From Escherichia phage SR02: a DNA stretch of 64,000 nucleotides. Of this stretch, positions 1 to 64,000 are shown one piece after another. How positions within the stretch are numbered: the stretch's first letter is position 1; every line of letters starts with the position of its first letter. A model generated the notes under the pieces. That model was not told where the DNA came from and did no database searches. It saw only the letters and a list, made by a program, of their open reading frames with translations. Location of the stretch: sequence record OQ870566.1; one strand, written 5' to 3'. Made by a program: the position numbers and the translations under genes.

Positions 1-548
1 CTCCCCGTTATTCTTTCCCCGTGTATACCATCCTATTCATTAGCTACCCGTTTATTTAGTTCCCCTTTAGAGAGTAAGAGAAAGGCTAGTCACTGATAAT
101 GATTAGATTAAGGCACTATGAATAAGCTAATAATACCCCTAGTTACTACCCCATTCCCCCATAGTTTGAGTGTAAATAGTTTCAATAGTAATGATTATGA
201 GTGCAATAATGATGTATGTATTAATTAAGTGGATAATAGTAATTAACAGTTATTATATTCTTTTTACTCTTTTCTTTTTTTCAGCGTTCTGTTGGTCTTT
301 TTCTTTTATGAGTTAACTAATTATTTAAGTGGTATATTATTACCGCACTATCTTGCTATGTTTCCCCGTGGTCTATCCTGCGGTTGTATACTCCCCGTGT
401 CCTGGTCTGTTGGTCTGTTACCCGTGGTGTTATCGTTAATGTTATAAAGTAACAATAGCTAGTAAGTTGATGCTCTGAGTATGGAAAGTTTAGTAAATTA
501 AATTCCTTTAGTATTCAGTGAGTTATGAAAAAGTTAGAAAATAAATGG
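1..548. repeat. ORF-poor leading region with short direct repeats (CCCCGTG, GTCTGTTGGTCT); possibly genome-end proximal
   Basis: Repeated short motifs at 1-30 and 280-440; no RBS-supported ORF before 621. Confidence 0.3.
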
Positions 549-576
549 TTGACAGGCTTTTCCTTTAATATATAGT
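549..576 (+). promoter_or_regulatory. sigma70-like promoter (TTGACA-16 nt-TATAGT)
   Basis: TTGACA 549-554, TATAGT 571-576, ~45 nt upstream of first gene. Confidence 0.5.
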
Positions 577-620
577 TGCAATCGTATTTTGTAGTTTTCA
601 TCAACCAAAAGGAATATCAA

Positions 621-1493
621 ATGTCTAAAGTAGCAATTAACCACTTGAACAAAGCAAACGAAAGCCTTTCCTCTTTGGGCTTGTCTGTTGGTAGTCCTGA
701 TGCGTGGATGGAAAACGAAAGTGCACGTAAAGGATTCAAAAACTCTGTAATGCTGGCTTGCTTGATCATTAATTCTACTGCGAACGCCTTACAGTGTGAA
801 GATGAAAGCACGTTCAAAGAGAATGGCTTTACCGATATGCAGGACGCTATCAACTGTTACATTCAGGCAAATTTGGATAGCTGGAATCAGAAAGATTGGC
901 CTGAGTCATGCCGTGATGTGAAAGCTGAATTATCCCGCTTGTCTGTCATGGTTGAAGCATGGAATAAGAAAAACAAGAAGCAACCTATCAAGCCTACTGT
1001 TGCAAGTAAGATTATGAAGTCTGTTAATCTGGCAAGTTATGCACTGGTTGCAGCGATCGGTGTTAGTGCACTGGTCACATCTCTTTCTGATAAGGCTGTT
1101 GCTAGTCCTACTCCTGCAACTGATGCGGCTAGTGTCTTCTCTAGTTCCATCAATAAGGGTTGGATGATTTGCAACGGTGCGGATAGTGACGGCAATAATA
1201 CCGTGCTAAAGATGAAATTTAGCAACGTTACTAATGATGGCGTTCTCTTTCAATCTAAAACGTTAGATAATCAGCCTAACAGTGATCTAGTTCTCAAGCG
1301 TACCGATAACGATGCGGATATGGTTACATTTGGCACTGTACAACGTTACGAAGACGTTAAAGCTGTCACCAACCTAGTGAGTTATGGTCCGGTTAATGAG
1401 TCGATGATCGCCACTACTGTTTACAATAATGCCGATAACGCTGTTTATACCGTTCACGTTAATTTAGCCAACTGCATTAAGGCTAGTAAGTAA
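621..1493 (+). CDS. hypothetical early protein with one predicted TM segment
   Basis: ATG 621 with AAGGAA RBS; long ORF; hydrophobic stretch VNLASYALVAAIGVSALVTSL. Confidence 0.6.
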   Translation: MSKVAINHLNKANESLSSLGLSVGSPDAWMENESARKGFKNSVMLACLIINSTANALQCEDESTFKENGFTDMQDAINCYIQANLDSWNQKDWPESCRDVKAELSRLSVMVEAWNKKNKKQPIKPTVASKIMKSVNLASYALVAAIGVSALVTSLSDKAVASPTPATDAASVFSSSINKGWMICNGADSDGNNTVLKMKFSNVTNDGVLFQSKTLDNQPNSDLVLKRTDNDADMVTFGTVQRYEDVKAVTNLVSYGPVNESMIATTVYNNADNAVYTVHVNLANCIKASK

Positions 1494-1519
1494 ATAACCT
1501 ATTTTTGGGAGTGTAAATA

Positions 1520-1786
1520 ATGGCTATTAAAGAAGTTAAATTATCTAACGGTTTTTCTTGTTTTGTTGGTGGAAGCTCTATCCTGTTTAATACACTTGAT
1601 GGTCAGATAACGTTACCTGTTATCACTTTTTGCAGGATGGAATTTCAACCTCTTAAGGATTGGTTAGCCTTTGCTAATTTTGAAATTACCCGTGAAGACT
1701 TCAAATCAATCTATATTGACGGTGATTTGTCACTGGCTAACCTGCTCAACCATGGGCTGAATGGGGATGATATTAATGGGGAATGA
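1520..1786 (+). CDS. hypothetical protein
   Basis: ATG with GGGAG RBS. Confidence 0.5.
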   Translation: MAIKEVKLSNGFSCFVGGSSILFNTLDGQITLPVITFCRMEFQPLKDWLAFANFEITREDFKSIYIDGDLSLANLLNHGLNGDDINGE

Positions 1787-2024
1787 AACTATCGCGTTAA
1801 TTGATACGCATAATTACGGTGGCGTTACGCTATCCTTTGATGAATCAACCGACGTTGGATATTTATCTTTTCTTTCTAAAGGTGAGATACAAACTATCCG
1901 CTTTCCTATTGTTTGTTTGGTGCAAGATTATCTAACTGTTGGGAAGTATTTAGCCCAACGTGGGATTCTTCTGTCGCTGGAAGAAGTGGAACAGGTTAGC
2001 GTAGCATTTTTTTGGCGAGGATAG
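1776..2024 (+). CDS. hypothetical protein
   Basis: Overlaps upstream stop; start choice among three ATGs uncertain. Confidence 0.4.
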   Translation: MGNETIALIDTHNYGGVTLSFDESTDVGYLSFLSKGEIQTIRFPIVCLVQDYLTVGKYLAQRGILLSLEEVEQVSVAFFWRG

Positions 2025-2134
2025 CAACTAGTGATTCATGATTATTTTTGGCGTTGCTTGTTCGTTGTTACAGTGGCGTTATTCGTCGCTGATGTGCTTT
2101 ATTCTTACGTTCTTTAATTAAGAGGTTTATTGCT

Positions 2135-2500
2135 ATGTGGTTTATTAAATTCATCGTTAAAACGGTTGTAGGCTTCTTTCTGGTCGTTCTTCTGTTGGGT
2201 GTCCTGCTATCGGCTATGGGTAGCGTTAAAGCTGCAACGTTTTCCCCTGCTACGGTGGAAGGTTTACAGTGCACCTATTTGATAGAAAACTATTCGACTG
2301 GTAAAAAGTCACCTAAGGTTATTATTTTACATGTAAATGATTTCGATCATGTACAATCATATGATAAAACTATTCAACTGGTAAATGAATCCACTGGTAA
2401 ACAAATCACGGTCGATCACTTGATGCGCTCATCGTTAACGCTCTTTGATGAGTCCATGAATGAAATGGCATCCGGTTTAGGTCAATGTGTAAATCCATAG
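2135..2500 (+). CDS. small membrane protein (N-terminal TM)
   Basis: AAGAGG RBS; N-terminal hydrophobic segment FFLVVLLLGVLL. Confidence 0.55.
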   Translation: MWFIKFIVKTVVGFFLVVLLLGVLLSAMGSVKAATFSPATVEGLQCTYLIENYSTGKKSPKVIILHVNDFDHVQSYDKTIQLVNESTGKQITVDHLMRSSLTLFDESMNEMASGLGQCVNP

Positions 2501-2576
2501 GCTTAATCTTTCTCCTTTATTGTGCCGTAGTCATGCCTATGGTCATAATTTATCTGATTCTCTAAATCCTTCCTGT

Positions 2577-2602
2577 AAGCCTCCTAGTGAGGCTTTTCTC
2601 TT
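2577..2602 (+). terminator. rho-independent terminator
   Basis: AAGCCTC/GAGGCTT hairpin followed by TTTTCTCTTTT. Confidence 0.55.
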
Positions 2603-2804
2603 TTATAGGGTGATTGTATTCCTTACTCCCTTTTAGCTCGTTGTGATGCGTTACAGGCCGTTAAATGGTGCTTTACAAGCCTTTTCCTACGATGTATCAC
2701 GCGCGCCCGTTCCTTTACCTCCTGATTTCTTCCGGTGTCCTATCAACAATAAAATAAATTCCTTTATAAAACAGTGAGATATAAAATAATTTGAAAAAAG
2801 GGTA

Positions 2805-2832
2805 TTGACAGGGTTTTCCTGTATAGTAATAT
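2805..2832 (+). promoter_or_regulatory. sigma70-like promoter (TTGACA-16-TAATAT) with A-rich upstream
   Basis: Consensus -35 at 2805-2810, -10 at 2827-2832; no ORF downstream. Confidence 0.5.
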
Positions 2833-3010
2833 GAATCCCGTAGTAAGCAGTAAGTAACAACAAGTAGTAAAAACTCCTCGATAGGTGATTAGCATCACGG
2901 TAAAAGGCTTCAACGGGGAGCGGTAGGAATACCGACAGTAAGACGCACAATGAAAGTGCTACGCTCTTTAAAAATCAGGCTAGAAAGTGAAAATATTCTT
3001 AAAAAGAGTA

Positions 3011-3039
3011 TTGACACCGAAAACAGCCTGATTCATAAT
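3011..3039 (+). promoter_or_regulatory. sigma70-like promoter (TTGACA-17-CATAAT)
   Basis: Near-identical ~50 nt unit to the promoter at 3462. Confidence 0.55.
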
Positions 3040-3461
3040 AAGCACTCAGTCAGCGATGACTTAAAACATCCCCGCTCTTTAAAAACTTATCATCTTGCCC
3101 TTTCGCAAAGATACACGCGAGATAAGGGAAAAGAATAAAAGAAGATGATAAAAAAGAGATTGCAAACGTGGTTAAGATAGTCCATACTAACCACAAGTTA
3201 ACAAAACAACGTTAACTAGTTCCCAAATCAACGTATCGCGGGAAAGGTGGCACATAGTGCGGCGAGTAGTTCAGGGTTAGGCGTCCTGTTAATGAATCAG
3301 TAAGCCTTCAATGCCATAGTGATTAGCAGACACTTTAAAAGGCTAACGCTCTTTAACAATATGAATCATAAGTTAAGCCTCACCGCTTAATCTTCAACCC
3401 AATAAAGCGGGTTGATATATCCTCCCAATAGCGGGAACGACGAAAAAAGATTAAAAAGTGG

Positions 3462-3490
3462 TTGACAGCGAAAACAACATGATTCATACT
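3462..3490 (+). promoter_or_regulatory. sigma70-like promoter (TTGACA-17-CATACT)
   Basis: Paralogous to the 3011 unit (AAAAAG.G.TTGACA.CGAAAACA.C.TGATTCATA). Confidence 0.55.
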
Positions 3491-4414
3491 GAGCACTCAC
3501 TAAGCAAATCACCGCTTCAGTGAAAAGCGTAACAACGGCTAACAGTTGCATAGTGTGAGAAAGCACACTGATAGATTTACCGCTCTTTAATAATTTAAAC
3601 ATTCTCCTATATCGGTTGATTATGTTAGATGATAATAACCATCGGATAACATACCAGATAAAACGGTGTAAGATTCTCTAAACTATCAGAGAAAACAATC
3701 TTACAATCCCTTACCGGAAACGTCACCACTGATAAACGGATTCATTGAGTACACGCAACGACTGAAGCTAATCGCCCACGGTTAAGGGTAGCGGCGGTCA
3801 TCGCTAACAAGGTGCTACAGTGAAAGAAGTTAATCAGGGTAGACAAGCCCGACGAATTAACGCTCAATTGAGAGCGGCGGTGAATGGTTAAAAAGTGGCA
3901 AATTGCTATTTAACAATAAGGTTTAGTGTGAACGTTTACGATGTGAACGGCTTGAGATTCATCACAAGATGAAAGTACATAGTCGGTTTATGTAGTAAAC
4001 TTGCCGAAAGATATAAAACGTCAGAACATTAGACGGTCAATGACTCTTTCACAATAGCATCCCGTTGTGGGCGATGGCTAGTGATTGAGAGTTGATACAA
4101 AAGGATAGGCGAGAGCGAAAGCAAAGTAGACGATATTGCCGACGGTTACAATAAACGTAACTAATTAGAGTCGGACGCACTGCCTTATTGTGATGATTGA
4201 TCATCGCTATCAGGTCGGCTTCGTTTATAGCGACTAATTAAAGATACCAGATGAAACATCACGGATAAGGGGGCGGCAAGGTTAACTCCTGATAAGACCG
4301 CCCCGCTTACCTATAACTACTTAACAACGAGTGGTTATAGTTAAGTTAATAGTGACTTAAACAAGCTCATAGAGAGCGGGGCAATAGCGCCCTTACAATT
4401 GAAAGGTGAATATC

Positions 4415-5314
4415 ATGGCTAAAATCTTTACTCTGGTTAACGAATCCGGTTTTAATGCTCTGGCTAACAACATTCGCAGTAATAACGCGGCGATCAAACA
4501 AGATGTTTCTAACTTCCTGTTAGGGCACTTACAGCACTTCCGCAGTAATGGTAAGAAGTTAGATGTATTGCAGGCGGCGGTTGACTTCCTGTTAACCGAA
4601 CGTTTCCGTGATATGGATGTTATTGCTACCTCAATTACTTTCTTAACTCCTATCAAGTTTAACACCGATGCGGCAAATGGTCGTAAAAAGTGGATTAATC
4701 TGGAAGGTGAGGCGAAAGCTAAAGAAGACGCGAAAGAAGCGCAAATTAAAACCAAAATGGAACAAAACCGCGCTCGATGGTCAAATGCTTTCGAAAACTT
4801 TGCTTTAGGCCGTGAAATTGAAGTTGATAACCCTAACTTCTACAAGGGTTGCAATGACAACGTGGCGGCACACCTGCAAATCCCGGCGAAAAACAAGGAA
4901 GATTTTAACCAAGATATTTACTCTTTAGTTGAACGCTTGAATGCAATCCGTATCGAAGCCAAATTGCTGGCTGATGAGCGAAACGGCGCAACTAGTGATA
5001 ACACTATCGCCCTGAGTGAAGAAGTTGGCAAGGTTAAAAAGTCCTTTGATTCACTCATCAAGAAAGTAACGGCCTCGACGGTAGCGATCTCAGACGATTA
5101 TCTGATGAACGCATCAAGCAAGGAGCTGGAATCACTCGATTCATACGCTGATGAAATGGAAAAAGCTGTTACAGCTATGCAGGAGAAGTTAGAGAGTCTG
5201 CGCGGTCGTATCTCTTCAACGGTTGCTACCCGTACCGAACAAGCGGCTAAAGAAGAAGAGGAAGAAGTATTGCGCAAGGCAGCTGAAATTATGGCGGCAC
5301 GTCAGGCAGCATAA
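4415..5314 (+). CDS. hypothetical protein, charged coiled-coil-like C-terminus
   Basis: ATG 4415 with GAAAGGTG RBS; 299 aa. Confidence 0.6.
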   Translation: MAKIFTLVNESGFNALANNIRSNNAAIKQDVSNFLLGHLQHFRSNGKKLDVLQAAVDFLLTERFRDMDVIATSITFLTPIKFNTDAANGRKKWINLEGEAKAKEDAKEAQIKTKMEQNRARWSNAFENFALGREIEVDNPNFYKGCNDNVAAHLQIPAKNKEDFNQDIYSLVERLNAIRIEAKLLADERNGATSDNTIALSEEVGKVKKSFDSLIKKVTASTVAISDDYLMNASSKELESLDSYADEMEKAVTAMQEKLESLRGRISSTVATRTEQAAKEEEEEVLRKAAEIMAARQAA

Positions 5315-5337
5315 GTAAGATAATTCAAATAAGCATA

Positions 5338-5372
5338 AGGCGCTATCTTAACGGGTAGCGCCTTTTCTTTTA
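5338..5372 (+). terminator. rho-independent terminator
   Basis: GGCGCTA..TAGCGCC hairpin + TTTTCTTTT. Confidence 0.6.
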
Positions 5373-5425
5373 TCAGTGCATTGATTCAGTGCATTAATCA
5401 AAGAATCCAATCAAAGGTGACGATC

Positions 5426-5644
5426 ATGTTAATTACACATACCACGATTTATCGGAATCTTGTCAACGGTCAACATTACCGACTATCTAAAAAGTATGGC
5501 GTTGAATGTAAATGTGTTATTACCGGTGAATGGTATCCGTCGCCAATGAAGATTGAAACGTTGGAACGTGAAGCGATCAGCTATATTATCACGCAAGAAA
5601 CAACGCTAGGCCGTGTCTTAAGAAAGTTGGGATTAAGAAAATGA
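5426..5644 (+). CDS. hypothetical small protein
   Basis: ATG with AAGGTGA RBS. Confidence 0.4.
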   Translation: MLITHTTIYRNLVNGQHYRLSKKYGVECKCVITGEWYPSPMKIETLEREAISYIITQETTLGRVLRKLGLRK

Positions 5645-5865
5645 TATTCAGTAATAATTTTGGCAAGTGTCCTATTTGTGAGAAACATCGCAGCACGGGA
5701 AACCATCGCAAATGTAGTAAGATATTACAGCGCCAACGTGATAACAATCATTGGGATACTGTACACACTAACCAGCGTAAAGAAGAAGTTAGGAAAATGG
5801 CTGTTAAAGCGTCATTTGCTCAATCCACCCGTATTGAACACATTCAAAGGTATCAAGCATCATGA
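5641..5865 (+). CDS. hypothetical Cys/His-containing small protein
   Basis: ATGA overlap coupling; CPICEKH motif. Confidence 0.4.
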   Translation: MIFSNNFGKCPICEKHRSTGNHRKCSKILQRQRDNNHWDTVHTNQRKEEVRKMAVKASFAQSTRIEHIQRYQAS

Positions 5866-6071
5866 TCACTAATATTTCAGAGTTTAAGAAAGCTCCCTCT
5901 CGTCTGTTAGGCCGTCGTGTAGTGTATCTTTATAGCAATAAAGGTAAATGTACAACCGGACGAATCACAACAGTAAGCAGTATCAACAAAAAACTATTGC
6001 AATTAAGCGTAGTTATGGACGATGGTACAATCCTGCTACGTAGTTGGAAATCGTTCGGTTTACTTGATTAA
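5862..6071 (+). CDS. hypothetical small protein
   Basis: ATGA overlap with upstream ORF. Confidence 0.4.
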   Translation: MITNISEFKKAPSRLLGRRVVYLYSNKGKCTTGRITTVSSINKKLLQLSVVMDDGTILLRSWKSFGLLD

Positions 6072-6140
6072 GTTATTTGTTCAAGCCTGTCGCCTTGATG
6101 GGCTTGCCCGATATAATTTATCACTGAAAGGAATAAGATT

Positions 6141-6584
6141 GTGGCTAAATCTAAAATCAGCATGAAGGGCGGGCGTTGTTTTGCTATCTCTGAACTAGAG
6201 AAAGAGAAACCGAAGGCAACTAATCACGTCAGTAAGCGTAGTTTAAAACGTCGTGCTGCAAAAGCTGAGGCTGAATCCCATGTCCCTTCCAGTGTGGCAA
6301 AACGTGTAGGTCATCGTGTCCATCGTGCTGATGCGTTGTTGTTAGCTGATCATAAACGTTCTTTGTTACAGAGCGGGGGCGCTAAAACAGAAGAAGAGAA
6401 GAAGTTAGAAATCTTCTGTAATGGTCGCACCCGTGGTAAACAGAAGTTTAAAGGTAGCACGAAAGACCCGCAAGCATTCCCTAAGACAAGTCAGTGTGCA
6501 CCTGATGTTTTCTACGCAGATAGTAAACACAAGTGGGGCGTTGAAAAATACATTGACCCCATCAAGGAGGCAAGGGTTAAGTAG
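6141..6584 (+). CDS. basic hypothetical protein
   Basis: GTG start with AAAGGA RBS; Lys/Arg-rich. Confidence 0.45.
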   Translation: MAKSKISMKGGRCFAISELEKEKPKATNHVSKRSLKRRAAKAEAESHVPSSVAKRVGHRVHRADALLLADHKRSLLQSGGAKTEEEKKLEIFCNGRTRGKQKFKGSTKDPQAFPKTSQCAPDVFYADSKHKWGVEKYIDPIKEARVK

Positions 6585-6664
6585 TAGGAATATAGCCCCC
6601 TCTTTTAGTACTATGACGCTCTTTCTGTAGCGTCGTGCCCTCTCCCCATTTGAAGCTTCCGCAT

Positions 6665-6687
6665 AGCCGCCTTTGAGCGGCTTTTTG
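6665..6687 (+). terminator. rho-independent terminator
   Basis: AGCCGC/GCGGCT hairpin + TTTTT. Confidence 0.55.
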
Positions 6688-6748
6688 CGTTGCTGTAAGT
6701 GCATTTGCGAGTGTATTTATAGCAACGGTCATGTGTTGCTTTCAGGTT

Positions 6749-6777
6749 TGCCCCGGCTACGGCTGGGGCTTTTTTTG
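6749..6777 (+). terminator. rho-independent terminator or leader attenuator
   Basis: GCCCCGGC..GCTGGGGC hairpin + TTTTTTT, 25 nt upstream of the HTH gene. Confidence 0.55.
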
Positions 6778-6801
6778 TATCTATTGTATAGGGAATTTTC
6801 T

Positions 6802-7101
6802 ATGAAAAACCCATTCGAGTTGATAAGTACAGACCCTGTAGAAATCAACATGCTTTCATTGAAGTCCAAGCTGATCATTATTCTTACGGAGTTGATCCGT
6901 GAGCAGGGGTGGTCACAACGTGTCGCAGCAGAGAAGCTAGGTGTTAGCCAGCCAAGGATTAGTAACCTTATGAATGGACAGCTTTCAAAGTTCTCCGTCG
7001 ATATGTTGTTGGAAATGGTTTTCAAGATGGGGTATAAGCTGGACATGAACTTCACTCCACTAAACACCAAGTCGCCACTGGCAATATTTGTAAAAAAGTG
7101 A
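6802..7101 (+). CDS. XRE-family helix-turn-helix DNA-binding protein (HigA/antitoxin-like fold)
   Basis: Motif QRVAAEKLGVSQPRISNLMNG typical of XRE HTH; ATG with RBS. Confidence 0.7.
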   Translation: MKNPFELISTDPVEINMLSLKSKLIIILTELIREQGWSQRVAAEKLGVSQPRISNLMNGQLSKFSVDMLLEMVFKMGYKLDMNFTPLNTKSPLAIFVKK

Positions 7102-7232
7102 TTGTGTAAGTTACAAATAGTAAGATAACACCTATTCCGAAAGAGTAGGTGTTTCTATAAACATCTTTTCGAGGGTGTTTATGGAAACAACAAAACAGGA
7201 GGTAGCAAGTTCTGATAACAACGGCCCAGCTA

Positions 7233-7622
7233 ATGTTGACATTGACTATTTATTATGAGGCAGGGAATCAGCCAACCGCATGTAAAGCTATGGTTGCGGA
7301 TACCGTGATAAATAGAATGGCCCAACGAAAACTGACCGCTGAACAGGTGATAAGACAAAAGAACCAGTTTGAGTGGATTCCGGTACTATTAAAACAGGAG
7401 AAACCTTATAAACGTTATGTAAAGCTGATTCGTGATAAAAATCCGATGACTAAGCAGGCCATTGGAGAAAGCGAGCGACTTGCTAAACGTGCCCTTAAAA
7501 AGAATTATGTTCCGCTGTACAGTGGGACTTACTTTCAGAGTAAGAGCGAAGGGGTGCCAAAATGGTATGCCAATCCTATGTATTGTGGTGATTTAGTGTT
7601 CGATAATAGCTCTAGGGAATAA
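7233..7622 (+). CDS. cell wall hydrolase, SleB/CwlJ-like
   Basis: IYYEAGNQ...AVADTVINRM...QFEWIP pattern matches SleB-type hydrolase core; weak RBS. Confidence 0.55.
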   Translation: MLTLTIYYEAGNQPTACKAMVADTVINRMAQRKLTAEQVIRQKNQFEWIPVLLKQEKPYKRYVKLIRDKNPMTKQAIGESERLAKRALKKNYVPLYSGTYFQSKSEGVPKWYANPMYCGDLVFDNSSRE

Positions 7623-7821
7623 TCACTAGTGCCAGATTTGACAAACTAAATTCCTTTATAAACCAACCACTTAGTAAATTTATTGAAAAAGATGGTAGTA
7701 TTCTGGGACTATGGGTAATGCTCTGTATATAGACCCTTTGAAAATTTCTTAGAAAATAAGTTTACTAAATATAACTTACTTAAATAATATTACTTTTAAT
7801 CTCTGATAAAGGGTAAATAAT

Positions 7822-8118
7822 ATGACTTTAGAGGTATATAAATTCCTTTTTGTACTCTGTTTAACTGTCAGCGTTCTAGGATTTATTGTTCTAAGAAACA
7901 AAGCAGCAAGCTGGGAGAGAATGTATAAATCTCTAGTCCGAGTGGATGAGATGTATAATGAGAAAGTTAAAGCAACTCTTAACGATCTTATTATGCAAGT
8001 TGAAGACAGAAACAAACGTCTTCAGAATCTCAACCACGAAGTGTTACGCCTTGCTCGTGCTAACGAAGACTTGCGAGTGGCGATTGCTAAGCAGCAGGAG
8101 ATTAACAGTGAAAGTTAA
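7822..8118 (+). CDS. membrane-anchored coiled-coil protein
   Basis: N-terminal TM (FLFVLCLTVSVLGFIVL) then heptad-like region. Confidence 0.5.
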   Translation: MTLEVYKFLFVLCLTVSVLGFIVLRNKAASWERMYKSLVRVDEMYNEKVKATLNDLIMQVEDRNKRLQNLNHEVLRLARANEDLRVAIAKQQEINSES

Positions 8119-8155
8119 TATCATATCTGACCGATCTATTATACGTTTGAATAAC

Positions 8156-8341
8156 ATGAAGCCTGGGCTTTTATTCTCTTTAAAAGATACGCTTTATATT
8201 CGAACCAATTCAACTACTGAAAACTATGTGAAGTGTGTCAATGTTATTAGTGGAACCTTACAACCTTTAGATAAGGATGCAATTTGCTGGGTAAGGGATG
8301 ACCTTCACATAACCAATATAGAGGCTAAAGATGAAGATTGA
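8156..8341 (+). CDS. small protein, member of multi-copy paralog family
   Basis: Shares G-D-x-F ... V-x-L-S/T-G pattern with 8331, 8590, 12308, 12559, 12804, 13520. Confidence 0.4.
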   Translation: MKPGLLFSLKDTLYIRTNSTTENYVKCVNVISGTLQPLDKDAICWVRDDLHITNIEAKDED

Positions 8342-8585
8342 TCTTAAGGTAAATGAACCCTCTCTGTGTGTTGGTGATCTTAAACTTGGAGATGTATTCC
8401 AAATAAGGGAAACACGAGCAGATTTCTACATGGTTGTTCAACTGTTTAGGTCACAGGTTGAGGAGACTAAACCTTCTGATGGTGGTTGTGTCGTCCTCAG
8501 TCTAACAAACAAGCAAGTCCTTAAGCTCAGCCCAAAAAGTAAGGTTGTTCTTCTTCATAACGTTGTAATTACCAATAAAGGGTAA
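8331..8585 (+). CDS. small protein, paralog family member
   Basis: LKLGDVFQI ... VVLSLTNK; RBS present. Confidence 0.5.
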   Translation: MKIDLKVNEPSLCVGDLKLGDVFQIRETRADFYMVVQLFRSQVEETKPSDGGCVVLSLTNKQVLKLSPKSKVVLLHNVVITNKG

Positions 8586-8589
8586 GTAG

Positions 8590-8805
8590 ATGGAAATTAA
8601 AGTATCTGAACACAAGTATGCAAACATAGAAGATATTAAGAGTGGTGATGTCTTCTCTTACGATAAACGTTTCTGGCTGATGCTAGATGATGATCTCTCT
8701 AATGGACTACGTAGGGCTGCTGATCTAAGCACCGGTCATGTTGGTAACTTCAACCCATCATCCACTGTTATGCCTCGTCCTGATTTGCATTTGACTCAAA
8801 AGTAA
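8590..8805 (+). CDS. small protein, paralog family member
   Basis: IKSGDVFSY ... ADLSTGHV; RBS present. Confidence 0.5.
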   Translation: MEIKVSEHKYANIEDIKSGDVFSYDKRFWLMLDDDLSNGLRRAADLSTGHVGNFNPSSTVMPRPDLHLTQK

Positions 8806-9163
8806 CACCGACTTATAGCCCTTGTGTCTATCAGAGGGCTATGTGAGGGTGTTCCTCATTAACTTATTAATTCAGGCATATGCCACACCGCTAGGGAGAG
8901 CTTGCTCAAACATCCGGTGCTAGACTAAAACCTGTTAATTTTCGAAAGACTTTCTGATATGTAGGGGTACATATTAGTTTGGGATTCAGGAGACTTCCTA
9001 GGGGTAGGGAGTCTTCACCAGTTGGAATAAGAGATAGCTCTAGAACCTGAACTCTTAGGCAGAGAAGGTCGGCAATGAGTACGCGGTCAGGATTAGTCTA
9101 CTGACTAGGGCTATCCCTTATATCAACTGGCAATAATGCCTCCACTAACAAAGAGAGATAGGT

Positions 9164-9304
9164 ATGAAAGTATCAACCAAACGTATGAACCGCCCTGAAC
9201 GTATGGATGCAGTAGCTAACGGTGCTCTGAAACTGGAAGGCTTCTGGATTCATGCAATGTCAGCCATCCGTAGTAAGCAAGGTAATTGGACATATAACAG
9301 TTAA
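9164..9304 (+). CDS. hypothetical 46-aa protein
   Basis: ATG with GAGATAGGT RBS; below ORF-track size cut-off. Confidence 0.35.
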   Translation: MKVSTKRMNRPERMDAVANGALKLEGFWIHAMSAIRSKQGNWTYNS

Positions 9305-9311
9305 TAATTAA

Positions 9312-9345
9312 AAGGCTGCCCAATCGGGTGGCCTTTGTTGTTTTA
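9312..9345 (+). terminator. rho-independent terminator (same family as 35472)
   Basis: AAGGCTGCCC-AATC-GGGTGGCCTT + TGTTGTTTT. Confidence 0.55.
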
Positions 9346-9443
9346 GGTAAATCACCTTTAATTGCTTTTCCCATCTGCATTCCACATGAATGAGTGCAGC
9401 AGTGATTGGGGTGGTTTACCTAAACTAACAAGAGGAAGCTAAA

Positions 9444-9620
9444 ATGTCTAAGCAAACAATCAAACATACGCAAGCTGGTTACTCTTATGTTAACTCTCCT
9501 TGCTGTGGTGCTCGTGTTAATCTGGTTAAAGAAGAGGTTCGTATCGTTCAGCGTGGCGCTACTGTTGTTCGTTCATGTTGCGTCTGTGGTAATGATATTT
9601 TTATTAAAGGTAAAGTATGA
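9444..9620 (+). CDS. 58-aa Cys-rich (zinc-ribbon-like) protein
   Basis: Strong AGAGGAAG RBS; CC..CCVC motifs. Confidence 0.5.
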   Translation: MSKQTIKHTQAGYSYVNSPCCGARVNLVKEEVRIVQRGATVVRSCCVCGNDIFIKGKV

Positions 9621-9868
9621 AAAACTTTCAAGCTGCACCAATCACTAAAGTGATCGAAGTTGACGGTGTAATGATGACTGTTCCTCTGAACACTCGTTAC
9701 ATTGCAATTGACAAGATGGGCTATGTATGGGCTTGGAAGATCAAGCCTAGTTATAACGCACTGTTTGATGAGTTTGTTTGTACTGGTACTTACAGTCCTA
9801 CATTCTTGGGTTTATTTGGAGAGTTTGATGGTAAGCATAAAATCATCACTCTCCCTGCTTGTGCTTGA
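9617..9868 (+). CDS. hypothetical protein
   Basis: ATGA overlap with upstream ORF. Confidence 0.5.
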   Translation: MKNFQAAPITKVIEVDGVMMTVPLNTRYIAIDKMGYVWAWKIKPSYNALFDEFVCTGTYSPTFLGLFGEFDGKHKIITLPACA

Positions 9869-9875
9869 GGTTATT

Positions 9876-10040
9876 ATGTTCAAGTGGTTTAAACGTTTCT
9901 TCCATCTCCATGATTGGGAGACAATAAAAGAAATTCGTTTACACATACATAATGAGATTGGTCAAATAGAAGACACAGGTACTCGTTATATACTTCGATG
10001 TAAAACATGTGGTCATATCACCAAGCGAGATATGATCTAA
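9876..10040 (+). CDS. hypothetical small protein with CxxC
   Basis: TGAGGTTATTATG initiation context shared with 11007. Confidence 0.4.
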   Translation: MFKWFKRFFHLHDWETIKEIRLHIHNEIGQIEDTGTRYILRCKTCGHITKRDMI

Positions 10041-10048
10041 ATAATTCT

Positions 10049-10124
10049 GCGCTCTTAGCTCAATGGATAGAGCAGTAGCCTTCTAAGCTATTGGTTACAG
10101 GTTCGAGTCCTGTAGGGCGCACCA
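10049..10124 (+). tRNA. tRNA-Arg(TCT): tRNA-Arg (anticodon TCT)
   Basis: Hand-folded cloverleaf: acceptor GCGCTCT/AGGGCGC, D-arm GCTC/GAGC, anticodon loop CTTCTAA, T-arm ACAGG-TTCGAGT-CCTGT, encoded CCA. Confidence 0.85.
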
Positions 10125-10129
10125 CATTT

Positions 10130-10245
10130 AGGGCTAGTATGGGTGCGGCACCAGAGTTAGTGTATCCCTGTTGAGGCGAGTGCTTTTATAACAGTGGGAA
10201 TTACTTTCTTAGTGAGCTTCTGGTTCGATTCCAGATAGTCCACCA
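10130..10245 (+). other. tRNA-like fragment (canonical T-arm plus 3' acceptor half) without a foldable 5' half
   Basis: TCTGG-TTCGATT-CCAGA followed by TAGTCCA-C; no matching 5' acceptor strand within tRNA distance. Confidence 0.2.
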
Positions 10246-10263
10246 AATTAAGTGAGAGGTATC

Positions 10264-10440
10264 ATGGGTAATAAACTTTTAGTTATCTCCATAACTGAAG
10301 TCAATCAAAAACTACAATCAAAAGTTAGAACCCTAGTCTTCTTAGATGAGGAAGAAGGTAGGGATTTTATTGAGAATTCCGGCAAAACAATAATCTCTGT
10401 TGAACTGGCCGAGGTTATGTGCTCTTACAAAGCTTTCTAG
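10264..10440 (+). CDS. hypothetical small protein
   Basis: ATG with GAGAGGT RBS. Confidence 0.4.
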   Translation: MGNKLLVISITEVNQKLQSKVRTLVFLDEEEGRDFIENSGKTIISVELAEVMCSYKAF

Positions 10441-10449
10441 GAGGTAATT

Positions 10450-10749
10450 ATGAGTTGGGGTGGTGTAATATCCTTAATCTGTATCTTCCTTGTCTGTATA
10501 GCCCTTACAGGCTGCGTACAGAGTCGTCCTGATGGATGGTGTGCAGTAGCAGTGGAAGGTGTTTGTGTTTCTCGCTGGCATAAAGGTAAGAAGGTTCCTT
10601 CTGGTGAAATTGATATGCGCTGGAACGGAGCAACCTGCTCTAATGCTAACCCTTCTATCAACGAAGAGAAATCTACACCGGATAATGTTGTGATTGATAC
10701 AGCGTTGTGGTGTGGTGGCTCTGTAACAACAACCGGTAAGGAGTGGTAA
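10450..10749 (+). CDS. lipoprotein (candidate superinfection-exclusion type)
   Basis: AGGAGG RBS; signal peptide with lipobox ALTG-C. Confidence 0.6.
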   Translation: MSWGGVISLICIFLVCIALTGCVQSRPDGWCAVAVEGVCVSRWHKGKKVPSGEIDMRWNGATCSNANPSINEEKSTPDNVVIDTALWCGGSVTTTGKEW

Positions 10750-10750
10750 T

Positions 10751-10999
10751 ATGACAGCTCATTATTGGAATACAAAGAAGCTTCTTGAAGAGATGGCTGG
10801 GGGTAGTAGAGTACAGCTAATCTCTATGCTTCGAATGGATGCTCGCTCTTTACGTTTTCAAGTAAAGATTGGTAACTTTAGTGATGGTCTTTATTACACA
10901 CTGAAGGAAAGAATTAAGAAGACTCACTTTATTATGTACGGAATCAAACCGAGAACGTATGTTAACTACATGTATTGGGATACATGCTACGATAATTGA
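10751..10999 (+). CDS. hypothetical protein
   Basis: AAGGAG RBS. Confidence 0.5.
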   Translation: MTAHYWNTKKLLEEMAGGSRVQLISMLRMDARSLRFQVKIGNFSDGLYYTLKERIKKTHFIMYGIKPRTYVNYMYWDTCYDN

Positions 11000-11006
11000 G
11001 GTTATT

Positions 11007-11228
11007 ATGTTATTTGAAGCTAAGCAAACATTACCAGTAGTTCCTTTGTCTACACTTCTTAGTGGGAGTGCTTTTAGACATGATAATGGTTTTTGGATTA
11101 AGGGCGACCAAGAGGTTGGAGGATATATTACCTGCATCAACATCTGCAACGGCGTTGTTGACGGATTTCGTCCAGCCGCTGAAGTCACTCCTCAATCCAA
11201 CGCAAAGGTTGTAGGTTTGGTATATTAA
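11007..11228 (+). CDS. hypothetical protein
   Basis: GAGGTTATTATG initiation context. Confidence 0.45.
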   Translation: MLFEAKQTLPVVPLSTLLSGSAFRHDNGFWIKGDQEVGGYITCINICNGVVDGFRPAAEVTPQSNAKVVGLVY

Positions 11229-11237
11229 GGAGTTCAT

Positions 11238-11411
11238 ATGAGCTGTTTTGGTGGCGGTGAAGTAGATGACGATGATGACATGGAATCCAACGGTACATGT
11301 CCTGATTGTGGGTGTGAGACATGGGATGGGGTGTCTGTCTATCCTGTCTGTAGTTACTCACCAGTGATTTGTAAAACATGTGGAGATCAACCTTGTGATC
11401 AGTCCTGTTAG
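11238..11411 (+). CDS. 57-aa acidic Cys-rich protein
   Basis: AAGGAG RBS; CPDCGC, CKTCGDQPC motifs. Confidence 0.45.
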   Translation: MSCFGGGEVDDDDDMESNGTCPDCGCETWDGVSVYPVCSYSPVICKTCGDQPCDQSC

Positions 11412-11412
11412 T

Positions 11413-11628
11413 ATGTTAATTGTTTACCTGATAGGTGTGGTGTTATCAGGTGTGTTTGTTAAGGTTGTTGATATTAAAGATGATCAAGTCTTCAGACATT
11501 GGAGCGGATATCCAAACCTCAGCAAAATAGCAATTGTCCTTTTCTTGTGGCCTATCATTGTTGCGTTGCTTATAATTATAGGACTTTGGACTTTGCTATG
11601 GGAGTTAATTCTTCCTGTCAAAAAGTAA
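11413..11628 (+). CDS. small two-TM membrane protein
   Basis: Hydrophobic segments; start overlaps upstream stop. Confidence 0.4.
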   Translation: MLIVYLIGVVLSGVFVKVVDIKDDQVFRHWSGYPNLSKIAIVLFLWPIIVALLIIIGLWTLLWELILPVKK

Positions 11629-11987
11629 GAGCTTATCGTGAAGGATTCTTACGAGAGTCCTTTGAGATAGGACTTCAGATCTCCTATCAAACTAACATTC
11701 ATGTAACTAGCCCATAAGGGCGTTACCCTTTAATAACCCAGCCCACTAAGGGGGCGGGAGTTTAGTGCTGGATTGGCTTTACGCTTATTCCTACAAAGGC
11801 AACCGATTGTTAGATCTTACATGCAACATTAATTAATAGGATAAGGGAGGATTCGTCCCCTCCCCCTATTCATAAACTATTAGGAGAGTACATTAGCTGA
11901 TTAGCTGTAGAAGGTAGGCCGATATCTACAGCGTGGCCCAGAGCTAGTGTGCTCCCCTGATAGTTTTAACATTTAATTGGAGGATGT

Positions 11988-12299
11988 ATGAAAGCACGAA
12001 GAACTATATGGACTCCGATGCAGATTGAAAATCTTCGGAGACTAATCAAAGAGTACTCGGTTCAAGAAGTTGCTCAGATTATGAATGTAACGGAGAATGC
12101 AGTTAATACAGCTTGCACTAAGTTCGGAATATCAAGAGCTGTAATCCGAGTTAAGTGGTCTAAAGAAGAGGACCAGTTCCTTATCCGTAATGCTGGGTTC
12201 ATGTCTATTCAGAGAATGGCTGACATGCTCGGTAGAAGTTATGCTGCTGTACAGAACAGGGCATGTATGCACCTTAACATTAGCCTCAAACTTAAATAG
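11988..12299 (+). CDS. DNA-binding protein with two tandem HTH (Myb/SANT-like) repeats
   Basis: Repeated W-x-x-E-x-x-L ... A-V-x-x-A motif twice; GGAGG RBS. Confidence 0.5.
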   Translation: MKARRTIWTPMQIENLRRLIKEYSVQEVAQIMNVTENAVNTACTKFGISRAVIRVKWSKEEDQFLIRNAGFMSIQRMADMLGRSYAAVQNRACMHLNISLKLK

Positions 12300-12307
12300 G
12301 AATCAAT

Positions 12308-12562
12308 ATGAAAGTTAACGAATTGAACAAAACTACCAAGACAGTGAAACTGCACACTCTGAAAAAGGGTGATACATTCCGTTTAGAGGAGAATGGACCA
12401 ATCCACATGGTCTGCACTGCTGAATCTACTAATTGGGTGGAAGTTGCACGAGATCGAGTAGTGTGTGTCAGGCTGGAAGATGGTAATCTGAGTGGTCCGG
12501 TCGAGGGTATTCCTGTTATCCCTGTTAAAGTTGAAGCTAACGTTATTAAGGGTTCTAAATGA
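12308..12562 (+). CDS. small protein, paralog family member
   Basis: LKKGDTFRL ... pattern; tandem with the next two. Confidence 0.5.
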   Translation: MKVNELNKTTKTVKLHTLKKGDTFRLEENGPIHMVCTAESTNWVEVARDRVVCVRLEDGNLSGPVEGIPVIPVKVEANVIKGSK

Positions 12563-12804
12563 AAATCATCCCTAAGAAAAAGGATAATACAGTAAAATTG
12601 GAAACAATTATTCCTGGAAATCCTTTCGTGGTTCAGAACGGAAGCGCCTCTCCTCAGTATTACATGAGGGTTGAAAATGCTTCTTGTAACATCCGTATAG
12701 CCAGTGGTTGGGTTCCTGTGGTAAACCTTTCCACAGGTGTACTATCTGTTAAAGGTCTTGACGATCAGGTAGAAATGATTCGTATGTCAGTGGTTCAGGA
12801 GTAG
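12559..12804 (+). CDS. small protein, paralog family member
   Basis: IIPGNPFVV ... VNLSTGVL. Confidence 0.5.
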   Translation: MKIIPKKKDNTVKLETIIPGNPFVVQNGSASPQYYMRVENASCNIRIASGWVPVVNLSTGVLSVKGLDDQVEMIRMSVVQE

Positions 12805-13058
12805 TGCATATGAGCATTATTAACATTAAAGTTAAAGACAAAGAGGAAAAAATCCTCCGTGTCAGAGATCTAAATATGTCAGATGTGTTTACTCTCCAAG
12901 AGTGCCAGAATCAAAAGGTTTATATGATGACAGCTAAAAGCAGGGGTTGTCAACCTGCTGGAGCTGTTAACTTAGGCACTGGAGAACTGCGTGTCATCTC
13001 TGGTGATATGGTTGTTGGTGAGAAGTTTATTAAGGCTGAAATCATCTTAACTTCGTAG
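12804..13058 (+). CDS. small protein, paralog family member
   Basis: LNMSDVFTL ... VNLGTGEL. Confidence 0.5.
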   Translation: MHMSIINIKVKDKEEKILRVRDLNMSDVFTLQECQNQKVYMMTAKSRGCQPAGAVNLGTGELRVISGDMVVGEKFIKAEIILTS

Positions 13059-13066
13059 GAAAACAA

Positions 13067-13183
13067 ATGAGACGTAAAGCATATTCTTATGACGATATGA
13101 TTAACCAGAAAGGCTTCGGTCAACGACAGCCTGACGGTTCAATTATCTGGTTCGTAAACGGACAGAAAAAGGTAGCTAAATAA
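13067..13183 (+). CDS. hypothetical 38-aa peptide
   Basis: AGGA RBS; very small. Confidence 0.3.
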   Translation: MRRKAYSYDDMINQKGFGQRQPDGSIIWFVNGQKKVAK

Positions 13184-13289
13184 GCCCTCTTCTCTCCTCC
13201 TTTTAGTACTATGACGCCTCTCTGTGGGCGGCCCAATTTGCGTAGGGAATTCCCTCTACGCAGCCATGACTTTTTAAGGAATTTCCCAT

Positions 13290-13523
13290 ATGTCTAAAGT
13301 AAGCGCAATCAATGCAATCCGTCAACCGTTCCAGTTCCAATCCAAATCAACCCAAACCTTCAGTGAGCCTAAGCAGATTCGCTTGGGTGGCACGGAGAAA
13401 ACTGTGTTCGATCTGGCTAAAAACAAGAGCGTTACTGTAGTTGATGGTGGCACTCTGGTTAACGTTTCACATCGTATCCGTACTGGCAAAACTGCCAAAG
13501 ATCGTGCCAAGAAAGGTGAATGA
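13290..13523 (+). CDS. small protein, possible paralog family member
   Basis: AAGGAA RBS; VVDGGTLVNVS. Confidence 0.5.
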   Translation: MSKVSAINAIRQPFQFQSKSTQTFSEPKQIRLGGTEKTVFDLAKNKSVTVVDGGTLVNVSHRIRTGKTAKDRAKKGE

Positions 13524-13789
13524 TGAAAGTAAAAAGAGCAAATGCTCCAATACCAAAAAAGGTCAGGATTGATCAAACGAAACCAGGTGAAGTTGTTCGA
13601 TTTATTGATAGTGAAAAACTCTACCTTGTGAGTAAACTGACCAATTTAGCATCTATCAGTGTTAACGATCCACTGATGCCACAACTCGTATACATAACCA
13701 ATCTTGATACTGGTAATGTTATTGACCTACGACCAGATACTCAGGTTGTTAGAGTTAAAGCTGAATGTGAATACATTGAGGATGTATGA
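13520..13789 (+). CDS. small protein, paralog family member
   Basis: TKPGEVVRF ... TNLDTGNV. Confidence 0.5.
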   Translation: MMKVKRANAPIPKKVRIDQTKPGEVVRFIDSEKLYLVSKLTNLASISVNDPLMPQLVYITNLDTGNVIDLRPDTQVVRVKAECEYIEDV

Positions 13790-14253
13790 TGATCAAGATT
13801 AACAAGAACGGATGGTTGCATAAGTTCAACAAAACCATGTCAGGTTTACCCAACTCTCATTGGGATAATATGACTAACTTTTGCGAATACTTCTGGCGTA
13901 CAGTGATGCACTTCATTGCACTGACGCTGCTGTTAGGGGTTGTATACGCTGCACTGTCCATGATTGGTGGCTCTTTCCTTGGACATGAGAATTTTTTGTC
14001 ATTCAATTGGTGGACATGGTTCACTGCTCCTGCTCTTGGTGCCTTATCTTTGGCTGCTTTGGCTGGTGTAGTGTTTGGTGGTGGTTGGGCATTTTATGAA
14101 CTTCGTGGAATATACCGTGACCACCGAACTAGCACATATGAAACTCGTGCTGAAAAGAAACGACGTAAGAAAGAGCGTCGTGATTCAAACTGGATTGTTG
14201 TGATGTATCGTAGCAAGAAAGAGAAATACTGTCCTTCAGTTAGGGTAGAGTAA
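13786..14253 (+). CDS. membrane protein (multiple TM) with basic C-terminus
   Basis: Hydrophobic segments; KKRRKKERR tail. Confidence 0.55.
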   Translation: MMIKINKNGWLHKFNKTMSGLPNSHWDNMTNFCEYFWRTVMHFIALTLLLGVVYAALSMIGGSFLGHENFLSFNWWTWFTAPALGALSLAALAGVVFGGGWAFYELRGIYRDHRTSTYETRAEKKRRKKERRDSNWIVVMYRSKKEKYCPSVRVE

Positions 14254-14468
14254 TGATAACACTTGTGTCGATCGTTTATAGAATACACTATCGTCTAGAC
14301 AAAGGTAAAACCTATAAGTGCAAGAGTAAGACAGGCAATAGATGCTCTGTAGAAAACAACTCTGGTCAATGGGTGGATGTACCTTGTTGTTGGTTCAGGA
14401 AAGATTTGACTAACAAAGAAATTGACGAAATCCTTAGTGATGATTTTGTAAAATCAGGTGATTTTTAG
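14253..14468 (+). CDS. hypothetical small protein
   Basis: Overlap coupling. Confidence 0.45.
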   Translation: MITLVSIVYRIHYRLDKGKTYKCKSKTGNRCSVENNSGQWVDVPCCWFRKDLTNKEIDEILSDDFVKSGDF

Positions 14469-14659
14469 TTGTAGTAACGCCTATAGCCTTCTTCGGAGGG
14501 CTATGTGAGTTATTCTGACTCAACTAACCTAATCTTAATATATTTCCCGTATGGGGCCGATGCTAGGGCGAGGAATACTCCTCAAACATCCGTCGGATAG
14601 ATATTTTAAGAGCAGGTTATCCACAGATATTGGGTAATATCTTTTTGGATTTAAAGCTT

Positions 14660-14684
14660 GACTCTTTTCGGAGAGTCCTTTTTT
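14660..14684 (+). terminator. rho-independent terminator
   Basis: GACTCT-TTTCGG-AGAGTC + CTTTTTT. Confidence 0.5.
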
Positions 14685-14703
14685 AAATTCAATGAGAGGA
14701 AAT

Positions 14704-14856
14704 ATGTCTAAATTAGATTTAAAACTGCTAGCAGCAGCGGTAGTGATTTGTGCACTAGCACTGGTAACGCAGAGAACATCTGGATTTATTCAGTGTTTCT
14801 TTTCTGGGCAATCCACTTATCAGTGGGTTATTGACGAGTGTAAACAACAGGAGTAA
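14704..14856 (+). CDS. 50-aa secreted/membrane peptide
   Basis: GAGAGGAA RBS; N-terminal hydrophobic LLAAAVVICALALV. Confidence 0.4.
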   Translation: MSKLDLKLLAAAVVICALALVTQRTSGFIQCFFSGQSTYQWVIDECKQQE

Positions 14857-14858
14857 GT

Positions 14859-15221
14859 ATGAATACACGTCCCATCAAGGGCAACGTTAATATTGAAACT
14901 CTGAACAAGGTTGCATCAAACCTCGGTGGAATGTCCAACGATGAGCTTGAGCAAGAACTTGCTTGGATTGCAAATGGTATCAAAGTTGCTAAAGGTAAGA
15001 TTACTCGTGAGCAAAGCAACATGAAAGCTCACAAGTATATCATCCGTCGTGCAAATGTGTTACCAGAGCGGGTTGTACATCTTGCCCGTAAAAACTATGC
15101 AGAAGCAAAGAAAGCTCTGGAAGAAGCTACTTTCCAGAAGCATCAATTTATGAACAACTATAGAAACTTCCGAGATATTCTTTATATCCGTAAGTCGATT
15201 GAGTTGATTAAAAACCAATAG
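14859..15221 (+). CDS. hypothetical protein
   Basis: CAGGAG RBS. Confidence 0.5.
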   Translation: MNTRPIKGNVNIETLNKVASNLGGMSNDELEQELAWIANGIKVAKGKITREQSNMKAHKYIIRRANVLPERVVHLARKNYAEAKKALEEATFQKHQFMNNYRNFRDILYIRKSIELIKNQ

Positions 15222-15232
15222 AGGTTGGTATA

Positions 15233-16432
15233 ATGTTTCCAGTAACATTAGAAGATACTGAAGGTAATGTTTTAACGGTCAACCCTCCTTGTTATGGGTT
15301 CCTTCAGCTTCGCAACTATAACGGTGGCGTTGATGAAGACGATGACGAATATGATGACTACTTCGACCCTAACATGTATGAGGCAACTCATGGGTGGAAT
15401 ATGCACGTTCGAGTGTGGCATGAAGAAGCTAACGTTCGTAGTGCTGATGGGGAAGAGTTCCTGTTAAGCCGAGAGATGGATATGTGTAAAATCAAGCATA
15501 TCTGGAACTCTGGAACTCATATGAAGATGTTAGGTTTTAGACGTTGGCGTGATGAAAAGCATGTAGCTGAAGCTTTAAGTTGGTGTTCGTATGAAGATGA
15601 AGACACACCTCCCAAGAATAACATTGAACGTTGGAACGACAAAAACCCTGAACATCGAACCACACCTCGTGCTGTACTGGAAGCTATGGAAGCATTTGTG
15701 GACAAAGGTCGTCCCTCCTGTTTACGCTGGCACGATAAAGGTTTTATGGGGGTAGCAACTGAGAACATTCCTGCTGATCGTTGTCTGTTCTATTTAATGT
15801 TAGACCGAACCTTCTATTGTGAAGATGAAGAGAGTCAAGTTGAAACCTTCCTTCATAAATGGTTGGTTGAGGGCTGGACAATCCTTCAGGCTTATGTTTA
15901 CTCACGAATGGTTAGCACTTACACTAACCTCTTAGGGGAAACGAAAGCAACTCTGGTTGGTAATGATTGGGATGCTTGTATTTTCCCAGCGTCACTGTTT
16001 ACAGTCGGCATGGCTGATAAATACGCTGAAGCATTTCAAGTTCCTTGGCGTCAACAGTCATATAGAGATGGGTGTGGTCATTTCCGTGATGAAGATTTTA
16101 AGTGGATTCATTATGAGAATGATGAAACAGCAGAGTTACGAGTGAACAACTCAATGTTCTTGCCGGTTATGCACCCTGATCTAGTAAAAGATGAGTCAGA
16201 AATACTCAAAGGTGACAACCTTCTGGTTACCTTTGCTCGTCGGGTATCTAAAGATGAAAGAACAGCTGACAGATTAGTCTACGCTTATCGCGCTGAGACT
16301 AAAGATATGTTCAACATCTACAACATTATTCAGCGATTTAGTAGTGGAACTCTGGACCAAAGTTCGGAGTATTCAGTGATTCCATCCTCTGAGTGGGATG
16401 GTATTATGAGCGGATTATTTTTAGGAAAATAA
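15233..16432 (+). CDS. hypothetical protein (first gene of amidoligase cluster)
   Basis: AGAGG RBS; 399 aa; no motif recognised. Confidence 0.6.
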   Translation: MFPVTLEDTEGNVLTVNPPCYGFLQLRNYNGGVDEDDDEYDDYFDPNMYEATHGWNMHVRVWHEEANVRSADGEEFLLSREMDMCKIKHIWNSGTHMKMLGFRRWRDEKHVAEALSWCSYEDEDTPPKNNIERWNDKNPEHRTTPRAVLEAMEAFVDKGRPSCLRWHDKGFMGVATENIPADRCLFYLMLDRTFYCEDEESQVETFLHKWLVEGWTILQAYVYSRMVSTYTNLLGETKATLVGNDWDACIFPASLFTVGMADKYAEAFQVPWRQQSYRDGCGHFRDEDFKWIHYENDETAELRVNNSMFLPVMHPDLVKDESEILKGDNLLVTFARRVSKDERTADRLVYAYRAETKDMFNIYNIIQRFSSGTLDQSSEYSVIPSSEWDGIMSGLFLGK

Positions 16433-16442
16433 AAGGTTAGTT

Positions 16443-17414
16443 ATGTCAATCTCCACAACGATCGTACCTCTGAATCTTCAACAAGATTTAGGGGAACAGA
16501 AGTTCTTAGGTCGTGGGTGCTTCGGTATCCACAACTACATGCAAGGCCAGTGTGTAAATGATATTAATGGTGAAGTTATAACTGAAGAGGGGCGTTATAG
16601 ACGCTTCAACCGTGATATCAACTTGCAATTGGAGATGTTGAATTACTGGACTCACTCTTTTCACGGTCATATTGCATCTGATATTGAAAAGAACTTGGTT
16701 GAAACAGCAGACATTATGAACTCTATGTCTTGCTATCGTGATGTATTTACGATCACTTCAGCGAATAGTGTTGCTGTCAACCTTCGTGAGCATCCAGCAG
16801 ATCAGATCTTCACAGGACTTATGCTCTTCCGTAGTATTCTGGAAGGGCAATATCGTGGAATGGATTTCCTAGCAGAAGGAATTGAAGACAGGGAAGAGTG
16901 GCTGAAGCGTAAACGCATCGGCATCGCTCTAGTGTTAGCTGGGTTGGGTCGTGACTTCTTCGGTGGATGGTCTCAACGAGGAAGAGCCAATGGGAGTAGT
17001 GAGAGCACCTCTATTGTTATTAACAACAATATGTCAGCAGCAGCATTCCTTCCTTTGGTTGTAGACTCTGATGAATACACGAAGCAAGTGTGGGTTCAAA
17101 ACCCCTTCGGTGTTGGCGACAACGAGAATGGTTATGTTCGTAACCATAACCAAGATGCCTTACGAAGATTTGCTCGTGCTAAAGATCAAGACCCGGACGA
17201 GTATGAAACAATGTCAGAGTGGTTAAGACTCTGGTCCAACTGTTATGGTCACAAACGTGAAGCAATAGACGACAAGTTGGGAAACATTACAGTACAAAAC
17301 TTTACAGCCCGACTAATTCAGCGTACTGGTCCAAGCTCTGGCCTTACTACTGAAGAAGTTGGTAACACAATCTCATCTCTCTTTTCTGAACTAGTGGAGT
17401 ATTACAATGACTAA
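16443..17414 (+). CDS. hypothetical protein
   Basis: 323 aa; tightly packed with neighbours. Confidence 0.6.
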   Translation: MSISTTIVPLNLQQDLGEQKFLGRGCFGIHNYMQGQCVNDINGEVITEEGRYRRFNRDINLQLEMLNYWTHSFHGHIASDIEKNLVETADIMNSMSCYRDVFTITSANSVAVNLREHPADQIFTGLMLFRSILEGQYRGMDFLAEGIEDREEWLKRKRIGIALVLAGLGRDFFGGWSQRGRANGSSESTSIVINNNMSAAAFLPLVVDSDEYTKQVWVQNPFGVGDNENGYVRNHNQDALRRFARAKDQDPDEYETMSEWLRLWSNCYGHKREAIDDKLGNITVQNFTARLIQRTGPSSGLTTEEVGNTISSLFSELVEYYND

Positions 17415-18213
17415 GCGCAAATTCCTTATCGGCTCTGACCCTGAAATGTTTGTTCGTACCAGCAATGGTATTATCACCTCTGTGGCTGGTCTGTTAGGCT
17501 GTTCTAAGGACGATAAGATCACTCTGGCTAAGGATGTTCGTCTTCAAGAGGACAACGTACTGGCTGAGTTTGATATTGACCCACAGAGCGGCTTTGAGGC
17601 GTTTAACGATAACATGCAACGTGGTATCGATCTCACCAACAATGTCCTGAACAAACTGGACATGGAAACAGCTCCGGGTGTTAGCTCTCACATCTTCACT
17701 GAAGAAGAGATGAAGACTTTCAACGAATCAGCGTTCATCTTCGGGTGTACTCCTGATTTCAACGCTTTCACTGGTCAGAAGAATCCATCCCCGACTTCTC
17801 AGAATAAAGGGCTTCGTACTGCCGGTGGTCACGTACATCTCGGCGTAGTTGGTGCTTTGGATATTACTTTGCAAACTCAGATGATGCTGGGTGTGCTGTG
17901 TGACTACTTCCTGTCCCTCCCAGCAGTTATTATGGATAAAGATACTCGCCGTAAAGAACTGTACGGCAAAGCTTCTGCAATCCGTTATAAAGACTATGGT
18001 ATTGAATACCGTTCACTGTCTAACTTCTGGATTAGTGATCGTGAAAACCGTAAGTTTGTTTACGATCAGGTTGACAAGGTTGTTCAGCAGTGTGATATGT
18101 CCACTCTGATGGCATTGCACTCTCGCCTTCCGATTGAGAAGCTTCATGAAATCATTAACGGCAACAACGTTAAAGAAGCGGACCAGCAGATCAAACTCCT
18201 TCAGGTAGCATAA
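17407..18213 (+). CDS. amidoligase-like protein (divergent GS-like COOH-NH2 ligase paralog)
   Basis: GSDPEMF and GGHVHLG motifs resemble the amidoligase core; divergent. Confidence 0.45.
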   Translation: MTKRKFLIGSDPEMFVRTSNGIITSVAGLLGCSKDDKITLAKDVRLQEDNVLAEFDIDPQSGFEAFNDNMQRGIDLTNNVLNKLDMETAPGVSSHIFTEEEMKTFNESAFIFGCTPDFNAFTGQKNPSPTSQNKGLRTAGGHVHLGVVGALDITLQTQMMLGVLCDYFLSLPAVIMDKDTRRKELYGKASAIRYKDYGIEYRSLSNFWISDRENRKFVYDQVDKVVQQCDMSTLMALHSRLPIEKLHEIINGNNVKEADQQIKLLQVA

Positions 18214-18222
18214 GAGGTTATC

Positions 18223-18840
18223 GTGAGCTTAGTAGCTGATTTTTCTCATTACTATAATGGTACATGGATTGCTAAACGAGCAGGTAATATCAACCTTCCA
18301 TGTTTTGTGATTGGTGTTGAGCAGAGCGGTAACTTCCGCAGCGATGACTTCTCTCACGAAGCAGAGCAGGCTCTGTATTTTGTTGTAGAGCAGTGGTACA
18401 AGAATGAGCAAGGGAATCTTCGAAACACTACGATGAATATTCCAGTGTTCGACCCAACCTTGATTCTTGAATCACCTGATGTTGGTTATCTGTTCCATAA
18501 CGGTAACACTGTAAGCTGGACTCATATTAACCCTGTTCGTCAGAGAGCAAAGGGTTTGATGGGTAATAAGATTCGAAATGCTCCGGGTGTTGGTCGTGCC
18601 ATCTCCGGGGAGATGGTTTACAGCCTGTTCAATCCTGAATTCGAGGGATTGGTTACTCGTTATATTTACATCAACCCTACTGATGGTAAGGTGCATTATA
18701 AAGGTGCACTGGTAGGACAAGTAGATCTGGAAGCACCTCGTGACTCTTACGGTCAGCAATCAATGCGACTTCTGGAACACTTTCATCACATTTCTGAAAA
18801 CCTTAGCAATTACAATATTACGTTGGTGGATTCGTTATGA
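18223..18840 (+). CDS. hypothetical protein
   Basis: GTG start with AAGAGG RBS. Confidence 0.5.
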   Translation: MSLVADFSHYYNGTWIAKRAGNINLPCFVIGVEQSGNFRSDDFSHEAEQALYFVVEQWYKNEQGNLRNTTMNIPVFDPTLILESPDVGYLFHNGNTVSWTHINPVRQRAKGLMGNKIRNAPGVGRAISGEMVYSLFNPEFEGLVTRYIYINPTDGKVHYKGALVGQVDLEAPRDSYGQQSMRLLEHFHHISENLSNYNITLVDSL

Positions 18841-19940
18841 CAACTGTAGCGCAAACTTTTGGATATCGAGAAGGTCGTTTAACTGAGGCGCATAGTTCAA
18901 TTGCACTTCAGTGCGGTGTCGGTATTGAACTTGAACTCGAAGGTTCCGATCATATCGAAGCAGATATGTGGGATTGTACAGAGGATGGTTCCCTGCGTAA
19001 TGGTTGTGAAATGGTATGTTCACGACCTTACAACGGACAGGAGTTGTTAGACGCTATCAACAACCTGAGTGAAGCAGTAGCTGAATCGCACGCCGAGGGG
19101 ACTTGGCGTTGCTCTACTCACGTTCATATGGATATGAGGGATGCTGATAGTAATATCCTCAAGAAAACCATTCTCGCTTGGACCTTCTATGAAAAGATGT
19201 TGTTCAAGTGTTCAGGCTATCATCGTTACCGTAGCAACTTCTGCCCTGCGTTTGCAGTGGTACAAGCACAGGTAATGAATGCCTCTGACGCATTTAACTA
19301 CGACGATGAAGAGTTCTTCAACCGTCTGGTTCGTTCATGGGATAAGTATACATCCCTGAACCTTCTGCCACTTGCCCAATACGGTTCGATTGAATTCCGT
19401 ATCAGTGAGCCTAAGTGGAAACGTGGTCAACTTCTCAATCTGGTTAACCGCTTCTTGATGTTGAAGAAGCTGGCTTTAGATAACGCAGAGATGAGCAATG
19501 ATCAGTTTATTGAGCATTTAAATACTGTACGATTTGCCCCAATGCTTCCTTACCTTCCTCTGGATTACAATCTGGACGAATCGGATTTGCATTCAGGGTA
19601 TTGTATGGCCCGTGATGTTTTGTATTGCCGTTCTCATGGAGTAGAGCAGTCTGGTCGTATTCGTTTACGTCGAACCAACTCCAACGGAGAAGTTCTTGTT
19701 GACTTACGTCTTATCTCAGACTTCTACGGATTCCTTGGATATGTACGAGGGAACGCTAACAACTTGTACCAAGAGATTCTGGTTATGCTTCGTACAACTG
19801 ACCTATCTACTGTACGATCTGCACCAGAGCAACGTATCCGTGCTATTTTTGACTTACTGCGTGAGTCAGGTCACAGTGATAGCAATATCACAGGGTACAT
19901 TCCAGATCATCTGGAAAATCAGTTAGAGCAAGCGCTGTAA
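18837..19940 (+). CDS. putative amidoligase (glutamine-synthetase-like COOH-NH2 ligase)
   Basis: GVGIELELEG and CSTHVHMDM motifs. Confidence 0.55.
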   Translation: MTTVAQTFGYREGRLTEAHSSIALQCGVGIELELEGSDHIEADMWDCTEDGSLRNGCEMVCSRPYNGQELLDAINNLSEAVAESHAEGTWRCSTHVHMDMRDADSNILKKTILAWTFYEKMLFKCSGYHRYRSNFCPAFAVVQAQVMNASDAFNYDDEEFFNRLVRSWDKYTSLNLLPLAQYGSIEFRISEPKWKRGQLLNLVNRFLMLKKLALDNAEMSNDQFIEHLNTVRFAPMLPYLPLDYNLDESDLHSGYCMARDVLYCRSHGVEQSGRIRLRRTNSNGEVLVDLRLISDFYGFLGYVRGNANNLYQEILVMLRTTDLSTVRSAPEQRIRAIFDLLRESGHSDSNITGYIPDHLENQLEQAL

Positions 19941-20019
19941 TCAATGGGTGCCTCTGATAAAGGGGCACAATTTAAAGGTTAATTAGATGAAAGGGTTTAC
20001 CCTTCAGGTGGATTAGAAA

Positions 20020-22050
20020 ATTTGTGGCATCGTATTAGCTGGCGGTAATCTGTCAAGCACTGATTTAGATGTATTCAACCAACTCTTTTATGCTGGAGTG
20101 TTCCGAGGACAACATTCCTCTGGTATCTTTGGTCAGCGTAAGAGCACTAAGGAAGTCTTCACCTATAAAGAAGCCCTTCCTTCTTTCGCATTCATCCTTC
20201 AAGATGAGTACAAGAAGCACACCACTGGTGAAACAGCTTACACTGTAGCACCTTCATGGATTGTTGGTCATAGCCGTCATGCAACGAAAGGTGCAGTTAA
20301 CGCCAAGAACGCCCATCCTTTCCAACATGGTAACATCACTCTGGTTCATAACGGAACCTTGATGGACCAAGATCTGTTACCTGACAGCAAAAACTTCGAG
20401 GTAGACAGTGAGAACATCTGCCACTCTATTAACACTATTGGTGCAGCAGAGACTATTCAAAAGCTGGATGGTGCTTTCACCTTAATCTGGCATGATGCTT
20501 CTGACAACCGTCTTCATATCATCCGTAACGAAGAGCGTCCATTCCATCTCGCACGTTGTAACAGAGATTGGTTTGGTGCTTCTGAAGAAGACATGTTGAT
20601 GTGGATTCTGAAGCGTTCTAAGTCTCACAAGAACCGTATTGATGAGCACTTTGAATGTAAAGTTGGTACAGAGTATATCTTTGACATGTCAAACAACAGT
20701 ATGACTCTAGTTGAAGAGGTCGCCCACGAGCTTCCGGTTTTTACGGTAATCAATCGTTGGGGCAATTACTACTCGAACAACTACAGCCAAAGCAATTATC
20801 AAAGTTCCTCAAAAAGCAGTACAAGCAATCCTTACGACACGAAGCCGGGAGTGACAGCGGCAGACGTTCGTCGAAGAAACGCAGTGGTAAGTCAAAACAA
20901 AATCGCAAGCGATCGAAACATTGATATTCGCCGCGATATGACTGTGGAAATCACACCACATGAGTTTATTCCTTATGCAACTGCTGGTGCTGTTCCTTCT
21001 CGTGGTAAGATGATCGGTTATATCTACGATGAGAAGTCTCAAGAGTATATCGAAGGTGATGTTCATAACGTAGACATTAAGGCTTATCAGGATGCCCTGA
21101 AAGACCCTAAAATTGTTTACCGTGGGACAGTATCCTGTATCTCCGAAGTTAATGCTATGGTTCGTTTAGTGATCACAGCAGGTCGTTTTGTTGACCCATC
21201 TCTGGAGAAAAAGGAGCCTGAGTCTACTACTGCTGACTTTGATGATGATATCCCTTTTGATATGAATGATAGTTTCGTCAATAAGAATGGCGTTACTATC
21301 ACTCGTAAATTCTGGGAAGCACACTCTCATGGCGATTGCGGTGGTTGTGACAAACACATTGATTGGAAGGATGCACCTAAAGCAGTCTTCGCATATCAGT
21401 GCTATTGGCACCCTGAATGTCTGGAAGGTTTGACTAAACCTAAAGATGAAGAAGAGGAGGAAACTCCTATTGGTGTTTGTGAAATCTGCGGTGAAGTTAA
21501 AACAGAGAACGAGTTCGATGATGAACTTAGTCGTCTTCGTGGTGAAGATATCTGTAAAGTCTGCGCTGTAGATGTAAAGAAGAAAGTATCTAATGCTACA
21601 ATCAAAGATGGTTATGTCTGGATTAAAGCAACAGATACAACAAACGCCCGTCGTCCTGAATTTGCTTTACGTGTAACTGAAGATATGATTGGTCGTATGA
21701 CTGTATTACCTTCCTCAGCGAAACAGACAGGCATCACTCTGGAGGATGTTGTTGACGCTTATGTTGAGAAACGTAGCAACAGTATTTTTGCAATCTCAAC
21801 TAAGCCAAAAAAGGAGGAACCTGCTGAGAAAGCAGGTGTGTTTCCTGAATCACGAACAGCTCTCCGCAAAACTGTTGTCAGCTTCGACGGAAACCGAAGC
21901 ACTGACTTCACCAAAGCCATGTGGTCAACCCTCGGCTACTGCTCAGAGTGTTTTAAGCAGATTCCGTGGCGCGATGCTGAAAGTTGTACGCTTGGTTCTA
22001 TGAATCAAGTTTATTGTAATTCTCCTAAATGTTCATTGAATAGAGGTTAA
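20020..22050 (+). CDS. class-II (Ntn) glutamine amidotransferase with C-terminal Cys-rich metal-binding region
   Basis: CGIVLAGG...RGQHSSGIFG...GHSRHATKG...NAHPF...VHNGT; catalytic Cys codon at 20023 lies upstream of the first canonical start (GTG 20098); start drawn at ATT 20020 with AGGTGG RBS. Confidence 0.65.
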   Translation: MCGIVLAGGNLSSTDLDVFNQLFYAGVFRGQHSSGIFGQRKSTKEVFTYKEALPSFAFILQDEYKKHTTGETAYTVAPSWIVGHSRHATKGAVNAKNAHPFQHGNITLVHNGTLMDQDLLPDSKNFEVDSENICHSINTIGAAETIQKLDGAFTLIWHDASDNRLHIIRNEERPFHLARCNRDWFGASEEDMLMWILKRSKSHKNRIDEHFECKVGTEYIFDMSNNSMTLVEEVAHELPVFTVINRWGNYYSNNYSQSNYQSSSKSSTSNPYDTKPGVTAADVRRRNAVVSQNKIASDRNIDIRRDMTVEITPHEFIPYATAGAVPSRGKMIGYIYDEKSQEYIEGDVHNVDIKAYQDALKDPKIVYRGTVSCISEVNAMVRLVITAGRFVDPSLEKKEPESTTADFDDDIPFDMNDSFVNKNGVTITRKFWEAHSHGDCGGCDKHIDWKDAPKAVFAYQCYWHPECLEGLTKPKDEEEEETPIGVCEICGEVKTENEFDDELSRLRGEDICKVCAVDVKKKVSNATIKDGYVWIKATDTTNARRPEFALRVTEDMIGRMTVLPSSAKQTGITLEDVVDAYVEKRSNSIFAISTKPKKEEPAEKAGVFPESRTALRKTVVSFDGNRSTDFTKAMWSTLGYCSECFKQIPWRDAESCTLGSMNQVYCNSPKCSLNRG

Positions 22051-22052
22051 GT

Positions 22053-22286
22053 ATGGAAATTCGTAAGATGATGCTGGATAACGTTGTAACTACTCGACGT
22101 ATCCCGATGACGAGCACAGGATGTGATAACCTTCGTGCAATCCAGAAGTGGATGCAAGCTGGTATTGGTCAAGTACTTGAGACACAGGTTGAGGTTCCTT
22201 TCCCAACGGTGATCAATAACGTACTTGCTGATTATGTAAAAATCAAAGGCATTAAGGTAGAACCTCATGTCAAATCTGGTTCCTAA
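22053..22286 (+). CDS. hypothetical small protein
   Basis: ATG 3 nt after the amidotransferase stop. Confidence 0.4.
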   Translation: MEIRKMMLDNVVTTRRIPMTSTGCDNLRAIQKWMQAGIGQVLETQVEVPFPTVINNVLADYVKIKGIKVEPHVKSGS

Positions 22287-22491
22287 GAAACCGAAGATCA
22301 CTCTCCTACAATATTACATAGGAGTTCATATCGAATTAGTAACGGAGCAGCGAAAGCTGTATCCGTTCGCTTTCGGTCTGATTGATGCACCATCCGATGA
22401 AGTAGAGAACGACGCGTTCAACGACTACTTCGAAATTGAAGCTCAGATTCAAAAAACTCGTAACGAAATTCTTAAACTTAAAGGTATCTAA
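22267..22491 (+). CDS. hypothetical small acidic protein
   Basis: Overlapping start. Confidence 0.4.
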   Translation: MSNLVPKKPKITLLQYYIGVHIELVTEQRKLYPFAFGLIDAPSDEVENDAFNDYFEIEAQIQKTRNEILKLKGI

Positions 22492-22493
22492 CA

Positions 22494-23690
22494 ATGACTA
22501 CTCGTATCCGTGTTCTTCCTTATGGCCCTTCTGATTCAGTTCGTGAACTTACTTCTGCAATTAACACTAAGATTCAGGAACTTCGACTAAATGCTAACGT
22601 AATGTCTCTGGTATCAGAAGGCTCTCGTTATCGTTCTCGTGTTGGTGATATTGTTGTCAACTACGGAAACCGTCGATACAACGACTCTTTCTTTGGTGGC
22701 GCAACTGTGTTGAACTCTGTGGTTGCCTTGAACCGAGCGGCTAACAAAGTTGCAGCATTTAACGCACTGCGTTTAGCTGAAGTCAAAACTGTTGAATACA
22801 CCGTCGATCGTGAAGTAGCTCAGAACTGGAACCGGAATGAAATTGTTTATGAACGTGGAACCTTAACTGGTCACTCTGGAGAAGGTATTACTGTTCGTCT
22901 TACGCGAGAAGGTGTTGCGGATGCTCCTCTATACACCAAAGGCATCCAAGGCCCACGTCGTGAATGGCGTGTTCATGTGTTCGAAGGTGTTATCACTTAC
23001 GTTCAGAAGAAGATTCGTCGTAATGGTTATCGTGAACTGGAAAGTTATCGTGAAGATATTCGTAACCATCACACTGGTTGGGTTTATTCTAACTCCTTCA
23101 CTGAAGCGCCTCCTGATCAAGTTCTTATTCAAGCTCACAAAGCTGTATCTGCTCTGGGTTTGAACTTCGGTGCTGTTGACCTGATTAGCAAAGGTACTAA
23201 CGCATGGGTTCTGGAAGTTAATACAGCTCCGGGCCTGACTGGCACAACTCTGGAAACCTACACTCACAACATCGTTGAGTTTGTTAAGAGTTTCTCTGGT
23301 GTTGATCCTGACTACCGCGTTGCTTACGAACTGCCTGTTGAAGAAGTGGAAGAAGAATTTGCTGAATCGGCAGATGACGAAAACTTTGCATTGGCAGCTG
23401 AGCCAGTTGCTGAAGAGTCTTCGGAGCCTGTTCCTGAAACAATGCAAGTTGAAGAACAAGGGTTAGAGATCAACCCGGTAACCCGTCGTAATCTGCGTCG
23501 TGGTTATTATATCGCTAACATCAAGCATCCTGAAAACGGTTCGACTGTAGCAAGTAACGTGATCTTGTTCTTCTGTGGTCGTAACTTCTACCGCTCTGGA
23601 TGGAACGCACCAATTAGTGATCGTCAGCTTGGTCGTGTGTTGCAGATTAATAGCCTTACCCTGAATGATGGCACTGTTGTAAACTACTAA
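22494..23690 (+). CDS. ATP-grasp family ligase (RimK-like) with acidic C-terminal extension
   Basis: ATP-grasp core including WVLEVNTAPGL. Confidence 0.7.
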   Translation: MTTRIRVLPYGPSDSVRELTSAINTKIQELRLNANVMSLVSEGSRYRSRVGDIVVNYGNRRYNDSFFGGATVLNSVVALNRAANKVAAFNALRLAEVKTVEYTVDREVAQNWNRNEIVYERGTLTGHSGEGITVRLTREGVADAPLYTKGIQGPRREWRVHVFEGVITYVQKKIRRNGYRELESYREDIRNHHTGWVYSNSFTEAPPDQVLIQAHKAVSALGLNFGAVDLISKGTNAWVLEVNTAPGLTGTTLETYTHNIVEFVKSFSGVDPDYRVAYELPVEEVEEEFAESADDENFALAAEPVAEESSEPVPETMQVEEQGLEINPVTRRNLRRGYYIANIKHPENGSTVASNVILFFCGRNFYRSGWNAPISDRQLGRVLQINSLTLNDGTVVNY

Positions 23691-23696
23691 GGATAT

Positions 23697-23945
23697 ATGG
23701 ATATGTTTTCATTGGAAGATCTAGTACAAAATGGAATGATGGAACAAAAAGAGCCTCTGATTGTAGGCTCTCGTAAAGAGTTGCGTAAATTGTGTGAGGA
23801 GTGGGGTATTACTAATCAGCGAATGATTGGTAATCAATTCTCTGCAATTGTAACTTTCCTAAAACGTGGTGATAAGTATTCTATGGAATGTGTAGAACGT
23901 ATCATCGCTGAAGCACAACAAGATAAAGGAGTAACATATCTGTGA
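23697..23945 (+). CDS. hypothetical small protein
   Basis: AAGGA RBS. Confidence 0.4.
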   Translation: MDMFSLEDLVQNGMMEQKEPLIVGSRKELRKLCEEWGITNQRMIGNQFSAIVTFLKRGDKYSMECVERIIAEAQQDKGVTYL

Positions 23946-24148
23946 ATAAGTATAAAGTCCTGTTTAAAGATACCAATGCAGCTGGCGAAATGCGAGCAAT
24001 GGATATTGACGCTGAATACTTCCGAAGTGAGCTTGATCAGATAGTATTCTATGAGCGCGGTAGTCGACCTGCTAATGAATCAGAAGTTATTGCTTCATTC
24101 GGTAAAGAAGCAATCTGCGGTGTAATCAAAATCTTTATTACAGAGTAA
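23942..24148 (+). CDS. hypothetical small protein (GTG start)
   Basis: ORF-track only. Confidence 0.3.
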   Translation: MNKYKVLFKDTNAAGEMRAMDIDAEYFRSELDQIVFYERGSRPANESEVIASFGKEAICGVIKIFITE

Positions 24149-24217
24149 TCTGCTCTAGTCTCTTCGAAAGAGGAGGCTAGTTCGGATAAACTAAACAAAC
24201 CAACAAAGGTATAGATA

Positions 24218-24637
24218 ATGTCAGAAGTAATTTACGTAGCAACTTATGGTTCTCTTCGTCGTGGTCAAGCTAACTATCTAGTTAATGACCGAGCTGGTGC
24301 TAAGTCAATTGGTGAAGGTTGGACTGAAGACAACTTTGATCTGTTCCGCTATGGTGGTTCCTACTTCCCAAGCATCTCTCTCGCACACAGCAATAACAAT
24401 AAGCCTGTTCGTGTAGAAGTGTTTGCTACTGACAAAGCAGGTCTGGAAGGTCCATACGATCGTCTGGAAGGTTACAATAAACGTAGCCCTGAAGATAGCT
24501 TCTATCAACGAACTCAGATTGCCGTTAAGCTGGACTCAGGTGAAACTGTTATCGCTTGGATTTATCACATTGACGAAGAACAAGATGTTCTGGTTGAATC
24601 TGGCGACTGGTCAGAGTATCTGAAAAGTGAATCTTGA
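24218..24637 (+). CDS. AIG2/gamma-glutamyl cyclotransferase-like protein
   Basis: ATYGSLRRG and LDRLEGY motifs. Confidence 0.55.
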   Translation: MSEVIYVATYGSLRRGQANYLVNDRAGAKSIGEGWTEDNFDLFRYGGSYFPSISLAHSNNNKPVRVEVFATDKAGLEGPYDRLEGYNKRSPEDSFYQRTQIAVKLDSGETVIAWIYHIDEEQDVLVESGDWSEYLKSES

Positions 24638-24830
24638 GAAAAGACAGGCTCTTCGGAGACTTGAAGCCAAATACTTAATGCTACGGTGCAAAATCAACCG
24701 ACATGAACGTTTCGTTGAAGCTGCACAATCTAAAAACTTTGAATCATCAGTGGAGATGTTCAAGACCCAACTTTCTTTTTATAGGAAAGAACAGGAACAA
24801 GTGTGGGATGAAATTCGTTCGTTCTACTAA
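24627..24830 (+). CDS. hypothetical small protein
   Basis: ORF-track only; GTG start. Confidence 0.3.
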   Translation: MNLEKRQALRRLEAKYLMLRCKINRHERFVEAAQSKNFESSVEMFKTQLSFYRKEQEQVWDEIRSFY

Positions 24831-24856
24831 GCTCAAGGATTCCAAGGAGGAAGAGC

Positions 24857-26647
24857 ATGTCAAAGATCATTTTGGGAGACACAGGTTGTAAGGAATGTAT
24901 CTCTCATGGTCGTGATAAAACCCACAACCACATGATTCTCTTCCGTAACGAAGAGACAGGTGAGGAGTGGGGAAGTTGTAACCGTTGTGGGAATTACGAA
25001 GTGTTCGAAAAGGGCACTACACCTACTCCAAACGAGAAGAAAGAGTTGTCCCCTGAAGAGTTAAGAGAAGTCTTAGATGATTGCTTAGAGCTTCCTCAGG
25101 GTGAACTCACTCGACGTTTAATCCCTAAAGCCGTATCAGAGCGTTTTGAGTGTCGCATTGGTCTAAGTCAGACTGATGGTCAGACTCCAGACAGCTACTT
25201 CTTTCCTCGTGAACGTGATGGAAACATTGTCGGTTATGAGGTTAAGCTGCTTGACAGTAAGAAGTTCTATTACGTTGGCAGTGTGAAAGAAGCAGATTTA
25301 TTTGGTATGGCACAGGCTCAGCGTGGTGATGTGTACAACAAGAAGCTCTTCATTTTTGAAGACCCGCTATCTTGTATGTCTGGTTTCCATGTCCTTACAG
25401 CTTTTACAAATGCAACAAACATTAAACCAGCATGTGTTTCTTTACCGTTCGGTGCAGGTTCAATCTCTTCTGTGTTGTCTCGTAATCGAGACTTCGTAAA
25501 TGGTTTTGAGGAGGTTGTGCTCTGCATGGACAACGATGATGCAGGTGAGATAGCTTTAACAAAAGGTCGTTCTTTATTCCCTCATGTTAAATTTGCTCGT
25601 ATCCCTAAAGGAACTTTCCCATACAACGGTGTGGAGAAAGAGATTAAGGATGCGAATGACATGCTTCTGTCTGGTCGTGGTCAAGAGTTATTCAACATTC
25701 TCAAGTACTCAGCAAAGCGGGAATCTCCTGCTGGAGCTGTAACAATCTTTGATTGCCTTGATGATGCTCTGAAGAAAGCGGAGTGGGGTATCCCATATCC
25801 GTGGAAGACTCTGAATGAGATGACCTTCGGTATTCGATGGGGAGAGGTGGTAGCAATCGGTGGTGGTGTAGGTAGTGGTAAAACATTAATTGCTCACGAA
25901 CTTGTTGCTCATCTGTGCTTAGAGCATGGTTTTAATGGAGGTGGCTTCTTCTTGGAAGAGAAGGTAGGCATGTCTGTTAAGAATATCGCTGGTAAGTCAG
26001 CATCAATCCCTTTCCACCGACCTGATGTTGAATATGACGAGGAGGATTTGCGTAATGAAGCACTTCGTTATGCAGACAAATTCTTCTTGTATGACAACTT
26101 CGGGCAGAATGAATGGGAAGACATTAAACAGTGTATCCGTTTCTGGGTAGTTGAAAACCAGTGTAAGTTCATCATCCTTGATAACATTACCGCTCTGGTA
26201 TCTCATTTAACACCTTCAGAAATTAACACCGAAATTAGTAAGATTGCTTCCGAGCTTGCTGGTATGTGTAAAGAGTTAGACTTTACCGCTTTCGTACTAT
26301 CTCACCTTAATGCTCCGGCAGGTGGTGCTCCTCACGAAGAAGGTGGACAGGTACGTGAAGTCCAGTTCACTGGCTCTCGTTCTCTTATGCGTTGGTGTCA
26401 GTGTATCATTGGCTTTGAGCGTGACAAGCAAGCTGATGGCTTAGCTAAGAACCTCTCAGTCATTCGATTACTGAAAGAACGTAATTACGGTCAGACGGGT
26501 GTCTGCTATACTAAGTATATCAGTGAAACCGGTAGACTTGTAGAAAGGGAAGACTTTGAAGTTGATGAAGATAATCCATTCGTTTTAACTAACGGAGAGG
26601 ATGCAGCTTCTCTCGTCAACCAAGCAGATGGAGCTTCACCGTGGTAA
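24857..26647 (+). CDS. DNA primase/helicase (T7 gp4-like)
   Basis: N-terminal Zn finger CKEC...CNRC, TOPRIM-like region, Walker [10 protein letters not shown]. Confidence 0.85.
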
Positions 26648-27195
26648 AGAAAAAGAAAGTGTTTGCATTCGATATCGAGAGTAATGCACTGTACGATGAC
26701 ATAACTAAAGTGTGGTGTATTTACATCTTCGATGTTGAAACTGGTGAAAGGTGGGGCTATCGGCCTCACCAAATTGAAGATGGGATTCGTAAACTTACAG
26801 AAGCTGATGTGCTCGTAGGTCATAATATTATTGACTTCGACCTTTGTGCTCTGAAGAAGATGTATCCCAATCTGATCGACTATCGTTTTAACGTCTTTGA
26901 CACTTTATGTCTTAGTCGATATCTTAAACCTGACCGTATTGGTGACAGTCCTGAGTATCCGAAAGGCGACCCTAGACATGGCCCAAGAGGTCATGGCTTG
27001 AAGCAATGGGGTGAGTTCTTAGAGGAACTTAAAGGTGACTACGGTGAGCAAGAGGAAGCATGGGATGCTTTCACTGAGGATATGTTTACTTATTGTGAAC
27101 AGGACGTTAACTTAACTGTTAAGGTTTATCTTTTCTTGTGTGAACTCACGGGATTTGACCCTTACGACCCACCTTCATTATATTGGAAAATGTAA
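26641..27195 (+). CDS. DNA polymerase 3'-5' exonuclease domain protein (split family A polymerase, N-terminal part)
   Basis: FDIESN, HNIIDFD, YCEQDV exo motifs aligned by eye to T7 polymerase residues 1-190. Confidence 0.8.
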
Positions 27196-27196
27196 A

Positions 27197-28495
27197 ATGA
27201 TTGTTATCCCGATTAACCGAATTGAAGATAAGGTTGCTCAACAACCTGATATCACTGTTGGTCGTCACTTTATTGAACAGTTGATTAACAACAACTTGAT
27301 TCCAGATTGTATTTGTCCCATCATCACTGGTGGGGCTGTTCGTGATGCTGTTCTTAATAATAGAGCACCTCATGACATTGATATCTTTATTGTCAGAGGA
27401 CAGGCACCAAGAACCCAAAATACTTTTATCCATCATGACCAGTGGCAAGATCTCGGACGAGAGGTTGAAAGTAATGTGAAAGAGTGGCTCGAGTCTCAAG
27501 ATATTGAGTACTCTTCCCTTCTTGCTGAATCTACAGATGAGCCGTATACTGGGACTTCTCAACTAACATTCACTGATATTATTGAGTTTCAGTGGAATGG
27601 GGTTCGTATCCAATTCATGTTTAACTATCCTACTTCTATTGAAGAGGTATTGGATAATTTTCCTATGATGTGTCGTGGTGCGATGACTCTTGACAAGCTG
27701 TTCATGACCCCCCATGGATATTTGTCTATGACCTCTCCTTGTCCAGTAGTTGTCTCTGGTCGTGAAATCAAGTATGTTCACAAGAAGTGGCCTAATTCAC
27801 AGGTATTAAGATTCTCCTCTCCATCTGTTGCATACCAATATATGGCACAATCTCGATATCTTCCTACACCTCAACCAGTTAATCATCTGGTCAACGAACG
27901 AGGTCAGGTTGCTCTTATTGAGGATACAACAAGTGCTCAGTATTGTGTTGACCGTGACATGAGTCGATTCTTTGGAATCCCTTATGAAGAGATTCAGTTA
28001 ATGTCAAGCACACATGGCTCTAGCCAGATTCATGCGTATTGGTCTGAAGGGTTGACAAATTTAACAACTAACACGGGTGGTGATCTACTTGGTCGAGAAG
28101 AGGAACCTAACCGACACAATGCAATTGAAGGGGTGTTTGTAGCCCCTGCAATGCGTAGAGCACAAGAGTCACGAAGAGTAAGCCCTACTCGTAGAACATC
28201 TTTTGAAGAAGCTCTTGGTATTACAAGAGATTCTATGGAGAGATGGATGGCTAGCACCTCTCGTGGTCGACCAAATGGTTTGACTGTCAGCCGTCATCAG
28301 TTCTCTGGTCAGGGCTTTGCTGTTGGCGATCTTGATATTCCTTCTCATGGTGAGCTGGCTGAGACTGTCAGTCGCAGTCTCGCTGATCGCTTTGTTGCTA
28401 ACAACCCTGAAGTATTAGAACCTCAAACCCGTACAGTTCGGTTTGCTGATGAAGCGGGTCGTGGAATCTCTTTTGACGTAGAAACAAATAACTAA
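27197..28495 (+). CDS. nucleotidyltransferase (pol-beta superfamily, CCA-adding/poly(A)-polymerase-type head) with unknown C-terminal extension
   Basis: GGAVRDAVL...HDIDIF motif. Confidence 0.55.
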   Translation: MIVIPINRIEDKVAQQPDITVGRHFIEQLINNNLIPDCICPIITGGAVRDAVLNNRAPHDIDIFIVRGQAPRTQNTFIHHDQWQDLGREVESNVKEWLESQDIEYSSLLAESTDEPYTGTSQLTFTDIIEFQWNGVRIQFMFNYPTSIEEVLDNFPMMCRGAMTLDKLFMTPHGYLSMTSPCPVVVSGREIKYVHKKWPNSQVLRFSSPSVAYQYMAQSRYLPTPQPVNHLVNERGQVALIEDTTSAQYCVDRDMSRFFGIPYEEIQLMSSTHGSSQIHAYWSEGLTNLTTNTGGDLLGREEEPNRHNAIEGVFVAPAMRRAQESRRVSPTRRTSFEEALGITRDSMERWMASTSRGRPNGLTVSRHQFSGQGFAVGDLDIPSHGELAETVSRSLADRFVANNPEVLEPQTRTVRFADEAGRGISFDVETNN

Positions 28496-28504
28496 GGAAT
28501 AAGA

Positions 28505-29059
28505 ATGAGTTTACTAGGAAGCCCAGAGTTACATAAACTAATTGATGATGGTGTTATTGATGCACCACACTCAGCTGTTAACTCCTCCAGCATTGACGTC
28601 CGTATTGGAGATCGTGTTCTGATGGAAGGTGCAGCTAATGGGGTTGTTGATATCTCTGCTAAAGAATCTCCTAACTTCAACGAGGTTATGATTCCAGAGG
28701 AAGGGTTGGTGATCAAACCGGGTGAGTGTTTCTTGGCTCATACAGTGGAGACATTCAATCTTCCAGACAACATTAGCTGTGACTTCATGCTACGATCTAC
28801 TGTCGGTCGTTGCTTCTTAGAGCACATGCACGCTGGTCATGCAGATGGCGGTTGGCATGGCAGTCAGTTAACTATGGAATTCAAGAATGTCCTACAACAT
28901 CACTCTCTTCTGATCAAGCCGGGGATGCGTATTGGTCAAATGGAGTTCTTTAAACACTCCTCATCCGAAGAGGACAGTTACGCAACGAAAGGTTCATATA
29001 ATAACCAACAAGGGCCGACAAAAGCTTTTGGTGGAACAAACCATGCTGATATGCTATGA
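28505..29059 (+). CDS. dCTP deaminase/dUTPase-family protein
   Basis: SSIDVRIG, RSTVGR, ADGGWHGSQLTMEF motifs. Confidence 0.65.
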   Translation: MSLLGSPELHKLIDDGVIDAPHSAVNSSSIDVRIGDRVLMEGAANGVVDISAKESPNFNEVMIPEEGLVIKPGECFLAHTVETFNLPDNISCDFMLRSTVGRCFLEHMHAGHADGGWHGSQLTMEFKNVLQHHSLLIKPGMRIGQMEFFKHSSSEEDSYATKGSYNNQQGPTKAFGGTNHADML

Positions 29060-29552
29060 TGAAGTAGTTGACCTCTTTAATATAGACATGTCAGCACCTT
29101 CAGGGCTTTCTTGGAAAAGGAAGCCTAGTAAGTTTGCTAATGATATAGTAGGTAAACCTGCTGGTAAGCTCACAAAAGATGGATATTATCAAATTCCCTT
29201 AGGAGGAGTTCGTGTCCATAATCATAGGATTCTTTTTGTTCTTTATACTGGTGAGGATTTATCGGATGAATATCAAATAGATCATGCTGACGGTAATAGA
29301 GAAAACCTAGAAGAAACTAACCTGAGAAAATGCTCTCACTCTGAGAATAGTCAGAATGCTAAGACAAGGGTTGATAACAAACTAGGAATCAAGAATGTCT
29401 ACCGAGAGAAAGGTGGAACGTTCTGTGTATCTGTTCAAAAAGACGGTAAACGTGAGTCTGTATATGGGGTGAAAACTCTTGAAGAGGCTAAGATTTTGGC
29501 TAAGTCTATGAGAAGTAGACTTCATCTCTCCTTTAATGTGGATGAAAGATAA
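29043..29552 (+). CDS. HNH homing endonuclease with C-terminal AP2-like DNA-binding domain
   Basis: YQIDHADGNRENLEE...HSEN HNH motif; AP2-like VYREKGGTFCVSV. Confidence 0.7.
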   Translation: MLICYDEVVDLFNIDMSAPSGLSWKRKPSKFANDIVGKPAGKLTKDGYYQIPLGGVRVHNHRILFVLYTGEDLSDEYQIDHADGNRENLEETNLRKCSHSENSQNAKTRVDNKLGIKNVYREKGGTFCVSVQKDGKRESVYGVKTLEEAKILAKSMRSRLHLSFNVDER

Positions 29553-29747
29553 ATGAAAAAGTTTTGGTTAGTGAAGATTAAGTGGTCATCTGGTTGTACG
29601 ACTATGACCGCACTACCTACTCGTCAACAGGCTCGAGATTTTAAAAAGTCTATGTTCCATGGAGATTTAACTAAGAGCGTTAGTATCCATAAGGCCAAGG
29701 AGTATTCTTCTGGTCGTGTTTATATCAGCGGAAAGGTACATTACTAA
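29553..29747 (+). CDS. small protein (MKK..W...Y-terminal paralog group)
   Basis: Similar N/C termini to 29747 and 31165. Confidence 0.4.
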   Translation: MKKFWLVKIKWSSGCTTMTALPTRQQARDFKKSMFHGDLTKSVSIHKAKEYSSGRVYISGKVHY

Positions 29748-29956
29748 TGAAAAAGATGTGGGCTATTCATGTTGTTTGGGATCTTGAGCAACACATGAGA
29801 AAAGATAACATCAAATTGTTTGACACTCGCAAAGAGGCTCGTATTGCTAAGAAACAGTTGAAGACTCTGGGCACAATAGTAAAAAGCGCTGACATACATC
29901 GCTGGTATGAAGACCCTAACACTGGTTCTTTTATGTCTAAAGTAATTTACTACTGA
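29747..29956 (+). CDS. small protein (paralog group)
   Basis: MKKMW...VIYY. Confidence 0.4.
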   Translation: MKKMWAIHVVWDLEQHMRKDNIKLFDTRKEARIAKKQLKTLGTIVKSADIHRWYEDPNTGSFMSKVIYY

Positions 29957-29980
29957 TTGGTAGTAGATATGATAACTCTC

Positions 29981-29989
29981 AAATGTATA
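29981..29989 (+). promoter_or_regulatory. AAATGTATA motif (variant of TAATGTATA) upstream of 30029
   Basis: Motif ~40 nt upstream of start. Confidence 0.35.
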
Positions 29990-30028
29990 TAGAGTACAAT
30001 AAGAATTTGTATTTTACAGGAGAGAGTT

Positions 30029-30358
30029 ATGTTAGATTTGAGTAAAGTGGCCCCGCCCACTGAAGAGATTACAAAATCCAAGGTGATGCAACAGTTTTAT
30101 CATCGTGATATGCTTGGTCGCTTTATCAAGAATCGTGATGTTGTTGCTTGGTCTATCGGTAATCAGGGATATCTGTTGAAGGTTCTTCAGGTCACAGGTT
30201 CAACTGCTAAGCGAGTTAAGGTGTATGACCCTGAAATGGGGCGTTCTAAGTCAGTAGACCCACAGAACTGCATCGTAATTACCCAGCAGGTAATGGATAA
30301 CATTGCACGTAACGTTGCTAACTCAGTTGAACTTGATGGAGAAAACCCAAATGCATAA
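30029..30358 (+). CDS. hypothetical protein
   Basis: GGAGAG RBS; preceded by AAATGTATA motif. Confidence 0.5.
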   Translation: MLDLSKVAPPTEEITKSKVMQQFYHRDMLGRFIKNRDVVAWSIGNQGYLLKVLQVTGSTAKRVKVYDPEMGRSKSVDPQNCIVITQQVMDNIARNVANSVELDGENPNA

Positions 30359-30914
30359 GAATGTCTTTGATTTACCTGAGATTGGTCGTGTCGACTACAA
30401 TATGTTAGACCGGTCTGAGCTTTCAATCTCTCGCCTTGAAACAATGCAAGGCATGATTAGTGGAAACAGCCTAGAACACATCCTGAGCTGCTTACAAGCT
30501 AACATGGAACTCTTGCATATCAAAGCTAAAAACTACCACTGGAACGTCTCTGGTGCAGGATTTCAGGGTGTTCATGGTATGTTTGATGAGCTTGAAGATT
30601 ACGCACGACAAGTAGGAGATCGTATTGCTGAACGTATGCGTTACCACTGTGTTAAAGTGGATGCTACAGCAGCCAATTATCTTTCTCATGCTTGGTTCTC
30701 AGAGGGTAATGCTGACCTAGACATGGACGGTATGCTCTCTGATATGTGCATGACCTTGATGTGTATTATTGAGAAGATGGATGAGTTTGATGGTGATTTA
30801 GCCACTTATCCAGTTGATCAGAGTATGCTTCAAGAAATTAATGAAGGTCTTGGCAAGTATTGCTACTTCGTCAAGAGCAACATGTCCCACTCAAGTGGTG
30901 ATGTGTCTTATTAA
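30351..30914 (+). CDS. Dps/ferritin-like protein
   Basis: KNYHWNVSGAGFQGVHGMFDELEDYARQVGDRIAERM matches Dps ferroxidase-site region. Confidence 0.6.
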   Translation: MHKNVFDLPEIGRVDYNMLDRSELSISRLETMQGMISGNSLEHILSCLQANMELLHIKAKNYHWNVSGAGFQGVHGMFDELEDYARQVGDRIAERMRYHCVKVDATAANYLSHAWFSEGNADLDMDGMLSDMCMTLMCIIEKMDEFDGDLATYPVDQSMLQEINEGLGKYCYFVKSNMSHSSGDVSY

Positions 30915-30975
30915 AAACCTCCGCCCTGTCTCCTAATCCGAGGTGGGGCGAACTCATTTATAAGGATATAAATAT

Positions 30976-31155
30976 ATGTTATCAGCAATCGTATGGGGTA
31001 TTTGGGCTATCTTTATTGGTGGTGGTATCTATTGGGCTTCTGGCAAGCTTATTGAAGAAACTCCTGACAAGAAAGGTGAGATTCAAACAGCATCAACCAT
31101 CATGGTTATCGTAGCTGTTGTTATCCCATTCCTGCTTCACCTCCTGACTGCATAA
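30976..31155 (+). CDS. 59-aa two-TM membrane protein
   Basis: AAGGA RBS; two hydrophobic segments. Confidence 0.4.
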   Translation: MLSAIVWGIWAIFIGGGIYWASGKLIEETPDKKGEIQTASTIMVIVAVVIPFLLHLLTA

Positions 31156-31164
31156 GGTTCTTAA

Positions 31165-31365
31165 ATGAAAAAATGGTCCGTAGTTTGTGTTGACCCTTCA
31201 GGTGCTATTCTATGGGACTTGACTGGTGATACAAGGAAAGAGATGCGTATTCTTAAAAAGATGCTCAAAGAAGATAACCCTCAAGGGGATGTTTTTCATT
31301 TAGTAAAAACAGAAATGTCCAAAAGTGGGAAGGTCCAACCTGACTTGAGTAAAATTTACTATTAA
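31165..31365 (+). CDS. small protein (paralog group)
   Basis: MKKWSVV...KIYY. Confidence 0.4.
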   Translation: MKKWSVVCVDPSGAILWDLTGDTRKEMRILKKMLKEDNPQGDVFHLVKTEMSKSGKVQPDLSKIYY

Positions 31366-31373
31366 GGAACCGA

Positions 31374-31649
31374 ATGTCTAAAGTAATTAAGTTTTATAGT
31401 GATCAGTGCGCTCCATGTAAAGCAATGGCTCCTACCTTTGAGAAGGTTGTTAAGGAGTTCGATGTAGAAGTGGAAGAGATTAACATCCTTGAAGGTGATG
31501 GTCGTGAACAAGCTGTTAAGTATGGTGTACGAAGCATCCCTGCTTTTGTTGTACCTGACCGTAACAGTGGTGCACACTACAGCCTCTCCGGTATGCAGAC
31601 TGAAGCAAACCTGAAAGCATTTTTGGACACAGCCCTGAGAAATAAGTAA
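31374..31649 (+). CDS. thioredoxin-family protein
   Basis: CAPC active-site motif followed by KAMAP. Confidence 0.7.
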   Translation: MSKVIKFYSDQCAPCKAMAPTFEKVVKEFDVEVEEINILEGDGREQAVKYGVRSIPAFVVPDRNSGAHYSLSGMQTEANLKAFLDTALRNK

Positions 31650-31664
31650 TAAGGATATTCACGG

Positions 31665-32321
31665 ATGAATGAACAACTACAAGCAACATTAATCGAAGCT
31701 ATGGGAAGTGATCGTAGCGTAGTAAACGCAGCTCGAGTTTCCTTTGGCGTAACCCGTGAAGGTGATTTAAATGAACGTGATGAACGTCTCATCAACTTCC
31801 TCGCAAGAGAGAAGCATGTCACGCCTTTCAGGCACCCGCAAGTCAGTTTCCGATGCAAAGCACCTATCGCAATTGCGAGACAGTTGGGCAAGCATCAGGT
31901 TGGATTCTCGTGGAACGAAATGTCCCGGCGGTATAAAGATGGAGCAGTTGAAGTCTTCATCCCTAAAGAGATTTTTGCGAGACCTTCGGACCTCCATGCA
32001 GGTTCAGGGATTCAACTCATCGACGGAGAGCGAGCTGAAGCATTAATGCTGATTAACGATGCATATGAAGCTTCTCTAGCAGCATATGACAAGTTGATTG
32101 AATTTATTGCACCAGAGCAAGCTCGATTTGTTCTTCCTCAGGGGATGATCACTGAGTGGGTATGGACTGGTTCTTTATATGGCTGGTTTGAGTTATGTCG
32201 TCAGCGACTCTCCTCTCACGCTCAATATGAAGTTCGAGTGTTTGCTAAATCTCTGGATGAAGAGATGGCTAAACTTTACCCAATCTCATGGGCAGCTCTG
32301 AAGAAAACTTTGGAGAATTAA
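31665..32321 (+). CDS. thyX: ThyX-like flavin-dependent thymidylate synthase with divergent signature
   Basis: AARVSFG...HVTPFRHPQVSF...SWNEMSRRY; canonical RHR replaced by KHQ. Confidence 0.65.
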   Translation: MNEQLQATLIEAMGSDRSVVNAARVSFGVTREGDLNERDERLINFLAREKHVTPFRHPQVSFRCKAPIAIARQLGKHQVGFSWNEMSRRYKDGAVEVFIPKEIFARPSDLHAGSGIQLIDGERAEALMLINDAYEASLAAYDKLIEFIAPEQARFVLPQGMITEWVWTGSLYGWFELCRQRLSSHAQYEVRVFAKSLDEEMAKLYPISWAALKKTLEN

Positions 32322-32455
32322 TGTTGGAAGAAGATGACGATGTGTTCTGCACCAAGTGTGGGATGACAGTTGATGATGCATATGACCCAAGTGTAGAAAT
32401 TTGCCCTTGTTGTGGAGTATGTGAATATTGCTGTTCCCATAACTCAGAGGATTAG
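32321..32455 (+). CDS. 44-aa Cys-rich peptide
   Basis: TAATG coupling; CTKCG, CPCCGVCEYCC. Confidence 0.35.
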   Translation: MLEEDDDVFCTKCGMTVDDAYDPSVEICPCCGVCEYCCSHNSED

Positions 32456-32509
32456 CAGGAATTTCTGATGAAAATAAAACATATTACAGATATTCAGGAA
32501 GCATTCTAA

Positions 32510-32701
32510 ATGCCTCCTCGAAGAGAGAAGGATAAGATTAAAAAGCTTATTCAAGTTTATGGTCATACATCTAAAGATGATATAGACTATATGCCTTCTA
32601 CTTTCGTAGAATGTGGGATTGCTAGCGGTTTCACATTCGACCATAAAGTGTTTCAGCAATTCGTTGACCACTGGAGAAAAGATGGAAAAGAAGATCTGTA
32701 G
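32510..32701 (+). CDS. hypothetical small protein
   Basis: ORF-track. Confidence 0.4.
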   Translation: MPPRREKDKIKKLIQVYGHTSKDDIDYMPSTFVECGIASGFTFDHKVFQQFVDHWRKDGKEDL

Positions 32702-32867
32702 CTTCTGTAAGAAAGAGAAGCCTATCGCCAACTTTAAGCCCAATCCTGTGACTGGTCTGAATCATGTGATGTGTCACTCTTGTAGGATATATCTTGAAAC
32801 AAAGCACACCATTAACAGGTTGCACTATTATCACCCAACAACATTCAAATTTAAGGTTGTGAAATGA
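32682..32867 (+). CDS. small zinc-finger-like protein
   Basis: CSFCKK...CHSC. Confidence 0.4.
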   Translation: MEKKICSFCKKEKPIANFKPNPVTGLNHVMCHSCRIYLETKHTINRLHYYHPTTFKFKVVK

Positions 32868-33187
32868 TTGACAGTAATACATTTAGGACTTCAAATGGAA
32901 GTGAAATAAGTCCTGCTGAAGTAATTAATCGGCATAGAAGGCAATTGATCATCCATTCCTATTTGTATTACTGGTTGGATGACCCTATCTGGTCTGATGA
33001 TAAATGGCAACAAGTTGCTAATGATTTGGTTGAGTTGCAAGCCTTATATCCAGAGCCTACCGGAGTCTTTGACAATGAGTTCAAAGATTGGGATGGTTCT
33101 ACAGGAATGCACCTCCCACATAACGAAGCTGTTGCTTGTATGGCGACAGCTGTTTACAGACTTCATAAAGGGGTTAACTTCGCATGA
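32864..33187 (+). CDS. hypothetical protein
   Basis: Overlap coupling. Confidence 0.45.
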   Translation: MIDSNTFRTSNGSEISPAEVINRHRRQLIIHSYLYYWLDDPIWSDDKWQQVANDLVELQALYPEPTGVFDNEFKDWDGSTGMHLPHNEAVACMATAVYRLHKGVNFA

Positions 33188-33384
33188 GCGTAGTTTATGT
33201 TCTAGAAAGATATGCTGAAGATCACAACAGTATTGTTGCCATATTTAAATATGCCCCGGATGTTGAGGATATTTTGAATGTGACTCACTTAACTGATGTT
33301 GATAAAATCAAAGACCTCATCAGGAATGACAATGCCCACATAGGTGACTCCCTGTGGTCTCTTACTGAATGGACATTGTGGTGA
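33184..33384 (+). CDS. hypothetical small protein
   Basis: Overlap coupling. Confidence 0.4.
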   Translation: MSVVYVLERYAEDHNSIVAIFKYAPDVEDILNVTHLTDVDKIKDLIRNDNAHIGDSLWSLTEWTLW

Positions 33385-33566
33385 AGTGCTCTAAATGTGA
33401 AGGAACAAACCTTCATTTAAGTAACAAGGTTATCAGAGAGCTTGCCAAAGGCTCTCCAACCAAAGGGAAGAACAAACGATTTACTAATGTCAGGGTTTAT
33501 ACAGCAATCTGTAAAGACTGCTTAACTACTGAGTGTCATTACGAAGAAATTGGAGAGCGTAAATGA
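33369..33566 (+). CDS. small zinc-ribbon protein
   Basis: CSKCEG...CKDC. Confidence 0.4.
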   Translation: MDIVVKCSKCEGTNLHLSNKVIRELAKGSPTKGKNKRFTNVRVYTAICKDCLTTECHYEEIGERK

Positions 33567-34300
33567 GTCGTCGTCAATCACGGAAAGAATCACGGAAAGA
33601 TCTTCGTCGGGAAGCACTTGTTACTCGTAAGGGTAAGCGAGAGTATGAAGAGGTGGTTTTAGCAAAGCCTGTAGTCCCTCAGAACCAGTTTCAGTCTGAG
33701 CTACTCAATGCTATTAAGACTAAACAAGTTGTGTTCACAGACGCTCCTGCGGGCTGTGGTAAGACCTTTGTAATCACTTCCACAGTTATTGATGCACTGA
33801 AGAGTGGTAAGATTCAGAAGATCATTCTGAGTCGCCCTTCGGTAGGCATGGGTAATTCTCTTGGGTTACTTCCGGGAGGAATGCGTGAGAAGTTTGAACC
33901 ATACCTGATGCCTATCATTGATGTTATTACTCAGCGATACGGTAAGGGATTCTATGAATGCCAAATCGGAAATGGTAACATTGAGTTTGTACCTCTGGAA
34001 TATCTCCGTGGTCGTTCTTTCAATGATGCTATTGTTATTGTTGATGAGTTCCAGAACACAACTAAAGATGAAGCCTTCTCCATCATGACTCGATTGGGAG
34101 AAACCTCTCAGCTGTTCTGTATGGGTGATACAAACCAGCATGATATGCGTGGTCGTGAGAGTGGTCTTACTTGGGCTACTAACTTTATTGATGAACACGA
34201 TCTGTATGAGTTCGCTGAGATTGTAGATGGTGAATCAGATGATATTGTTCGTTCTGGTTTCTGTAAGGCGATTGTTAAAGCAATGGAAAAGAAAGCTTAA
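33563..34300 (+). CDS. phoH: PhoH-like ATPase
   Basis: Walker A APAGCGKTF and IVDEFQNTT. Confidence 0.8.
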   Translation: MSRRQSRKESRKDLRREALVTRKGKREYEEVVLAKPVVPQNQFQSELLNAIKTKQVVFTDAPAGCGKTFVITSTVIDALKSGKIQKIILSRPSVGMGNSLGLLPGGMREKFEPYLMPIIDVITQRYGKGFYECQIGNGNIEFVPLEYLRGRSFNDAIVIVDEFQNTTKDEAFSIMTRLGETSQLFCMGDTNQHDMRGRESGLTWATNFIDEHDLYEFAEIVDGESDDIVRSGFCKAIVKAMEKKA

Positions 34301-34311
34301 ACAGTAACTTA

Positions 34312-34320
34312 TAATGTATA
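34312..34320 (+). promoter_or_regulatory. TAATGTATA motif 36 nt upstream of 34357
   Basis: Exact TATAATGTATA. Confidence 0.45.
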
Positions 34321-34356
34321 CTCCTTAGTGTACACTGATATATTAAGGAGTTTTAA

Positions 34357-34674
34357 ATGGCAGACCATGTAGGAAAGAGAGATTATGCACAAGAAAGACG
34401 TACCGCAATTGCCCGTGGTGAAACAGGCGTTGGGAGCAAGAGCGGAGATGCTCAGCGCCACCGTGCACGTCGCATCGTTGAAAAGCGCGATGGAAAAGCT
34501 GCTGTCAGAGGTAAAGATGTTGGACACAAACGAGCTGTCAAGTCTGGAGGCTCTAATGCGTCAAGCAACTTACGTGTTGAATCAGTCAGCTCAAACCGTT
34601 CAAACGGCGGCAAAAGTGGTGATCGAGCTGGAAAAGCAAACGGAGCTAGGAAGGGGGCGTTGAGTGGTTCTTGA
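34357..34674 (+). CDS. basic Gly/Ser/Arg-rich hypothetical protein (frame ambiguous; overlapping +1 frame ORF 34385-34663)
   Basis: Strong AAGGAG RBS 36 nt after TAATGTATA motif; the alternative frame encodes a more helical protein. Confidence 0.35.
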   Translation: MADHVGKRDYAQERRTAIARGETGVGSKSGDAQRHRARRIVEKRDGKAAVRGKDVGHKRAVKSGGSNASSNLRVESVSSNRSNGGKSGDRAGKANGARKGALSGS

Positions 34675-35014
34675 TGACACCCTATCTTATGATGCGGTCA
34701 CAGGTAACCTATACTACACAAAATCTCCAAGCAAAGGAGTGATGTGGAACAAAAGCCATCCCGGAAAGATAGCTGGATGTAGGATATCGAAAGGCTATAT
34801 CGGTGTGTATTTCCAAGGAAGACAATGGAGAGCGCACCGGCTTATAGCTACACACTTTATACCAAACCCTAACAATTATCCAGAAGTCAACCACATAAAT
34901 GGGGTAAAAGACGATAATCGACTGGAGAATCTTGAATGGGTATCCGCTTCTGAAAACATACAACACTCCTTTGATACAGGGTTGAATAAAGGACATATTC
35001 GTGACAATAACTGA
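34664..35014 (+). CDS. HNH homing endonuclease (GTG start), separated by an in-frame TGA from a downstream HTH ORF
   Basis: HRLIATHF...VNHINGVKDDNRLENLEWVSASEN; by eye, collinear with the HNH at 29043. Confidence 0.6.
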   Translation: MVLDDTLSYDAVTGNLYYTKSPSKGVMWNKSHPGKIAGCRISKGYIGVYFQGRQWRAHRLIATHFIPNPNNYPEVNHINGVKDDNRLENLEWVSASENIQHSFDTGLNKGHIRDNN

Positions 35015-35155
35015 ATGACCAAGCTATCTTCTGAGGATGTTGTAAAGATTAAACAGATGTATGTGAAGGGTTCTAGGGATTTTGGCTCTAGAGGTCTTGG
35101 TAAGTTGTTTGGCGTGAGTCATACAGCAATACTTCATGCTTTAAAGGAGCTTTAA
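35015..35155 (+). CDS. 46-aa HTH peptide, probable detached C-terminal DNA-binding module of the HNH endonuclease
   Basis: ATG directly after the in-frame TGA; GLGKLFGVSHTAILHAL HTH. Confidence 0.4.
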   Translation: MTKLSSEDVVKIKQMYVKGSRDFGSRGLGKLFGVSHTAILHALKEL

Positions 35156-35173
35156 GCTCATAAAGAGGTTATA

Positions 35174-35467
35174 GTGTCAGCAGAAACAAAAAGATGTACA
35201 ATTCATACTTATTGTAAATTCTGTAAAGCAGAGGGTGTAAAAAGAGTTGCAACTTTAATGACCAAGTATTCTCCAAGTAGAGGATACAGGGACCACTATA
35301 AGCACTACTCTTGTAGTGATCACTCCCATCTATTAGAAGATACAGACCCGAATAGAACAAGGAGAGAGCATAACATTGACCTGAGAGCTACTCTCAAGGA
35401 AATGAAAAACAACTCTCGAAACAACCATTACACTGAAGCTGACTATCAAACTTGGCTTCGTCTCTAG
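35174..35467 (+). CDS. Cys/His-rich hypothetical protein (GTG start)
   Basis: AAGAGG RBS. Confidence 0.45.
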   Translation: MSAETKRCTIHTYCKFCKAEGVKRVATLMTKYSPSRGYRDHYKHYSCSDHSHLLEDTDPNRTRREHNIDLRATLKEMKNNSRNNHYTEADYQTWLRL

Positions 35468-35471
35468 AACA

Positions 35472-35503
35472 AAGGCTGCCTAATCAGGTGGCCTTTTCTT
35501 TTA
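35472..35503 (+). terminator. rho-independent terminator
   Basis: AAGGCTGCC-TAATCA-GGTGGCCTT + TTTCTTTT; same hairpin family as 9312. Confidence 0.6.
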
Positions 35504-35536
35504 TATAAACCAAATTAAACTTCTTAGGTAATAAAT

Positions 35537-35791
35537 ATGTCTATTGTAAAAATCGTAAATATCATTGATGTAACTCGTACCGGTAAAACTATCAGTTGGA
35601 AATTCACCAATAAGCATAGAGGTTCAGAGAACATCATTCGTTATATGATTCAACAAAACCCAAATACAGCTCGCACTAACGTACTCCTTCGCGGAGCTGA
35701 TGGAAAATTTATCTCTTATAAGAATAAGAACGTAGAAAAATCTTTCCGTGTTGCAGTAGAAAACCTCATCCCATTCCCTAAAGGAGTTTAA
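35537..35791 (+). CDS. small protein, paralog of 35793
   Basis: Shared FISYKNK/FISYRDA and LIPFPKG/LMPFPKG. Confidence 0.5.
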   Translation: MSIVKIVNIIDVTRTGKTISWKFTNKHRGSENIIRYMIQQNPNTARTNVLLRGADGKFISYKNKNVEKSFRVAVENLIPFPKGV

Positions 35792-35792
35792 T

Positions 35793-36077
35793 ATGAATAA
35801 GTTAGCTATGGTTCAGATTCGAGACACATACCCCAATCGCCCAGAGCAGAAACCACGTACTTGGTCTTATCTATTGGCTGAGAGTAAGACTATTGATAGT
35901 TTCTCTGTAGAGATTGACACTATCCCAAAAAGCATCACGCTGCTTCCACATAAAACAGCAAGAACTCATGTGATGTTACGAGATAGCAAAGGTAAATTTA
36001 TCTCTTATCGAGATGCTCGAATCAACAGTGAAATTAAAGCTGCTATGGAATCTTTAATGCCATTCCCAAAAGGTTAA
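35793..36077 (+). CDS. small protein, paralog of 35537
   Basis: Tandem duplicate. Confidence 0.5.
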   Translation: MNKLAMVQIRDTYPNRPEQKPRTWSYLLAESKTIDSFSVEIDTIPKSITLLPHKTARTHVMLRDSKGKFISYRDARINSEIKAAMESLMPFPKG

Positions 36078-36080
36078 ACA

Positions 36081-36239
36081 ATGAAAGAGTATATTTACGT
36101 TGGTCAGCGCTGGTATGGTGATGAATGGGAAGGTGGATACTGCGTTGTGAAAGCTTTTAAGTCTGAAGAAGATGCCAAGGCATGGGTCTTAAAAGATGAC
36201 GTTGGCGAGAGAACTTACATTGAAGTGGAGGTGGAATAG
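36081..36239 (+). CDS. 52-aa hypothetical protein
   Basis: AAAGGTTA RBS. Confidence 0.4.
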   Translation: MKEYIYVGQRWYGDEWEGGYCVVKAFKSEEDAKAWVLKDDVGERTYIEVEVE

Positions 36240-36240
36240 G

Positions 36241-36645
36241 ATGCCATTACCAGCTAGACACCAAAACCGTTTCCTAGTTCTCAAGTGGGATGATATTGAA
36301 ATGAATCTCACTGAACATGAACTGGACTTGTTCCATGAACTTTTATCAGAAATTCGATCTGGTATCCCTGAACGTCAGTATGTAGTTATCAGTGATAAAC
36401 ACCCTCAAGAGTTTGAAGAAGCTTGGGGCATGAAGCTGGCCTACATTCAGAGAGCTATTAGAGAAAGAGAGGAAGTTGCCCATCAGAGGGTCATGGCCCA
36501 TCTGATCAGAGAGCAGCCTCTTGAAGTTAGGTCTTCACCCACACCAACTCCGTGGAGAGTTGAAGGTAACACTATCCGAGTATCTCCTAGTGACCTAGAT
36601 GCAATAACTGACAACCAAGCATTCACAGATTTACTTTACCAATAA
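36241..36645 (+). CDS. hypothetical protein
   Basis: GGAGG RBS. Confidence 0.5.
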   Translation: MPLPARHQNRFLVLKWDDIEMNLTEHELDLFHELLSEIRSGIPERQYVVISDKHPQEFEEAWGMKLAYIQRAIREREEVAHQRVMAHLIREQPLEVRSSPTPTPWRVEGNTIRVSPSDLDAITDNQAFTDLLYQ

Positions 36646-36661
36646 TTTAAAGGAGTATAAA

Positions 36662-38506
36662 GTGAGCAACCCGGACGCTCTCCCATTTTTGACAGAGATG
36701 ACTGTCGCTGATATAATCTCTAAGCAAGCAAAGCACGGAGTGAGTTTCAACCGAAGAAATGCTCGGTGGTATGTTCACCTCCTTAAAGAGATTATTGTTA
36801 ATATTGACAGAGAGTTGATTCCTCTCTTACCTAAGATGAGATTAGATGGCTCTACTTATATGAAGCCATTTAAGAAGTCTGGAGCTTTACAGAAGTGGCC
36901 CCAAGCCTATTGCGATAGGGTTGGCCTTAAGAGAGAAGACATTGGTGGAGCATTCACCTGTGTCGAATACGTAGACTTTGACCCATCGAAAGATGCACGA
37001 GTTAAAGAAGCCCTTATGGACGAGGGTTTTCTTCCTCCAGAGTTTAATGTATCAAAGAAACCTTGGAATACTTTTGAAATCAAGAAAGATATGAAAAAGT
37101 ATGGAACATACCAAGCGTGGTATTCAGCTTGGATGCGAGGTAATGCTAAGCAGAAGCAGACAGCCGAGATGGTTGACGCTGATATTAGGAAGTTCTTAGA
37201 AAAGCATTTTAGGTTTAAAACTAAGAACTACATGAAGGCTTATGTATTTGGTTTAGGTTTAAACCCTAACCGACGTAGACCTATCACTTTTGATGAGATT
37301 AAGATAGCACTAGCTACCTCAAACAAGTGGCCTACAGCTCCTACAAACCTCGAAGAGACTCTTGAAGAAGGGTTAGGGGGTGAGCTAGGGAGTGTCGGAA
37401 GTTTGCTTAAGAGACGCGTTGTAGCGGCTCACAGGTTAGGTCTTATTAGTGGACTCATAGCAAAGGAGCGCGAAGATGGTAAACTTTCGGCAGAAGCTAA
37501 CAGCTGTGCTACGCCGACTTTTCGATTCAAACATCGTATCGTGGTTAATATTCCCTCCCGTGGTTTGTTTGGTCACGAGTGTCGCAGTTTGTTTGAATCT
37601 GACTATAACTCAGATGATGATCACTCTCGTCCTTTCGTTATTACTAACGTTGTTCCTGATGGTTGTTATATACGAAAAGGTACTAACGTAATTTATGAGA
37701 AAGGTAAGCCGGGGAAGAAAGACAAACCTGTAGGTGCTTACAAATATTACATACCCGCTGGTAAAGAAGTATTCTTAGGGTATGATGGTTCTGGATTAGA
37801 ATTGCGTATGCTCGCACACTACCTCATTAAAGAGTGTAGGGACATGCTTGCTGAAGCAATAGAAGAGAATAACCCAGCTAAGAAAGCTCTGGCAGAACGT
37901 GGTTTAGCTTCTGCTATTATGTATCGTGATATTCTCCTTGAAGGTGATATCCACTCCCACAACCAGAAACTTGCTGGTCTTCCTACTCGCGACAACGCTA
38001 AGACGTTTATCTACGCATTCAACTATGGTGCTGGTGATGCTAAGCTTGGTTCAATTGTAGGTGGTGGGGCTGACGAAGGTTCAGTGATGCGAGCACGTTT
38101 CTTGGCAGAGAACCCATGTATTGCAATCCTCATTGATCGTATGACAGAGAAAGCTGCTCAAGGATACTTGATTGGTGTTGATGGTCGTAAGATTACAATG
38201 AGACGGGATGCCACTGGTAAGGTTATGGTTCATAAAGCACTTAACACTCTCCTGCAATGTGCTGGTGCTGTTGTTATGAAATATGCTATGATGTTCCTTA
38301 ACAAGTGGATTGAGAAAGATAAGGTTCGTTGTGCTAAGGTAATTGATATGCATGATGAAGGTCAATTCTCAGTGAACCGTAATGATGTACAGAAGCTAAA
38401 AGAGCACACCGAGCTTTGTGTTAAGAAGGCTGGTGAGTACTTGAAGATGGAATGCCCTCTGGCTTCTGATTGTCAGATTGGACTTAACTGGATGCACACA
38501 CACTAA
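36662..38506 (+). CDS. DNA polymerase, family A polymerase domain (C-terminal part of split T7-like polymerase)
   Basis: DGSGLELRMLAH, RDNAKTFIYAFNYGAGDAKLG, KALNTLLQCAG, DMHDEGQF motifs. Confidence 0.9.
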   Translation: MSNPDALPFLTEMTVADIISKQAKHGVSFNRRNARWYVHLLKEIIVNIDRELIPLLPKMRLDGSTYMKPFKKSGALQKWPQAYCDRVGLKREDIGGAFTCVEYVDFDPSKDARVKEALMDEGFLPPEFNVSKKPWNTFEIKKDMKKYGTYQAWYSAWMRGNAKQKQTAEMVDADIRKFLEKHFRFKTKNYMKAYVFGLGLNPNRRRPITFDEIKIALATSNKWPTAPTNLEETLEEGLGGELGSVGSLLKRRVVAAHRLGLISGLIAKEREDGKLSAEANSCATPTFRFKHRIVVNIPSRGLFGHECRSLFESDYNSDDDHSRPFVITNVVPDGCYIRKGTNVIYEKGKPGKKDKPVGAYKYYIPAGKEVFLGYDGSGLELRMLAHYLIKECRDMLAEAIEENNPAKKALAERGLASAIMYRDILLEGDIHSHNQKLAGLPTRDNAKTFIYAFNYGAGDAKLGSIVGGGADEGSVMRARFLAENPCIAILIDRMTEKAAQGYLIGVDGRKITMRRDATGKVMVHKALNTLLQCAGAVVMKYAMMFLNKWIEKDKVRCAKVIDMHDEGQFSVNRNDVQKLKEHTELCVKKAGEYLKMECPLASDCQIGLNWMHTH

Positions 38507-38514
38507 GGTGAGTG

Positions 38515-38880
38515 ATGAAAGAAACTAATATAATCTATAGAACACTTAGGTGTTTATTCAAGGAGAGAGGGATGGAAGATTTCCTCCTCCAGTATTATCA
38601 TATAACTCAAACAGAAGAGTGTCCTCCTTGGCTTAACGAAGATCACGGACTATGCTTCAACTTCCGCTGTTATAAGAAGTATTATTATTTCACAAAACAT
38701 CTAGACGTGGATGACATGAAGAATATGTTTAACCAAGATAAATTCTCGGACCATACATACCCTTTTGGCTGTGACCAATATTTCAGAGATAGGGATAACA
38801 GATCACACCACAAGAACCAAAAACGAATTACTTGGATTAAAGATACACTGAAAACTTTATATAATATTGAGGTTGAGTGA
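38515..38880 (+). CDS. hypothetical Cys-containing protein
   Basis: AAGGTGA RBS. Confidence 0.5.
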   Translation: MKETNIIYRTLRCLFKERGMEDFLLQYYHITQTEECPPWLNEDHGLCFNFRCYKKYYYFTKHLDVDDMKNMFNQDKFSDHTYPFGCDQYFRDRDNRSHHKNQKRITWIKDTLKTLYNIEVE

Positions 38881-39071
38881 TGAGTGTTTGTGGTTATTAT
38901 GAATCTTGGGCCGTCTTCAGCGGTGGCTCTACTCTCGTATCATTAAATGGTCAACTGTGTATCTTTGAGACAGAGAACTTAGCAATAACCAAAGCAGCAG
39001 AGCTAGTTCGAAAGTTTCCAAACAAGACATTCACAGTTAAAAGGATAGAAGTACCTGCATTGGTAGAGTGA
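38877..39071 (+). CDS. hypothetical small protein
   Basis: Overlap coupling. Confidence 0.45.
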   Translation: MMSVCGYYESWAVFSGGSTLVSLNGQLCIFETENLAITKAAELVRKFPNKTFTVKRIEVPALVE

Positions 39072-39254
39072 ATAAATAAGACGAATGAACTATTCTTATT
39101 GATTGGTTCGTAACAAGGAGATAGAAGTGGAAGAGATGCCATCGGATTGGTGTTATCGTCAAAGCGCCATCTGTAATGAACAAGGACGTCCTGATGAAGC
39201 TGAGTTTTATTTAGAACTTGCTGAACTATGGAAAGAGCGAGAGGAGAAAGAGTG

Positions 39255-39422
39255 ATGGAAGGTATTTACCGTAAGCCACCTCCAAAGTACAACATCCTTT
39301 ATACTGATGCAACAGGTGAGTTTAGAAGTGTGTTAGTTTACACGGATGAAGAACGAAACCAAATGGTTGCTGCTATTGAAGCCAGTGGCGGTACAATCAT
39401 GCGAATTTATAACATAACATAA
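39255..39422 (+). CDS. hypothetical small protein
   Basis: GAGAGGAGAAAGAG RBS. Confidence 0.4.
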   Translation: MEGIYRKPPPKYNILYTDATGEFRSVLVYTDEERNQMVAAIEASGGTIMRIYNIT

Positions 39423-39431
39423 GGAATACTA

Positions 39432-39608
39432 ATGACTGCTTCTGAATTAAAAGAAACCCTGTCCACTGAAGAAGGTAAAGCTTTCTTCTTATCTCAAGTA
39501 CACTCTATGGGTAAAGATGCCCTTCGCCAAGCAGTCGTTGAGCTTACTGGCGTAGTGATTGACTTGAGTATCGAAAATGAAGCACTTGAAGCTAAAGTGA
39601 ATAGTTAA
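39432..39608 (+). CDS. 58-aa hypothetical protein
   Basis: AAGGAA RBS; followed by terminator. Confidence 0.45.
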   Translation: MTASELKETLSTEEGKAFFLSQVHSMGKDALRQAVVELTGVVIDLSIENEALEAKVNS

Positions 39609-39613
39609 ATAAG

Positions 39614-39637
39614 AAGCTGCCTTAGGGCGGCTTTTCT
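39614..39637 (+). terminator. rho-independent terminator
   Basis: AAGCTGCC-TTAG-GGCGGCTT + TTCTTGT. Confidence 0.55.
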
Positions 39638-39654
39638 TGTCTAAAGGACTTGAC

Positions 39655-40047
39655 ATGAATATTGGTTTAGATTATGATGACACTTACACAGCAGATAGAC
39701 GTCTGTGGAGAGATGTGATAGGCTTGATGAAAGAATATGGACATGATGTAAGATTCGTGACTTTCCGTTTCTCAGAGCCTAATGGTTATGATAACGTAGA
39801 TATCCTCTACGACGCAGAGACCCTGCAAATCCCTGTCATCTTTTGCAATGGTGTGCAGAAGGATGAGGTCTGTCGACAGTTAGGTTTCTTTGTAGATATC
39901 TGGATTGACGACTTCCCTGTTGGAATCCCCAAAAAGGACCACCTAGATGGGATGCTGAAGGGCGTAAGACTTAATGACCTTAGGGCAGCACCTCCTGTAG
40001 AAATAGCCGCTCCTGTGTACTCTGAAGAGCCTTTGGTGATTCGATGA
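39655..40047 (+). CDS. HAD-superfamily phosphatase (possible nucleotidase)
   Basis: Motif I GLDYDDT and motif IV DIWIDDF. Confidence 0.5.
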   Translation: MNIGLDYDDTYTADRRLWRDVIGLMKEYGHDVRFVTFRFSEPNGYDNVDILYDAETLQIPVIFCNGVQKDEVCRQLGFFVDIWIDDFPVGIPKKDHLDGMLKGVRLNDLRAAPPVEIAAPVYSEEPLVIR

Positions 40048-40220
40048 AGAAGATAATTCTTTGGGCTTTAGGTATAGCTCTATTCCTGTATCTGATTGAT
40101 ATCGGAGGAGATGCCAGTAGAGAAGACTGTGAAGTGAGATTGTCTCAGGAATTTAAGTCAGAGACAAAGTGGGTTAACGGTCGATGCTATGTAAAAGATT
40201 GGGGAAGAACTTCTCGATGA
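40044..40220 (+). CDS. 58-aa secreted/membrane peptide
   Basis: ATGA coupling; N-terminal hydrophobic segment. Confidence 0.4.
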   Translation: MKKIILWALGIALFLYLIDIGGDASREDCEVRLSQEFKSETKWVNGRCYVKDWGRTSR

Positions 40221-40384
40221 AAAAGTATAGTGTATGGTTTAACGAAGTAGAAGAAGGTTTTGATGAAGTTGGAGGATGGGTAAATATCCTAAACACTGAC
40301 GACATAGAAGAGGCCGAGAAGTGCGCCCTAAACTACAACTCTGGGTATTATGAAAGAAATTGGGAATATGAGGAAGAAGTATGA
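40217..40384 (+). CDS. acidic hypothetical small protein
   Basis: ATGA coupling. Confidence 0.4.
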   Translation: MKKYSVWFNEVEEGFDEVGGWVNILNTDDIEEAEKCALNYNSGYYERNWEYEEEV

Positions 40385-40539
40385 TTTGGATTCACACTTA
40401 TAAGATTGGAAAGAAAGAGATCACCGTTGTACATCACTCTGAGGAAAGTGCAAATGCTTCTCAGGAAGTCTTGAAAGGTGAAGTTAAAACATACGTCGAA
40501 GTGAAAGTTAAATCTTGGTCATAATTAATAGGAGTAAAA

Positions 40540-40755
40540 ATGGAATACATTGATAAATATTCAAGTGAAGATTCAACAGACGCTGAAGTTTTATTTATAC
40601 TAAAAACAGACTGTCTTGAACATGGTCAGCTTATCAATTTTATGGAATTGGCAAAACTTAAAGAAGAGATTGATCAACTGTACAGCGATGAGCAATCCAG
40701 ATTACTTTCCCTGTCCCTGCTAGGTGACTTAACCTGTGATGGGTGTACAATTTAA
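40540..40755 (+). CDS. hypothetical small protein
   Basis: TAGGAG RBS. Confidence 0.45.
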   Translation: MEYIDKYSSEDSTDAEVLFILKTDCLEHGQLINFMELAKLKEEIDQLYSDEQSRLLSLSLLGDLTCDGCTI

Positions 40756-40764
40756 GAGGTCTTT

Positions 40765-41268
40765 ATGGCTGAAGTTTATTTTGCAGGAGATGGTCACTTA
40801 GGCCATCGCAACATCTGTAGTTTTCGTAAGCAATTTAAAAACATAGAAGAACATGACAAAGCAATTCTAGCTGCTTTTGACCATGTAACCAAACGTGATA
40901 AAATCTTCTTTACTGGTGATTGGGTGTTTGAAAAGTATGCCCTTGATATTATCGCTGAAGTAAAAGGAGAGAAGCATCTGGTCTTAGGAAACCATGACAG
41001 GTTAGAGCTTCTCCCTGATATGATGAAAGTCTTTCGTAGAATCTCTGGTGATTTTAAATATAAAGAGTTTTGGGTAACTCATATTCCTATTCACACTGAT
41101 GAGATGAGAGGGAAGTTTAATATTTATGCTCATACTCATAACCATGTAATTGATGATTGGAGATATTTCTGTACATCAATGGAGCAAATTAATTATAAAG
41201 CTGTTTCTCTGCAAGAGATTAGGAAGGTTTTCGATGAAAGAAGAAAAGAACAAGATCTCATTATTTAA
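40765..41268 (+). CDS. metallophosphoesterase (calcineurin-like)
   Basis: GDGHLGH, TGDWV, GNHD motifs. Confidence 0.7.
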   Translation: MAEVYFAGDGHLGHRNICSFRKQFKNIEEHDKAILAAFDHVTKRDKIFFTGDWVFEKYALDIIAEVKGEKHLVLGNHDRLELLPDMMKVFRRISGDFKYKEFWVTHIPIHTDEMRGKFNIYAHTHNHVIDDWRYFCTSMEQINYKAVSLQEIRKVFDERRKEQDLII

Positions 41269-41398
41269 AGAACCTGTAGTTTATAAAGACTCTATCAGAG
41301 ATCAATATAATGAGATGTTAAAGAAACAAGCTGATTCTAATCTTCGTTATCAGAGGATAGTAGAACAATCTAACTTTAAGGGTTTACTTGAATGGTAA
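41234..41398 (+). CDS. hypothetical small protein overlapping the phosphoesterase 3' end
   Basis: AGGAAGG RBS; low support. Confidence 0.3.
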   Translation: MKEEKNKISLFKEPVVYKDSIRDQYNEMLKKQADSNLRYQRIVEQSNFKGLLEW

Positions 41399-41676
41399 CT
41401 TATATTCTTTACTTTTTGGCTTTCTTAGGAATAATCTTTTTATCTATTATTCTTGAATTTGGTTTAAGTAAGTTAGTTAATTATTTAGGTAGTAAGTAAT
41501 TAATATTCTTTTAAATAGAGAATCAAAGTCCCTAGGAGTCCCTACAACCTAAATCAAGGATTCCTTAATTCTCTATTTTTATCTCGCAGGTGGCTCCTGC
41601 CCTTCGGTACTTGCAAGGGATTCTGTGAATTGCCCAATGTACAAGCCTGCAAGAGTTATTCTCTAACTCTACCTTA

Positions 41677-41685
41677 TATACATTA
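41677..41685 (-). promoter_or_regulatory. TAATGTATA motif on minus strand, divergent from the 41737 copy
   Basis: Reverse complement TATACATTA on plus strand; no minus-strand ORF downstream. Confidence 0.3.
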
Positions 41686-41736
41686 CCATTAGTGAGTATC
41701 TACTACCAATAAAATGATACTTATCTTACAAAAGTT

Positions 41737-41745
41737 ATAATGTAT
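41737..41745 (+). promoter_or_regulatory. TAATGTATA motif, candidate promoter element for the phage sigma factor
   Basis: Recurs upstream of genes on both strands (29981, 34312, 41737, 51921 minus). Confidence 0.45.
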
Positions 41746-41805
41746 ATTATACATAACCGCTCAAAGAGAGCAACAATCTATCAAATTAAATAAGGAAATT
41801 AAAAT

Positions 41806-42552
41806 ATGTCTATGATTCCAACTATCGCAACTTCTTCCCGTAAATCCAACTACGACATTATCCCTGATGGTGAGTACGAAGCACGTATTGTTCGTGTAGT
41901 AGGTTTAGGTGTTCACAATCGTGACCCTTGGGTTGACCCGAAGACCAAAGCAGTAACTCCTAAGAATCCAGCTTTCCGTATGGATTTGGCTTTCGAGCTG
42001 ATTGGTGTTGATGCTACTGGTAAAGATTCCGATGGTAAGGCATTAGAACCGCGTCCAGCTTGCCAGTTCAAGAGCTATGATGTAAACCCACGAGCTAAGA
42101 ACTCTGGTATTCTTGATCTTTGCAAGATGATTGACCCAAGTATTCAAGCACTGAAAGGTGATCTGTCTTGGTTCAAGGATGTTCTGTTAGGCCAGCCTGT
42201 TAACATTCTGGTTAACTCTTACACTAACAAAGCTGGTGAAGTTAAAAACTCCATCAAGACCATTTCTCCAATCCCAACCAAATATCGTGCAGCAGTTGGT
42301 GAAGCTCGTAGTCCTCTGGTATTCTTCGAACCGTATGCTGAAACCGATGAGAACGTAGCATCCTATCAACTGATGTTCCCGTTCCAGCGCAACCTGCTTA
42401 CCCAAGCTAATGACGCTAAGAACATGCCTCTGGCTGGTCGTGAAATTACTCGTGCTTCTGAAACAGAACAGAAAGAAGCTACTCCTTCAATCCCTACGAT
42501 TGATAGAGAGCCTACTTCTACTTACGAAGACGACAACGATAGCCCATTCTAA
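41806..42552 (+). CDS. ssDNA-binding protein candidate (gp2.5-like)
   Basis: Acidic C-terminal tail ending YEDDNDSPF; position in replication module. Confidence 0.45.
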   Translation: MSMIPTIATSSRKSNYDIIPDGEYEARIVRVVGLGVHNRDPWVDPKTKAVTPKNPAFRMDLAFELIGVDATGKDSDGKALEPRPACQFKSYDVNPRAKNSGILDLCKMIDPSIQALKGDLSWFKDVLLGQPVNILVNSYTNKAGEVKNSIKTISPIPTKYRAAVGEARSPLVFFEPYAETDENVASYQLMFPFQRNLLTQANDAKNMPLAGREITRASETEQKEATPSIPTIDREPTSTYEDDNDSPF

Positions 42553-42573
42553 TAACTCTCCTTGTTATAGCTT

Positions 42574-42597
42574 AGCCACCTTCGGGTGGCTTTTTTC
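42574..42597 (+). terminator. rho-independent terminator
   Basis: AGCCACC-TTCG-GGTGGCT + TTTTTT. Confidence 0.65.
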
Positions 42598-42609
42598 GTT
42601 GGAGATAAC

Positions 42610-42960
42610 ATGCAAAACACGTTAAGTGATAACTTAGGGTTTATCATTTTCTCAGCTCTTGTGTTCTTTGGTGGTATGAAGTTTAACGAATATCAAACAG
42701 ACAGCAGTAATCTGGACAAAGAGAAGCACCAGCAAGAGTTAGAGATTGAAAGAAGTAGGGCAGCTGATGAAGTTGCTCAGAGGGTTCTTACCGGTATATC
42801 TAACTGGAAGAAGAACACGGAAACCGTTTATAAAGAGATGCATTATGAGAAAACTAAACCAGTTTTTTATAATGTCTGCGCTAGTGATGAGTATGTCAGC
42901 TTGTTCAACGAGCGACAACAGCAGGCAATCAATGCCCTTACCAACAAACCTAAAAGCTGA
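42610..42960 (+). CDS. i-spanin-like protein (N-terminal TM + coiled coil)
   Basis: TM LGFIIFSALVFFGG then charged helical region; overlapped by a lipoprotein ORF. Confidence 0.45.
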   Translation: MQNTLSDNLGFIIFSALVFFGGMKFNEYQTDSSNLDKEKHQQELEIERSRAADEVAQRVLTGISNWKKNTETVYKEMHYEKTKPVFYNVCASDEYVSLFNERQQQAINALTNKPKS

Positions 42961-43104
42961 GTGTAGGGTTGATCTACCTTTTTTAGGGAGTGCTCAAGGA
43001 AAGGCACTAGCCACTACGTTGGAGTGGTATCAGGACCAGTACACAGAATGTGCTGCTAATCACAATGGATTGTTAGAAGCCCTTAAAGAGCGTGGAATAG
43101 AGTG

Positions 43105-43105
<1 letters not shown>
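42845..43105 (+). CDS. o-spanin-like lipoprotein (overlapped gene in +1 frame)
   Basis: Signal peptide with lipobox MSA-C. Confidence 0.4.
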
Positions 43106-44597
<1,492 letters not shown>

Positions 44598-44601
<4 letters not shown>

Positions 44602-45491
44602 ATGAAGAGGTAAAAGCTTTAAAGAAAGCTCTTGCAATTAAAATCAAACATTTAAATTTCGTCAGAGATGAGTTGGAGGAGCTATCCAACTTATCAGGAT
44701 ATGAGTTACAGAATGAGCTTGTAGAGTTTCAAATCAATATTGATGGCGGTAAATACGTAGAAACAACTAGAGCGATTTTACCTAAAGTTACTGGTAACAA
44801 AACTCCTCCAATAGACTACTCACATGACCACATGGAGCAATTAGAAATGGAATCTCAAGGCAATCCAGCACTGACCAATATGGTGGGAGGTTCTCACTAT
44901 AAGCCTTTAGTAGTAATTCTTAATGGGCCTCCGGGTTGTGGTAAAGATACGATAGCCAATGCTTGGGTCAATGCACATTCATACCATCACAATCATTTAA
45001 CCAAATCCTTCAAGGAGCCGATGTATAGAGTGGCTGCTGCTGCACTAGGAATGCCTCTAGAAAACTTCCTAGCACGCTATGAAGATCGTGAATGGAAAGA
45101 AAAATCTAGACCAGAGTGGGGAGGGAAGTCTGTAAGAGATTTGATGATTTCTACAAGTGAAGACTTCTTAAAACCTATGTTTGGCAACAATCATATGGGG
45201 AATCTCGCTGTAAAGAGCATCAAACAAGAGGAGTTAGGTCAGGATGACATTATTGTTTTTACTGACGGAGGTTTTGATGCAGAGGTACGAGAACTAGAAA
45301 AGAATTTCAATGTCCAAGTTGTCCAAGTGCTTAGGGATGGTTGTTCTTTCGATGGAGACTCTCGCTCGTACATTGAAGGGGAGCAGAGAAAAACATATCT
45401 GCTGTTTAATGACTCAACTATTGAATCAGCAGTGTCAGATTTAGATTGGATTATATCTCAAGCTCAGGATGATATTTATGGAAGACGTTAA
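44598..45491 (+). CDS. P-loop kinase (dNMP kinase-like) with N-terminal coiled-coil extension
   Basis: Walker A NGPPGCGKDT. Confidence 0.55.
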
Positions 45492-46296
45492 GCTCCCTGA
45501 AGTAGCTATAGTGGATGCTGACGTTCTTCGATATGAAGTGGGTGCTCTTACTCAGGAGCATCCCTTTCTTGACACAGGACGTGTTCCCGTTGATTACAAT
45601 TTCATGATTGAACGACTTCAGTACAAGATAGATACTATCATTGCTCGCTCAGGTTGCAGTAAGGTTGTGTTCTACTTCAGCGAAGGTGGTAACTTCCGTT
45701 TTGATGTTGCTAAGCAGCAAGACTACAAAGCAAATAGACCTCCCGGAGAAAGACCTTTTCACTGGCAAAACGTTGGTGATTATATTAAAGGTAAATATGA
45801 ATACATAGATGTATTTGGTAGAGAAGCTGATGATGCACTAGCTGAAAGGCAACGTAGAGATAAGAACACTATCATCTGTACTAGAGACAAAGATTTGTTG
45901 ATAACTCCCGGATGGCATTACCGTTGGGCTTGTGGAGAAAGACAAAAAGAGGTTCCTCCTCACTATGTATCTGATTTAGTTTCATGGCAAAACTTCTTCT
46001 ATCAAATGTTGATTGGAGATGGTACGGATAATATCCCCGGATGTGGGGAACGTGAAGAAGTCATGTGGGGTGGTAAGCTTCAGCTTCGACGTCAAGGAGT
46101 AGGGAAGAAGGCAGCAGCTAAATTACTAGCTGGTGTTACAGATAAGTGGACCATGTATCATATAGTACGAATGGAATATTATAAGAAGTTCGATACTGAA
46201 GATGAAGAGAAGATGCTTGAGAATGCTCGGCTGCTCTTTGTTGGTCAGACTCCGGAAGACCTGTTCGACTGGACATGGTTAGATAAATCTTGGTAA
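45478..46296 (+). CDS. 5'-3' exonuclease (T7 gp6-like)
   Basis: YKANRP, CTRDKDLL, GDGTDNIPG motifs. Confidence 0.75.
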   Translation: MEDVKLPEVAIVDADVLRYEVGALTQEHPFLDTGRVPVDYNFMIERLQYKIDTIIARSGCSKVVFYFSEGGNFRFDVAKQQDYKANRPPGERPFHWQNVGDYIKGKYEYIDVFGREADDALAERQRRDKNTIICTRDKDLLITPGWHYRWACGERQKEVPPHYVSDLVSWQNFFYQMLIGDGTDNIPGCGEREEVMWGGKLQLRRQGVGKKAAAKLLAGVTDKWTMYHIVRMEYYKKFDTEDEEKMLENARLLFVGQTPEDLFDWTWLDKSW

Positions 46297-46309
46297 TAAG
46301 GATATTATA

Positions 46310-46489
46310 ATGGGTAAATTTGATTATCGTTCATATGATGAAAACTCCTCCAATCGTGAATCTCGTAAAGATCAAAAGATTAAACATCAACTGTTTGATC
46401 AGCGAACTGGTCGTATTCCTCGTGAGGGCAAAGTGAGCCATCGTGTAAACAAACGAGTTTGGGAAGAAGCTGATTATGGCGAAGTCTGA
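46310..46489 (+). CDS. 59-aa hypothetical protein
   Basis: AAGGA RBS. Confidence 0.35.
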   Translation: MGKFDYRSYDENSSNRESRKDQKIKHQLFDQRTGRIPREGKVSHRVNKRVWEEADYGEV

Positions 46490-46877
46490 GAAGACTCGCT
46501 GTAGTGGAATGTGGACTGAAGCTCGTTATAACTCTTTCATCAAGTCAGGGATTCGTTCTCTGACTAGAAAGTGGAAGCCCATGTTCGATGCACTAGCAGA
46601 CGCCAAGACAGAGCAGAAGATTAATCCAAAGACAGGAAGACTGGCAATGCACTTTAAGTGTGCCATGTGTGGTAATGACCACCCTGTAAAGGATATGGCT
46701 ATTGACCACATAGAGCCTATAGTTCCCTTAGATCATGAAGCAACTTGGGATGAAATCATCTCTCGTGCTCTGTGTGAGAAAGAGGGGTTTCAAGTTCTGT
46801 GTAAAGACCCTTGTCATAAGATTAAAACAAAAGAAGAGAATGATGCAAGAAAACAATTCAAAAAAGGAAATGAGTGA
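46476..46877 (+). CDS. HNH endonuclease
   Basis: CAMCG...DHIEP...CKDPCHKIK. Confidence 0.65.
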   Translation: MAKSEKTRCSGMWTEARYNSFIKSGIRSLTRKWKPMFDALADAKTEQKINPKTGRLAMHFKCAMCGNDHPVKDMAIDHIEPIVPLDHEATWDEIISRALCEKEGFQVLCKDPCHKIKTKEENDARKQFKKGNE

Positions 46878-47097
46878 TGATCAAAAATCTACGCAACAAG
46901 TGCTTCGCTTTCGCTATCGCAATTGGAGAGGCGAGGTTGCTGACCGGTCCGTTATTCCACTCCGAACCTCCATTGCTAGCTCCCGTTTTCATAACGGTGG
47001 CAAACCTTGTTGGATTATGACAGCGATAGATGTAGAGAAAGATGAGATTCGAGAGTTCAAACTCTCTGACATTATTCAGTATTACGATTTAATCTAG
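46870..47097 (+). CDS. hypothetical protein
   Basis: Start uncertain (46840 or 46870). Confidence 0.4.
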   Translation: MSDDQKSTQQVLRFRYRNWRGEVADRSVIPLRTSIASSRFHNGGKPCWIMTAIDVEKDEIREFKLSDIIQYYDLI

Positions 47098-47105
47098 GAA
47101 CTGAC

Positions 47106-47267
47106 ATGATCACACAAGCAGATAAAAATAAACTCTTCGACTTAATCCACGATCTATTAGAAGCTCAGAGCTTTATTAATAATGCCAATACTTGGGAGAT
47201 GGAAGCAGCTGGAAAAGCTTTTGATGAAAGTGAAGAGAAACTTACTAATTTTATAAACGCAATCTAG
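47106..47267 (+). CDS. 53-aa hypothetical protein
   Basis: AGGAA RBS. Confidence 0.4.
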   Translation: MITQADKNKLFDLIHDLLEAQSFINNANTWEMEAAGKAFDESEEKLTNFINAI

Positions 47268-47421
47268 GAGGGTGTATGAATGAAGAAGTTGTTATTCTTG
47301 GCAGTAAATCGGATTGGTTCTACGGAGGCATCTCAGGATGCTTTGAAGATGAACATCCAGACTTCTGAAGAGAATTGGGATGTATGACGAATTTGATGGT
47401 TTTTAAAACTTAGAAACAAAT

Positions 47422-47459
47422 AAAGCCCTCTTGGATTTCTCCTTGAGGGCTTTTCTTTT
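47422..47459. terminator. bidirectional terminator at the convergence of plus and minus transcription
   Basis: AAAGCCCTC...GAGGGCTTT hairpin with U-tracts on both sides; minus-strand gene stops at 47461. Confidence 0.55.
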
Positions 47460-47460
47460 A

Positions 47461-50400
47461 TCACTCCTTAGGTCGAACTCTTACACGGAGTCTCGATTGA
47501 CGCTTACTGCGTTCAAGCTTCTCTGACAATGAGCCACGTTTAATCTTCGGCTTCCCTTCGTCATTAAACTTCTCCAAGAACTGCAAATACTCAGTACGAT
47601 TAGTTGTCTTGTAAGAAGGAATCTTAATATCAGGGTTCTCTTCAATCACACGTCTCATCTTCGCTACATCATCCCTACCAAGCAACTTACTCTTAGCCTG
47701 TTCAGCTGTAGAACCAAAGATCTTCTCCAGTGCTCTAGATTTGTTACCACCTGCGGAAGAAGCACCAAGTTTAGCAATAGCAGAGTAATCATCAGCACTA
47801 AACCAAGCTACTGGATTATCACCATACTTCTTCTTGTTTTCAGCAGCAGTCTGCAATGCACGTACAAAGCGACGGTTGTTACCAGCCTTATCTGCACCAT
47901 GAACCCTGTCTAAAACTTCAGCCACACTAGCCAACTCATCCAAGCTCTTCCCACTCAAGAAAGCTTTCTCTACTTTATCAGCAAAGACCTCTTCCTGTTG
48001 TTTAATGCTCTCCAAGATATCAGAATTTGCTTGAGATCTTTCATCATCAGGCAGAGCAGAACGAATCTTCTCCATCTCCAACTCTTCCTCTTGCAGTTTC
48101 TTAATATCGGAGTCAACCTTCTGAGCCTCCTCAATAGCCTTCCTAGTATCCGCATCCAAGTTATCAAGCTTACCTTCAGTATCTCCAGTAACCTTAACAA
48201 TCTCTTTCTCGATAGGAGTCATTGATTCGTACTTCTTAGCAAACTTCTCAACATCAGCTTCGATACGAGAACGAGCATTCTGATGTTCAGTGGGAGTCAT
48301 AGGCTTCTCAAGAAGTGCATAACGGTTGTCCATATAGGAACCAGCAAATGCTTCAGCATCCTCTCTAGATATGCCCTTATCTTCCATAGTACGCATCAGG
48401 CGGCGATGAATGTCATCACGTTGACGTTGTACTGCCATAAGATCATTCTCACGCTCTTGGGCCGCTTTAAGCTCTTCACTGCGCTTAACTCTCTTGTCCA
48501 CATCAAACTTACGGTTCATCTCTTCCGCTTGCTCATACATCTTGTTCCACTTGGCCTGACGAGCATCTTCCTCTGCATCAGTTAAACGACGCTGACGATC
48601 AAGGTAATCTGACTCGGCGTTGTGGATACGTTCAATGTAACTACGGAACTTCTCTGGAGGAACTGGAGAGTTCTTGTCATGGTGAGCAGCCAACTGTTTC
48701 AATGTACGAGATTCCTGAGCCTCACGAACAGGTTTAGGTAAACCTTCCATCATCTTCTCAATCTCACTCTTCTGAGCTGCAATAGCCTCTAGAGTTTTAC
48801 GTTCATTCTCAACAGCAGCCTTAGCATCTGAACGAGCCTGGGCTTTGTTTTTCAGAGTGGCAAGACGTTCTTCACGAGCCTGTAAATGCTTAGCAGCAGC
48901 TTCATACTGAGAGTTCTTGTTAGCTTTGTTGAAGGCATTCACTTCTCTGTTATAGGTGTTAATAAACCCATCCCAAATATCCTTCATCTGACCAACTTCT
49001 AAAGCCTCTTCCCTACCAGCCTTCTCTGAAGATTTAAACTTCCCATCTACATAATCATTCATCAGCCTACGCATAGCATCTTTCTGAGCAGGACGTAAAG
49101 GTTCTGAATCAATCAAAGTATCAATCTCAGACTGAAGCTCTTTCTTCTGGTCAACCAGCTTAGGAGCATCCTTCTTATCAAAAGCTTTGTTCTCTTCTAG
49201 AGCTTGTTGATACAGTCTATCAAACTCATCCTCACGCTGCTTCTGATACAACCTTTCAGCACGACGTTTCAGACCATCCAAGTTAGTTACGTTCCCACCT
49301 AAACCTTTCTCTTCAGCACGTAATGCCTTAGTAGCAATGTCTTCTGGCAGACCACGTTCCTTAACCCATTCAGCAAAATTAGTTCGTACAGTGTTGTTCT
49401 TAGCAGTAGCAATACCTTGCTGAGAAGCTAGCTGATTACGAGCCATCTCTTCATGACGTTCAGTGTTGATAGCATTATCTTCCTGACGAATACGACGCAT
49501 CAACTCCTTAGGATCACCCTTGTAAGCCAAGAAGTTTTCAGCAGTAGCTTTAGCCTTAGCAGCCTTAGAGTACAGAGAGCGAGCAAAACGTTCTGCACGA
49601 TCTTTAGTAGCCTGACGAGCAGCACTAGACATAGCAGCTAAACGTTCTACACCACTTGCCGGTTTAACATCCTGTACAGCTTCCTTAGGAGCTTTAGGAG
49701 CACGGGCAGGTAATGGCTCAGCTTTGACTGTTGGTTCCTCTACGGTTGGTTCTGGAGCCTGTGCGGCCTCTTCTTGAGCACGTTGTTGTTCCATTGCACG
49801 ACGTTCCTCTAAAGGATTACGAGCAGGGAGTGGTTCAGCCTGTGGAGTCTGTTCAACCGGAGCTTCTTGAGCAGCAGCTGCCTCTTCTTCAGCACGACGC
49901 TGTTCAGCCTGACGGATAGCACGTCTTTGCGCAACTAAATCGCGAGCTGTAAGAGGAGATTCTTGAGGAGCAGAAGAAGGAAGATTTTCTTCCGTCACAG
50001 TACTAGAAGAAGGCTCCCGAACCGGTTCGGTTTCTACATCGTTTTGCGTCTTAAATTTAATGTCATCAACAACTGGTTCTTCTTCCATTTTAGCACGAGC
50101 TTCATCAGCAGTAGACTTAGCACGAGCAACTTCCAAATCACCACGAGCCAGAGAGCGGATAGCTTCACTGTTAGCTTCTTGTTGCTTAACACGTTGAGAG
50201 CGAGCACGCTGAGAAGAGAAGCGGTTTATAGCATACTTAGCAGCACCAAGTGTATTCATAACCAGACTAGGAGAAGAAGCCTCACGGAAGCCATCATCAG
50301 TCAGAGAAGTCCAACCACGGTCTTGGTTGCTCATGAACTTAGCTGTATTGTTCAGAGTATAAGCATCTTGAATAGGATTAAAACCTTCAGGCATACCCTT

Positions 50401-51882
50401 CAGTTTCTTCAACCCACCAATAGCTTGTTTCATCTCTGGAGAAACATTGTCAGCCATCTTCTGTAGTTCAGTAGCTTTCTCTACAAAGTTATTAAAGTCT
50501 TCACCATCACGAGCTTTGAATCGGTTTGCTTCATTGTAGAAAGTCTTGTAAGCATCAATGAAATCACGGTCAGCTTGTGTGCGATTCTTAATATCAATCG
50601 GACTACCAGTAAAATCACCAGAAGCTCGGAGAGAGGTTAATTCACGATCTAGATTATCTAGAACATCTGTAAGGGCTTTAGTGTTATCCTTGGTGTAGTC
50701 AGCCATTGCATCTTTCATAGCGACAGCTTGCTTCTGGTTGTGCTCATTATCAGCGAAAGCTTTACCACGAACTTTAGAAGGAGCAGCCAAAGGATTAAGA
50801 CCCGGAATATTAGAATGTTCTTTCTGAACAGAAGCAGCTTTCTCAGCACGAGCTTGGTCAGTGTTAAGGATACGCTGAGCAGAAGGAGAATCTACAGCAA
50901 CAGCATCGGTAATACGGAATCCATTCTCATCCAGAAGATTCAGAGCAGAAGCAGCGTTAGCAGTTTCAGCTTTAGAGTAAGCTTCTTTCAGTTCATCAAT
51001 GTTCTTAGCACTACGAATTAGTTCATCATCAGCAGCAATATCAGTCTTCGCATACTCTGGAGTATTCTTGAAGACAGCAGAATCCGGACGGCTAATCAAA
51101 CCATGAACCCCACCAACTGCACCACCGAATGCAGCACCCATAGCACCTTCTTCGATAGCACCTTCTAATACATTAGCAAAGGTTGTGTCATCTCCGTGCT
51201 TATTCTGAGCTTCAGCAGCACCCACAAGAGCACCACCTTTAGCACCAGCCACTGCGTTACTAGCAACGTTCTGACCAATACGTCCAAGTGTGGATTCAGC
51301 TGTACCGACAGCACCCGGAAGGATTCTCTGAGCCGCATAGTTAGCACCACCAACAAGAGCTGCATCCAGAACCGATTTGTCTTCTCCCTCTTCAGGGGTT
51401 TGGTCTGCATATGCACGACCTGTCTCACGACCTGCGATGATAGCAGCGGCAGCTAATGGGTTAGCAACTGTCAAACCAATATCACCAACAACGCCAGCAT
51501 ACTGCCCAGCAGTTTTACCAATCCCATCCTCAATCTTATCCATACGTTCTTTCAGAAGGTTCTGAGAGTTTTCTTGGATACGCTTACCGTAACTAGTTTG
51601 TGCTCCAGCTAGATTCTCACCAATCTCAACTAAACCACCAATACCTTTAGCAGCACTAGCTGCAATGTTTGCACCACCAGATTGAAGAGCATTTGACACA
51701 CCTTGAGCAAACTCACCTATAGCACCACGTTCTTCTTGTTGTGGTTGTGCTACTGGTTGTTCCTCAGGAATAGAGCCACCTGCTGCCTTATATTGTTCTC
51801 TCATTTGAGCTTGTTGCTCCGGAGAGGCATTCAGATACGCAGGAGCTTTGGAAGCTTCTTCCCACGGTTTAATGTTAGCCAT
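47461..51882 (-). CDS. large internal virion/ejection protein (1473 aa)
   Basis: AAGGAG RBS; Gly/Ala-rich N-terminus and long coiled-coil regions. Confidence 0.8.
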   Translation of the reverse strand: MANIKPWEEASKAPAYLNASPEQQAQMREQYKAAGGSIPEEQPVAQPQQEERGAIGEFAQGVSNALQSGGANIAASAAKGIGGLVEIGENLAGAQTSYGKRIQENSQNLLKERMDKIEDGIGKTAGQYAGVVGDIGLTVANPLAAAAIIAGRETGRAYADQTPEEGEDKSVLDAALVGGANYAAQRILPGAVGTAESTLGRIGQNVASNAVAGAKGGALVGAAEAQNKHGDDTTFANVLEGAIEEGAMGAAFGGAVGGVHGLISRPDSAVFKNTPEYAKTDIAADDELIRSAKNIDELKEAYSKAETANAASALNLLDENGFRITDAVAVDSPSAQRILNTDQARAEKAASVQKEHSNIPGLNPLAAPSKVRGKAFADNEHNQKQAVAMKDAMADYTKDNTKALTDVLDNLDRELTSLRASGDFTGSPIDIKNRTQADRDFIDAYKTFYNEANRFKARDGEDFNNFVEKATELQKMADNVSPEMKQAIGGLKKLKGMPEGFNPIQDAYTLNNTAKFMSNQDRGWTSLTDDGFREASSPSLVMNTLGAAKYAINRFSSQRARSQRVKQQEANSEAIRSLARGDLEVARAKSTADEARAKMEEEPVVDDIKFKTQNDVETEPVREPSSSTVTEENLPSSAPQESPLTARDLVAQRRAIRQAEQRRAEEEAAAAQEAPVEQTPQAEPLPARNPLEERRAMEQQRAQEEAAQAPEPTVEEPTVKAEPLPARAPKAPKEAVQDVKPASGVERLAAMSSAARQATKDRAERFARSLYSKAAKAKATAENFLAYKGDPKELMRRIRQEDNAINTERHEEMARNQLASQQGIATAKNNTVRTNFAEWVKERGLPEDIATKALRAEEKGLGGNVTNLDGLKRRAERLYQKQREDEFDRLYQQALEENKAFDKKDAPKLVDQKKELQSEIDTLIDSEPLRPAQKDAMRRLMNDYVDGKFKSSEKAGREEALEVGQMKDIWDGFINTYNREVNAFNKANKNSQYEAAAKHLQAREERLATLKNKAQARSDAKAAVENERKTLEAIAAQKSEIEKMMEGLPKPVREAQESRTLKQLAAHHDKNSPVPPEKFRSYIERIHNAESDYLDRQRRLTDAEEDARQAKWNKMYEQAEEMNRKFDVDKRVKRSEELKAAQERENDLMAVQRQRDDIHRRLMRTMEDKGISREDAEAFAGSYMDNRYALLEKPMTPTEHQNARSRIEADVEKFAKKYESMTPIEKEIVKVTGDTEGKLDNLDADTRKAIEEAQKVDSDIKKLQEEELEMEKIRSALPDDERSQANSDILESIKQQEEVFADKVEKAFLSGKSLDELASVAEVLDRVHGADKAGNNRRFVRALQTAAENKKKYGDNPVAWFSADDYSAIAKLGASSAGGNKSRALEKIFGSTAEQAKSKLLGRDDVAKMRRVIEENPDIKIPSYKTTNRTEYLQFLEKFNDEGKPKIKRGSLSEKLERSKRQSRLRVRVRPKE

Positions 51883-51920
51883 AACGTCTCCTTTTATAAA
51901 TAAAAATGTCCTACCCCCTA

Positions 51921-51929
51921 TATACATTA
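51921..51929 (-). promoter_or_regulatory. TAATGTATA motif (minus strand) ~36 nt upstream of the 1473-aa gene
   Basis: Same motif and spacing as the plus-strand copy at 34312. Confidence 0.45.
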
Positions 51930-51949
51930 TAGAAGGCAGGACTTAGGTC

Positions 51950-53629
51950 TTACTTAGTGAACCAGCTAGTATCTGAAGAACCAGATAAAGCACCACCCTT
52001 CAATTTAGAAGGCTTGTCATCAGGGAATGTTTTATCGTGAACTTTACTATGTCCACGAGACCACTCTTTAAACTCTTCAGTAGTGAGTCGAACAGAGCCA
52101 GGAGCAAAAATAGAGTTAGCAGCTCTAATAGCATTTTCAGGAGCTAAACCACTATCAAGCATCAAAGATTCTACTAGAGGGGCTACTTGGTATTTAGTTG
52201 CCTCTTTATCAATTTCTTGAATCTCTGTACCGAGAGCTTTAAGCCACTTGATATTTGCTTCGGTCGGACCTTGACCTGCCATCATCTGAATCTTATTCAA
52301 CTTGTTGTTAACCCAATCTGGATCGCCTGTAAGCTCATTCATAACTTCGCCATTAATGGAAGCTAAACCACCTTGAATAAGTTTAGTCAAGTTCTCAATA
52401 GCAGCACGTTGCTGAGCTGCATTCTCTTGTGAGCTTGCACCAGTTCCTAGTTTAGCAATAGCAGCTTCTGTAGGAGCCATCCACTTGTTTCGAGAAGATA
52501 GGACATTAATAACAGGACGATAAGATTGCTGTAATTTATCTCGCAAGTTAGGAGTAATACCACCAAGCTCCTCTGATTTCTCCCACTTAGGAGACGTTTT
52601 ACGAACACTGTGTTCATTCTTGAACACTTGGTTTTCACGAGTAATCTCACCACGCGCTTCAGCCAGAGCTAGTTGGTTTTCCAAAGTAGCCTTACGATTT
52701 CTCTCAGCAGATTCTTCGTTGATAGCTTGACGTCTATCCCATTCAGCATTCTGACGTCTTTCACGCTCAGCGTATAAAGCTTCCTGTTGAAGAGGATTTT
52801 TAGCTCTCATCTTCAGAAGAGAAGGGTCTCCGCTTGCGATAGCAGCAGCAATAGAGTCTTGAGAGAAACCTTGTTCAACCAATGCATCACGGTTAGCTTC
52901 TAGTTGTTTCTTAGTCTCATCTTGGTTAGCCATACCCTGACCAATTTGGAAAGCTTCAATTGGAGACTTACCTGACATGATTGAAAGACCTACACCCATT
53001 AAGCCTGCGTAGAAACTAGAGTTCTGATAGAACGGCTCTTTCTGTAACTTATTCCAAGCCTCTGAAGGGTCTTTAGCTTTAGCAACTTGCATGATATCGT
53101 TGTTAACACGTTCCTGATCTTTAGCACGAGTAGCAGCAGCCATACCATCACCAGTGTCCTGACCTTGAGCAAGAGTGTTAACAACACCTTGTGCTTGTTC
53201 TACTTGAGAAGGAGTAAACTCCATAGGACCAGATTCTAGCGGTTTAGTAGGAGGTGTTACCGGAAGAGGGTCACTAGGCATAAGTCCAGCATCCTGCAAA
53301 CCTTGATCAGTGGATAGATTAGGGTTAGCTACTACAGGGGCTGGTGCTCCAATATCAATACCCTGAAGACTTGTTGGGGCTCCTTGATTCTGTTGTTCCA
53401 TAAGACGTTGCTGGAATCCCGGATTCACCATAGCATTCTGATCTTCTTCTGCCTGAGAGACAAGACCTGCGAGAGATGAAGGTACAGCAGGACGTTGATA
53501 CATAGAAACATCCGCTGTCTGAGTAGGTCTAGCCATATAAGGAGAGGCCGAAGCCGCTCCCGGATTAACACCATAGAAAGTATTTCTCGGATCACGACTT
53601 CTGACCTGAGCATAAGTTGTCTGTTGCAT
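51950..53629 (-). CDS. internal virion protein (559 aa)
   Basis: AGGAGA RBS; Pro/Gln/Ala-rich. Confidence 0.7.
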   Translation of the reverse strand: MQQTTYAQVRSRDPRNTFYGVNPGAASASPYMARPTQTADVSMYQRPAVPSSLAGLVSQAEEDQNAMVNPGFQQRLMEQQNQGAPTSLQGIDIGAPAPVVANPNLSTDQGLQDAGLMPSDPLPVTPPTKPLESGPMEFTPSQVEQAQGVVNTLAQGQDTGDGMAAATRAKDQERVNNDIMQVAKAKDPSEAWNKLQKEPFYQNSSFYAGLMGVGLSIMSGKSPIEAFQIGQGMANQDETKKQLEANRDALVEQGFSQDSIAAAIASGDPSLLKMRAKNPLQQEALYAERERRQNAEWDRRQAINEESAERNRKATLENQLALAEARGEITRENQVFKNEHSVRKTSPKWEKSEELGGITPNLRDKLQQSYRPVINVLSSRNKWMAPTEAAIAKLGTGASSQENAAQQRAAIENLTKLIQGGLASINGEVMNELTGDPDWVNNKLNKIQMMAGQGPTEANIKWLKALGTEIQEIDKEATKYQVAPLVESLMLDSGLAPENAIRAANSIFAPGSVRLTTEEFKEWSRGHSKVHDKTFPDDKPSKLKGGALSGSSDTSWFTK

Positions 53630-53642
53630 ATTTATCTCCTAA

Positions 53643-54611
53643 TTAAGAACTCGCCAACCCACCGATTACACCCCCAGCCAATGCACCCCAAGGCCCAAAG
53701 GAAGAGCCAGCTGCTGCACCACTCATAGCTCCACCAAGGAAACCACCTTTGCCACCAGATGTTTTAGTAGTTGTAGTTTGTCCGAGAGCACCGTTAAGTA
53801 CACCTGCTGCACCGAGTTGGTTATTGATATCTTGCCATCCCCAATTAGCTGCGTTCTGAGCATTCTGGTAGGCATTATCATATTCATTCTGTTGTTGCTG
53901 TTGTTGCTGCAACCCAGCCTTCCATTGGTTTAGTATTTGCTGTTGAGATAGATCAGCACCTTGTTGACCTAAATTGGAAAGGTTAGAACCAATAGTAGAA
54001 AGACCTGAGAGAGCAGCTGCCTGATTCTGTCTATTACCAGAGAGAATGCTTTCAGCTTGGTTGATAGCCGAGTTATAAGCACTATTGGTAATATCTGTTG
54101 CTTGACTTTGCATCTGATTCAGAGCATCACCCTGAGCAAAAGATTTAGCCATACGAGCACCTGAACCCTGCTGACCAGCATACTGTTGAGCCAATTGAGG
54201 AAGAGCATTACGTGCTAGGTTCTGTTGAATTTGTTCGTTATTAGCTGTAATAGCTGCCTGAACAGCATCGTCGTCATACAATTGACCAGCAAGAGCACCA
54301 ACCTGTTCTCCAGTAATCCCACCTTGTCCAGAGAGGCTCTGATAGCCTTTATAGGCATTATCTAGATAACCCAACCCTTGGCCTGCTGCATCCATGTATT
54401 GTTGTGAGAGAGTCCCTAGAGCACCAGATTGTGCCAAGTTGTTAAGAGCTTCTGTCTGGTTGTTATTAAACCCTACATTGTCACGATAAACATAATCCCC
54501 TGAACTAGTATTACCAATCTGTTGATTAAGCTGGTCAATATACTGTTGAATGTATTCAGGGCGAATCATTTGAGAAGTAGTCTTACTACCCCCGCCTCCG
54601 AAAAGTCCCAT
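53643..54611 (-). CDS. Gln/Gly/Ala-rich virion protein, paralog of 54624
   Basis: AAGGAGA RBS; N-terminus MGLFGGGGSKTT parallels MSLFGKSASSKTT. Confidence 0.65.
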   Translation of the reverse strand: MGLFGGGGSKTTSQMIRPEYIQQYIDQLNQQIGNTSSGDYVYRDNVGFNNNQTEALNNLAQSGALGTLSQQYMDAAGQGLGYLDNAYKGYQSLSGQGGITGEQVGALAGQLYDDDAVQAAITANNEQIQQNLARNALPQLAQQYAGQQGSGARMAKSFAQGDALNQMQSQATDITNSAYNSAINQAESILSGNRQNQAAALSGLSTIGSNLSNLGQQGADLSQQQILNQWKAGLQQQQQQQNEYDNAYQNAQNAANWGWQDINNQLGAAGVLNGALGQTTTTKTSGGKGGFLGGAMSGAAAGSSFGPWGALAGGVIGGLASS

Positions 54612-54623
54612 ATTAAATCTCCT

Positions 54624-55676
54624 TTAGTTTGCTCCGAATGCCCCTAAGACCCCACCTAAGATATTATTACCCGTTGTGGATAACCAGTTAGACTGACCTT
54701 TCTGTTGAGAAAGATTAGAACCTCCAATCATAGGACCAGCCATTCCAGATTGCCCACCTGAGTTGTTATAGGAACTCCAAGCATTCTGGGTCTGTTGGTT
54801 AGGAGAGAAAGCTCCCATACGACCTGCAATACCCAAACCAGTGATACCAGCACCTAGGAGCTGTTGTCCAGTATTAATCCCCGGAGCAGCATTCTTAATC
54901 GTGTATCCAGCCATCGGACTTACACTATTTAGTACATTAAGCTGATTGTTAAGCTGATTCCATCCATACTGCTGAGAGCCAATAGCATTCTGCCAATTAA
55001 TATCAGCCTGAGCTTGGGCTTGTTGCTGTTGCAGATTGCCAGCCATGAGTTGATTCTGAATGGCCTGTTGAGTTGCCTGAACACCTTGTGCACCGAGATT
55101 GAGGTTCTGTCCAGCTAAACCAGATTGAGCACCAAGTAACCCTCTCTGGAAGTTCTGATCTTGTTGCAGAGCACTTACACCCATATTCTTTCCACTGATA
55201 GTACGAGACAGGTTTGTATTAGCACCATTCAAAGCAGCCCCTTGAGCCGCAGCCCTACGGAGAGAACCAGAATCAGAGCCATTGCCAAGAGAGACATTAG
55301 AAGCTGCTTTGCTAGTAGCTTGTGCAAGAGCTGAGTTATTCAAACCTTTACTAAAGTTATTAACCCCTTCAGCCGTAACCCCACCACCATTAACAATATT
55401 CTGATACTGTTGAGCAAGGGAGTTAAGTTGGTCTAAACCTTGCTGTGTACGAGGTGTGTACATATCAGCTAATTGTTTTTGAGTTGTAGAAGCTGCTAAG
55501 TTATTCAGAGCACCTTGTTGGTTGCCATTGAACCCAGCCAGTTGTTGGGAAATAAATCCCTGATCGTTGTTCTGCATATTCTGAGCATTAGCAACAATCT
55601 GCTTCAGCAGGGCATCAACCTGAGAGGAAGGAGCCACTGTGGTTTTGCTAGAAGCTGATTTTCCAAATAAAGACAT
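54624..55676 (-). CDS. Gln/Gly/Asn-rich virion protein, paralog of 53643
   Basis: AAGGAGG RBS; low-complexity Q/N/G. Confidence 0.65.
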   Translation of the reverse strand: MSLFGKSASSKTTVAPSSQVDALLKQIVANAQNMQNNDQGFISQQLAGFNGNQQGALNNLAASTTQKQLADMYTPRTQQGLDQLNSLAQQYQNIVNGGGVTAEGVNNFSKGLNNSALAQATSKAASNVSLGNGSDSGSLRRAAAQGAALNGANTNLSRTISGKNMGVSALQQDQNFQRGLLGAQSGLAGQNLNLGAQGVQATQQAIQNQLMAGNLQQQQAQAQADINWQNAIGSQQYGWNQLNNQLNVLNSVSPMAGYTIKNAAPGINTGQQLLGAGITGLGIAGRMGAFSPNQQTQNAWSSYNNSGGQSGMAGPMIGGSNLSQQKGQSNWLSTTGNNILGGVLGAFGAN

Positions 55677-55695
55677 AAGTCCTCCTTAAAGATTA

Positions 55696-56478
55696 TTACT
55701 TTACACCAATGCTAGCCAAACGTCTGAGCACTGCTTGTGTTTGTGGACTGTACTGAGAACCTGCTGCATGTGGTGCACTTGCCCTCTGAACTGTTTGAGA
55801 AGTCGGAGGTTTACCAGCAAGCATAGCAGCTACGCCTAATACTGCATTACCAAAGTTCTGTTGAGGCTTCTGATCTTCCCCTTCTTGTGCTTCATCAGAG
55901 TAAAACTCTACTGGATTTCCGCCTAAAGCACCTGTCTTAGAAGCAGTAATGTCTGCCTGAGTGGGAGCTTGTGCAGCCTTCTCTCTGTCTAACAAGTCAG
56001 GATTAAACTGATTGACTGGTTGAACAGCTTGCAAAGCTCCAACAGGGTTAGCAATCTGAGAAGCTGCATCACCATAGAAAGGAAGAAAGTGTTTGTTGTT
56101 CATTGAGTCAAGGGCTTGAGGTGTAAATCCCTTTTTACCAGCGAACATTTGCTTAGCACCACCGATACCTTCTGAGTAACCAACCATTGCTTTCTTAACA
56201 TCACCATTAAAAGCCTTTAAGTTATCTCTAATATAACGAGCACCCATATCAATATTCTTTGCTGGGTCAAGTCTGTCTTCTAGTTTGTAACCGTAATCTT
56301 TAGCCAACCCTTTACTAATCTGCATTAAACCTACAGGACCAGTTCCAGAAGCCACTGTAGGACGACCACTAGACTCTCTTTGGATTACAGCATGAATCAA
56401 AGCAGCAGGAATCCCATACTTCTTTGAAGCCTGTTGAACCATTGGGTCTAGTTCTTCAATACCCATTCTAATTGACAT
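55696..56478 (-). CDS. lytic transglycosylase (SLT domain) virion protein
   Basis: QRESSGR...GLMQIS SLT active-site motif. Confidence 0.75.
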   Translation of the reverse strand: MSIRMGIEELDPMVQQASKKYGIPAALIHAVIQRESSGRPTVASGTGPVGLMQISKGLAKDYGYKLEDRLDPAKNIDMGARYIRDNLKAFNGDVKKAMVGYSEGIGGAKQMFAGKKGFTPQALDSMNNKHFLPFYGDAASQIANPVGALQAVQPVNQFNPDLLDREKAAQAPTQADITASKTGALGGNPVEFYSDEAQEGEDQKPQQNFGNAVLGVAAMLAGKPPTSQTVQRASAPHAAGSQYSPQTQAVLRRLASIGVK

Positions 56479-56487
56479 AATAACTCC

Positions 56488-57522
56488 TTATTGTATACTC
56501 CTGAATATTTTCCTAGCATCTAATATCGGAATGTTTAATCCGAGAGCACCACCCCCTCCTAAATCGTATTGGTCACTCCAAGAGTAAATCATCCTACCGA
56601 AACCTGTGCTGAAAGAAGAGCCATTCATCATGTGAGATCTTGTGTGTTGAAAATACCAACCACTAGTCCTGCCTCTTATTGCTCCGGCTCCGTAAGATAG
56701 TGGTATCATTGGATAGGACAGAGATGTGTTACCACCACTCATAGGCATAAATCCCTCAACACTAAAAGGGGTTCTGTATGTAGAAAATACACACTGAGAC
56801 CCATTTGGAGAAAAGATATTTAAACCTCCATTGTGAGTTGGTACTCCAGAACCATCACAGAAGACAGCAATTCTAACACCGCCAATGGATCCTGTTTGGT
56901 TTGTGTTACCATTATCATGAGACCTGTTCTGGTACACATAAACAACCCTATTGGATGGATTGTATAGAAGCCCTGCTCCTCCGTTACTCCAATTTGCGTA
57001 GACAGTTGCTCGGCTCATATCAAAACCACCAATATCTGGTATTTGAAGAGAACCATTTATGTCACCTTCCCAAGCCCAAATACATTGACCAACAACCCCA
57101 GAATCAGAGATTGAGAAATAGTCAGCAGAGTTGGAGAATGTGATTCCATAGTTCCTATTAGCTCTAGGCCATATTTGATATACATTAAAAGCCATATCAA
57201 ATATCCAACCGTTTACGTTATAGTCCATAGTAACTCTGAAGGTTGAGTTATTAATAACAGATATGTCAGTTATCCAATATACATCAGATGTTAAATTGGG
57301 AGGTATGTATCTCTCCCAAACAACAGACCCTGTTGGAACTATAACTATCTGACCACTACCATCCCAACCACTTATAGGCAAGTCACAGGTATTTCCACTA
57401 AAAGAGAAATTCCCACTGACCCTATTTCTGAGTTGAGGGAATGTGCTACCACTATCAATATAAATATCAGCAGGGGCCGCTGGACCCGGACCAACCGGGC
57501 GTGTCCATATTCCATATGCCAT
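56488..57522 (-). CDS. tail/receptor-binding protein candidate
   Basis: GGAG RBS; Gly/Ser/Asn-rich beta-type composition. Confidence 0.6.
   Translation of the reverse strand: MAYGIWTRPVGPGPAAPADIYIDSGSTFPQLRNRVSGNFSFSGNTCDLPISGWDGSGQIVIVPTGSVVWERYIPPNLTSDVYWITDISVINNSTFRVTMDYNVNGWIFDMAFNVYQIWPRANRNYGITFSNSADYFSISDSGVVGQCIWAWEGDINGSLQIPDIGGFDMSRATVYANWSNGGAGLLYNPSNRVVYVYQNRSHDNGNTNQTGSIGGVRIAVFCDGSGVPTHNGGLNIFSPNGSQCVFSTYRTPFSVEGFMPMSGGNTSLSYPMIPLSYGAGAIRGRTSGWYFQHTRSHMMNGSSFSTGFGRMIYSWSDQYDLGGGGALGLNIPILDARKIFRSIQ
57181..57189 (-). promoter_or_regulatory. TAATGTATA motif inside a late gene (possible internal promoter)
   Basis: Motif only. Confidence 0.2.
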
Positions 57523-57523
57523 G

Positions 57524-58492
57524 TTACCAACTCCCTATTCTTATGCGAAGAGTTCCACTCCCATCATAAAAATCTATTCTATTACCATTCATCCACAACT
57601 GAGAACCACCTGTACCACCCATAACAAAATCACCACCAACAGTAAGTCTCCAGTTAGAACCCCACATAGAACCAGCAGTGATTTTATCCGCTGATAAGTT
57701 CTGAATCTGAGCATTGGAGATAGATACGTTATCAATCTGTGCCCATTGGATCCTAGCGTTGGCAATCTGAGCAGTTGTGATGTTGACGTTCTTTATGTCA
57801 GCGAACTCCATTCTAGCCCTACCACCCTCAAACACAAAAGGTGTGTTACCAGAGCTGCCATCACCAACAATAAACTTGTTAGCTGTTACTTGGAATTGAC
57901 TGTTTGTTCCGTTGTTAGTTAACTTGACCCCAGCATATCTTCCGTTTACTGTAGAGTTAATACCCCACGTAGCTTCATACTCAGAGAGCTTCATATACTG
58001 AGATAGGCTTCCATTAATATTTTGAATCTCTGTCTGAACTAAAGCAATCTCTTGACCTTGGTCATTGACAATACCTTCTACCGTTTGAATCTTAGTTGTG
58101 TTACCCTCAATACTTGTTTTAAAGCCAGATACAGTGCTTTCTAATTTTACAGGAGGTTGAACAGAATTATCCCAAATATCTTCAGTGGAGAGATTCCCCA
58201 TCTGTGTTTGGATATCGGCAATAGCTGTCTCTATCTCTGTAGTAATTCTATTCTCAAGCTCATCAAATTGTAAGTTCATCGCATGGAGAGCTTTGATACG
58301 AACATCAATCTCATCGTGAATCTCATCAATAGCTTGGAACATTTGGTTAGTAGCTGTACTAACTTTTTGTAGCTCATCATACACGGCTACGTTGTATGTT
58401 TCTGTGTCCTGTACATTATTGAGAAACCCAACGTTGTACGGGAGTGTGGTGTTGTTGCGACCAGTGTTCTTACGAAAACCACCTGCACCCAT
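57524..58492 (-). CDS. tail fiber-like protein (coiled coil + C-terminal beta region)
   Basis: Start moved to ATG 58492 with GGAGGA RBS. Confidence 0.6.
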   Translation of the reverse strand: MGAGGFRKNTGRNNTTLPYNVGFLNNVQDTETYNVAVYDELQKVSTATNQMFQAIDEIHDEIDVRIKALHAMNLQFDELENRITTEIETAIADIQTQMGNLSTEDIWDNSVQPPVKLESTVSGFKTSIEGNTTKIQTVEGIVNDQGQEIALVQTEIQNINGSLSQYMKLSEYEATWGINSTVNGRYAGVKLTNNGTNSQFQVTANKFIVGDGSSGNTPFVFEGGRARMEFADIKNVNITTAQIANARIQWAQIDNVSISNAQIQNLSADKITAGSMWGSNWRLTVGGDFVMGGTGGSQLWMNGNRIDFYDGSGTLRIRIGSW

Positions 58493-58510
58493 AAGTTCCT
58501 CCAAAACAAT

Positions 58511-58530
58511 AAAAGGGGCACGAAGCCCCT
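58511..58530 (-). terminator. hairpin/terminator-like element between tail genes
   Basis: GGGGC-ACGAA-GCCCC with T-run on minus strand. Confidence 0.4.
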
Positions 58531-58535
58531 TGTTG

Positions 58536-61500
58536 TTATCTCCGCCCGCCAACAGCAAACTCTATCGTTAAACCATTGATAGCAGCATTACTGTTAACAT
58601 CATTATCTATAACATTATAGAAAAGGTATGGATGGTTCAGTCTCACAGAGACATGCCTGTCAACACCGATCGTGTATGTCTTAGATGTGTGTGGGTGTCC
58701 ATATTCATTTGAGAATTGACTACCACCAGCTTCAAATATGTAAGTACCTGAGCCAGTTGTCTGAGGACGGAATCTATTAATATGCTTCTGATTCCACTCA
58801 TTTGTCACATTATCAAAATCTATACCAGTTCTCTCCAACCTCATCTCCAGAGGCTTCTCTATAACAACATCATTTAACCTGTCATAGAAATAATCAAGAG
58901 CACCTACATCCACTTGATAGAATCCCCTCAAGAACGAACCTACTATCGTAACCCTCTGTCTAAAGTTTGTTGCATCCTTTCTCCAAACGAGTTCTTTAAT
59001 AGATGGGTCATCCCAAGTGATTTCTTGGAAGTCAGACCAGATTGGACCTCTTTCTAAAACAGGAGGATCAACAAGACCAATACACTGAGCATATGGAATA
59101 GTACGGAAAGACCAAGTATCAAACTCATAATTCCATACAGCAGCCTTGGTACAAGCGAAGCTTTCTTTTGGTTCTCCCGGACCTACGTACAGAACCCAAA
59201 CTTCTTTCTTATCCTGATGCAAGTGTACTCGAGTTGCTAGAGGATTGACCAGACACACCTCATTAATCAGCATGTTCTTAACACGGTTAGATGCAATTGA
59301 CTTCTTGGTTGCACCATTATGTAAGATTACATCGTTCTGAGTGACTACGAAGTGACTACCTTCTACTTCAACCACACACTCAGGAGCAAGGATACCAGAG
59401 TCGTTAAAGAGCTTCTTGAACATTAGAGGTTGGTACGTGTTATTAGTCGGAGAACCAATATACGTTTCAAACTCTGTGTAAACGAACAAGTAATCTTTAA
59501 GAGGCAGAATATCAATCAAGCTACCATTAGAGTCAGCTAAGTCAATGTAACCAGCATACCCATTCTCTAGAGCCTGAGTCTGCCCTACGATGTTAGAAGC
59601 TAAGTCCGAAGACACAACTCGATCATAGGCAAAGTCATCCCACAGTGTAGGAGCCTTGTTCTCATTGGCAAAGTTAGACCAACGAAGACGAAGCGGATAG
59701 TTAGTGGTAACACCAGAAGCATTAGCCTCTCTCATATTCAGAGCAAAAAGGCGGTTGTTAAAAGATCTTACTCTTTCACATTTCCAGTTAAACTTCTTGA
59801 CTGAAGGGTTTCCATCATTATCAACAACTGTTTGCTCACCCCATCCCGGAAGATCTACAAAGTATTCCGATTCGAATTCTTTTACCTGAGGAGTTTCATA
59901 GTGAGTTGTAGCAACTGCACAGTTAGAGATAACAGCGTGATACCAAGGATAGTCATCAAAAGCATCGTAATCTTTCTGAGTCATCTGACTGACAGTACAT
60001 GTTACGTTAATCTCCCCTTTACGAAGAGCAACCAGTTTGATAGATTTACCAGTAACTGAGGTTGTAGAAACATAACCAGTTTTATCAACAGACCACTGAT
60101 AAGAGTACTCACCTTCTGGAGAAGCTGTGGCTGTAATGACAATCTCTTCACCAACATCAAGAGAAGCGCTGACAATATCTAAGGTTACAGATGACAGAGG
60201 GGTTGCCAGTAAAGAAGCTCTTGCAAAACCTTCAATGTCATTCACGTTAGAGTAGTCATAGAAGTTGTTACCTTCATACATCCCTGACGTATCAATACCG
60301 GATGTAGGCTCAGCAAAATAAACCGTCTCTTCACTTTCAGGAGGAGTTACTACTTCTTCCTCTTGAGTTTCTACTGACTCTGACATAGGAGCAGCAAATG
60401 CCATAGCACTTGTTCTCATTGTCCTTCCAGCTAAATCTACACGTACAGTACAGACAGCAACTCTATTACCTTCTTCAGTGGTAGCTGTAATCTCAGTAAA
60501 ACCAGCAAGTAGAGCATTTACTGTCCCTTGTGTGCTAGTCCCTGATACTGTTGCAATATTTGGATTAGAAGAGGTCCAAGTAATATTTTGATTAGGAGCA
60601 TTAGCAGGAGAAAGGGTAGCAGTTAAGATATACTGAGAACCTCTACTCACAATAACATCTGACTGGCTTAAAGAGATACTATCAATCTGAGGAATGGAAA
60701 CAATCTCACAAGAAGCAGTCTTAGTTCCGTTATCAGCAGTGATTGTTACATTACCTTCTCCATTCGCTGTAATGACAGCAGTTAAAGAGTTGGCGTTAGG
60801 AGTTACAGATACAATAGAAGCGTTATTGCTGGACCAAGTTACAGGAGTCTTGCCAGTAACAGCCGTGAGAGTAGTAGTCCCTCCTTTACGAATTGTAACA
60901 GTGTCTTGACTCAAGAAGATGCCTGAATCACCATCGACGATATTAACAGCAATCTGAGCCACTACGGATTCATTGGCAGTAGAGATAGTTACTACAAGAT
61001 TACCCTCTTTCTCAAAAGATGTTAGAGTAGCAAGTTTAGAGTCACTAGGGTTTACCGTAACACTTCCATAGGCCGAGTTACTAACCTCCCAAATAAGATC
61101 GGTATTGTTAGCATCAGCAGGGAGAAGAGAAACCTCTAGATTCTTGGTCTGATTGAAGTTCATTGAGATAGTTGATTCTTTAGGAACGATCTGAGAAACA
61201 ACCGGATAAATCTTAATTGAGGCAGAAGCCTTCTTAGTGACTGTAGCAACCTTACGGCTAATGTCAGTCAAGCTTTCATCTGTCAGTTTATATAACTTCT
61301 TATCCGTACCTACAACAAGAAAGCTATTACCTGCGCTATAATAATCGAAAGGCATAGATATGAAAGACAGAGGGGTTAAATCCTTATCTTCATCTACATA
61401 AGAAAGAGGGGCATTGCCCCCCGTCTTAAAGACTCTCTGCTCAACAAATCGAGCATTTATAGCATTAGTGAAAGCATTAGGAGCTAAGTCTGTCGGAGCC

Positions 61501-61553
61501 TGATCAGCGATAACGCCTATAGCACCTAACGACTTTATTGGATACAGCGCCAT
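58536..61553 (-). CDS. large tail protein with three Big_2-like Ig domains (1005 aa)
   Basis: AAGGAGG RBS; three ~80-aa Thr/Ser/Asn-rich repeats (e.g. ITWTSSNPNIATVSG). Confidence 0.75.
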   Translation of the reverse strand: MALYPIKSLGAIGVIADQAPTDLAPNAFTNAINARFVEQRVFKTGGNAPLSYVDEDKDLTPLSFISMPFDYYSAGNSFLVVGTDKKLYKLTDESLTDISRKVATVTKKASASIKIYPVVSQIVPKESTISMNFNQTKNLEVSLLPADANNTDLIWEVSNSAYGSVTVNPSDSKLATLTSFEKEGNLVVTISTANESVVAQIAVNIVDGDSGIFLSQDTVTIRKGGTTTLTAVTGKTPVTWSSNNASIVSVTPNANSLTAVITANGEGNVTITADNGTKTASCEIVSIPQIDSISLSQSDVIVSRGSQYILTATLSPANAPNQNITWTSSNPNIATVSGTSTQGTVNALLAGFTEITATTEEGNRVAVCTVRVDLAGRTMRTSAMAFAAPMSESVETQEEEVVTPPESEETVYFAEPTSGIDTSGMYEGNNFYDYSNVNDIEGFARASLLATPLSSVTLDIVSASLDVGEEIVITATASPEGEYSYQWSVDKTGYVSTTSVTGKSIKLVALRKGEINVTCTVSQMTQKDYDAFDDYPWYHAVISNCAVATTHYETPQVKEFESEYFVDLPGWGEQTVVDNDGNPSVKKFNWKCERVRSFNNRLFALNMREANASGVTTNYPLRLRWSNFANENKAPTLWDDFAYDRVVSSDLASNIVGQTQALENGYAGYIDLADSNGSLIDILPLKDYLFVYTEFETYIGSPTNNTYQPLMFKKLFNDSGILAPECVVEVEGSHFVVTQNDVILHNGATKKSIASNRVKNMLINEVCLVNPLATRVHLHQDKKEVWVLYVGPGEPKESFACTKAAVWNYEFDTWSFRTIPYAQCIGLVDPPVLERGPIWSDFQEITWDDPSIKELVWRKDATNFRQRVTIVGSFLRGFYQVDVGALDYFYDRLNDVVIEKPLEMRLERTGIDFDNVTNEWNQKHINRFRPQTTGSGTYIFEAGGSQFSNEYGHPHTSKTYTIGVDRHVSVRLNHPYLFYNVIDNDVNSNAAINGLTIEFAVGGRR

Positions 61554-61562
61554 AATTCCTCC

Positions 61563-62366
61563 TTAGCTAATACGTCTCCAAATGTGAGCCGCTCTGAATG
61601 GTGGCAAAGTGTTAATAGGTTGACGAGAGATATCATCACGACCAAGACTCACACTACCAGAGATTGTATGAGAGTGTGTATCATTCTCTGTTCTCTGACT
61701 GTAACCCCCACCTGGACTATACCAGTTAGGTGAGCTGTTATGACCACTAGCATCCCCACGACCAAATACCATGTTGTGACTATGGGTGTTGCTGGATAAG
61801 GAGAAGCTGGAGCCATTGACTGTCATCAAAGGCACGTTCTCTGTACGAATGGTATTGAAGACACGACCACCTGTACCACCTGCTTGGAACTCAACTCTCT
61901 GAGCATTAGGAACAGAGCCATCAGGGTTTACAACACCAGTACCCATGATAACACCAGTCACTTTAGCCCAAGAGCCAAACCCTAAGGAGATTGAATCACC
62001 GGGGTTAATGTCTTCTTCAGTGATGTAGTAAGAACCAATTCGATAGAGCTTATTCTCCATCCAGTTCTTCATGAACGCTTCCATCTGACCTTTAGTAACA
62101 ACATCCTTGTCACCAGTTCCCGGAGTAACGTTCTTGATCATAAGACCACCAACATCCATTGCATCACCAGTAAACTTGAGCTTCTCTGACATAATCTTAA
62201 AGGTGTCAGAATCTATATCAACCGGTTCTGTAACATTGGGGAATGTGTTCTGTAACGTTTGCTTAATGAGGCGGATTTGAGCCGCCCCTTCGTAGATGTA
62301 ATCCCTGTCTCTAGGATAGAGTGGGTTTAAGTCGGTAATAACTACCGCATTAGTTTCGATAGCCAA
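61563..62366 (-). CDS. tail fiber/adaptor protein (TTG start)
   Basis: GGAGGTG RBS before TTG. Confidence 0.55.
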   Translation of the reverse strand: MAIETNAVVITDLNPLYPRDRDYIYEGAAQIRLIKQTLQNTFPNVTEPVDIDSDTFKIMSEKLKFTGDAMDVGGLMIKNVTPGTGDKDVVTKGQMEAFMKNWMENKLYRIGSYYITEEDINPGDSISLGFGSWAKVTGVIMGTGVVNPDGSVPNAQRVEFQAGGTGGRVFNTIRTENVPLMTVNGSSFSLSSNTHSHNMVFGRGDASGHNSSPNWYSPGGGYSQRTENDTHSHTISGSVSLGRDDISRQPINTLPPFRAAHIWRRIS

Positions 62367-62378
62367 AAGGCACCTCCA

Positions 62379-62870
62379 TTAATATTTACCTTCGGTGTAA
62401 AGATCAGCTTCTGCAACCCTTCTATTATGAAGACCCTGACTTCTCTGCTTCTCTCCCTTGACCGTTATTTTATCCCAACGAAGAAATTCGGAATATACAT
62501 CCCCTTTCACCTCTCCATTGATAACCTTCCTTAACTTAGATGTGCTCAAAGCCCCACTGCCAACATTGAAGTTGAAAGAAGTGAGTGCATCAAACTCATG
62601 AACTAGTAAAGGAACCTTTATGTTCTTCTGAGTAGCACGAACAGAGTCTTGTGTGTCTCTATCTAGCAGAGCTAGACAATCCTCTATAGAATACGTTAAT
62701 CCTTGTCTAACCGGATAACCATTCATATCGCGCGTAGCCCCTACACATATCGTCCAGATACCTGCGGAATCTTTATAAGCCTTTGTTCTCATACCTTCAT
62801 GCTTCATGATGAATTCCATTCCAGCTGGGCTTAAGTTTAGTTGTACAGGTGGCAATGCGACGTTATCCAT
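62379..62870 (-). CDS. lysozyme (GH24, T4 e-like)
   Basis: HEGMRTKAYKDSAGIWTICVG matches the E/D/T catalytic triad region. Confidence 0.8.
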   Translation of the reverse strand: MDNVALPPVQLNLSPAGMEFIMKHEGMRTKAYKDSAGIWTICVGATRDMNGYPVRQGLTYSIEDCLALLDRDTQDSVRATQKNIKVPLLVHEFDALTSFNFNVGSGALSTSKLRKVINGEVKGDVYSEFLRWDKITVKGEKQRSQGLHNRRVAEADLYTEGKY

Positions 62871-62899
62871 TTCTAACCTCCTTTTGTAGTCCCTTTAAA

Positions 62900-63118
62900 T
62901 TAAGGTAGTATCTTTCTCAGAGCGTTAGATTCAGCATCAGGGCAAATAACAACTAAGTTATTTTGAATTGTTCTCTGCTTACATTGAGAGCTGATCTTCT
63001 CTACTGGAGCAGGGACAGTTACTAATGGATGAACTGCGCCTACAGGAACTGCGGTGGATACCACAACACCTGCGCCTAAACATATTAAACCATATGCAGC
63101 TTGTTTCATCATTTTCAT
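62900..63118 (-). CDS. small membrane/secreted protein next to lysozyme (holin/spanin-like candidate)
   Basis: AGGAGA RBS; N-terminal hydrophobic segment, Pro-rich stretch. Confidence 0.45.
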   Translation of the reverse strand: MKMMKQAAYGLICLGAGVVVSTAVPVGAVHPLVTVPAPVEKISSQCKQRTIQNNLVVICPDAESNALRKILP

Positions 63119-63189
63119 TTGAGTGTCTCCTATATATTAACCTCTTGGGATATATTAGTTTCATTACTTACTAAGGGTACTTACTACTA

Positions 63190-63207
63190 AAGCCCCCGAA
63201 GGGGCTT
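63190..63207 (-). terminator. hairpin after tail fiber gene stop
   Basis: AAGCCCC-CGAA-GGGGCTT; weak U-tract. Confidence 0.4.
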
Positions 63208-63210
63208 ATC

Positions 63211-63999
63211 TTACTTCTCTGCTAACTTCGATTCCAGAACTTCAATACGCTTCAGAAGGTCTTGAACCACTTGCATAGTGTCAAGAAGCATTGGAGTAGT
63301 GTCTAGCTCTTTCTGCTCGATCTCTGGATCACCTTCCTTCATTCCTGGGTATTTGCGAGTTTTAACATAAAGAGGTTCCACTTTCTCTGCCTGTTGAGCA
63401 ATAACCCCACGGCGAACTCTTTCTTGTTCATCATTAGTGTATATAAAAGATTTGAAATTTAAACCCTTAATAACACTAATGGCTTTCTCTGGAGAGATAT
63501 CTCTAATCTCACGTTTTATTCTCTCATCTGATGCTCCATTTTTCGTATAACTAAATTGACCATCTTTAGTTGTGCCACTAATCTGCCCAAAGTGGTCGAA
63601 TAAATAGCGAGAAAAGAATCCCCCATCCCCATTGACATAAATTAAACCTTTGGCAAAATCGTCTGAACCAGGAGAGTATGCCCCAAAACCAGTCTTGGTA
63701 GGGTATCCAGTATCTATTGAGGAGAAGATATTAATACCAGTTGTGACCTTATCTCGAACCTGATTATCACTTATGACGTTAATCCCACCCCCTGTAGTCT
63801 CTCTTGAGTATCCAGAATCTAGTTGTATATCGTTCCAGCCCCGATTAACCCCTTTCAGTGAAATTGAAGTGCCAGCAGTATCAGGACCACTGTTGGTTAT
63901 TTGCAGCCTCCCTTTTTCATTAAAAGAGTAGTGACCAAGACTGCCTTCGGAAGTTTTAACATCGATATCACCAAATGCTTCAGATTTTCCATCACTCAT
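63211..63999 (-). CDS. tail fiber C-terminal fragment with intramolecular chaperone (peptidase S74-like) domain; 5' end beyond window
   Basis: DERIKREI...GVIAQQAEKVEP chaperone-like motifs. Confidence 0.65.
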   Translation of the reverse strand: MSDGKSEAFGDIDVKTSEGSLGHYSFNEKGRLQITNSGPDTAGTSISLKGVNRGWNDIQLDSGYSRETTGGGINVISDNQVRDKVTTGINIFSSIDTGYPTKTGFGAYSPGSDDFAKGLIYVNGDGGFFSRYLFDHFGQISGTTKDGQFSYTKNGASDERIKREIRDISPEKAISVIKGLNFKSFIYTNDEQERVRRGVIAQQAEKVEPLYVKTRKYPGMKEGDPEIEQKELDTTPMLLDTMQVVQDLLKRIEVLESKLAEK

Positions 64000-64000
64000 C

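Follow-up and report, generated by a model that had tools for sequence, protein, structure and literature searches.

What do the enzymes encoded between positions 15233 and 24830 of the Escherichia phage SR02 sequence (OQ870566.1) act on? The window, i.e. the whole stretch of DNA that was analysed, covers 64,000 nucleotides and comes from a Kuravirus (a phiEco32-like E. coli podophage). The block shares 95-97% identity with phiEco32, NJ01 and SU10 (95.4% across 99% of the region length for phiEco32) and is the equivalent of phiEco32 gp88-gp76. It is the phiEco32-type amidoligase cassette of Iyer, Abhiman, Burroughs & Aravind (2009), from which it has no substantive difference, and it is already known, not new. 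The Pfam families are common to both; one of them, PF14395, bears the name 'Phage phiEco32-like COOH.NH2 ligase'. In passages of PMC10580990 and PMC5498523 Iyer et al. 2009 and Hardies et al. 2013 are credited for the cassette, which was predicted in 2009 from sequence, and 'peptidoglycan modification cassette' is given as the name used by Hardies et al. 2013 for phiRIO-1-like, LUZ24-like and phiEco32-like podoviruses. A literature search found no experimental paper on the cassette, its substrate or its product, in agreement with an initial annotation of this DNA that had described such systems as computational predictions without a defined substrate. What we add to the known cassette is the X1/X2 family with its Peptidase_C26 replacement, the nature of X3, an ATT start codon, and arguments against DNA as the target.

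The block contains 13 ORFs, where nine to ten genes had been counted before. They are listed below, with the occurrence of each gene counted over 47 loci:

15233-16432, plus strand: X1 (gp88 position), 399 aa, matching phrog_13063 only
16443-17414, plus strand: X2 (gp87 position), 323 aa, cassette-specific family
17407-18213, plus strand: COOH-NH2 ligase type 2 (gp86 position), 268 aa, PF14395 and phrog_3815
18223-18840, plus strand: X3 (gp85 position), 205 aa, small beta-barrel protein
18837-19940, plus strand: Amidoligase_2, glutamine-synthetase-like ligase (gp84 position), 367 aa, PF12224
20020-22050, plus strand: class-II (Ntn) glutamine amidotransferase (gp83 position), 676 aa, GATase_6
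22053-22286, plus strand: DUF7195 small protein (gp82 position), 77 aa, PF23825
22267-22491, plus strand: X4 (gp81 position), 74 aa, lineage-specific, phrog_13464 only, 10 of 47 loci
22494-23690, plus strand: RimK-like ATP-grasp ligase (gp80 position), 398 aa, phrog_2599 and NCBIfam MptN/RimK
23697-23945, plus strand: gp79 homologue, 82 aa, position and length as LAMP gp79, 11 of 47 loci only
23942-24148, plus strand: X6 (gp78 position), 68 aa, lineage-specific, phrog_8591, 8 of 47 loci
24218-24637, plus strand: GGACT/AIG2-type gamma-glutamyl cyclotransferase (gp77 position), 139 aa, PF06094
24627-24830, plus strand: X7 (gp76 position), 67 aa, phrog_10819, 7 of 47 loci

The genes are co-oriented and tightly packed, as had been noted: neighbours overlap by up to 20 nt or are separated by at most 79 nt.

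Four of the enzymes named earlier, i.e. two amidoligase-like proteins, a class-II glutamine amidotransferase (GATase) and an AIG2/GGCT-like enzyme, were recovered with Pfam scores above the curated cut-offs. The active-site residues are kept in all four and in the ATP-grasp ligase, as scored on about 30 non-redundant members per enzyme. The ligase at 17407-18213 (PF14395, 34.1 bits against a cut-off of 25, 2.2e-8) is of the carboxylate-amine type and a relative of gamma-glutamylcysteine synthetase 2 (GCS2); more than 50 of its positions, including GSDPE and GGHVH, are at least 85% conserved in 29 non-redundant members, and it is found in 43 of the 47 loci and in 306 phage records. The Amidoligase_2 protein at 18837-19940 (PF12224, 33.8 bits, cut-off 22, 4.1e-8) has invariant E31/E33/E35, RCSTHxHxD and ExFR motifs and is present in 46 of 47 loci; of its 297 homologues, almost all of those listed are on phage-sized contigs. 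The cyclotransferase at 24218-24637 (PF06094, GGACT, 63.8 bits, cut-off 22.8, 2.8e-17) occurs in 38 of 47 loci and conserves YG(S)L and the catalytic-type Glu E84 in 23 non-redundant members; a motif previously given as LDRLEGY reads YDRLEGY. The ATP-grasp ligase at 22494-23690, also proposed before, falls under the Pfam cut-offs (RimK 16 bits, cut-off 21). Its assignment is clear despite this score, since it matches phrog_2599 (9e-188) and the NCBIfam MptN (4.5e-7) and RimK (1.5e-6) families and conserves the ATP-grasp residues E241/N243 plus K, R and D positions. PDB matches to Ddl and RimK lie around EVNTAPG. On its C-terminal side it carries a lineage-specific acidic linker and an 82-aa domain, and minimal homologues stop directly after the NTAPG motif.

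The GATase (20020-22050; GATase_6, 55 bits, cut-off 27, 1.1e-14) consists of an Ntn domain, a conserved middle domain of no known family and repeated zinc-ribbon-like modules. From Cys1 on, its family profile aligns with the glutaminase domain of E. coli GlmS (1xff) at an E value of 1.4e-14, and the set of Cys1, Arg, Asn-Gly and Asp is invariant. In GlmS, structural work on GlmS and PurF has shown that the Arg, Asn-Gly and Asp residues hold the free alpha-carboxylate and the alpha-amino group of glutamine. The start codon is a conserved ATT at 20020, giving MCGIV, with GGTGGA upstream. The only start in the ORF listing, GTG at 20098, was rejected: it would delete the nucleophile Cys. The C-terminal part has no match in Pfam or PDB. 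Its tail cysteines form four strict CxxC pairs, one Cx5C and one Cx4C, instead of the five or more CxxC pairs described before, and this pattern suggests about three zinc-ribbon-like modules.

About 40 loci, from unrelated lineages of phages that infect Gram-negative hosts and have genomes of 38-110 kb, keep the core order [X2]-ligase-X3-amidoligase-GATase-(DUF7195)-ATP-grasp-GGCT in strict synteny, usually just upstream of replication genes. The SR02 gene order is that of the LUZ24-like, Lahexavirus, Grimontviridae and marine podovirus cassettes. Together with the significant profile matches, this strict co-conservation bears out the proposal of a multi-enzyme amide-bond modification system; neither of the outcomes named beforehand as speaking against it, a lack of profile matches or scattered genes without co-conservation, was observed. 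No signal peptide or membrane segment was found in any of the 13 proteins, and peptides of the ATP-grasp ligase, the GATase and YtfP were present in SU10 preparations analysed by proteomics. The cassette enzymes are a phage-specific, soluble, cytoplasmic set.

Among the other proteins, X1 has no match in Pfam, NCBIfam or PADLOC and occurs in 10 of 47 loci. It is a fast-evolving paralogue of X2 (hhalign probability 82.5%, E 1e-5, 162 columns including the PAD motif), and no fold match was found for this cassette-specific family. X2 has the PAD motif and an invariant N-terminal Cys (CFG), and is a candidate thiol enzyme. At its position directly upstream of the ligase, four lineages instead encode a gamma-glutamyl hydrolase of the Peptidase_C26/class-I GATase type (Pfam 1e-18 to 1e-21). 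X3 is a non-catalytic protein composed of SH3/Tudor/KOW-like barrels and is probably an adaptor or subunit. In 24 loci, which belong to Kuravirus, LUZ24-like, Lahexavirus and Grimontviridae phages, the DUF7195 protein (22053-22286; PF23825, 61.9 bits, cut-off 27, 4.7e-17) stands between the GATase and the ATP-grasp ligase; it is possibly a small bridging subunit. Neither X3 nor DUF7195 has a conserved C-terminal Glu/Gln, and in DUF7195 no acidic residue at all is conserved at the C-terminus.

From these families we infer an order of steps, a kind of substrate and roles for X1, X2, X3 and DUF7195. The most likely function, put forward tentatively, is a pathway in which gamma-glutamyl bonds are first made on a soluble low-molecular-weight amine or carboxylate compound and later released. 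The GCS2-like gp86, the glutamine-synthetase-like gp84 and the RimK-like gp80 would form glutamate-type amide bonds at the expense of ATP. The Ntn GATase gp83 may supply ammonia from glutamine or cleave gamma-glutamyl amides, and the cyclotransferase gp77 would take the gamma-glutamyl group off as 5-oxoproline, with the Cys-bearing X2/X1 family probably in a related removing role. X3 and DUF7195 would be non-catalytic subunits that tether the enzymes or present the substrate.

This predicted logic of attachment, modification and release is that of the Puu (PuuA/PuuD), Ipu, ergothioneine (EgtA/EgtC) and butirosin (BtrJ/BtrG) pathways, where a GS-like, GCS2-like or ATP-grasp ligase installs a gamma-glutamyl amide and a second enzyme removes it. 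The removing enzymes there are class-II GATase-like, Peptidase_C26 or GGCT-type, and the cassette or its variants contain every one of these types. However, no cassette member reaches the curated cut-off of these pathway families. Unlike these pathways, the cassette has three ligases, is phage-restricted among the matches listed, and lacks both a carrier protein and a transporter, as well as an oxidase or any other transforming enzyme. GGACT enzymes, Peptidase_C26 and class-II GATases require a glutamyl head group whose alpha groups are free, so a small gamma-glutamyl-X compound fits better than a residue inside a polymer. The replacement of X2 by a Peptidase_C26 hydrolase, the invariant Cys of X2, the soluble nature of all 13 proteins and the SU10 peptides also favour this reading. 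Against it, no enzyme was found to 'modify' the protected intermediate, unless this is X1 or X2, and three ligases exceed the needs of simple gamma-glutamyl protection. The GATase zinc ribbons and the X3 barrels resemble macromolecule-recognition modules, and the gain for a lytic phage is left without explanation.

A cell-wall peptide is the target favoured by Iyer et al. 2009 and Hardies et al. 2013, according to the passages of PMC10580990 and PMC5498523 that attribute this reading to them. The ligases would then act on the murein stem-peptide precursor in the cytoplasm, adding residues to it or amidating them (gamma-D-Glu/meso-DAP carboxylates, amines), and the GATase and cyclotransferase would trim or recycle murein peptides, altering the envelope, e.g. 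for exclusion of superinfecting phages or tuning of lysis. We consider this doubtful. All named hosts of the 302-306 cassette-bearing phage records are Gram-negative, but this restriction may merely mirror the phage lineages involved. Stem peptides are amidated with GATase coupling by MurT/GatD and AsnB1/LtsA, and their precursors are acted on by ATP-grasp ligases such as Ddl and D-Asp ligase; the Pfam and NCBIfam profiles, however, identify no Mur-family ligase in the cassette. With 13 of 13 proteins lacking an export signal, cytoplasmic precursors alone would be reachable. Moreover, the stem-peptide residue is D-Glu with its amine acylated by L-Ala, whereas GGACT and class-II GATase enzymes require a free alpha-amine.

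Alternatively, the RimK-like ATP-grasp ligase and the PafA-like GS-type ligases could put glutamate or a short gamma-linked peptide on a host or phage protein, with ribosomal, transcription and replication proteins as candidate targets, X3 and the zinc ribbons for recognition, and the GATase and GGCT for editing of the tag. RimK/MptN is indeed the closest family of the ATP-grasp ligase, and RimK, LysX/LysW and PafA/Pup involve the same kinds of ligases, which can join glutamate or a glutamyl carboxylate to proteins. SH3/Tudor/KOW-like barrels are typical peptide- or nucleic-acid-binding modules, zinc-ribbon modules are repeated on the GATase, and replication genes always adjoin the cassette. 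Peptide tagging is also said to have been discussed for related systems by Iyer in 2009. In contrast to Pup, LysW and S6, though, no small cassette protein has the conserved C-terminal Glu/Gln of a carrier or tag, and its absence from X3 and DUF7195 counts against a carrier-protein tag; scores are far under the cut-offs of the RimK, LysX/LysW and PafA/Pup families. The GATase retains its free-glutamine-binding residues, free gamma-glutamyl compounds are the substrates of GGACT and C26 enzymes, and no target protein was identified. Protein tagging is likewise doubtful, and a soluble gamma-glutamyl compound is preferred.

Phage DNA is an unlikely target, and no finding of ours ties the cassette to DNA modification. 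A DNA or nucleotide modification role, considered compatible in the initial annotation, is very improbable; a glutamyl or amide group would here be attached to a DNA base or nucleotide precursor as protection from restriction. If true, it would account for why Gordonclarkvirinae resist restriction-modification (RM) systems. This resistance is unexplained, and site avoidance cannot be its cause, given the 27 EcoRV, 9 EcoRI, 9 EcoKI and 89 EcoP1 sites left in the window. The neighbouring replication genes also speak for it, as does the RHR signature of ThyX, which reads KHQ, altered as noted before. Amino-acid-bearing thymidines occur in other phages, and their hypermodification clusters (SP10, phiW-14, ViI, M6; 5-hmdU kinase plus amino-acid-transferring enzymes) are likewise multi-gene, near replication genes and able to attach amino-acid-derived groups. 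In contrast to those clusters, there is no ThyA-type hydroxymethylase among the annotated window proteins, no 5-hmdU DNA kinase/aGPT-Pplase signature among the proteins scanned, and no nucleotide gene co-conserved with the cassette: dCTP deaminase (9 of 47) and nucleotidyltransferase (10 of 47) are found in Gordonclarkvirinae-type loci only, whereas the cassette spans many lineages. The P-loop protein at 44592-45491 is a kinase as suggested, but a standard dNMP kinase (phrog_139, 3e-54). ThyX, motif aside, matches Thy1 strongly (1.8e-43), and with dCTP deaminase and dNMP kinase it forms an ordinary dTTP-supply set. No block protein matches a DNA-binding, glycosylase or transferase-type family in Pfam. 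Five restriction enzymes (RsaI, HpaI, EcoRV, SmaI and HaeIII) cut the virion DNA of phage tf, which carries the cassette; this DNA was then cloned, and it was sequenced directly. Finally, palindrome avoidance in the window is strong (14 of 64 six-base palindromes absent, CCWGG depleted), which points to a long history of exposure to restriction.

One gene of the block that was absent from the initial annotation is the gp79 homologue at 23697-23945, whose residues L6, L9, V10 and M14 agree with those described for gp79, a sigma70 inhibitor and co-activator of the phage sigma factor gp36 (PMC8948821, PMC12276001). This gene is inserted in the block and lies outside its amide chemistry. X7 is the final small ORF ahead of the primase/helicase gene (24857-26647).

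The block at 15233-24830 (plus strand) belongs to the phiEco32-type phage amidoligase cassette and corresponds to gp88 down to gp76 in the gene labels of phage LAMP, from which the gene numbers used here are taken and which appear to follow the phiEco32 numbering. ORFs were found where the initial annotation had placed them, and the tight packing it described holds (neighbouring ORFs overlap or are no more than 79 nt apart), but the block contains 13 ORFs and not nine or ten. The ORFs begin, all on the plus strand, at:

15233, X1, protein without known family
16443, X2, protein without known family
17407, COOH-NH2 ligase (gp86)
18223, X3, protein without known family (gp85)
18837, amidoligase (gp84)
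20020, glutamine amidotransferase, GATase (gp83)
22053, DUF7195 protein (gp82)
22267, X4
22494, ATP-grasp ligase (gp80)
23697, gp79
23942, X6
24218, GGCT enzyme (gp77)
24627, X7

The 9.4-kb region is matched by 98 phage records, with at least 80% of its length covered in 65. The top matches are 95-97% identical, phiEco32 itself 95.4% over 99%, and the matching records are all phiEco32-like podoviruses of E. coli or Shigella (Kuravirus, Gordonclarkvirinae).

To assess co-conservation, 50,697 phage records were searched with tblastn, IMG/VR was scanned, and 47 loci were compared in iterated HMM searches. The tblastn search found the amidoligase in 302 records and the COOH-NH2 ligase in 306, which puts cassette carriers at about 0.6% of sequenced phage isolates. 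In the set of 47 loci, some of which are incomplete, amidoligase and GATase were each present in 46, the COOH-NH2 ligase, X3 and the ATP-grasp ligase each in 43, the GGCT enzyme in 38 and DUF7195 in 24. Co-conservation in relatives was borne out, as about 40 loci share the order ligase-X3-amidoligase-GATase-(DUF7195)-ATP-grasp-GGCT, and the phages concerned are unrelated: Kuravirus, C3-morphotype Salmonella, Cronobacter and Proteus phages, LUZ24-like Pseudomonas phages, Aeromonas Lahexavirus, Vibrio Grimontviridae and marine podoviruses of about 40 kb. Genes for primase/helicase, exonuclease and PolA usually come next after the cassette. Wherever a host is named for a carrier record it is Gram-negative. 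The amidoligase subfamily has 297 homologues, and among the 120 listed nearly all are on phage-sized contigs. In Aeromonas phage LAh_6 (L003:15130-18268) the cassette is followed by ribose-phosphate pyrophosphokinase-like and nicotinate phosphoribosyltransferase genes, a pair resembling an NAD-salvage or NAD-reconstitution pair.

The cassette is not new and was already known as a computational prediction, as the initial annotation had said of such contexts. Passages of two papers (PMC10580990, PMC5498523) credit its description to Iyer et al. 2009 and Hardies et al. 2013 and name as carriers phiEco32, 7-11, PA11, tf, MR299-2, LUZ24, PaP3 and CW02. The name of the PF14395 family is taken from phiEco32. 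Genome papers on carrier phages annotate the cassette genes and go no further, and no experimental work on the cassette was found in the literature, these passages included; a literature search on LUZ24 metabolomics gave nothing relevant. The question of the substrate dates from 2009 and is a genuine, long-standing and now testable gap. Carriers include therapeutic candidates against E. coli and Pseudomonas as well as abundant marine podoviruses, and the coding cost to the phage is large (three ligases, an amidotransferase and a cyclotransferase). LAMP, a reduced Kuravirus genome of about 68.5 kb, was considered as a natural deletion and rejected, since even this genome retains gp77-gp88.

Four of the motif-bearing families scored above the Pfam thresholds. 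The 17407 protein is a COOH-NH2 ligase type 2 (PF14395, 34.1 bits, cut-off 25; phrog_3815, 3e-118), the 18837 protein a GS-like Amidoligase_2 (PF12224, 33.8 bits, cut-off 22), the 20020 protein a class-II GATase (GATase_6, 55 bits, cut-off 27) and the 24218 protein an AIG2/GGCT enzyme (PF06094, 63.8 bits, cut-off 22.8), in which the motif reads YDRLEGY and not LDRLEGY as first given. DUF7195 was likewise above threshold for the 22053 protein. The 22494 protein fell under the cut-offs of the Pfam ATP-grasp models, yet its proposed identity is unambiguous from PHROGs (phrog_2599, 9e-188), NCBIfam (MptN 4.5e-7, RimK 1.5e-6), PDB matches around EVNTAPG and conserved residues; the assignment is clear at the superfamily, not the subfamily, level. 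PDB sequence searches with both GS-type ligases gave no match.

Judged from the catalytic residue sets kept in about 30 non-redundant members per family, the cassette enzymes are intact. The metal- and ATP-binding motifs ExExE, RCSTHxHxD and ExFR of the amidoligase are invariant; the GCS2-like COOH-NH2 ligase conserves GSDPE, GGHVH and many charged positions, the ATP-grasp ligase E241 and N243, and the GGCT enzyme YG(S)L and the Glu. Neither a signal peptide nor a membrane segment was found in any block protein. A PADLOC search gave no match for the block proteins, which argues that they are not related to known defence-system proteins.

The GATase begins with MCG in all 46 ORFs that include the N-terminus. 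In the window its start is the ATT at 20020-20022 (MCGIV), with a GGTGGA Shine-Dalgarno sequence upstream and an in-frame stop two codons upstream; the mechanical ORF call begins at the GTG at 20098 and would lose the nucleophile Cys. The ATT is used in 7/7 Gordonclarkvirinae-type loci (L001, L006-L010, L014), down to about 70% protein identity, whereas the remaining 39 ORFs start with ATG, which suggests a deliberately weak or regulated translation initiation. A PDB search with the single N-terminal sequence gave no match, and only the domain family profile reached GlmS and PurF, aligning with the E. coli GlmS glutaminase domain (1xff) from Cys1 (E 1.4e-14). C1, R85, N110-G111 and D128 do not vary among 10 diverse members and align with GlmS residues; in GlmS the Arg, Asn-Gly and Asp of this set bind free glutamine. 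For the stretch from about residue 262 to 676, Pfam and PDB searches gave nothing significant, and none of the known types of fused synthase or acceptor domain (PRTase, SIS, PP-loop, GltB) was found. This part consists of a family-specific middle domain and a zinc-ribbon module; most lineages have a single copy of the module, Kuravirus and Lahexavirus more than one. The Cys pairs noted in this tail are real, but instead of at least five CxxC there are four strict CxxC and two looser pairs.

Close to its N-terminus X2 carries a Cys (CFG) that is invariant; it also has a PAD motif and numerous conserved polar residues, and X1 is paralogous to it (hhalign 82.5%, E 1e-5; 4e-6 for the LAh_6 pair). 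An earlier profile from a poor X1/X2 alignment matched only 16 proteins; an exhaustive search gave only 22 clusters for X2 among 1.8 billion representatives, so the family is genuinely small. No PDB fold matches the X2 model (pTM 0.77), and the model's matches in BFVD are limited to proteins of cassette-bearing phages. An X2-family protein lies immediately upstream of the ligase in most lineages. In four metagenomic phage loci this position is held by a Peptidase_C26/class-I GATase-type gamma-glutamyl hydrolase (Pfam 1e-18 to 1e-21):

L030:3940-4596, Peptidase_C26-type hydrolase
L034:1603-2316, Peptidase_C26-type hydrolase
L035:7607-8215, Peptidase_C26-type hydrolase
L039:7766-8491, Peptidase_C26-type hydrolase

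We read this exchange as a non-orthologous displacement, and it suggests that X2 may remove or transfer a gamma-glutamyl group.

Characterised members of the enzyme families in the block handle free glutamate, free glutamine or gamma-glutamyl-X with free alpha groups, and every recognisable block enzyme falls in such a family. Together with the GATase residues that hold the alpha groups and the PuuD/GGH-type hydrolase of the variant loci, this leads us to favour, tentatively, a soluble pathway for attaching, modifying and releasing gamma-glutamyl groups on a small substrate. A gamma-glutamyl group would be attached to a small soluble substrate, the substrate would be modified, and the gamma-glutamyl group would be released. 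The Puu, Ipu, Egt and Btr pathways likewise pair a gamma-glutamyl ligase with a gamma-glutamyl remover; in the cassette the GS-like and GCS2-like ligases are found with GATase-II and GGACT, in variants with Peptidase_C26. No block protein matched the NCBIfam models for PuuA, EgtA or BtrJ/BtrG, and EgtC alone gave a match (2.5e-4, 20 bits, cut-off 219), which puts the cassette outside the characterised attach-release families.

The zinc ribbons of the GATase and the barrels of X3 are the main features pointing instead to a macromolecular target. Conservation of X3 extends across lineages, with only seven positions kept family-wide. Small SH3/Tudor/KOW-like barrels are seen in its model, and disorder is predicted for the stretch that close, kuravirus-type homologues conserve best. 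X3 is probably an adaptor or subunit. According to passages of PMC10580990 and PMC5498523, the published proposal is that the cassette modifies the cell wall or peptidoglycan and thereby prevents superinfection; modification of a cell-wall precursor seems to us rather unlikely. The proteins of the block are all cytoplasmic. Tagging of a protein is also doubtful. X3 and DUF7195 were considered as LysW- or Pup-like carriers and rejected because the C-termini of both vary across lineages: neither ends in a conserved Glu or Gln, as would be expected of a small acceptor or tag protein of the LysW/LysX, Pup/PafA or RimK/S6 type.

The amide-bond enzyme system proposed initially stands, but the suggested link to DNA or nucleotides is not supported, as the nucleotide genes are not co-conserved and DNA of a carrier phage is cut. 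In favour of DNA modification, Gordonclarkvirinae are reported in the BASEL collection to be remarkably resistant to restriction systems in vivo, with no modification pathway known for them, and the window retains 27 EcoRV, 9 EcoRI, 9 EcoKI and 89 EcoP1 sites; AT-rich sites are not avoided (HindIII 31, HpaI 27, besides EcoRV). However, 14/64 six-base palindromes are absent from the 64 kb (PstI, SacI, KpnI, SmaI, SphI, StuI and others) and CCWGG is depleted (only 9), which is what long restriction exposure yields. RsaI, HpaI, EcoRV, SmaI and HaeIII cut the virion DNA of phage tf, a cassette carrier, and this DNA was then cloned and sequenced. The ThyX at 31665-32321 is a strong Thy1 match (1.8e-43) in which the altered signature noticed earlier is real: KHQ stands in place of RHR and, compared with solved ThyX enzymes, one extra residue precedes the conserved Ser. 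The 'P-loop kinase' is more precisely a dNMP kinase (phrog_139), and with dCTP deaminase the three make an ordinary dTTP-supply set. Phage thymidine hypermodification clusters combine a ThyA hydroxymethylase homologue, a 5-hmdU DNA kinase and transferases, whereas the window has ThyX and the dNMP kinase. DNA or nucleotide modification by the cassette is very improbable.

The poly(A)-polymerase/CCA-type nucleotidyltransferase (27140-28495) and the dCTP deaminase (28505-29059), which the BASEL authors regard as candidates for a DNA modification, occur in Gordonclarkvirinae-type loci only. The end of the deaminase gene is overlapped by an ORF (28932-29552) whose HNH-like motif would fit a homing endonuclease; HNH insertions distinguish relatives in this region, and vB_EcoP_YF01 lists an HNH endonuclease there.

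The cassette is a weak candidate for kuravirus restriction resistance. It is improbable that the cassette, the Cys-bearing X1/X2 family included, makes a gamma-glutamyl-derived compound or adduct underlying this broad resistance in Gordonclarkvirinae, be it by DNA or nucleotide modification or by a small-molecule or protein-directed anti-restriction; if it did, X1/X2 would represent a thiol gamma-glutamyl hydrolase or transferase of a new class. The K-12-infecting Kuraviruses of the BASEL collection make deletion genetics, metabolomics, muropeptide analysis and nucleoside LC-MS feasible, and such work on the cassette would account for the restriction resistance or else eliminate a prime suspect.

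The ORF at 23697-23945 encodes an 82-aa homologue of phiEco32 gp79 in the same position as LAMP gp79. It carries L6, L9, V10 and M14, which in gp79, whose structure has been solved by cryo-EM, make the contacts to gp36. gp79 is a sigma70 transcription inhibitor and co-activator of the phage sigma factor gp36 (PMC8948821, PMC12276001), and is described as a middle gene. Homologues occur in only 11/47 loci, all kuravirus-type, embedded between the ATP-grasp and GGCT genes; the gene is therefore an insertion into the cassette, outside its chemistry. In SU10 proteomics the ATP-grasp, GATase and YtfP/GGCT proteins were detected, as was a hypothetical protein of 23.3 kDa, the size that X3 should have (putative assignment); all four are listed under 'early gene products'. 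The gp36-type promoter consensus (TAATGTATA, at most one mismatch) was not found on the plus strand of 7919-29981, and a terminator-like hairpin with a T-run behind it (14660-14677) is found shortly before the block, so the block is probably transcribed from promoters further upstream. Also upstream, at 12308-13058 and 13520-13789, are four consecutive, similar-looking ORFs of about 81-89 aa, perhaps a tandem array of paralogues for a small early protein.

Follow-up and report, generated by a model that had tools for sequence, protein, structure and literature searches.

Evidence that the class-II glutamine amidotransferase gene of Escherichia phage SR02 starts at an AUU codon

The window analyzed here, a stretch of 64,000 nucleotides from Escherichia phage SR02 (OQ870566.1), is that of a phiEco32-like Kuravirus, with 96.7% identity to phiEco32 across the 2.4-kb stretch 19700-22100. 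The neighboring ORFs with Pfam matches lay at 17407-18213, 18837-19940, 20020-22050, and 22494-23690, and the COOH-NH2 ligase, Amidoligase_2, GATase, and ATP-grasp genes were adjacent to each other. The neighbors and their order were the same as in the phiEco32-type amidoligase/GATase/ATP-grasp cluster (PF14395, PF12224), with no cluster-level difference. The full amidotransferase coding sequence occupies 20020-22050 on the plus strand (676 codons plus stop). In the ORF track, this gene starts at GTG 20098 (20098-20100, plus strand) and runs to 22050, and ATT 20020 is in frame with it. The junction upstream reads ATG(19987) AAA GGG TTT ACC CTT CAG GTG GAT TAG(20014-16) AAA ATT(20020-22) TGT(20023-25) GGC ATC GTA TTA GCT GGC GGT.

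On the plus strand, the junction contains a nine-codon mini-ORF encoding MKGFTLQVD and closed by TAG (19987-20016), which is in frame with the amidotransferase and ends 3 nt before ATT; a Shine-Dalgarno (SD) sequence, AGGTGG (20006-20011), 8 nt 5' of ATT; the ATT codon itself (20020-20022); and, directly 3' of it, the TGT codon of the catalytic Cys (20023-20025), which would be residue 2 of the protein and N-terminal after Met removal. No ATG, GTG, or TTG was found between the in-frame TAG, which begins 6 nt upstream of ATT, and the Cys codon. An earlier note had described the Cys as encoded upstream of any canonical start, right after an in-frame TAG closing a nine-codon upstream ORF, and had placed the SD sequence 8 nt before ATT; the sequence is as described on both points. 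The mini-ORF is preceded by AAAGGT at 19975-19980, 6 nt before ATG 19987, and its AAAGG-N7-ATG context is similar to that of the real gene start at 8590.

The N-terminal ~225 residues of the protein constitute the Ntn glutaminase, and the C-terminal ~450 residues are Cys-rich. Pfam matches were to GATase_6, GATase_7, and GATase_4, and the C-terminal ~450 residues matched no Pfam family and no recognizable synthase or acceptor domain. A single-sequence phmmer search against PDB gave no match, a family profile being required; with the family profile, the protein matched GlmS, PurF, and AsnB. The AlphaFold model had a pLDDT of 92.5 and a pTM of 0.91, and its best Foldseek matches in PDB were the GlmS glutaminase domain, GFAT-1, PurF, AsnB, and EgtC (probability 1.00, TM 0.66-0.75). 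The predicted structure confirmed the Ntn-hydrolase fold of this class-II (Ntn) glutamine amidotransferase.

The first beta-strand of the model begins immediately after Cys2. Cys2-Gly3 and the next 24 residues align to homologues starting with M-C-G-I/L-V, indicating that the K-I-C-G-I-V reading, taken in the earlier note for the amidotransferase N-terminus, is not a chance resemblance. Cys2 was kept in 50/50 family members and in 17/17 database homologues, all of the latter starting with MCG. Among the 50 family members, C2, G3, R29, G30, R86, N111, G112, and D129 were invariant and T89 nearly so; they correspond to GlmS Cys1, Arg26, Arg73, Thr76, Asn98, Gly99, and Asp123, and the profile alignment paired the catalytic-residue region with residues 69-132 of 1xff. 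The catalytic residue set is complete, and glutaminase activity is predicted. The SR02 protein has in common with the Ntn domains of GlmS, PurF, and AsnB the M-C-G-I-V N-terminus, the Arg/Asn-Gly/Asp catalytic set, and the fold, but differs from them in its AUU start and in its Cys-rich ~450-residue C-terminal region with no recognizable synthase domain.

Both annotation and comparison bear on the start codon. In the GenBank and RefSeq records of phiEco32 and in BASEL Bas90 (EU330206, NC_010324, PQ850626), the coding sequence is annotated from ATT, and hence the ATT start is already known at the annotation level; a literature search that covered papers other than the primary phiEco32 ones yielded no mention of the ATT start of this amidotransferase. 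The comparison with homologous phages proposed earlier showed that TAG-AAA-ATT-TGT, with its ATT codon, was kept in 96/96 records containing the junction. The more distant Grimontviridae and Aquaneticvirus relatives have ATG-TGT or GTG-TGT at this position. Initiation at the non-canonical ATT had been one of three options between which the earlier note did not choose, and the comparisons strongly support it as the start of the gene. Moreover, the Cys can be the first mature residue only if ATT is the start.

The SD/anti-SD duplex was of moderate strength (-5.9 kcal/mol, the median of ATG-start relatives being -7.3), and folding predictions have the SD base-paired more often than not; both points count against the AUU model. 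The SD adjoins, on its 5' side, hairpin A (AAGGG-UUUA-CCCUU, 19991-20004, plus strand), a perfect inverted repeat of -5.3 kcal/mol whose 3' end lies 16 nt before the start codon. An alternative hairpin B, GGUUUACC-CUUCA-GGUGGAUU (19994-20014, plus strand; -6.1 kcal/mol), was selected in the minimum free energy (MFE) fold and, as a prediction only, would sequester the SD; in the ensemble fold, the five GGUGG bases of the SD were unpaired with a probability of 0.18-0.38. Further upstream, just past the amidoligase stop codon (19938-19940), a GC-rich hairpin with an 8-bp stem (19948-19968, plus strand) was found in both the MFE and centroid folds. Its stem showed compensatory substitutions between Kuravirus, Suseptimavirus, and Nieuwekanaalvirus; it had no U-tract and was not called in the terminator scan.

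When 10 genomes from three genera were aligned over 1 kb, 56% of the columns were invariant overall, and the longest invariant run was the 55-nt junction TAAAGGTTAATTAGATGAAAGGGTTTACCCTTCAGGTGGATTAGAAAATTTGTGG (19973-20027, plus strand), the next-longest being 14 nt. A search of the window for a second copy or a complement of this 55-mer gave nothing beyond chance, and an Rfam scan of 19700-20300 at E≤1 detected no known RNA family. Sigma-70 promoter and terminator scans detected nothing on the plus strand at the junction, and one non-conserved minus-strand match was observed at 20056-20029. TTTAAAGGTTAAT was considered as a phage-sigma promoter and rejected, being a poor match to the published tAATGTAtA motif; the known gp36 promoters, upstream of genes 6, 13, 26, 40, 58, and 68 (PMC4281155, PMC8948821), also count against it. 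All 55 nt are invariant in Gordonclarkvirinae, although the hairpins can vary in sequence from one lineage to another; this points to a further constraint, for example a site for factor binding or regulation on an early transcript.

Several GenBank records (SGF2, SU7, Paul, and EP335) support another reading, in which translation would begin at a downstream canonical codon such as GTG 20098, giving a Cys-less, non-catalytic protein and leaving the upstream CGIV as a relic. The annotated downstream codons, however, differ among genomes and are unconserved: the codon at 20098 is GTA, GTT, or GTC in phiEco32, Paul, SU7, ECBP2, and EP335, and the GTG of SR02, which is also used in the SGF2 record, is an internal Val codon that differs from these only synonymously. 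In addition, variable columns in the 26 codons upstream of GTG 20098 numbered 6, 4, and 19 by codon position, with synonymous changes exceeding non-synonymous ones; these N-terminal codons are under purifying selection and evolve as coding sequence. With the full catalytic residue set kept as well, we consider a downstream start very improbable, and the earlier remark that a start at 20098 would lose the Cys was correct. The same purifying selection and the conservation of the junction led us to reject a pseudogene. An error of assembly at the TAG or ATT, or a mutation there that recently inactivated the gene, has nothing in its favor except the unusual appearance of the junction; the earlier note had allowed both for the TAG. 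The junction was at least 99% identical in 96 independently sequenced genomes and invariant in the 10-genome, three-genus alignment, which, with the purifying selection, refutes both. The note's remaining option was TAG readthrough, to which bypass of the TAG may be added, giving a propeptide of about 12 residues (MKGFTLQVD-X-KI) that is removed autocatalytically. The mini-ORF is indeed in frame with the amidotransferase, and propeptides exist in some Ntn amidotransferases, such as Bacillus subtilis PurF. However, an open N-terminal extension of this type from a canonical start is absent from the SR02 protein, the frame being interrupted by the invariant TAG, and a sense codon occupied the TAG position in 0/96 records. 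A search of the window for a suppressor tRNA found only tRNA-Arg(TCT), and the ATG-start relatives begin directly with M-C-G without any extension. In other ATT lineages, the frame is closed by a stop 12-78 nt upstream and offers no canonical start. L350, the closest homologue of the start module, has stops in this frame at -6 and -33, and no ATG separates the two. Readthrough is accordingly highly unlikely.

It could also be supposed that AUU 20020 is used mainly by ribosomes that terminate at the UAG after translating the mini-ORF and then reinitiate, as at thrS-infC, translation of the mini-ORF also melting hairpin B. The stop codon lies exactly 3 nt upstream of AUU in both cases (UAA GGU AUU in infC and UAG AAA AUU here), and in infC reinitiation is about equal to de novo initiation (PMC3592434). 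The gene-like ribosome binding context of the mini-ORF, its coverage of the SD and both competing hairpins, and its presence without change in the 96 Gordonclarkvirinae records are consistent with such coupling; the invariance of its ATG carries little weight because all 55 nt are invariant. L203 has an analogous nine-codon ORF ending 1 nt before its ATT, but that ORF has no SD. Against reinitiation, L350 has a nearly identical SD-spacer-ATT module that contains the TAG at -6 in frame, with no upstream ATG and no mini-ORF, and mini-ORFs were not enriched at ATT starts (2/14 versus 8/130). Since the mini-ORF is not conserved in L350, it is probably secondary, and we regard predominant reinitiation as unlikely. 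The upstream ORF with its own AAAGGT, noted earlier, was real as sequence, but the comparison gave no support for its being needed.

We next consider the reading in which AUU 20020 itself is recognized, which we hold to be very probable as a whole, from the AUU start through Met removal and exposure of Cys1 to a codon-limited or codon-conditioned yield and a hairpin within the start module. AGGUGG would position the 30S subunit at AUU 20020, and the initiator fMet-tRNA would decode AUU in vivo despite a mismatch at the third position. As Cys is allowed at residue 2, Met would next be removed by deformylase and methionine aminopeptidase, which would leave Cys1 exposed as the N-terminal nucleophile of the class-II glutaminase. 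Since IF3 discriminates against the weak AUU start, the most likely role of the codon, as in infC and pcnB, is to limit how much of this early-gene enzyme is made or to make its yield conditional; we infer that low or IF3-sensitive expression is the purpose. The short hairpin directly 5' of the SD would be part of the start module. In reporters, expression from AUU was 6-8-fold below that from AUG and was IF3-sensitive (PMC3592434, PMC5499595).

The features by which infC and pcnB are recognized were also found here, namely AUU at the only possible start and conservation of the codon among orthologues (96/96 records). Only two genes of E. coli itself are known to have an AUU start. In pcnB, a single chromosomal case, the AUU start limits expression. 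In both pcnB and the SR02 gene, a weak AUU starts an enzyme that would presumably do harm if made in excess, with no autoregulatory link to translation factors; unlike in pcnB, AUU is seen repeatedly across many lineages of a single phage gene family, accompanied by an SD-abutting hairpin. For infC, with its AUU/AUC start, IF3 discrimination is expected (PMC3592434, PMC5499595); by analogy, the SR02 gene would likewise be sensitive to it, and the AUU/AUC start of E. coli infC is conserved across orthologues, as here. The two differ in that the upstream ORF of infC is a real gene, thrS, and infC is autoregulated by its own product, whereas the SR02 product is an amidotransferase and its upstream ORF has nine codons and is absent from L350.

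To place the SR02 start in its family, we turned to two start-blind samples of the amidotransferase family, in which ATT/ATC was the second commonest start, at ~7-10% of lineages; it outnumbered GUG in both samples and, in the viral sample, the sum of GUG and UUG. Individual lineages had different starts (TTG in L081, ATT in L029, and ATG in L074). In 18 further or related loci, the Cys was preceded by ATT/ATC, and 16 of these loci had an in-frame stop and no canonical start between. Hairpins of 4-8 bp adjoined the SD at the same position in 13-14 of the 18 ATT/ATC-start relatives, and their stem sequences were unrelated and all different. The MFE of the region from -40 to -10 was -6.0 at ATT/ATC starts versus -1.3 (p=5e-5), a statistic designed after part of the data were known and later replicated in an independent metagenome sample (p=0.004); the association also persisted with an intergenic-gap control (p=1e-4). 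SD strength at ATT starts did not exceed that at ATG starts (p=0.43). Several ATT lineages have start modules that look homologous and were apparently moved by recombination at the start codon; the ATT lineages are therefore not fully independent.

In published reporters, hairpins 5' of the SD were mildly inhibitory and not stimulatory (PMC3592434), another point against the model. Our preferred guess is that the hairpin may keep the SD exposed or dock on the ribosome platform, supporting the weak start. We propose, tentatively and with more doubt than confidence, that ATT belongs to a selected, recombination-moved start module (an SD-abutting hairpin, an SD that is often GGAGGAU(U)AG, 3-4 nt, and AUU) which phage Ntn-amidotransferase genes have retained or regained on many occasions and which sets low or IF3-conditioned translation. 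To our knowledge, this recurrent module is new; its function, judged from sequence comparison, is putative. If the proposal is true, the hairpin would have a functional part in determining initiation at weak start codons, and non-canonical phage starts would be far commoner than annotation suggests, the family acting as a natural "ruler" because the position of its start is set exactly by the catalytic Cys. In 96/96 genomes this coliphage early gene has retained AUU, and AUU/AUC occurs in the wider family with a recurring hairpin-SD layout; with the start codon fixed unambiguously by the Ntn Cys, the family offers a clean natural test of the features that allow a non-canonical start to function.

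The gene is started downstream in many Kuravirus-group records (SGF2, SU7, SU10, Paul, and EP335), and its protein is therefore described without the catalytic Cys; the correct model is 20020-22050. In SU10, proteomics detected the amidotransferase protein with nine peptides in a search that used the truncated annotation (PMC4281155).

The window belongs to a phiEco32-like podophage (Kuravirus, Gordonclarkvirinae), and its segment 19700-22100 shares 99.3% identity with Shigella phage SGF2 and 96.7% with phiEco32. The gene encodes a class-II (Ntn) glutamine amidotransferase (Pfam GATase_6, GATase_7, and GATase_4), the family profile of which matches the glutaminase domains of GlmS, PurF, and AsnB. 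An AlphaFold model of residues 1-230 (pLDDT 92.5) gave a predicted fold for which the top PDB matches were the GlmS glutaminase domain, GFAT-1, PurF, AsnB, and EgtC (probability 1.00, TM 0.66-0.75). C2, G3, R29, G30, R86, N111, G112, and D129 were invariant in a 50-member alignment and T89 was nearly so; their counterparts in GlmS are Cys1, Arg26, Arg73, Thr76, Asn98, Gly99, and Asp123. The neighbours are the COOH-NH2 ligase, Amidoligase_2, and ATP-grasp genes (Pfam) of the phiEco32-type cluster. The C-terminal region of about 450 residues (20700-22047) had no family match; it contains three Cys-rich CxxC...CxxC stretches, and shorter homologues carry a single CxxC...CxDC module at the end.

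The earlier note had placed the catalytic Cys codon 5' of any canonical start and just after an in-frame TAG that closes a 9-codon ORF, and the sequence is exactly so. The junction reads ATG (19987) AAA GGG TTT ACC CTT CAG GTG GAT TAG (20014-20016) AAA ATT (20020) TGT GGC ATC GTA, in the reading frame of the ORF that ends at 22050 and for which a mechanical ORF finder chose GTG 20098 as the start. No ATG, GTG, or TTG was found between the TAG and the Cys codon. A Shine-Dalgarno (SD) sequence, AGGTGG (20006-20011), lies 8 nt 5' of ATT 20020, and AAAGGT (19975-19980) lies 6 nt 5' of ATG 19987, which opens a 9-codon mini-ORF (19987-20016).

Among ten genomes of three genera, the 26 codons from ATT to GTG 20098 had 6, 4, and 19 variable columns at codon positions 1, 2, and 3, respectively, and synonymous changes exceeded non-synonymous ones; judged from this alignment, they behave as coding sequence in evolution. 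GTG 20098 is replaced by GTA, GTT, or GTC in phiEco32, Paul, SU7, ECBP2, and EP335, indicating that it is an internal valine codon, and the downstream starts assigned in other records are not the same between genomes. More distant relatives start with ATG-TGT (Proteus P59, Cronobacter GAP52, and Salmonella 7-11) or GTG-TGT (Aeromonas APT65) and have the N-terminus M-C-G-I/L; M-C-G was also found in all 17 homologues from a large protein database. The ATT start is already present in public annotation, the CDS being annotated from the equivalent of ATT 20020 in the original phiEco32 GenBank record, its RefSeq copy, and the BASEL phage Bas90. In the close relative SU10, proteomics found 9 peptides of the amidotransferase, the gene for which is located in the early region (PMC4281155). 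These six lines (the lack of an alternative start, codon evolution, the variants of GTG 20098, relatives, annotations, and SU10 proteomics) indicate that the core of the finding is real. Hence, translation very probably starts at ATT 20020, one of three options in the earlier note, as favoured by the coding-type evolution of the 26 codons, the M-C-G relatives, and the phiEco32 and Bas90 annotation.

The other two options, the ALTERNATIVES of sequencing error or recent mutation and of readthrough with a propeptide, both fail. An assembly error or inactivating mutation at the TAG or ATT was rejected by comparing the junction across phages: positions 19973-20027 showed at least 99% identity in every one of the 96 phage records containing them, with the same 55 nt across three genera. 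Readthrough of the TAG to give a propeptide was rejected on several observations: the sole tRNA gene in the window is tRNA-Arg (anticodon TCT, 10049-10124); no relative replaces the TAG with a sense codon; relatives that start at ATG lack an N-terminal extension; and in L350, a metagenome locus that is the closest homologue of the start module, the frame is closed by stops at -6 and -33, between which there is no ATG.

Start codons across the family were surveyed in 80 loci from a viral contig collection, a sample blind to the start codon because it was drawn by internal protein motifs. The codon before Cys was ATG in about 64, ATT in 10 (five Gordonclarkvirinae and L029, L031, L033, L035, and L064), ATC in 1 (L036), GTG in 1, and TTG in 1-2. 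A pattern scan contributed further loci (L136, L137, L176, L181, L185, L200, and L203). A second, independent sample, of 58 new metagenome loci and likewise blind to the start codon, comprised 48 ATG, 3 ATT, 1 ATC, 3 TTG, and 2 GTG; the remaining locus (L353) was an ATG locus that had been mis-parsed. A long intact ORF was present at all 18 ATT/ATC loci. At 16 of them the frame is closed by a stop codon 6-78 nt upstream, and no canonical start intervenes; in L185 and L203, upstream TTGs in frame are not strictly excludable as starts. Of the 14 ATT/ATC loci in the viral sample, only L181 and L185 failed simple checks for the catalytic motifs, with one or two patterns missing. The ATT lineages are dispersed on the protein tree, each beside ATG-start relatives. 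The window's amidotransferase gene is a further, uncharacterised addition to the AUU-initiated genes already known.

A perfect 4-8 bp hairpin, ending 14-17 nt before the start and abutting the SD, was observed at 13-14 of the 18 ATT/ATC loci, with no two stem sequences alike. It was also observed at two of the three UUG metagenome loci (L362, with a GGAGGATAA variant, and L368), which hints that the hairpin accompanies weak start codons in general. As a criterion-free statistic we used the MFE of positions -40 to -10. Its median was -6.0 kcal/mol in 14 ATT/ATC loci and -1.3 in 130 ATG loci (p=5e-5), with the caveats that the hairpin idea came out of part of the data tested and that the ATT start modules are not fully independent of one another. 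The z-scores against shuffles were -1.6 and +0.3, respectively (p=5e-4). The difference is not due to GC content, since the ATT loci are less GC-rich; it persisted when the ATG controls were restricted to loci with a real intergenic spacer (p=1e-4) and reappeared in the metagenome sample drawn independently (-5.2 versus -1.0, p=0.004). To our knowledge, this recurrent hairpin-SD-AUU module has not been described so far; it is of moderate interest and open to direct test.

A subgroup of the ATT loci shares GGAGGAT(T)AG-N3-4-ATT. L350 (contig Ga0102925_1009287) reads CAGGAGGATTAGAAA-ATT-TGTGGC and the window CAGGTGGATTAGAAA-ATT-TGTGGC, a difference of 1 nt in 24, with proteins only 40% identical; upstream of its ATT, L350 has a hairpin sequence unlike that of the window and no mini-ORF. 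Structure is retained while sequence turns over, whether by covariation in a homologous module or by convergence. In two twin pairs, L203/L294 (99.6% aa) and L064/L060 (96% aa), one member has ATT and the other ATG. Their homology ends exactly at the start codon, with unrelated upstream regions and the recombination joint at the conserved 5' end that encodes CGIVG (near locus position 1501 of L064 and L060), indicating that ATT comes with a swapped-in upstream module and not by point mutation.

Coupling of mini-ORF translation to AUU initiation was also considered. The mini-ORF stop lies 3 nt 5' of the AUU, a spacing equal to that between the thrS stop and the infC AUU, where reinitiation and de novo initiation have roughly equal shares (PMC3592434). 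Furthermore, the mini-ORF covers two nearly isoenergetic, mutually exclusive predicted hairpins, one of which (A, 19991-20004, -5.3 kcal/mol) would leave the SD free and the other (B, 19994-20014, -6.1 kcal/mol) would sequester it; the predicted unpaired probability of the five SD bases GGUGG is only 0.18-0.38. The infC-like spacing and the position over competing hairpins, with the SD predicted to be mostly paired, make coupling plausible. However, L350 carries the same module without any mini-ORF, and mini-ORFs ending near the start were not enriched (2/14 ATT versus 8/130 ATG); we consider coupling an unlikely, minority possibility.

The block 19973-20027 is strictly invariant across Kuravirus, Suseptimavirus, and Nieuwekanaalvirus; in the flanks only 56% of the columns are unchanged, and the second-longest invariant run measures 14 nt. 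All 55 nt are fixed in 96 Gordonclarkvirinae genomes, whereas hairpin sequences vary freely among other lineages. None of coding, a simple hairpin, or the SD could by itself account for so strong a constraint; peptide coding would tolerate synonymous substitutions and a simple hairpin compensatory ones. An Rfam search, a promoter and terminator scan, and a search of the window for a second copy or a complement gave nothing that accounted for the block. One possibility is a sequence-specific factor acting on the early transcript.

Literature searches, which did not extend to the two primary phiEco32 papers, found no paper discussing the ATT start. In many records, among them those of SGF2, SU7, Paul, SU10, and EP335, the gene is truncated and the catalytic Cys lost; the EP335 record (L004, MG748548.1) names the amidoligase 'L-glutamine-D-fructose-6-phosphate aminotransferase-like' and labels the real, truncated amidotransferase hypothetical. 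In phage vB_EcoP_YF01 (OQ025076.1), the match to 19700-22100 is in two pieces and has an annotated HNH endonuclease gene beneath it, suggesting that a homing endonuclease has inserted beside or inside the amidotransferase gene.

A GC-rich hairpin (19948-19968) immediately follows the amidoligase stop, and compensatory changes between genera preserve its stem; lacking a U-tract, it does not qualify as a classical terminator. A minus-strand sigma-70-like match (TTGACA-16-TACGAT, 10/12, 20029-20056) within the 5' end of the gene is probably due to chance, because its bases are not conserved in SU7 or ECBP2. In the same cluster, the upstream gene starting at 16443 has an AT-rich 7-bp hairpin with its 3' end 11 nt before the ATG.

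Follow-up and report, generated by a model that had tools for sequence, protein, structure and literature searches.

The family A DNA polymerase of Escherichia phage SR02 is encoded in two pieces, a 3'-5' exonuclease gene (exo) and an exonuclease-less polymerase gene (pol), located 9.5 kb apart on the same (+) strand. Very probably, the two genes stem from one ancient fission of a T7 gp5-like gene and their products re-associate as a proofreading enzyme. The split arrangement is real but ancient, and the separation of exo and pol was described in papers of 2012 and 2023 (PMC3517423, PMC9965538). As the split polymerase has already been annotated and published, it is regarded here as an ordinary arrangement.

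Genome context and gene content

The window, i.e. the complete stretch of 64,000 nucleotides analysed from sequence record OQ870566.1, is on sequence grounds a Kuravirus (phiEco32-like) coliphage genome. It shows 92–95% nucleotide identity over 13 kb to the Kuravirus genomes EcoN5, ES17 and SU10, and shares gene order and annotation with phiEco32, SU10, EcoN5 and Bas89. The relevant features are the following:

24857–26647, + strand: primase/helicase, T7 gp4-like (Pfam DnaB_C 41.9 bits; Toprim_2 weakly matched)
26641–27195, + strand: predicted DEDDy 3'-5' exonuclease subunit for proofreading, corresponding to T7 gp5 residues 1–~203 (Pfam, phmmer, AF2)
27197–28495, + strand: nucleotidyltransferase with a sub-threshold CCA-adding/polyA-polymerase-like head domain (Pfam PolyA_pol 20.9 bits vs. 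23)
28505–29059, + strand: dCTP deaminase-like protein (Pfam DCD 110 bits)
29043–29552, + strand: HNH endonuclease 1, free-standing, predicted (Pfam HNH_3 37 bits; phrog_99)
30303–30914, + strand: Dps/ferritin-like DNA-binding protein, predicted (Pfam Ferritin 30.9 bits; phrog_3636)
31374–31649, + strand: thioredoxin with a CAPC active-site motif (Pfam Thioredoxin 50.6 bits)
31665–32321, + strand: flavin-dependent thymidylate synthase ThyX (Pfam Thy1 149 bits)
32864–33187, + strand: stand-alone NAD-ligase Ia-like domain protein (Pfam Nlig-Ia 120.7 bits)
33563–34300, + strand: PhoH-like ATPase (Pfam PhoH 191 bits)
34664–35155, + strand: HNH endonuclease 2, predicted, as two ORFs, 34664–35014 and 35015–35155 (Pfam HNH_3 40.8 bits)
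36662–38506, + strand: family A DNA polymerase without exonuclease domain, corresponding to T7 gp5 residues ~205–704 (Pfam, motifs, AF2)
45469–46296, + strand: FEN-like 5'-3' exonuclease, separately encoded, predicted (Pfam 5_3_exonuc_N 26.4 bits vs. 34.3, sub-threshold)

The primase/helicase label is carried by the counterpart genes in EcoN5, SU10 and phiEco32, and the stop of this gene overlaps the exo start by 7 nt (...GTGGTAA..., 26641–26647). At the position syntenic to 45469–46296, relatives are annotated with an "exonuclease". An earlier note on this DNA had placed about 25 genes between exo and pol, in agreement with the approximately 26 co-directional ORFs counted here. Its dCTP deaminase, ThyX, PhoH, ferritin/Dps-like and thioredoxin proteins, as well as two HNH_3 proteins, are all found in the gap by Pfam or PHROG matches. 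Conversely, its "CCA-type nucleotidyltransferase" can be retained as a nucleotidyltransferase (PHROG family phrog_12715, E = 5e-239), whereas the CCA type is seen at sub-threshold level only. The Dps-like ORF is given as listed, from 30303; the annotation of relatives implies a start near 30351, and the phiEco32 counterpart, gp67, is a "member of the Dps family".

The exonuclease and polymerase genes

The exo ORF (555 nt, 184 aa) comprises a complete DEDDy domain, which scores 32.8 bits against Pfam DNA_pol_A_exo1 (cut-off 23.6) and matches T7 gp5 residues 3–178 in phmmer (E = 2e-10). The catalytic residues were located in Exo I (D11, E13), Exo II (H61, N62, D65/D67) and Exo III (Y151, D155), following the patterns DxE, NxxxD/FD and YxxxD, respectively, and these motif residues are invariant in nine sequences (eight split phages and T7). 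For the AF2 model (pLDDT 82.9), the best 27 PDB matches are all T7 gp5 chains. A 14-residue C-terminal extension ends in a conserved FDPxDPP tail, a retained ancestral exo–pol linker motif (compare YFPPE in T7). The ORF is closed by TAA at 27193–27195, with the ATG of the next gene one base further. The phiEco32 orthologue gp74 is listed in RefSeq as "DNA polymerase exonuclease subunit".

The pol ORF (1845 nt, 614 aa) opens with a GTG preceded by its own strong Shine-Dalgarno sequence, AAGGAG, 6 nt upstream. It scores 83.4 bits against Pfam DNA_pol_A (gathering score 34.3) and matches T7 gp5 with E = 3e-31. The family A motifs were identified by the patterns DxxxLExR (A), RxxxKxxxYG (B) and HDE (C). 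Motif A, YDGSGLELR, aligns to T7 D475/E480; motif B reads RDNAKTFIYAFNYGAGDAKLG, with RDNAKTFIYAFNYGAG aligned to T7 R518/K522/Y526; and motif C, the HDE within MHDEGQ, aligns to T7 H653/D654/E655. The AF2 model (pLDDT 88.8) shows the right-hand fold of solved PolA structures, and T7 gp5 likewise provides its best 27 Foldseek matches, with E-values down to 1e-25. Alignment is weak between pol residues ~56–133 and T7 262–361, where pol is ~25 aa shorter. Clade-specific insertions were found at residues ~133–225, 314–364 and 389–416, the first being a helical thumb insertion of ~70–90 aa that is present in every exonuclease-less polymerase and absent from all fused sister polymerases. The orthologue in phiEco32, gp53, carries the RefSeq description "DNA polymerase; lacks 5'-3' and 3'-5' exonuclease domains".

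Concatenated, the two products are colinear with T7 gp5, and the junction falls at T7 ~203–205, the exo/pol domain boundary, with no residues lost or duplicated. Mapped to the polymerase profile PHROG 17, exo spans positions 668–826 and pol 836–1233. This alignment and profile bear out the central claim of the earlier note, that a family A polymerase, here of T7 type, is truly divided in two. Equally, 26641–27195 is an exonuclease domain only, ending in a stop, and 36662–38506 is a separate polymerase gene with motifs A/B/C, its own ribosome-binding site and a GTG start, as it had described; both ORFs are polymerase-derived with intact catalytic residues.

Distribution and age of the split

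The split is seen in Kuravirus, Aeromonas Lahexavirus, LUZ24-like Pseudomonas phages and metagenomic relatives. It was found in the window and in all nine fetched relatives with enough upstream sequence, and the phiEco32 annotation agrees. Virtually the same picture emerges from the best pol homologue clusters, ~110 out of ~110 of which are exonuclease-less. In a neighbour-joining tree of a sampled set of sequences (415 columns), the 39 exonuclease-less polymerases are monophyletic with a bootstrap value of 96/100, and their sister group consists of fused polymerases of 595–639 aa. This monophyly points to a single, old and clade-wide fission. The order primase/helicase, exo, pol on one strand recurs in phiEco32 and in relatives L001–L005, L007, L008, L087 and L088. 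Still, small ORFs lie between primase/helicase and exo in LAh_6 and L088, so translational coupling of these two genes is not universal. The identities of exo and pol follow one rank order across relatives, indicative of parallel divergence. Both the size of the exo–pol interval (1.4–10.5 kb) and its cargo vary between lineages, and nucleotide-metabolism genes have accumulated there.

A proposed proofreading replicase from two polypeptides

We propose that a T7 gp5-like ancestral gene was split once, exactly at the exonuclease/polymerase domain boundary; the entire exonuclease-less polymerase clade has inherited this split. Exo is read directly after the primase/helicase, with stop and start overlapping, and pol has its own Shine-Dalgarno sequence and GTG 9.5 kb downstream. 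The two polypeptides would re-associate non-covalently into a proofreading replicase, with an interface that presumably corresponds to the ancestral intramolecular contact between exonuclease and thumb/palm in T7 gp5. Exo and pol probably cooperate with the neighbouring primase/helicase. The phage thioredoxin may take part as well, and a role as processivity factor was hypothesized for it in PMC7881722. No thioredoxin homologue was found in the fetched 20–25 kb loci of LUZ24-like members, and the searchable literature returned no biochemical work on members of the exonuclease-less clade. A more elaborate version, in which compensating structural changes accompanied the fission, the thumb insertion and the FDPxDPP tail dock exo on pol and thioredoxin serves as third subunit, appears rather doubtful. 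If true, three dispersed genes of one module (exo, thioredoxin, pol) would together supply the replicase.

Alternatively, the detached exonuclease could have become an independent DEDD nuclease, acting e.g. in recombination, the processing of primers or the breakdown of host DNA, or it could associate with the primase/helicase, in either case leaving pol to replicate without dedicated proofreading. We consider this unlikely. Such a role would agree with the distance of 9.5 kb and with the coupling of exo to primase/helicase instead of pol, but not with the strict co-inheritance of exo and exonuclease-less pol in the window, the fetched relatives and phiEco32, nor with the parallel divergence of the two. 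While the stand-alone DEDD nucleases NrnC and RNase T are among the weaker structural matches to exo, the T7 gp5 exonuclease domain is the best match by a wide margin (E ~4e-10, compared to 1e-5 for the stand-alone nucleases), and the linker motif has been kept at the exo C-terminus.

HNH genes and the cause of the split

The HNH genes sit between conserved genes, and their presence is patchy among near-identical genomes: HNH 1 occurs in 10 phage records and the HNH 2 allele in 7, as compared to 74 for exo. In the window, an in-frame TGA ends the first ORF of HNH 2 (34664–35014) and the C-terminal part forms the second (35015–35155); by alignment, the EcoN5 counterpart is one continuous gene of 164 aa. 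No HNH gene was found in the exo–pol gap of phiEco32, SU10, LAh_6, UFV-P2/LUZ24-like phages, L008, L087 or L088, and in phiEco32 and SU10 the identical split encloses an HNH-free gap of 8.0–8.6 kb. Judged by this distribution, the HNH genes are recent passengers of the interval, present only sporadically. The dcd protein is 100% identical among HNH 1-carrying relatives and 58.5% identical to that of HNH-less SU10. This signature of a dcd+HNH cassette partly supports local remodelling of the gap by HNH genes, and to this extent the mobile-element-driven insertions invoked in the earlier note stand; as the cause of the split they are unsupported.

It is highly improbable that the split itself arose when insertions driven by HNH homing endonucleases recently broke up an intact polymerase gene. 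The idea draws on the two HNH_3 genes within the gap, on HNH 1 co-travelling with the adjacent dcd allele, and on the invasion of related pol genes at motif B by a group I intron with an endonuclease ORF. It is unsupported because phiEco32, SU10 and the other phages named above are split without any HNH gene in the gap. Moreover, out of 9.5 kb between exo and pol the HNH genes take up ~1 kb, their records are few relative to those of exo, and the split clade is monophyletic and deep, down to ~33% pol identity.

Regarding intron RNA, no Rfam match was obtained at E ≤ 0.1 across 24000–40000, while the positive control of the scan, RF00028 (group I intron), was found in the Bas89 pol gene with 48.1 bits. 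No Hint/intein Pfam domain was found, and the T7 alignment has no surplus residues for split-intein halves at the point where the end of exo meets the start of pol. Together with the stop and start contexts, these results show no intron or intein signature at the boundaries and leave exo and pol as two products joined by neither intron, intein nor frameshift. The notion that both are exons of one gene, united by cis- or trans-splicing, protein splicing or recoding, can be practically dismissed: the UFV-P2 paper loosely suggests joining for LUZ24-like phages by terming both genes "exons" (PMC3890496) and group I introns are known in this polymerase family (Bas89 pol), but ~26 conserved protein-coding genes fill the interval, intron-like RNA is found at neither border, exo closes with a stop, pol opens at a Shine-Dalgarno-preceded GTG, and the T7 alignment has no room for split-intein halves.

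Implications

For annotation, the label of each gene should mark it as a subunit of a single replicase, and exo is not to be taken for a truncated or pseudogenised polymerase. T7 gp5 is a well-understood enzyme, and the clade offers a natural experiment in which its domains have been separated. This could reveal how proofreading survives detachment of the exonuclease, and how the gap in a former gene comes to receive nucleotide-metabolism cargo. Neither of these two points is new from this window.

Comparison with known systems

The closest counterparts are phiEco32 gp74/gp53 and the Kuravirus/Gordonclarkvirinae orthologues, which have the same gene lengths (555 and 1845 nt). The gene order primase/helicase, exo, nucleotidyltransferase, dcd, Dps-like, thioredoxin, ThyX, PhoH, pol is shared with phiEco32/Kuravirus, and the differences are at strain level only. 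Relative to EcoN5 and SU10, amino acid identity is 98–99% for pol and ~97% for exo. Two HNH genes, one interrupted by a stop codon, lie in the gap of the window, and phiEco32 and SU10 have neither there; the dcd allele of the window differs from that of SU10.

In LUZ24-like phages (LUZ24, PaP3, tf, UFV-P2), the genes are named "DNA polymerase part I / part II", and the split was noted in PMC3517423. They share the fission point and the location of exo directly after the primase/helicase, and their polymerases belong to the same monophyletic exonuclease-less clade at ~40% identity. In contrast to the window, the gap of 1.9–2.1 kb holds tiny ORFs without nucleotide-metabolism cargo, and the polymerase (~545 aa) lacks Kuravirus residues 148–169 and 389–416.

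T7 gp5 is the closest solved structure for both halves and colinear with them. Its catalytic motifs are matched, including the Tyr at the Y526 position, the pol thumb appears to carry an insertion where T7 has its thioredoxin-binding domain, and a primase/helicase is encoded upstream. A separate gene for a 5'-3' exonuclease likewise exists in T7 (gp6) and phiEco32 (gp33). T7 gp5 is, however, a single chain of 704 aa, as opposed to the separate chains of exo (184 aa) and pol (614 aa). The pol loop that may correspond to the thioredoxin-binding domain is ~25 aa shorter than in T7 and is followed by a helical insertion of ~90 aa that T7 lacks. Furthermore, T7 gp5 works with host thioredoxin, whereas the phage analysed here encodes its own.

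In the E. coli Pol III core, the separately encoded polymerase and proofreading subunits, alpha (DnaE) and epsilon (DnaQ), act as one enzyme, and so do the two polymerase halves of the split family B gp43 in the T4-related phage Aeh1. Pol III alpha and epsilon may serve as a functional analogy for a replicase of exo and pol. Still, Pol III and Aeh1 gp43 belong to unrelated families (C and B, respectively), and their fission points and interfaces differ from those of exo and pol.

Organisation of the two polymerase genes

In SR02 a family A DNA polymerase is encoded by two separate genes, as an earlier note made from the sequence had claimed; Pfam, T7 gp5 and PHROG matches as well as AF2 models bear out the division. 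That observation is confirmed, while the interpretation attached to it is supported in part (see below).

26641-27195, + strand: exonuclease ORF, 184 aa, GTG start
36662-38506, + strand: polymerase ORF, 614 aa, GTG start 6 nt after AAGGAG

The exonuclease ORF begins inside the end of the primase/helicase gene (24857-26647), the two sharing 7 nt that include the primase/helicase stop codon; GGAG lies 7 nt upstream of the exonuclease start, and the ATG of the next gene follows one base after the exonuclease stop. The product scores above threshold for Pfam DNA_pol_A_exo1 and matches T7 gp5 residues 3-178 (E = 2e-10) as well as PHROG families titled "DNA polymerase exonuclease subunit". Aligned with its counterparts from seven further split phages and from T7, it shows no variation at the Exo I, II and III residues. 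The 27 best PDB matches of its AF2 model (pLDDT 82.9) are T7 gp5 chains, compared to which stand-alone DEDD nucleases are five orders of magnitude poorer.

The polymerase ORF carries motifs A, B and C, and its AF2 model (pLDDT 88.8) is likewise best matched by T7 gp5. Its N-terminal 360 residues are unmatched by Pfam and align to the T7 thumb/TBD (T7 ~205-470), with clade-specific insertions; a residual exonuclease fold was rejected for this region on these grounds. One insertion of ~70-90 aa in the thumb (residues ~133-225) is helical, with AF2 helices at 137-218, and was present in 39/39 exo-less polymerases examined and in 0/8 of the fused sister polymerases. Further insertions at residues 314-364 and 389-416 belong mainly to the Kuravirus/Lahexavirus branch; some LUZ24-like members have part of the 314-364 segment.

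At 36689-36717 (+), within the opening 56 nt of the polymerase coding sequence, the sigma-70 consensus is matched perfectly (TTGACA, 17 nt, TATAAT, upstream TG), the sole 12/12 match in 16 kb. EcoN5 and SU10 have the identical site, Bas89 has a degraded -35 element, and the site is lost in the IMG/VR contig L007. It is either a chance product of the coding sequence or an internal promoter specific to the lineage, and was given no weight because its conservation is limited to close relatives.

Position of the break and integrity of the halves

Concatenated, the two products are colinear with T7 gp5. The exonuclease end (...PPSLYWKM) falls opposite T7 ~203 and the polymerase start (MSNPDALPFLTEM...) opposite T7 ~205, placing the breakpoint at the exonuclease/polymerase domain boundary. 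In the PHROG 17 polymerase profile, positions 668-826 are covered by the exonuclease and 836-1233 by the polymerase. The break is thus a clean fission at the domain boundary, with nothing missing or duplicated.

Joining of the halves by splicing or by an intein was rejected on three counts. An Rfam scan of 24000-40000, group I and II introns included, gave no match at E<=0.1; no intein domain was found by domain search; and the T7 gp5 alignment leaves no spare residues for split-intein halves at the junction. The same scan detected RF00028 (48.1 bits) in an element of the Bas89 polymerase gene, and therefore works on this gene family.

The Bas89 element, which the polymerase gene of the window lacks, spans ~780 nt (13363-14145 of the Bas89 record), interrupts motif B between N454 and Y456, and combines its group I intron matches with an endonuclease ORF. 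The number of 437-460-aa proteins in the databases (P0014-17, P0080-82, BUCT695) suggests that this interruption is common.

HNH genes and cargo of the interval

Between the two genes lie ~26 co-directional ORFs, and the + strand carries every gene from ~13.8 kb to 47 kb; the GC skew changes sign at ~48 kb. The functions previously proposed here were recovered for dCTP deaminase, Dps/ferritin-like, thioredoxin, ThyX and PhoH proteins and for two HNH_3 genes; the nucleotidyltransferase is weaker, its Pfam PolyA_pol match lying below threshold.

28505-29059, + strand: dCTP deaminase-like gene (dcd)
29043-29552, + strand: first HNH gene (HNH1), overlapping dcd by 17 nt
31374-31649, + strand: thioredoxin with a CAPC, not CGPC, motif
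32864-33187, + strand: stand-alone 107-aa protein, NAD-dependent-ligase Ia-like domain alone (Pfam Nlig-Ia, E = 4e-35)
34664-35155, + strand: second HNH gene (HNH2)

The 107-aa product is titled "DNA ligase" in relatives, for which it is much too short. HNH2 contains an in-frame TGA followed directly by ATG, giving ORFs 34664-35014 and 35015-35155, where EcoN5 has a single continuous 164-aa ORF; the gene centre is ~70% identical to EcoN5 and both flanks are nearly identical.

To the earlier note, the arrangement suggested an ancestral polymerase gene disrupted and expanded by mobile-element-driven insertions. A recent HNH-driven disruption was rejected, as phiEco32, SU10, LAh_6, UFV-P2, an IMG/VR LUZ24-like contig and two metagenomic contigs (L087, L088) are split with no HNH homologue in the gap. 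Among megablast phage records, HNH1 occurs in 10 and the HNH2 allele of the window in 7, against 74 for the exonuclease gene. Judged by this distribution and by the HNH-less gaps, the HNH genes, ~1 kb of the 9.5 kb gap, are sporadic passengers. They nevertheless appear to move flanking DNA, because dcd identity tracks HNH1 carriage: in EcoN5 and Bas89, which both carry HNH1, the dcd protein shows 100% identity, although neighbouring Bas89 genes reach just 33-95%, and in SU10, which lacks the HNH gene, the value is 58.5%. The pattern resembles a dcd-HNH cassette or co-conversion by homing. Mobile-element-driven expansion thus contributed locally and recently at most, and an HNH origin of the split is not supported.

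The nucleotide-metabolism cargo differs by lineage. Kuravirus (window 27196-36661) carries nucleotidyltransferase, dcd, Dps-like, thioredoxin, ThyX and PhoH genes, and LAh_6 dcd, NrdD/G, PhoH and ThyX; L088 has glutaredoxin and class I ribonucleotide reductase, and LUZ24-like phages and L087 tiny ORFs only. Among the large ORFs of the window, none was recognised as a ribonucleotide reductase.

Age and spread of the split

Some 70-100 Escherichia and Shigella podophage genomes, including EcoN5, ES17, SU10 and SGF2 of the genus Kuravirus (Gordonclarkvirinae), match 13 kb around the two genes at 92-95% nucleotide identity. Other lineages show the same split, with the exonuclease downstream of primase/helicase and upstream of the polymerase.

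Split relatives: polymerase identity to the window; gap
IMG/VR contig L007: 74%; 8.5 kb
Aeromonas phage LAh_6: 50%; 9.6 kb
UFV-P2 and IMG/VR LUZ24-like contig: ~40%; 1.9-2.1 kb
Metagenomic contigs L087 and L088: gaps of 1.4 and 6.3 kb, the larger holding the glutaredoxin and reductase genes

All ~110 best homologue clusters of the polymerase (490-618 aa) are exo-less. In a neighbour-joining tree (415 columns, rooted on T7), 39 exo-less sequences were monophyletic in 96/100 bootstraps, with fused polymerases of 595-639 aa as sister group. Across eight genomes, exonuclease and polymerase identities to the window rank in the same order. The parsimonious reading of these sequence relationships is a single ancient fission, after which the two genes descended vertically together.

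Proposed replicase and comparison with known phages

The two products are intact, separately translated, strongly conserved and always inherited together. We infer that they would re-associate via the ancestral exonuclease-thumb/palm interface, and that the resulting complex may act as a proofreading replicase with the adjacent primase/helicase. A phage thioredoxin has been proposed as polymerase processivity factor (PMC7881722); by alignment, the polymerase has a TBD-equivalent loop, shorter than that of T7 gp5. The detached exonuclease bears a 14-residue C-terminal extension, and one may speculate that this extension and the thumb insertion compensate for the lost covalent link. We met no description of either in the literature, and our literature searches turned up no biochemical study of a split PolA from the phiEco32/LUZ24-type clade.

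The split arrangement itself is already known, since polymerase and 3'-exonuclease were described as separate genes in all LUZ24-group phages, with phiEco32 organised similarly (PMC3517423, 2012), and the separation as common to all Kuravirus-like phages and relatives (PMC9965538, 2023). For the phiEco32 type genome, the split is taken from the RefSeq annotation and from the citation in PMC3517423. The annotated layout is that of the window: gp74 is a [quoted passage not shown] and gp53 a "DNA polymerase; lacks 5'-3' and 3'-5' exonuclease domains".

Follow-up and report, generated by a model that had tools for sequence, protein, structure and literature searches.

The window, by which we mean the whole 64,000-nucleotide stretch analysed, comes from a phiEco32-like E. 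coli podophage (Kuravirus, Gordonclarkvirinae). One of its genes encodes a predicted nucleotidyltransferase (NTase) that is the ortholog of phiEco32 gene 73 and matches a protein of phage SR02 at 100% identity; we refer to it as the gp73 NTase. The gene and its neighbours, together with the conserved features of the protein, are listed in Table 1. The gene order primase/helicase, exonuclease (171–185 aa), NTase and dCTP deaminase (dcd) is retained in eight of eight divergent contexts and in the annotated relatives. The gap between the exonuclease and NTase genes is 0–1 nt in most loci and reaches 19 nt in others. In relatives, the same gene block contains ThyX, and a family-A polymerase subunit of 613–614 aa is encoded about 8 kb downstream of the exonuclease–NTase pair. 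The NTase was considered as a "missing replicative polymerase" and rejected in that role, since the relatives have this separate polymerase and the polymerase/exonuclease split has already been described for Gordonclarkvirinae-type phages. Salmonella phage 7-11 encodes a 49%-identical exonuclease followed directly by dCTP deaminase, with the NTase absent, and the gene is therefore specific to the Gordonclarkvirinae lineage.

Table 1. The gp73 NTase gene, its neighbours and the conserved features of its product (window coordinates; residue numbers are those of the 432-aa protein; invariance refers to 37 family representatives)
Feature	Coordinates	Strand	Remark
T7 gp4-like primase/helicase	24857..26647	+	opens the conserved block
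T7-Pol-like 3'-5' exonuclease subunit of split DNA polymerase, 184 aa	26641..27195	+	
Nucleotidyltransferase CDS, 432 aa (phiEco32 gene 73 ortholog)	27197..28495	+	stop codon 28493-28495
Conserved N-terminal domain, residues 1-210	27197..27826	+	helices (1-38), Pol-beta NTase head, first neck helix
Motif A, first part, G45-G46-A-V-R49-D50	27329..27346	+	G45, G46, R49 and D50 invariant (37/37)
Motif A, second part, H59-D60-I-D62-I-F64	27371..27388	+	D60, D62 and F64 invariant
Strand D127-I128-I-E-F	27575..27589	+	position 127 is D in 28 and E in 9; I128 invariant
Strand I-Q139-F-M-F	27608..27622	+	Q139 invariant; aligns with the Gad2 "IQLIH" strand
F155-P156-M-M-C159, position of CCA-enzyme motif B	27659..27673	+	RRD replaced by xFP; P156 invariant
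Neck motif P183-VVVSG-R189-[E190]-IK-Y193-VH-K196-K197-W-P199	27743..27793	+	[D/E]190, Y193 and K197 invariant; no EDxxR
Residues 211-285	27827..28051	+	in most members, weakly conserved; ends in aromatic A-Y-W282-S-E-G
Lineage-specific tail, residues 286-432	28052..28492	+	predicted unstructured; R/E/S/G/T-rich
Best-conserved tail motif R326-R-V-S-P-T-R332-R-T-S-F336-E-E-A-L-G	28172..28219	+	
C-terminal motif RFADEAGRGISFDVETNN	28439..28492	+	kept by every close ortholog, although deletions occur directly upstream
dCTP deaminase	28505..29059	+	downstream neighbour

The reading frame stands as first delimited. It opens with an ATG one nucleotide after the exonuclease stop codon (TAA-A-ATG), and annotated orthologs start at this same ATG; an alternative GTG at 27140 would make the gene overlap its upstream neighbour. 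Three observations establish that the frame is coding and did not arise by chance. The dN/dS ratio (Nei–Gojobori, against six orthologs) is about 0.11 for residues 1–225 and about 0.26 for the tail, PHROG 12715 ("nucleotidyltransferase") matches the protein with E=5e-239, and one peptide of the ortholog in phage SU10, where the gene falls into the early class, was detected by lysate proteomics. The SU10 data and a depletion of lysine that the NTase shares with the ejection proteins suggested a virion-packaged NTase. This idea is unsupported: the SU10 sample had undergone PEG precipitation only, and its one peptide therefore indicates expression and not packaging.

Orthologs of the phiEco32 gp73 type are 80–92% identical to the window protein and likewise lie between the genes for the exonuclease subunit and for dCTP deaminase. 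A 21–24-aa block of the distal tail, present in most relatives, is missing from the window allele, which is otherwise essentially the same protein. By tblastn the NTase was found in 97 records, each of a phage of Escherichia or Shigella. Copies of the neighbouring exonuclease at least 60% identical to it were likewise found in 97 records, the totals and not the individual records being compared; taken at face value, this equality suggests that the NTase gene is probably present in all Gordonclarkvirinae. When 1.84 billion representative proteins were searched exhaustively with a profile, only 33 clusters were obtained, with no canonical CCA or poly(A) enzyme among them. The gp73 family (PHROG 12715) is a small, phage-only protein family, whose members are 274–482 aa long; the representatives outside the clade of the window protein are 23–39% identical to it.

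The N-terminal part of the protein carries the conserved sequence features. An AlphaFold2 model of residues 1–240, built on the alignment of the 37 representatives, has a pLDDT of 87.8 and a pTM of 0.82; what is said here about structure derives throughout from AlphaFold models. In this model the first ~210 residues fold as a Pol-beta NTase of the class-II CCA/poly(A)-polymerase lineage, with the core order alpha-beta-alpha-beta-alpha-beta. The superfamily features are present: an hG[GS] helix-turn motif, a DxD on the strand after it and, on a following strand, a candidate third carboxylate. Thirteen residues are invariant in the 37 representatives (G45, G46, R49, D50, D60, D62, F64, Y117, I128, Q139, P156, Y193 and K197), and positions 127 and 190 are occupied by D or E in all of them. 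D60 and D62 are the two metal-binding carboxylates, and D127 is a candidate for the third. The neck helix follows the pattern [RT][DE]xxYxx[KR]K across the family. The preliminary description had read GGAVRD...HDIDIF as a Pol-beta/class-II signature and pointed to the catalytic DxD of orthologs as a check. Both parts of the signature (GGAVRD at 45–50, DID at 60–62) are present and conserved, D60 and D62 have been lost in none of the 37 representatives, and the reading is retained. We regard this assignment of fold and enzymology as very likely, and the conservation of the motifs suggests that the gp73 protein is probably an active enzyme.

The same description had given the protein a head domain of the CCA-adding-enzyme type; the head and the enzyme as a whole are considered separately here. 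The nearest solved folds to the N-domain model are indeed CCA-, CC- and A-adding enzymes, and motif A, GGxVRD...DxD, is shared with class-II CCA enzymes and poly(A) polymerase I. However, the structural alignment to solved CCA-type enzymes spans only ~150–166 residues, and in comparison with these enzymes the gp73 NTase has an extra N-terminal helical segment (1–38) and lacks RRD, EDxxR and the RNA-binding body and tail. PF01743 (PolyA_pol) scores 20.9–22.5 bits against a gathering threshold of 23; it matches 28 of the 37 members, none of them at threshold. Motif B, the RRD responsible for recognition of the ribose 2'-OH, and motif D, the [E/D]DxxR template for CTP and ATP, are absent from the domain in all 25 members examined, and no Pfam RNA-binding body or tail domain matched the window protein. 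By profile search and hhalign, only motif A aligns to CCA enzymes from the PDB, E. coli Cca and PcnB, with the Caulobacter phage Percy protein described below as a bridge. Because the sequence-level alignment covers motif A only, the other motif equivalences were taken from a joint MAFFT alignment and the order of predicted secondary structures, and are tentative around the neck helix. At the motif-B position of the joint alignment, Cca and PcnB have RRD, whereas Gad2, Percy and LKD16 have xFD and members of the gp73 family xFP. Judged by these comparisons, the gp73 NTase has a class-II head and is not a canonical CCA-adding enzyme, and its predicted nucleotide pocket, without RRD and EDxxR, is unconventional.

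Closer relatives are found among small phage proteins that consist of the head alone. Structure matches in BFVD include many phage proteins of 167–254 aa annotated as PolyA_pol-head or nucleotidyltransferase (E from 1e-9 to 1e-4). The family profile aligns with Percy gp13 (204 aa) over residues 20–198 (hhalign, 95.7%, E=1e-8), PHROG 1614 matches the window NTase with E=8e-8, and gp16 of the phiKMV-like phage LKD16 aligns at motif A only. These proteins have similar predicted folds and lie in replication modules, those of LKD16 and Percy beside a helicase or primase gene, and for Percy the whole ~200-aa module is akin to the gp73 domain. They differ from the gp73 NTase in that a long tail is absent, the motif-B position carries FD instead of FP, and their genes are sporadic and accessory. 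Small Autographiviridae NTases homologous to gp73 are routinely annotated as tRNA nucleotidyltransferase by homology only, and in the literature searched we found no characterisation of any head-only phage NTase. Profiles of defence-system NTases in PADLOC (CD-NTase, MenT/AbiEii and others) gave no match to the window NTase, and NCBIfam gave nothing meaningful.

The other relative is Gad2, a phage protein of ~400 aa with a predicted NTase domain. According to a preprint, Gad2 is needed for escape of phage SPbetaL7 from Gabija, and a Brevibacillus homolog is sufficient; its mechanism was still not known in 2026, and a PDB sequence search gave no match to a Gad2 structure. A precomputed Pfam label, PF26128 "Gad2 (weak)", is found on close orthologs of the gp73 NTase only. 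We built a Gad2 profile from nine homologs listed in the supplementary table of the Gad2 paper and aligned it to the gp73 family profile by hhalign (89.3%, E=2.1e-6; 93.7%, E=1.9e-7 when trimmed to the domain). The alignment can be extended to 146 columns, residues 21–200 against Gad2 16–172, and none was obtained beyond Gad2 residue ~172. Both families are phage-only and share GG...DxD(Y/F)F, the IQ strand, a phenylalanine at the motif-B position and the lack of EDxxR. They also have a common neck motif, P-h-h-S-x-x-R-x-x-K-Y-x-x-K, in which the gp73 spacing P..R...Y..K equals that of P146..R152...Y156 in Gad2. These similarities indicate that the NTase domains of gp73 and Gad2 are distantly homologous.

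The two proteins also differ in several respects. Invariant D107 of Gad2, in F-D-(F/Y)-T (FDFT), corresponds to invariant P156 in the gp73 family, and Gad2 proteins mostly have GGxITS in place of GGAVRD. The C-terminal domain of Gad2 is structured and lysine-rich, whereas gp73 has a lysine-free disordered tail instead. The Gad2 gene belongs to an anti-defence locus in Bacillus phages of the SPbeta-like group, the gp73 NTase gene to a replication module. An HMM of the nine Gad2 sequences gives 8–22 bits to members of the gp73 family, the window protein remaining below the reporting level. Because of the weak HMM scores, the replacement of Asp by Pro and the C-terminal domain that is not shared, we keep gp73, on sequence grounds, as a separate family in the clan of Gad2 and not as a member of Gad2 itself.

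The region downstream of the domain had been described as an uncharacterised extension of ~300 residues without the body and tail of canonical CCA enzymes. The absence of body and tail holds: no RNA-binding Pfam domain was matched, and pLDDT is below 35 for residues 240–432. The length has to be corrected, as the conserved domain covers ~210 residues and not ~130, which leaves an extension of ~220 aa. About 75 aa of it (211–285) are weakly common to the whole family, and the sequence beyond ~285 is present in less than half of the members. The full-length AlphaFold2 model, made on a shallow alignment, has an overall pLDDT of 44 and was left out of fold searches. Residues 231–432 contain no lysine at all (0/202) and are rich in R, E, S, G and T; the whole protein has six lysines in 432 residues, compared with 6.0% in the long ORFs of the phage (binomial P~2e-6), and lysine poverty holds across the gp73 family. 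The tail is net acidic and apparently disordered, and with a dN/dS of 0.26 it is under purifying selection. Among close relatives the distal tail has undergone in-frame losses of differing blocks of 16–24 aa, and every relative compared has kept both the C-terminal RFADEAGRGISFD.ETNN and the R326 motif, in which R326, R332 and F336 do not vary between the two clades of Gordonclarkvirinae. The acidic/aromatic peptide RFADEAGRGISFDVETNN at the C-terminus is a candidate docking peptide.

Existing annotation already describes the protein as a nucleotidyltransferase or as a domain of class-II CCA-like type, and the literature mentions it. The present analysis adds the limits of the ~210-aa domain and of the family, shows that motifs B and D are lost throughout that family, and identifies homology of the domain with Gad2 and with the head-only NTases of podophages. 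It further describes a modular tail that is free of lysine and under selection, and a strict exonuclease–NTase–dcd synteny, which is maintained down to ~25% identity. The gp73 NTase is thus an annotated gene with some new descriptive features rather than a new kind of system.

The resistance of the phages that carry the gene provides a possible clue to the function. Gordonclarkvirinae are strongly resistant to restriction–modification (RM) systems and have no known modification, and it has been suggested that the locus comprising dcd and the NTase could encode a pathway of DNA modification (Humolli et al. 2025). We considered site avoidance as the cause of this resistance. Despite a general avoidance of palindromes, the window contains 27 EcoRV, 9 EcoRI, 9 EcoKI and 89 EcoP1I sites, and therefore avoidance does not account for resistance to these four systems.

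Since the sole characterised member of the clan is an anti-defence protein and this phage group is unusually defence-resistant, we tentatively favour a Gad2-like counter-defence NTase over an enzyme of tRNA CCA repair, with a probability of about 0.35–0.4 (0.4 for counter-defence as the best explanation as a whole). The enzyme would be made early in infection, alongside the replication genes, and would transfer NMP or dNMP, by two-metal catalysis, to a hydroxyl acceptor without specificity for tRNA. It could use NTP or dNTP to modify a nucleic-acid 3'-OH, such as one at a phage DNA end or on nascent DNA, or to form a product derived from a nucleotide; dNTP use is possible because motif B, which selects ribose, has been lost. 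The modification or product would blind a host defence of the nuclease type, such as Gabija or restriction systems, and the tail would be a flexible adaptor through which the enzyme docks on a partner, perhaps the T7-like replisome. Against counter-defence stand the remoteness of the Gad2 match, the change of D107 to P156 and the absence of the structured C-terminal domain of Gad2. In addition, the fixed slot, the strong purifying selection on the N-terminal domain and the apparent ubiquity of the gene are more typical of a housekeeping gene of replication or nucleotide metabolism. An RNA acceptor is also plausible, because the closest solved structures are RNA 3'-end enzymes.

A bolder form of the counter-defence reading would attribute the broad defence and restriction resistance of Gordonclarkvirinae to the gp73 NTase. 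A Gad2-clan enzyme tethered to the replisome by its acidic, lysine-free tail would modify DNA, either nascent or at its ends, or produce a nucleotide-derived decoy, and so blind nucleases that sense DNA ends or nucleotides, namely Gabija and possibly RM systems; we find this doubtful. Its interest lies in the link to Gad2, a validated anti-Gabija protein, which makes the gp73 NTase a good entry point to Gad2-type NTases as well as to the defence resistance of Gordonclarkvirinae; Gabija itself has been reported from over 15% of sequenced genomes. Gordonclarkvirinae are E. coli phages that are abundant, have a broad host range and are relevant to therapy, and the clan shared by gp73, Gad2 and the head-only NTases could be approached in one tractable model, phages Bas86–94 of the BASEL collection on E. 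coli K-12. If the resistance reading is true, the protein gives a first handle on the working of Gad2-type NTases. If it is instead a tRNA or replication enzyme, it represents a minimal class-II NTase without the canonical nucleotide-selection motifs.

Another explanation is a replisome accessory, a tail-tethered NTase acting on primer or DNA 3' ends during replication, for example by non-templated addition at genome termini or RNA primers. The order is invariant in all eight divergent contexts, with a tight exonuclease–NTase junction, and the small NTases of LKD16 and Percy have a helicase or primase as neighbour. Moreover, the acidic/aromatic C-terminal peptide recalls the acidic, aromatic-ended tail of the phage's own gp4-like helicase. 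In T7, gp4 and gp2.5 dock onto the polymerase by acidic C-terminal tails with an aromatic end. However, gene order within one phage lineage is not independent evidence, the short members of the family carry different, often basic tails, and phage 7-11, with the same split polymerase and helicase, replicates without the NTase. We consider this role rather unlikely.

Repair or tailing of tRNA 3' ends, in which the enzyme would re-add C, C and A or extend damaged ends and thereby sustain translation, agrees with the nearest solved folds, the GGAVRD...DxD of CCA/poly(A)-polymerase type and the annotation of the homologous Autographiviridae proteins. Some defences target tRNA 3' tails by cleavage or modification (e.g. 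Cas12a3), and the phage does carry a tRNA-Arg gene, as had been noted at the outset. This gene, however, ends in ...A-CCA and so encodes its own CCA, the host has Cca, and the published annotations rest on homology only. The domains that bind and measure tRNA are missing, as are the RRD and EDxxR motifs that select ribo-CTP and ATP, and PF01743 stays below threshold. On balance such a function appears quite unlikely.

Covalent modification of DNA or of the dNTP pool together with dCTP deaminase, directed against restriction as proposed for this locus (Humolli et al. 2025), seems similarly improbable. It would explain RM resistance in the presence of EcoRI, EcoRV, EcoKI and EcoP1I sites, and the loss of the canonical ribose-selecting motif B is consistent with it. 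On the other hand, no profile matched an NTase-dependent base modification pathway, and ThyX in the block of relatives argues against dU-containing DNA. Furthermore, dCTP deaminase next to ThyX is a usual pairing for the supply of dTTP, and in 7-11 dcd is retained although the NTase is absent.

Finally, a degenerate NTase fold serving only as a binding scaffold, which the non-canonical motifs B and D and the large disordered part might suggest, is highly improbable in view of the metal-binding and motif-A residues, which are invariant across ~25%-identical members, and the dN/dS of 0.11.

In Salmonella phage 7-11, the nearest outgroup, the exonuclease subunit of the replication block is directly followed by dCTP deaminase. 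The 185-nt gap between the two genes is the exact position of the nucleotidyltransferase (NTase) gene in Gordonclarkvirinae. The 3' end of the dCTP deaminase gene in the window is overlapped by a 206-aa ORF, which from its sequence looks like an HNH homing endonuclease. Since relatives have an HNH endonuclease annotated at the same place and Bas91 lacks it, this ORF is a mobile element inserted into the replication block.

The distal tail of NTase varies between orthologs. A 21–24-aa block, INAPVRAVWTDEGVAQDVV..GS, is present in most of them and missing from the window allele; the SR02 allele also lacks this block. In phages phiEco32 and WFI101126, other adjacent tail blocks of 16–17 aa are absent, a different one in each phage. 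Because alleles have lost different neighboring blocks, the distal tail acts as a set of modules, each individually dispensable.

The gp4-like primase/helicases have acidic C-terminal tails with an aromatic last residue (...QADGASPW, ...RDESLPF, ...ENDKSPW), similar to the acidic end and terminal aromatic residue of T7 gp4. The C-terminal phenylalanine of T7 gp4 docks onto the polymerase. Comparable 'SPW' or terminal W/F motifs were found in some NTase tails.

A conserved gene cluster located 5' of the replication block is a predicted system forming peptide or amide bonds. It is retained even among relatives at ~30% identity. The tRNA-Arg gene of the phage encodes its own discriminator base and 3'-CCA.

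Coordinates of features in the window and in related loci
Feature	Position	Strand	Remark
tRNA-Arg(TCT)	10049–10124	+	...GGGCGC-A-CCA
Glutamine amidotransferase, amidoligase (GS-like), COOH-NH2 ligase, RimK-type ATP-grasp, gamma-glutamyl cyclotransferase	~15000–24500; L005/L006 (relatives) 1–5400	+ (window)	gene cluster
Amidoligase/ATP-grasp enzymes	18837–19937; 22494–23687; 16443–17411	+	~2.5% lysine vs 6.0% background
gp4-like primase/helicases	24857–26647; L025 627–2459; L026 638–2434 (relatives)	+ (window)	acidic-aromatic ends
Missing NTase tail block	28328/28329		between residues 377 and 379
HNH homing endonuclease-like ORF	28932–29552	+	DHADGNREN...CSHSEN
Internal/ejection proteins (region holding the three ORFs of the next two rows)	53646–57522	-	lysine-poor
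PHROG 'DNA ejection protein'	54627–55676; 53646–54611	-	lysine-poor
PHROG 'membrane protein'	56491–57522	-	0.3% lysine
Exonuclease subunit and dCTP deaminase, Salmonella phage 7-11	L011 4992–6271		

The shortage of lysine is not unique to NTase and extends to other proteins among the long ORFs of the window. After NTase, the lowest lysine content belongs to the internal/ejection proteins, and the amidoligase/ATP-grasp enzymes are also lysine-poor. One idea is that lysine depletion could shield proteins from modification at lysines, whether carried out by the host or by the amidoligase system that the phage itself encodes.

Across the whole window, 6-bp palindromes are rarer than predicted from composition (659 observed vs ~1081 expected); 14 of them, all G+C-rich, are absent. 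CCWGG sites are strongly depleted (9 vs 70), and the depletion of GATC sites is moderate (150 vs 236). No avoidance of EcoRI, EcoRV, EcoKI or EcoP1I sites was observed in the whole window.
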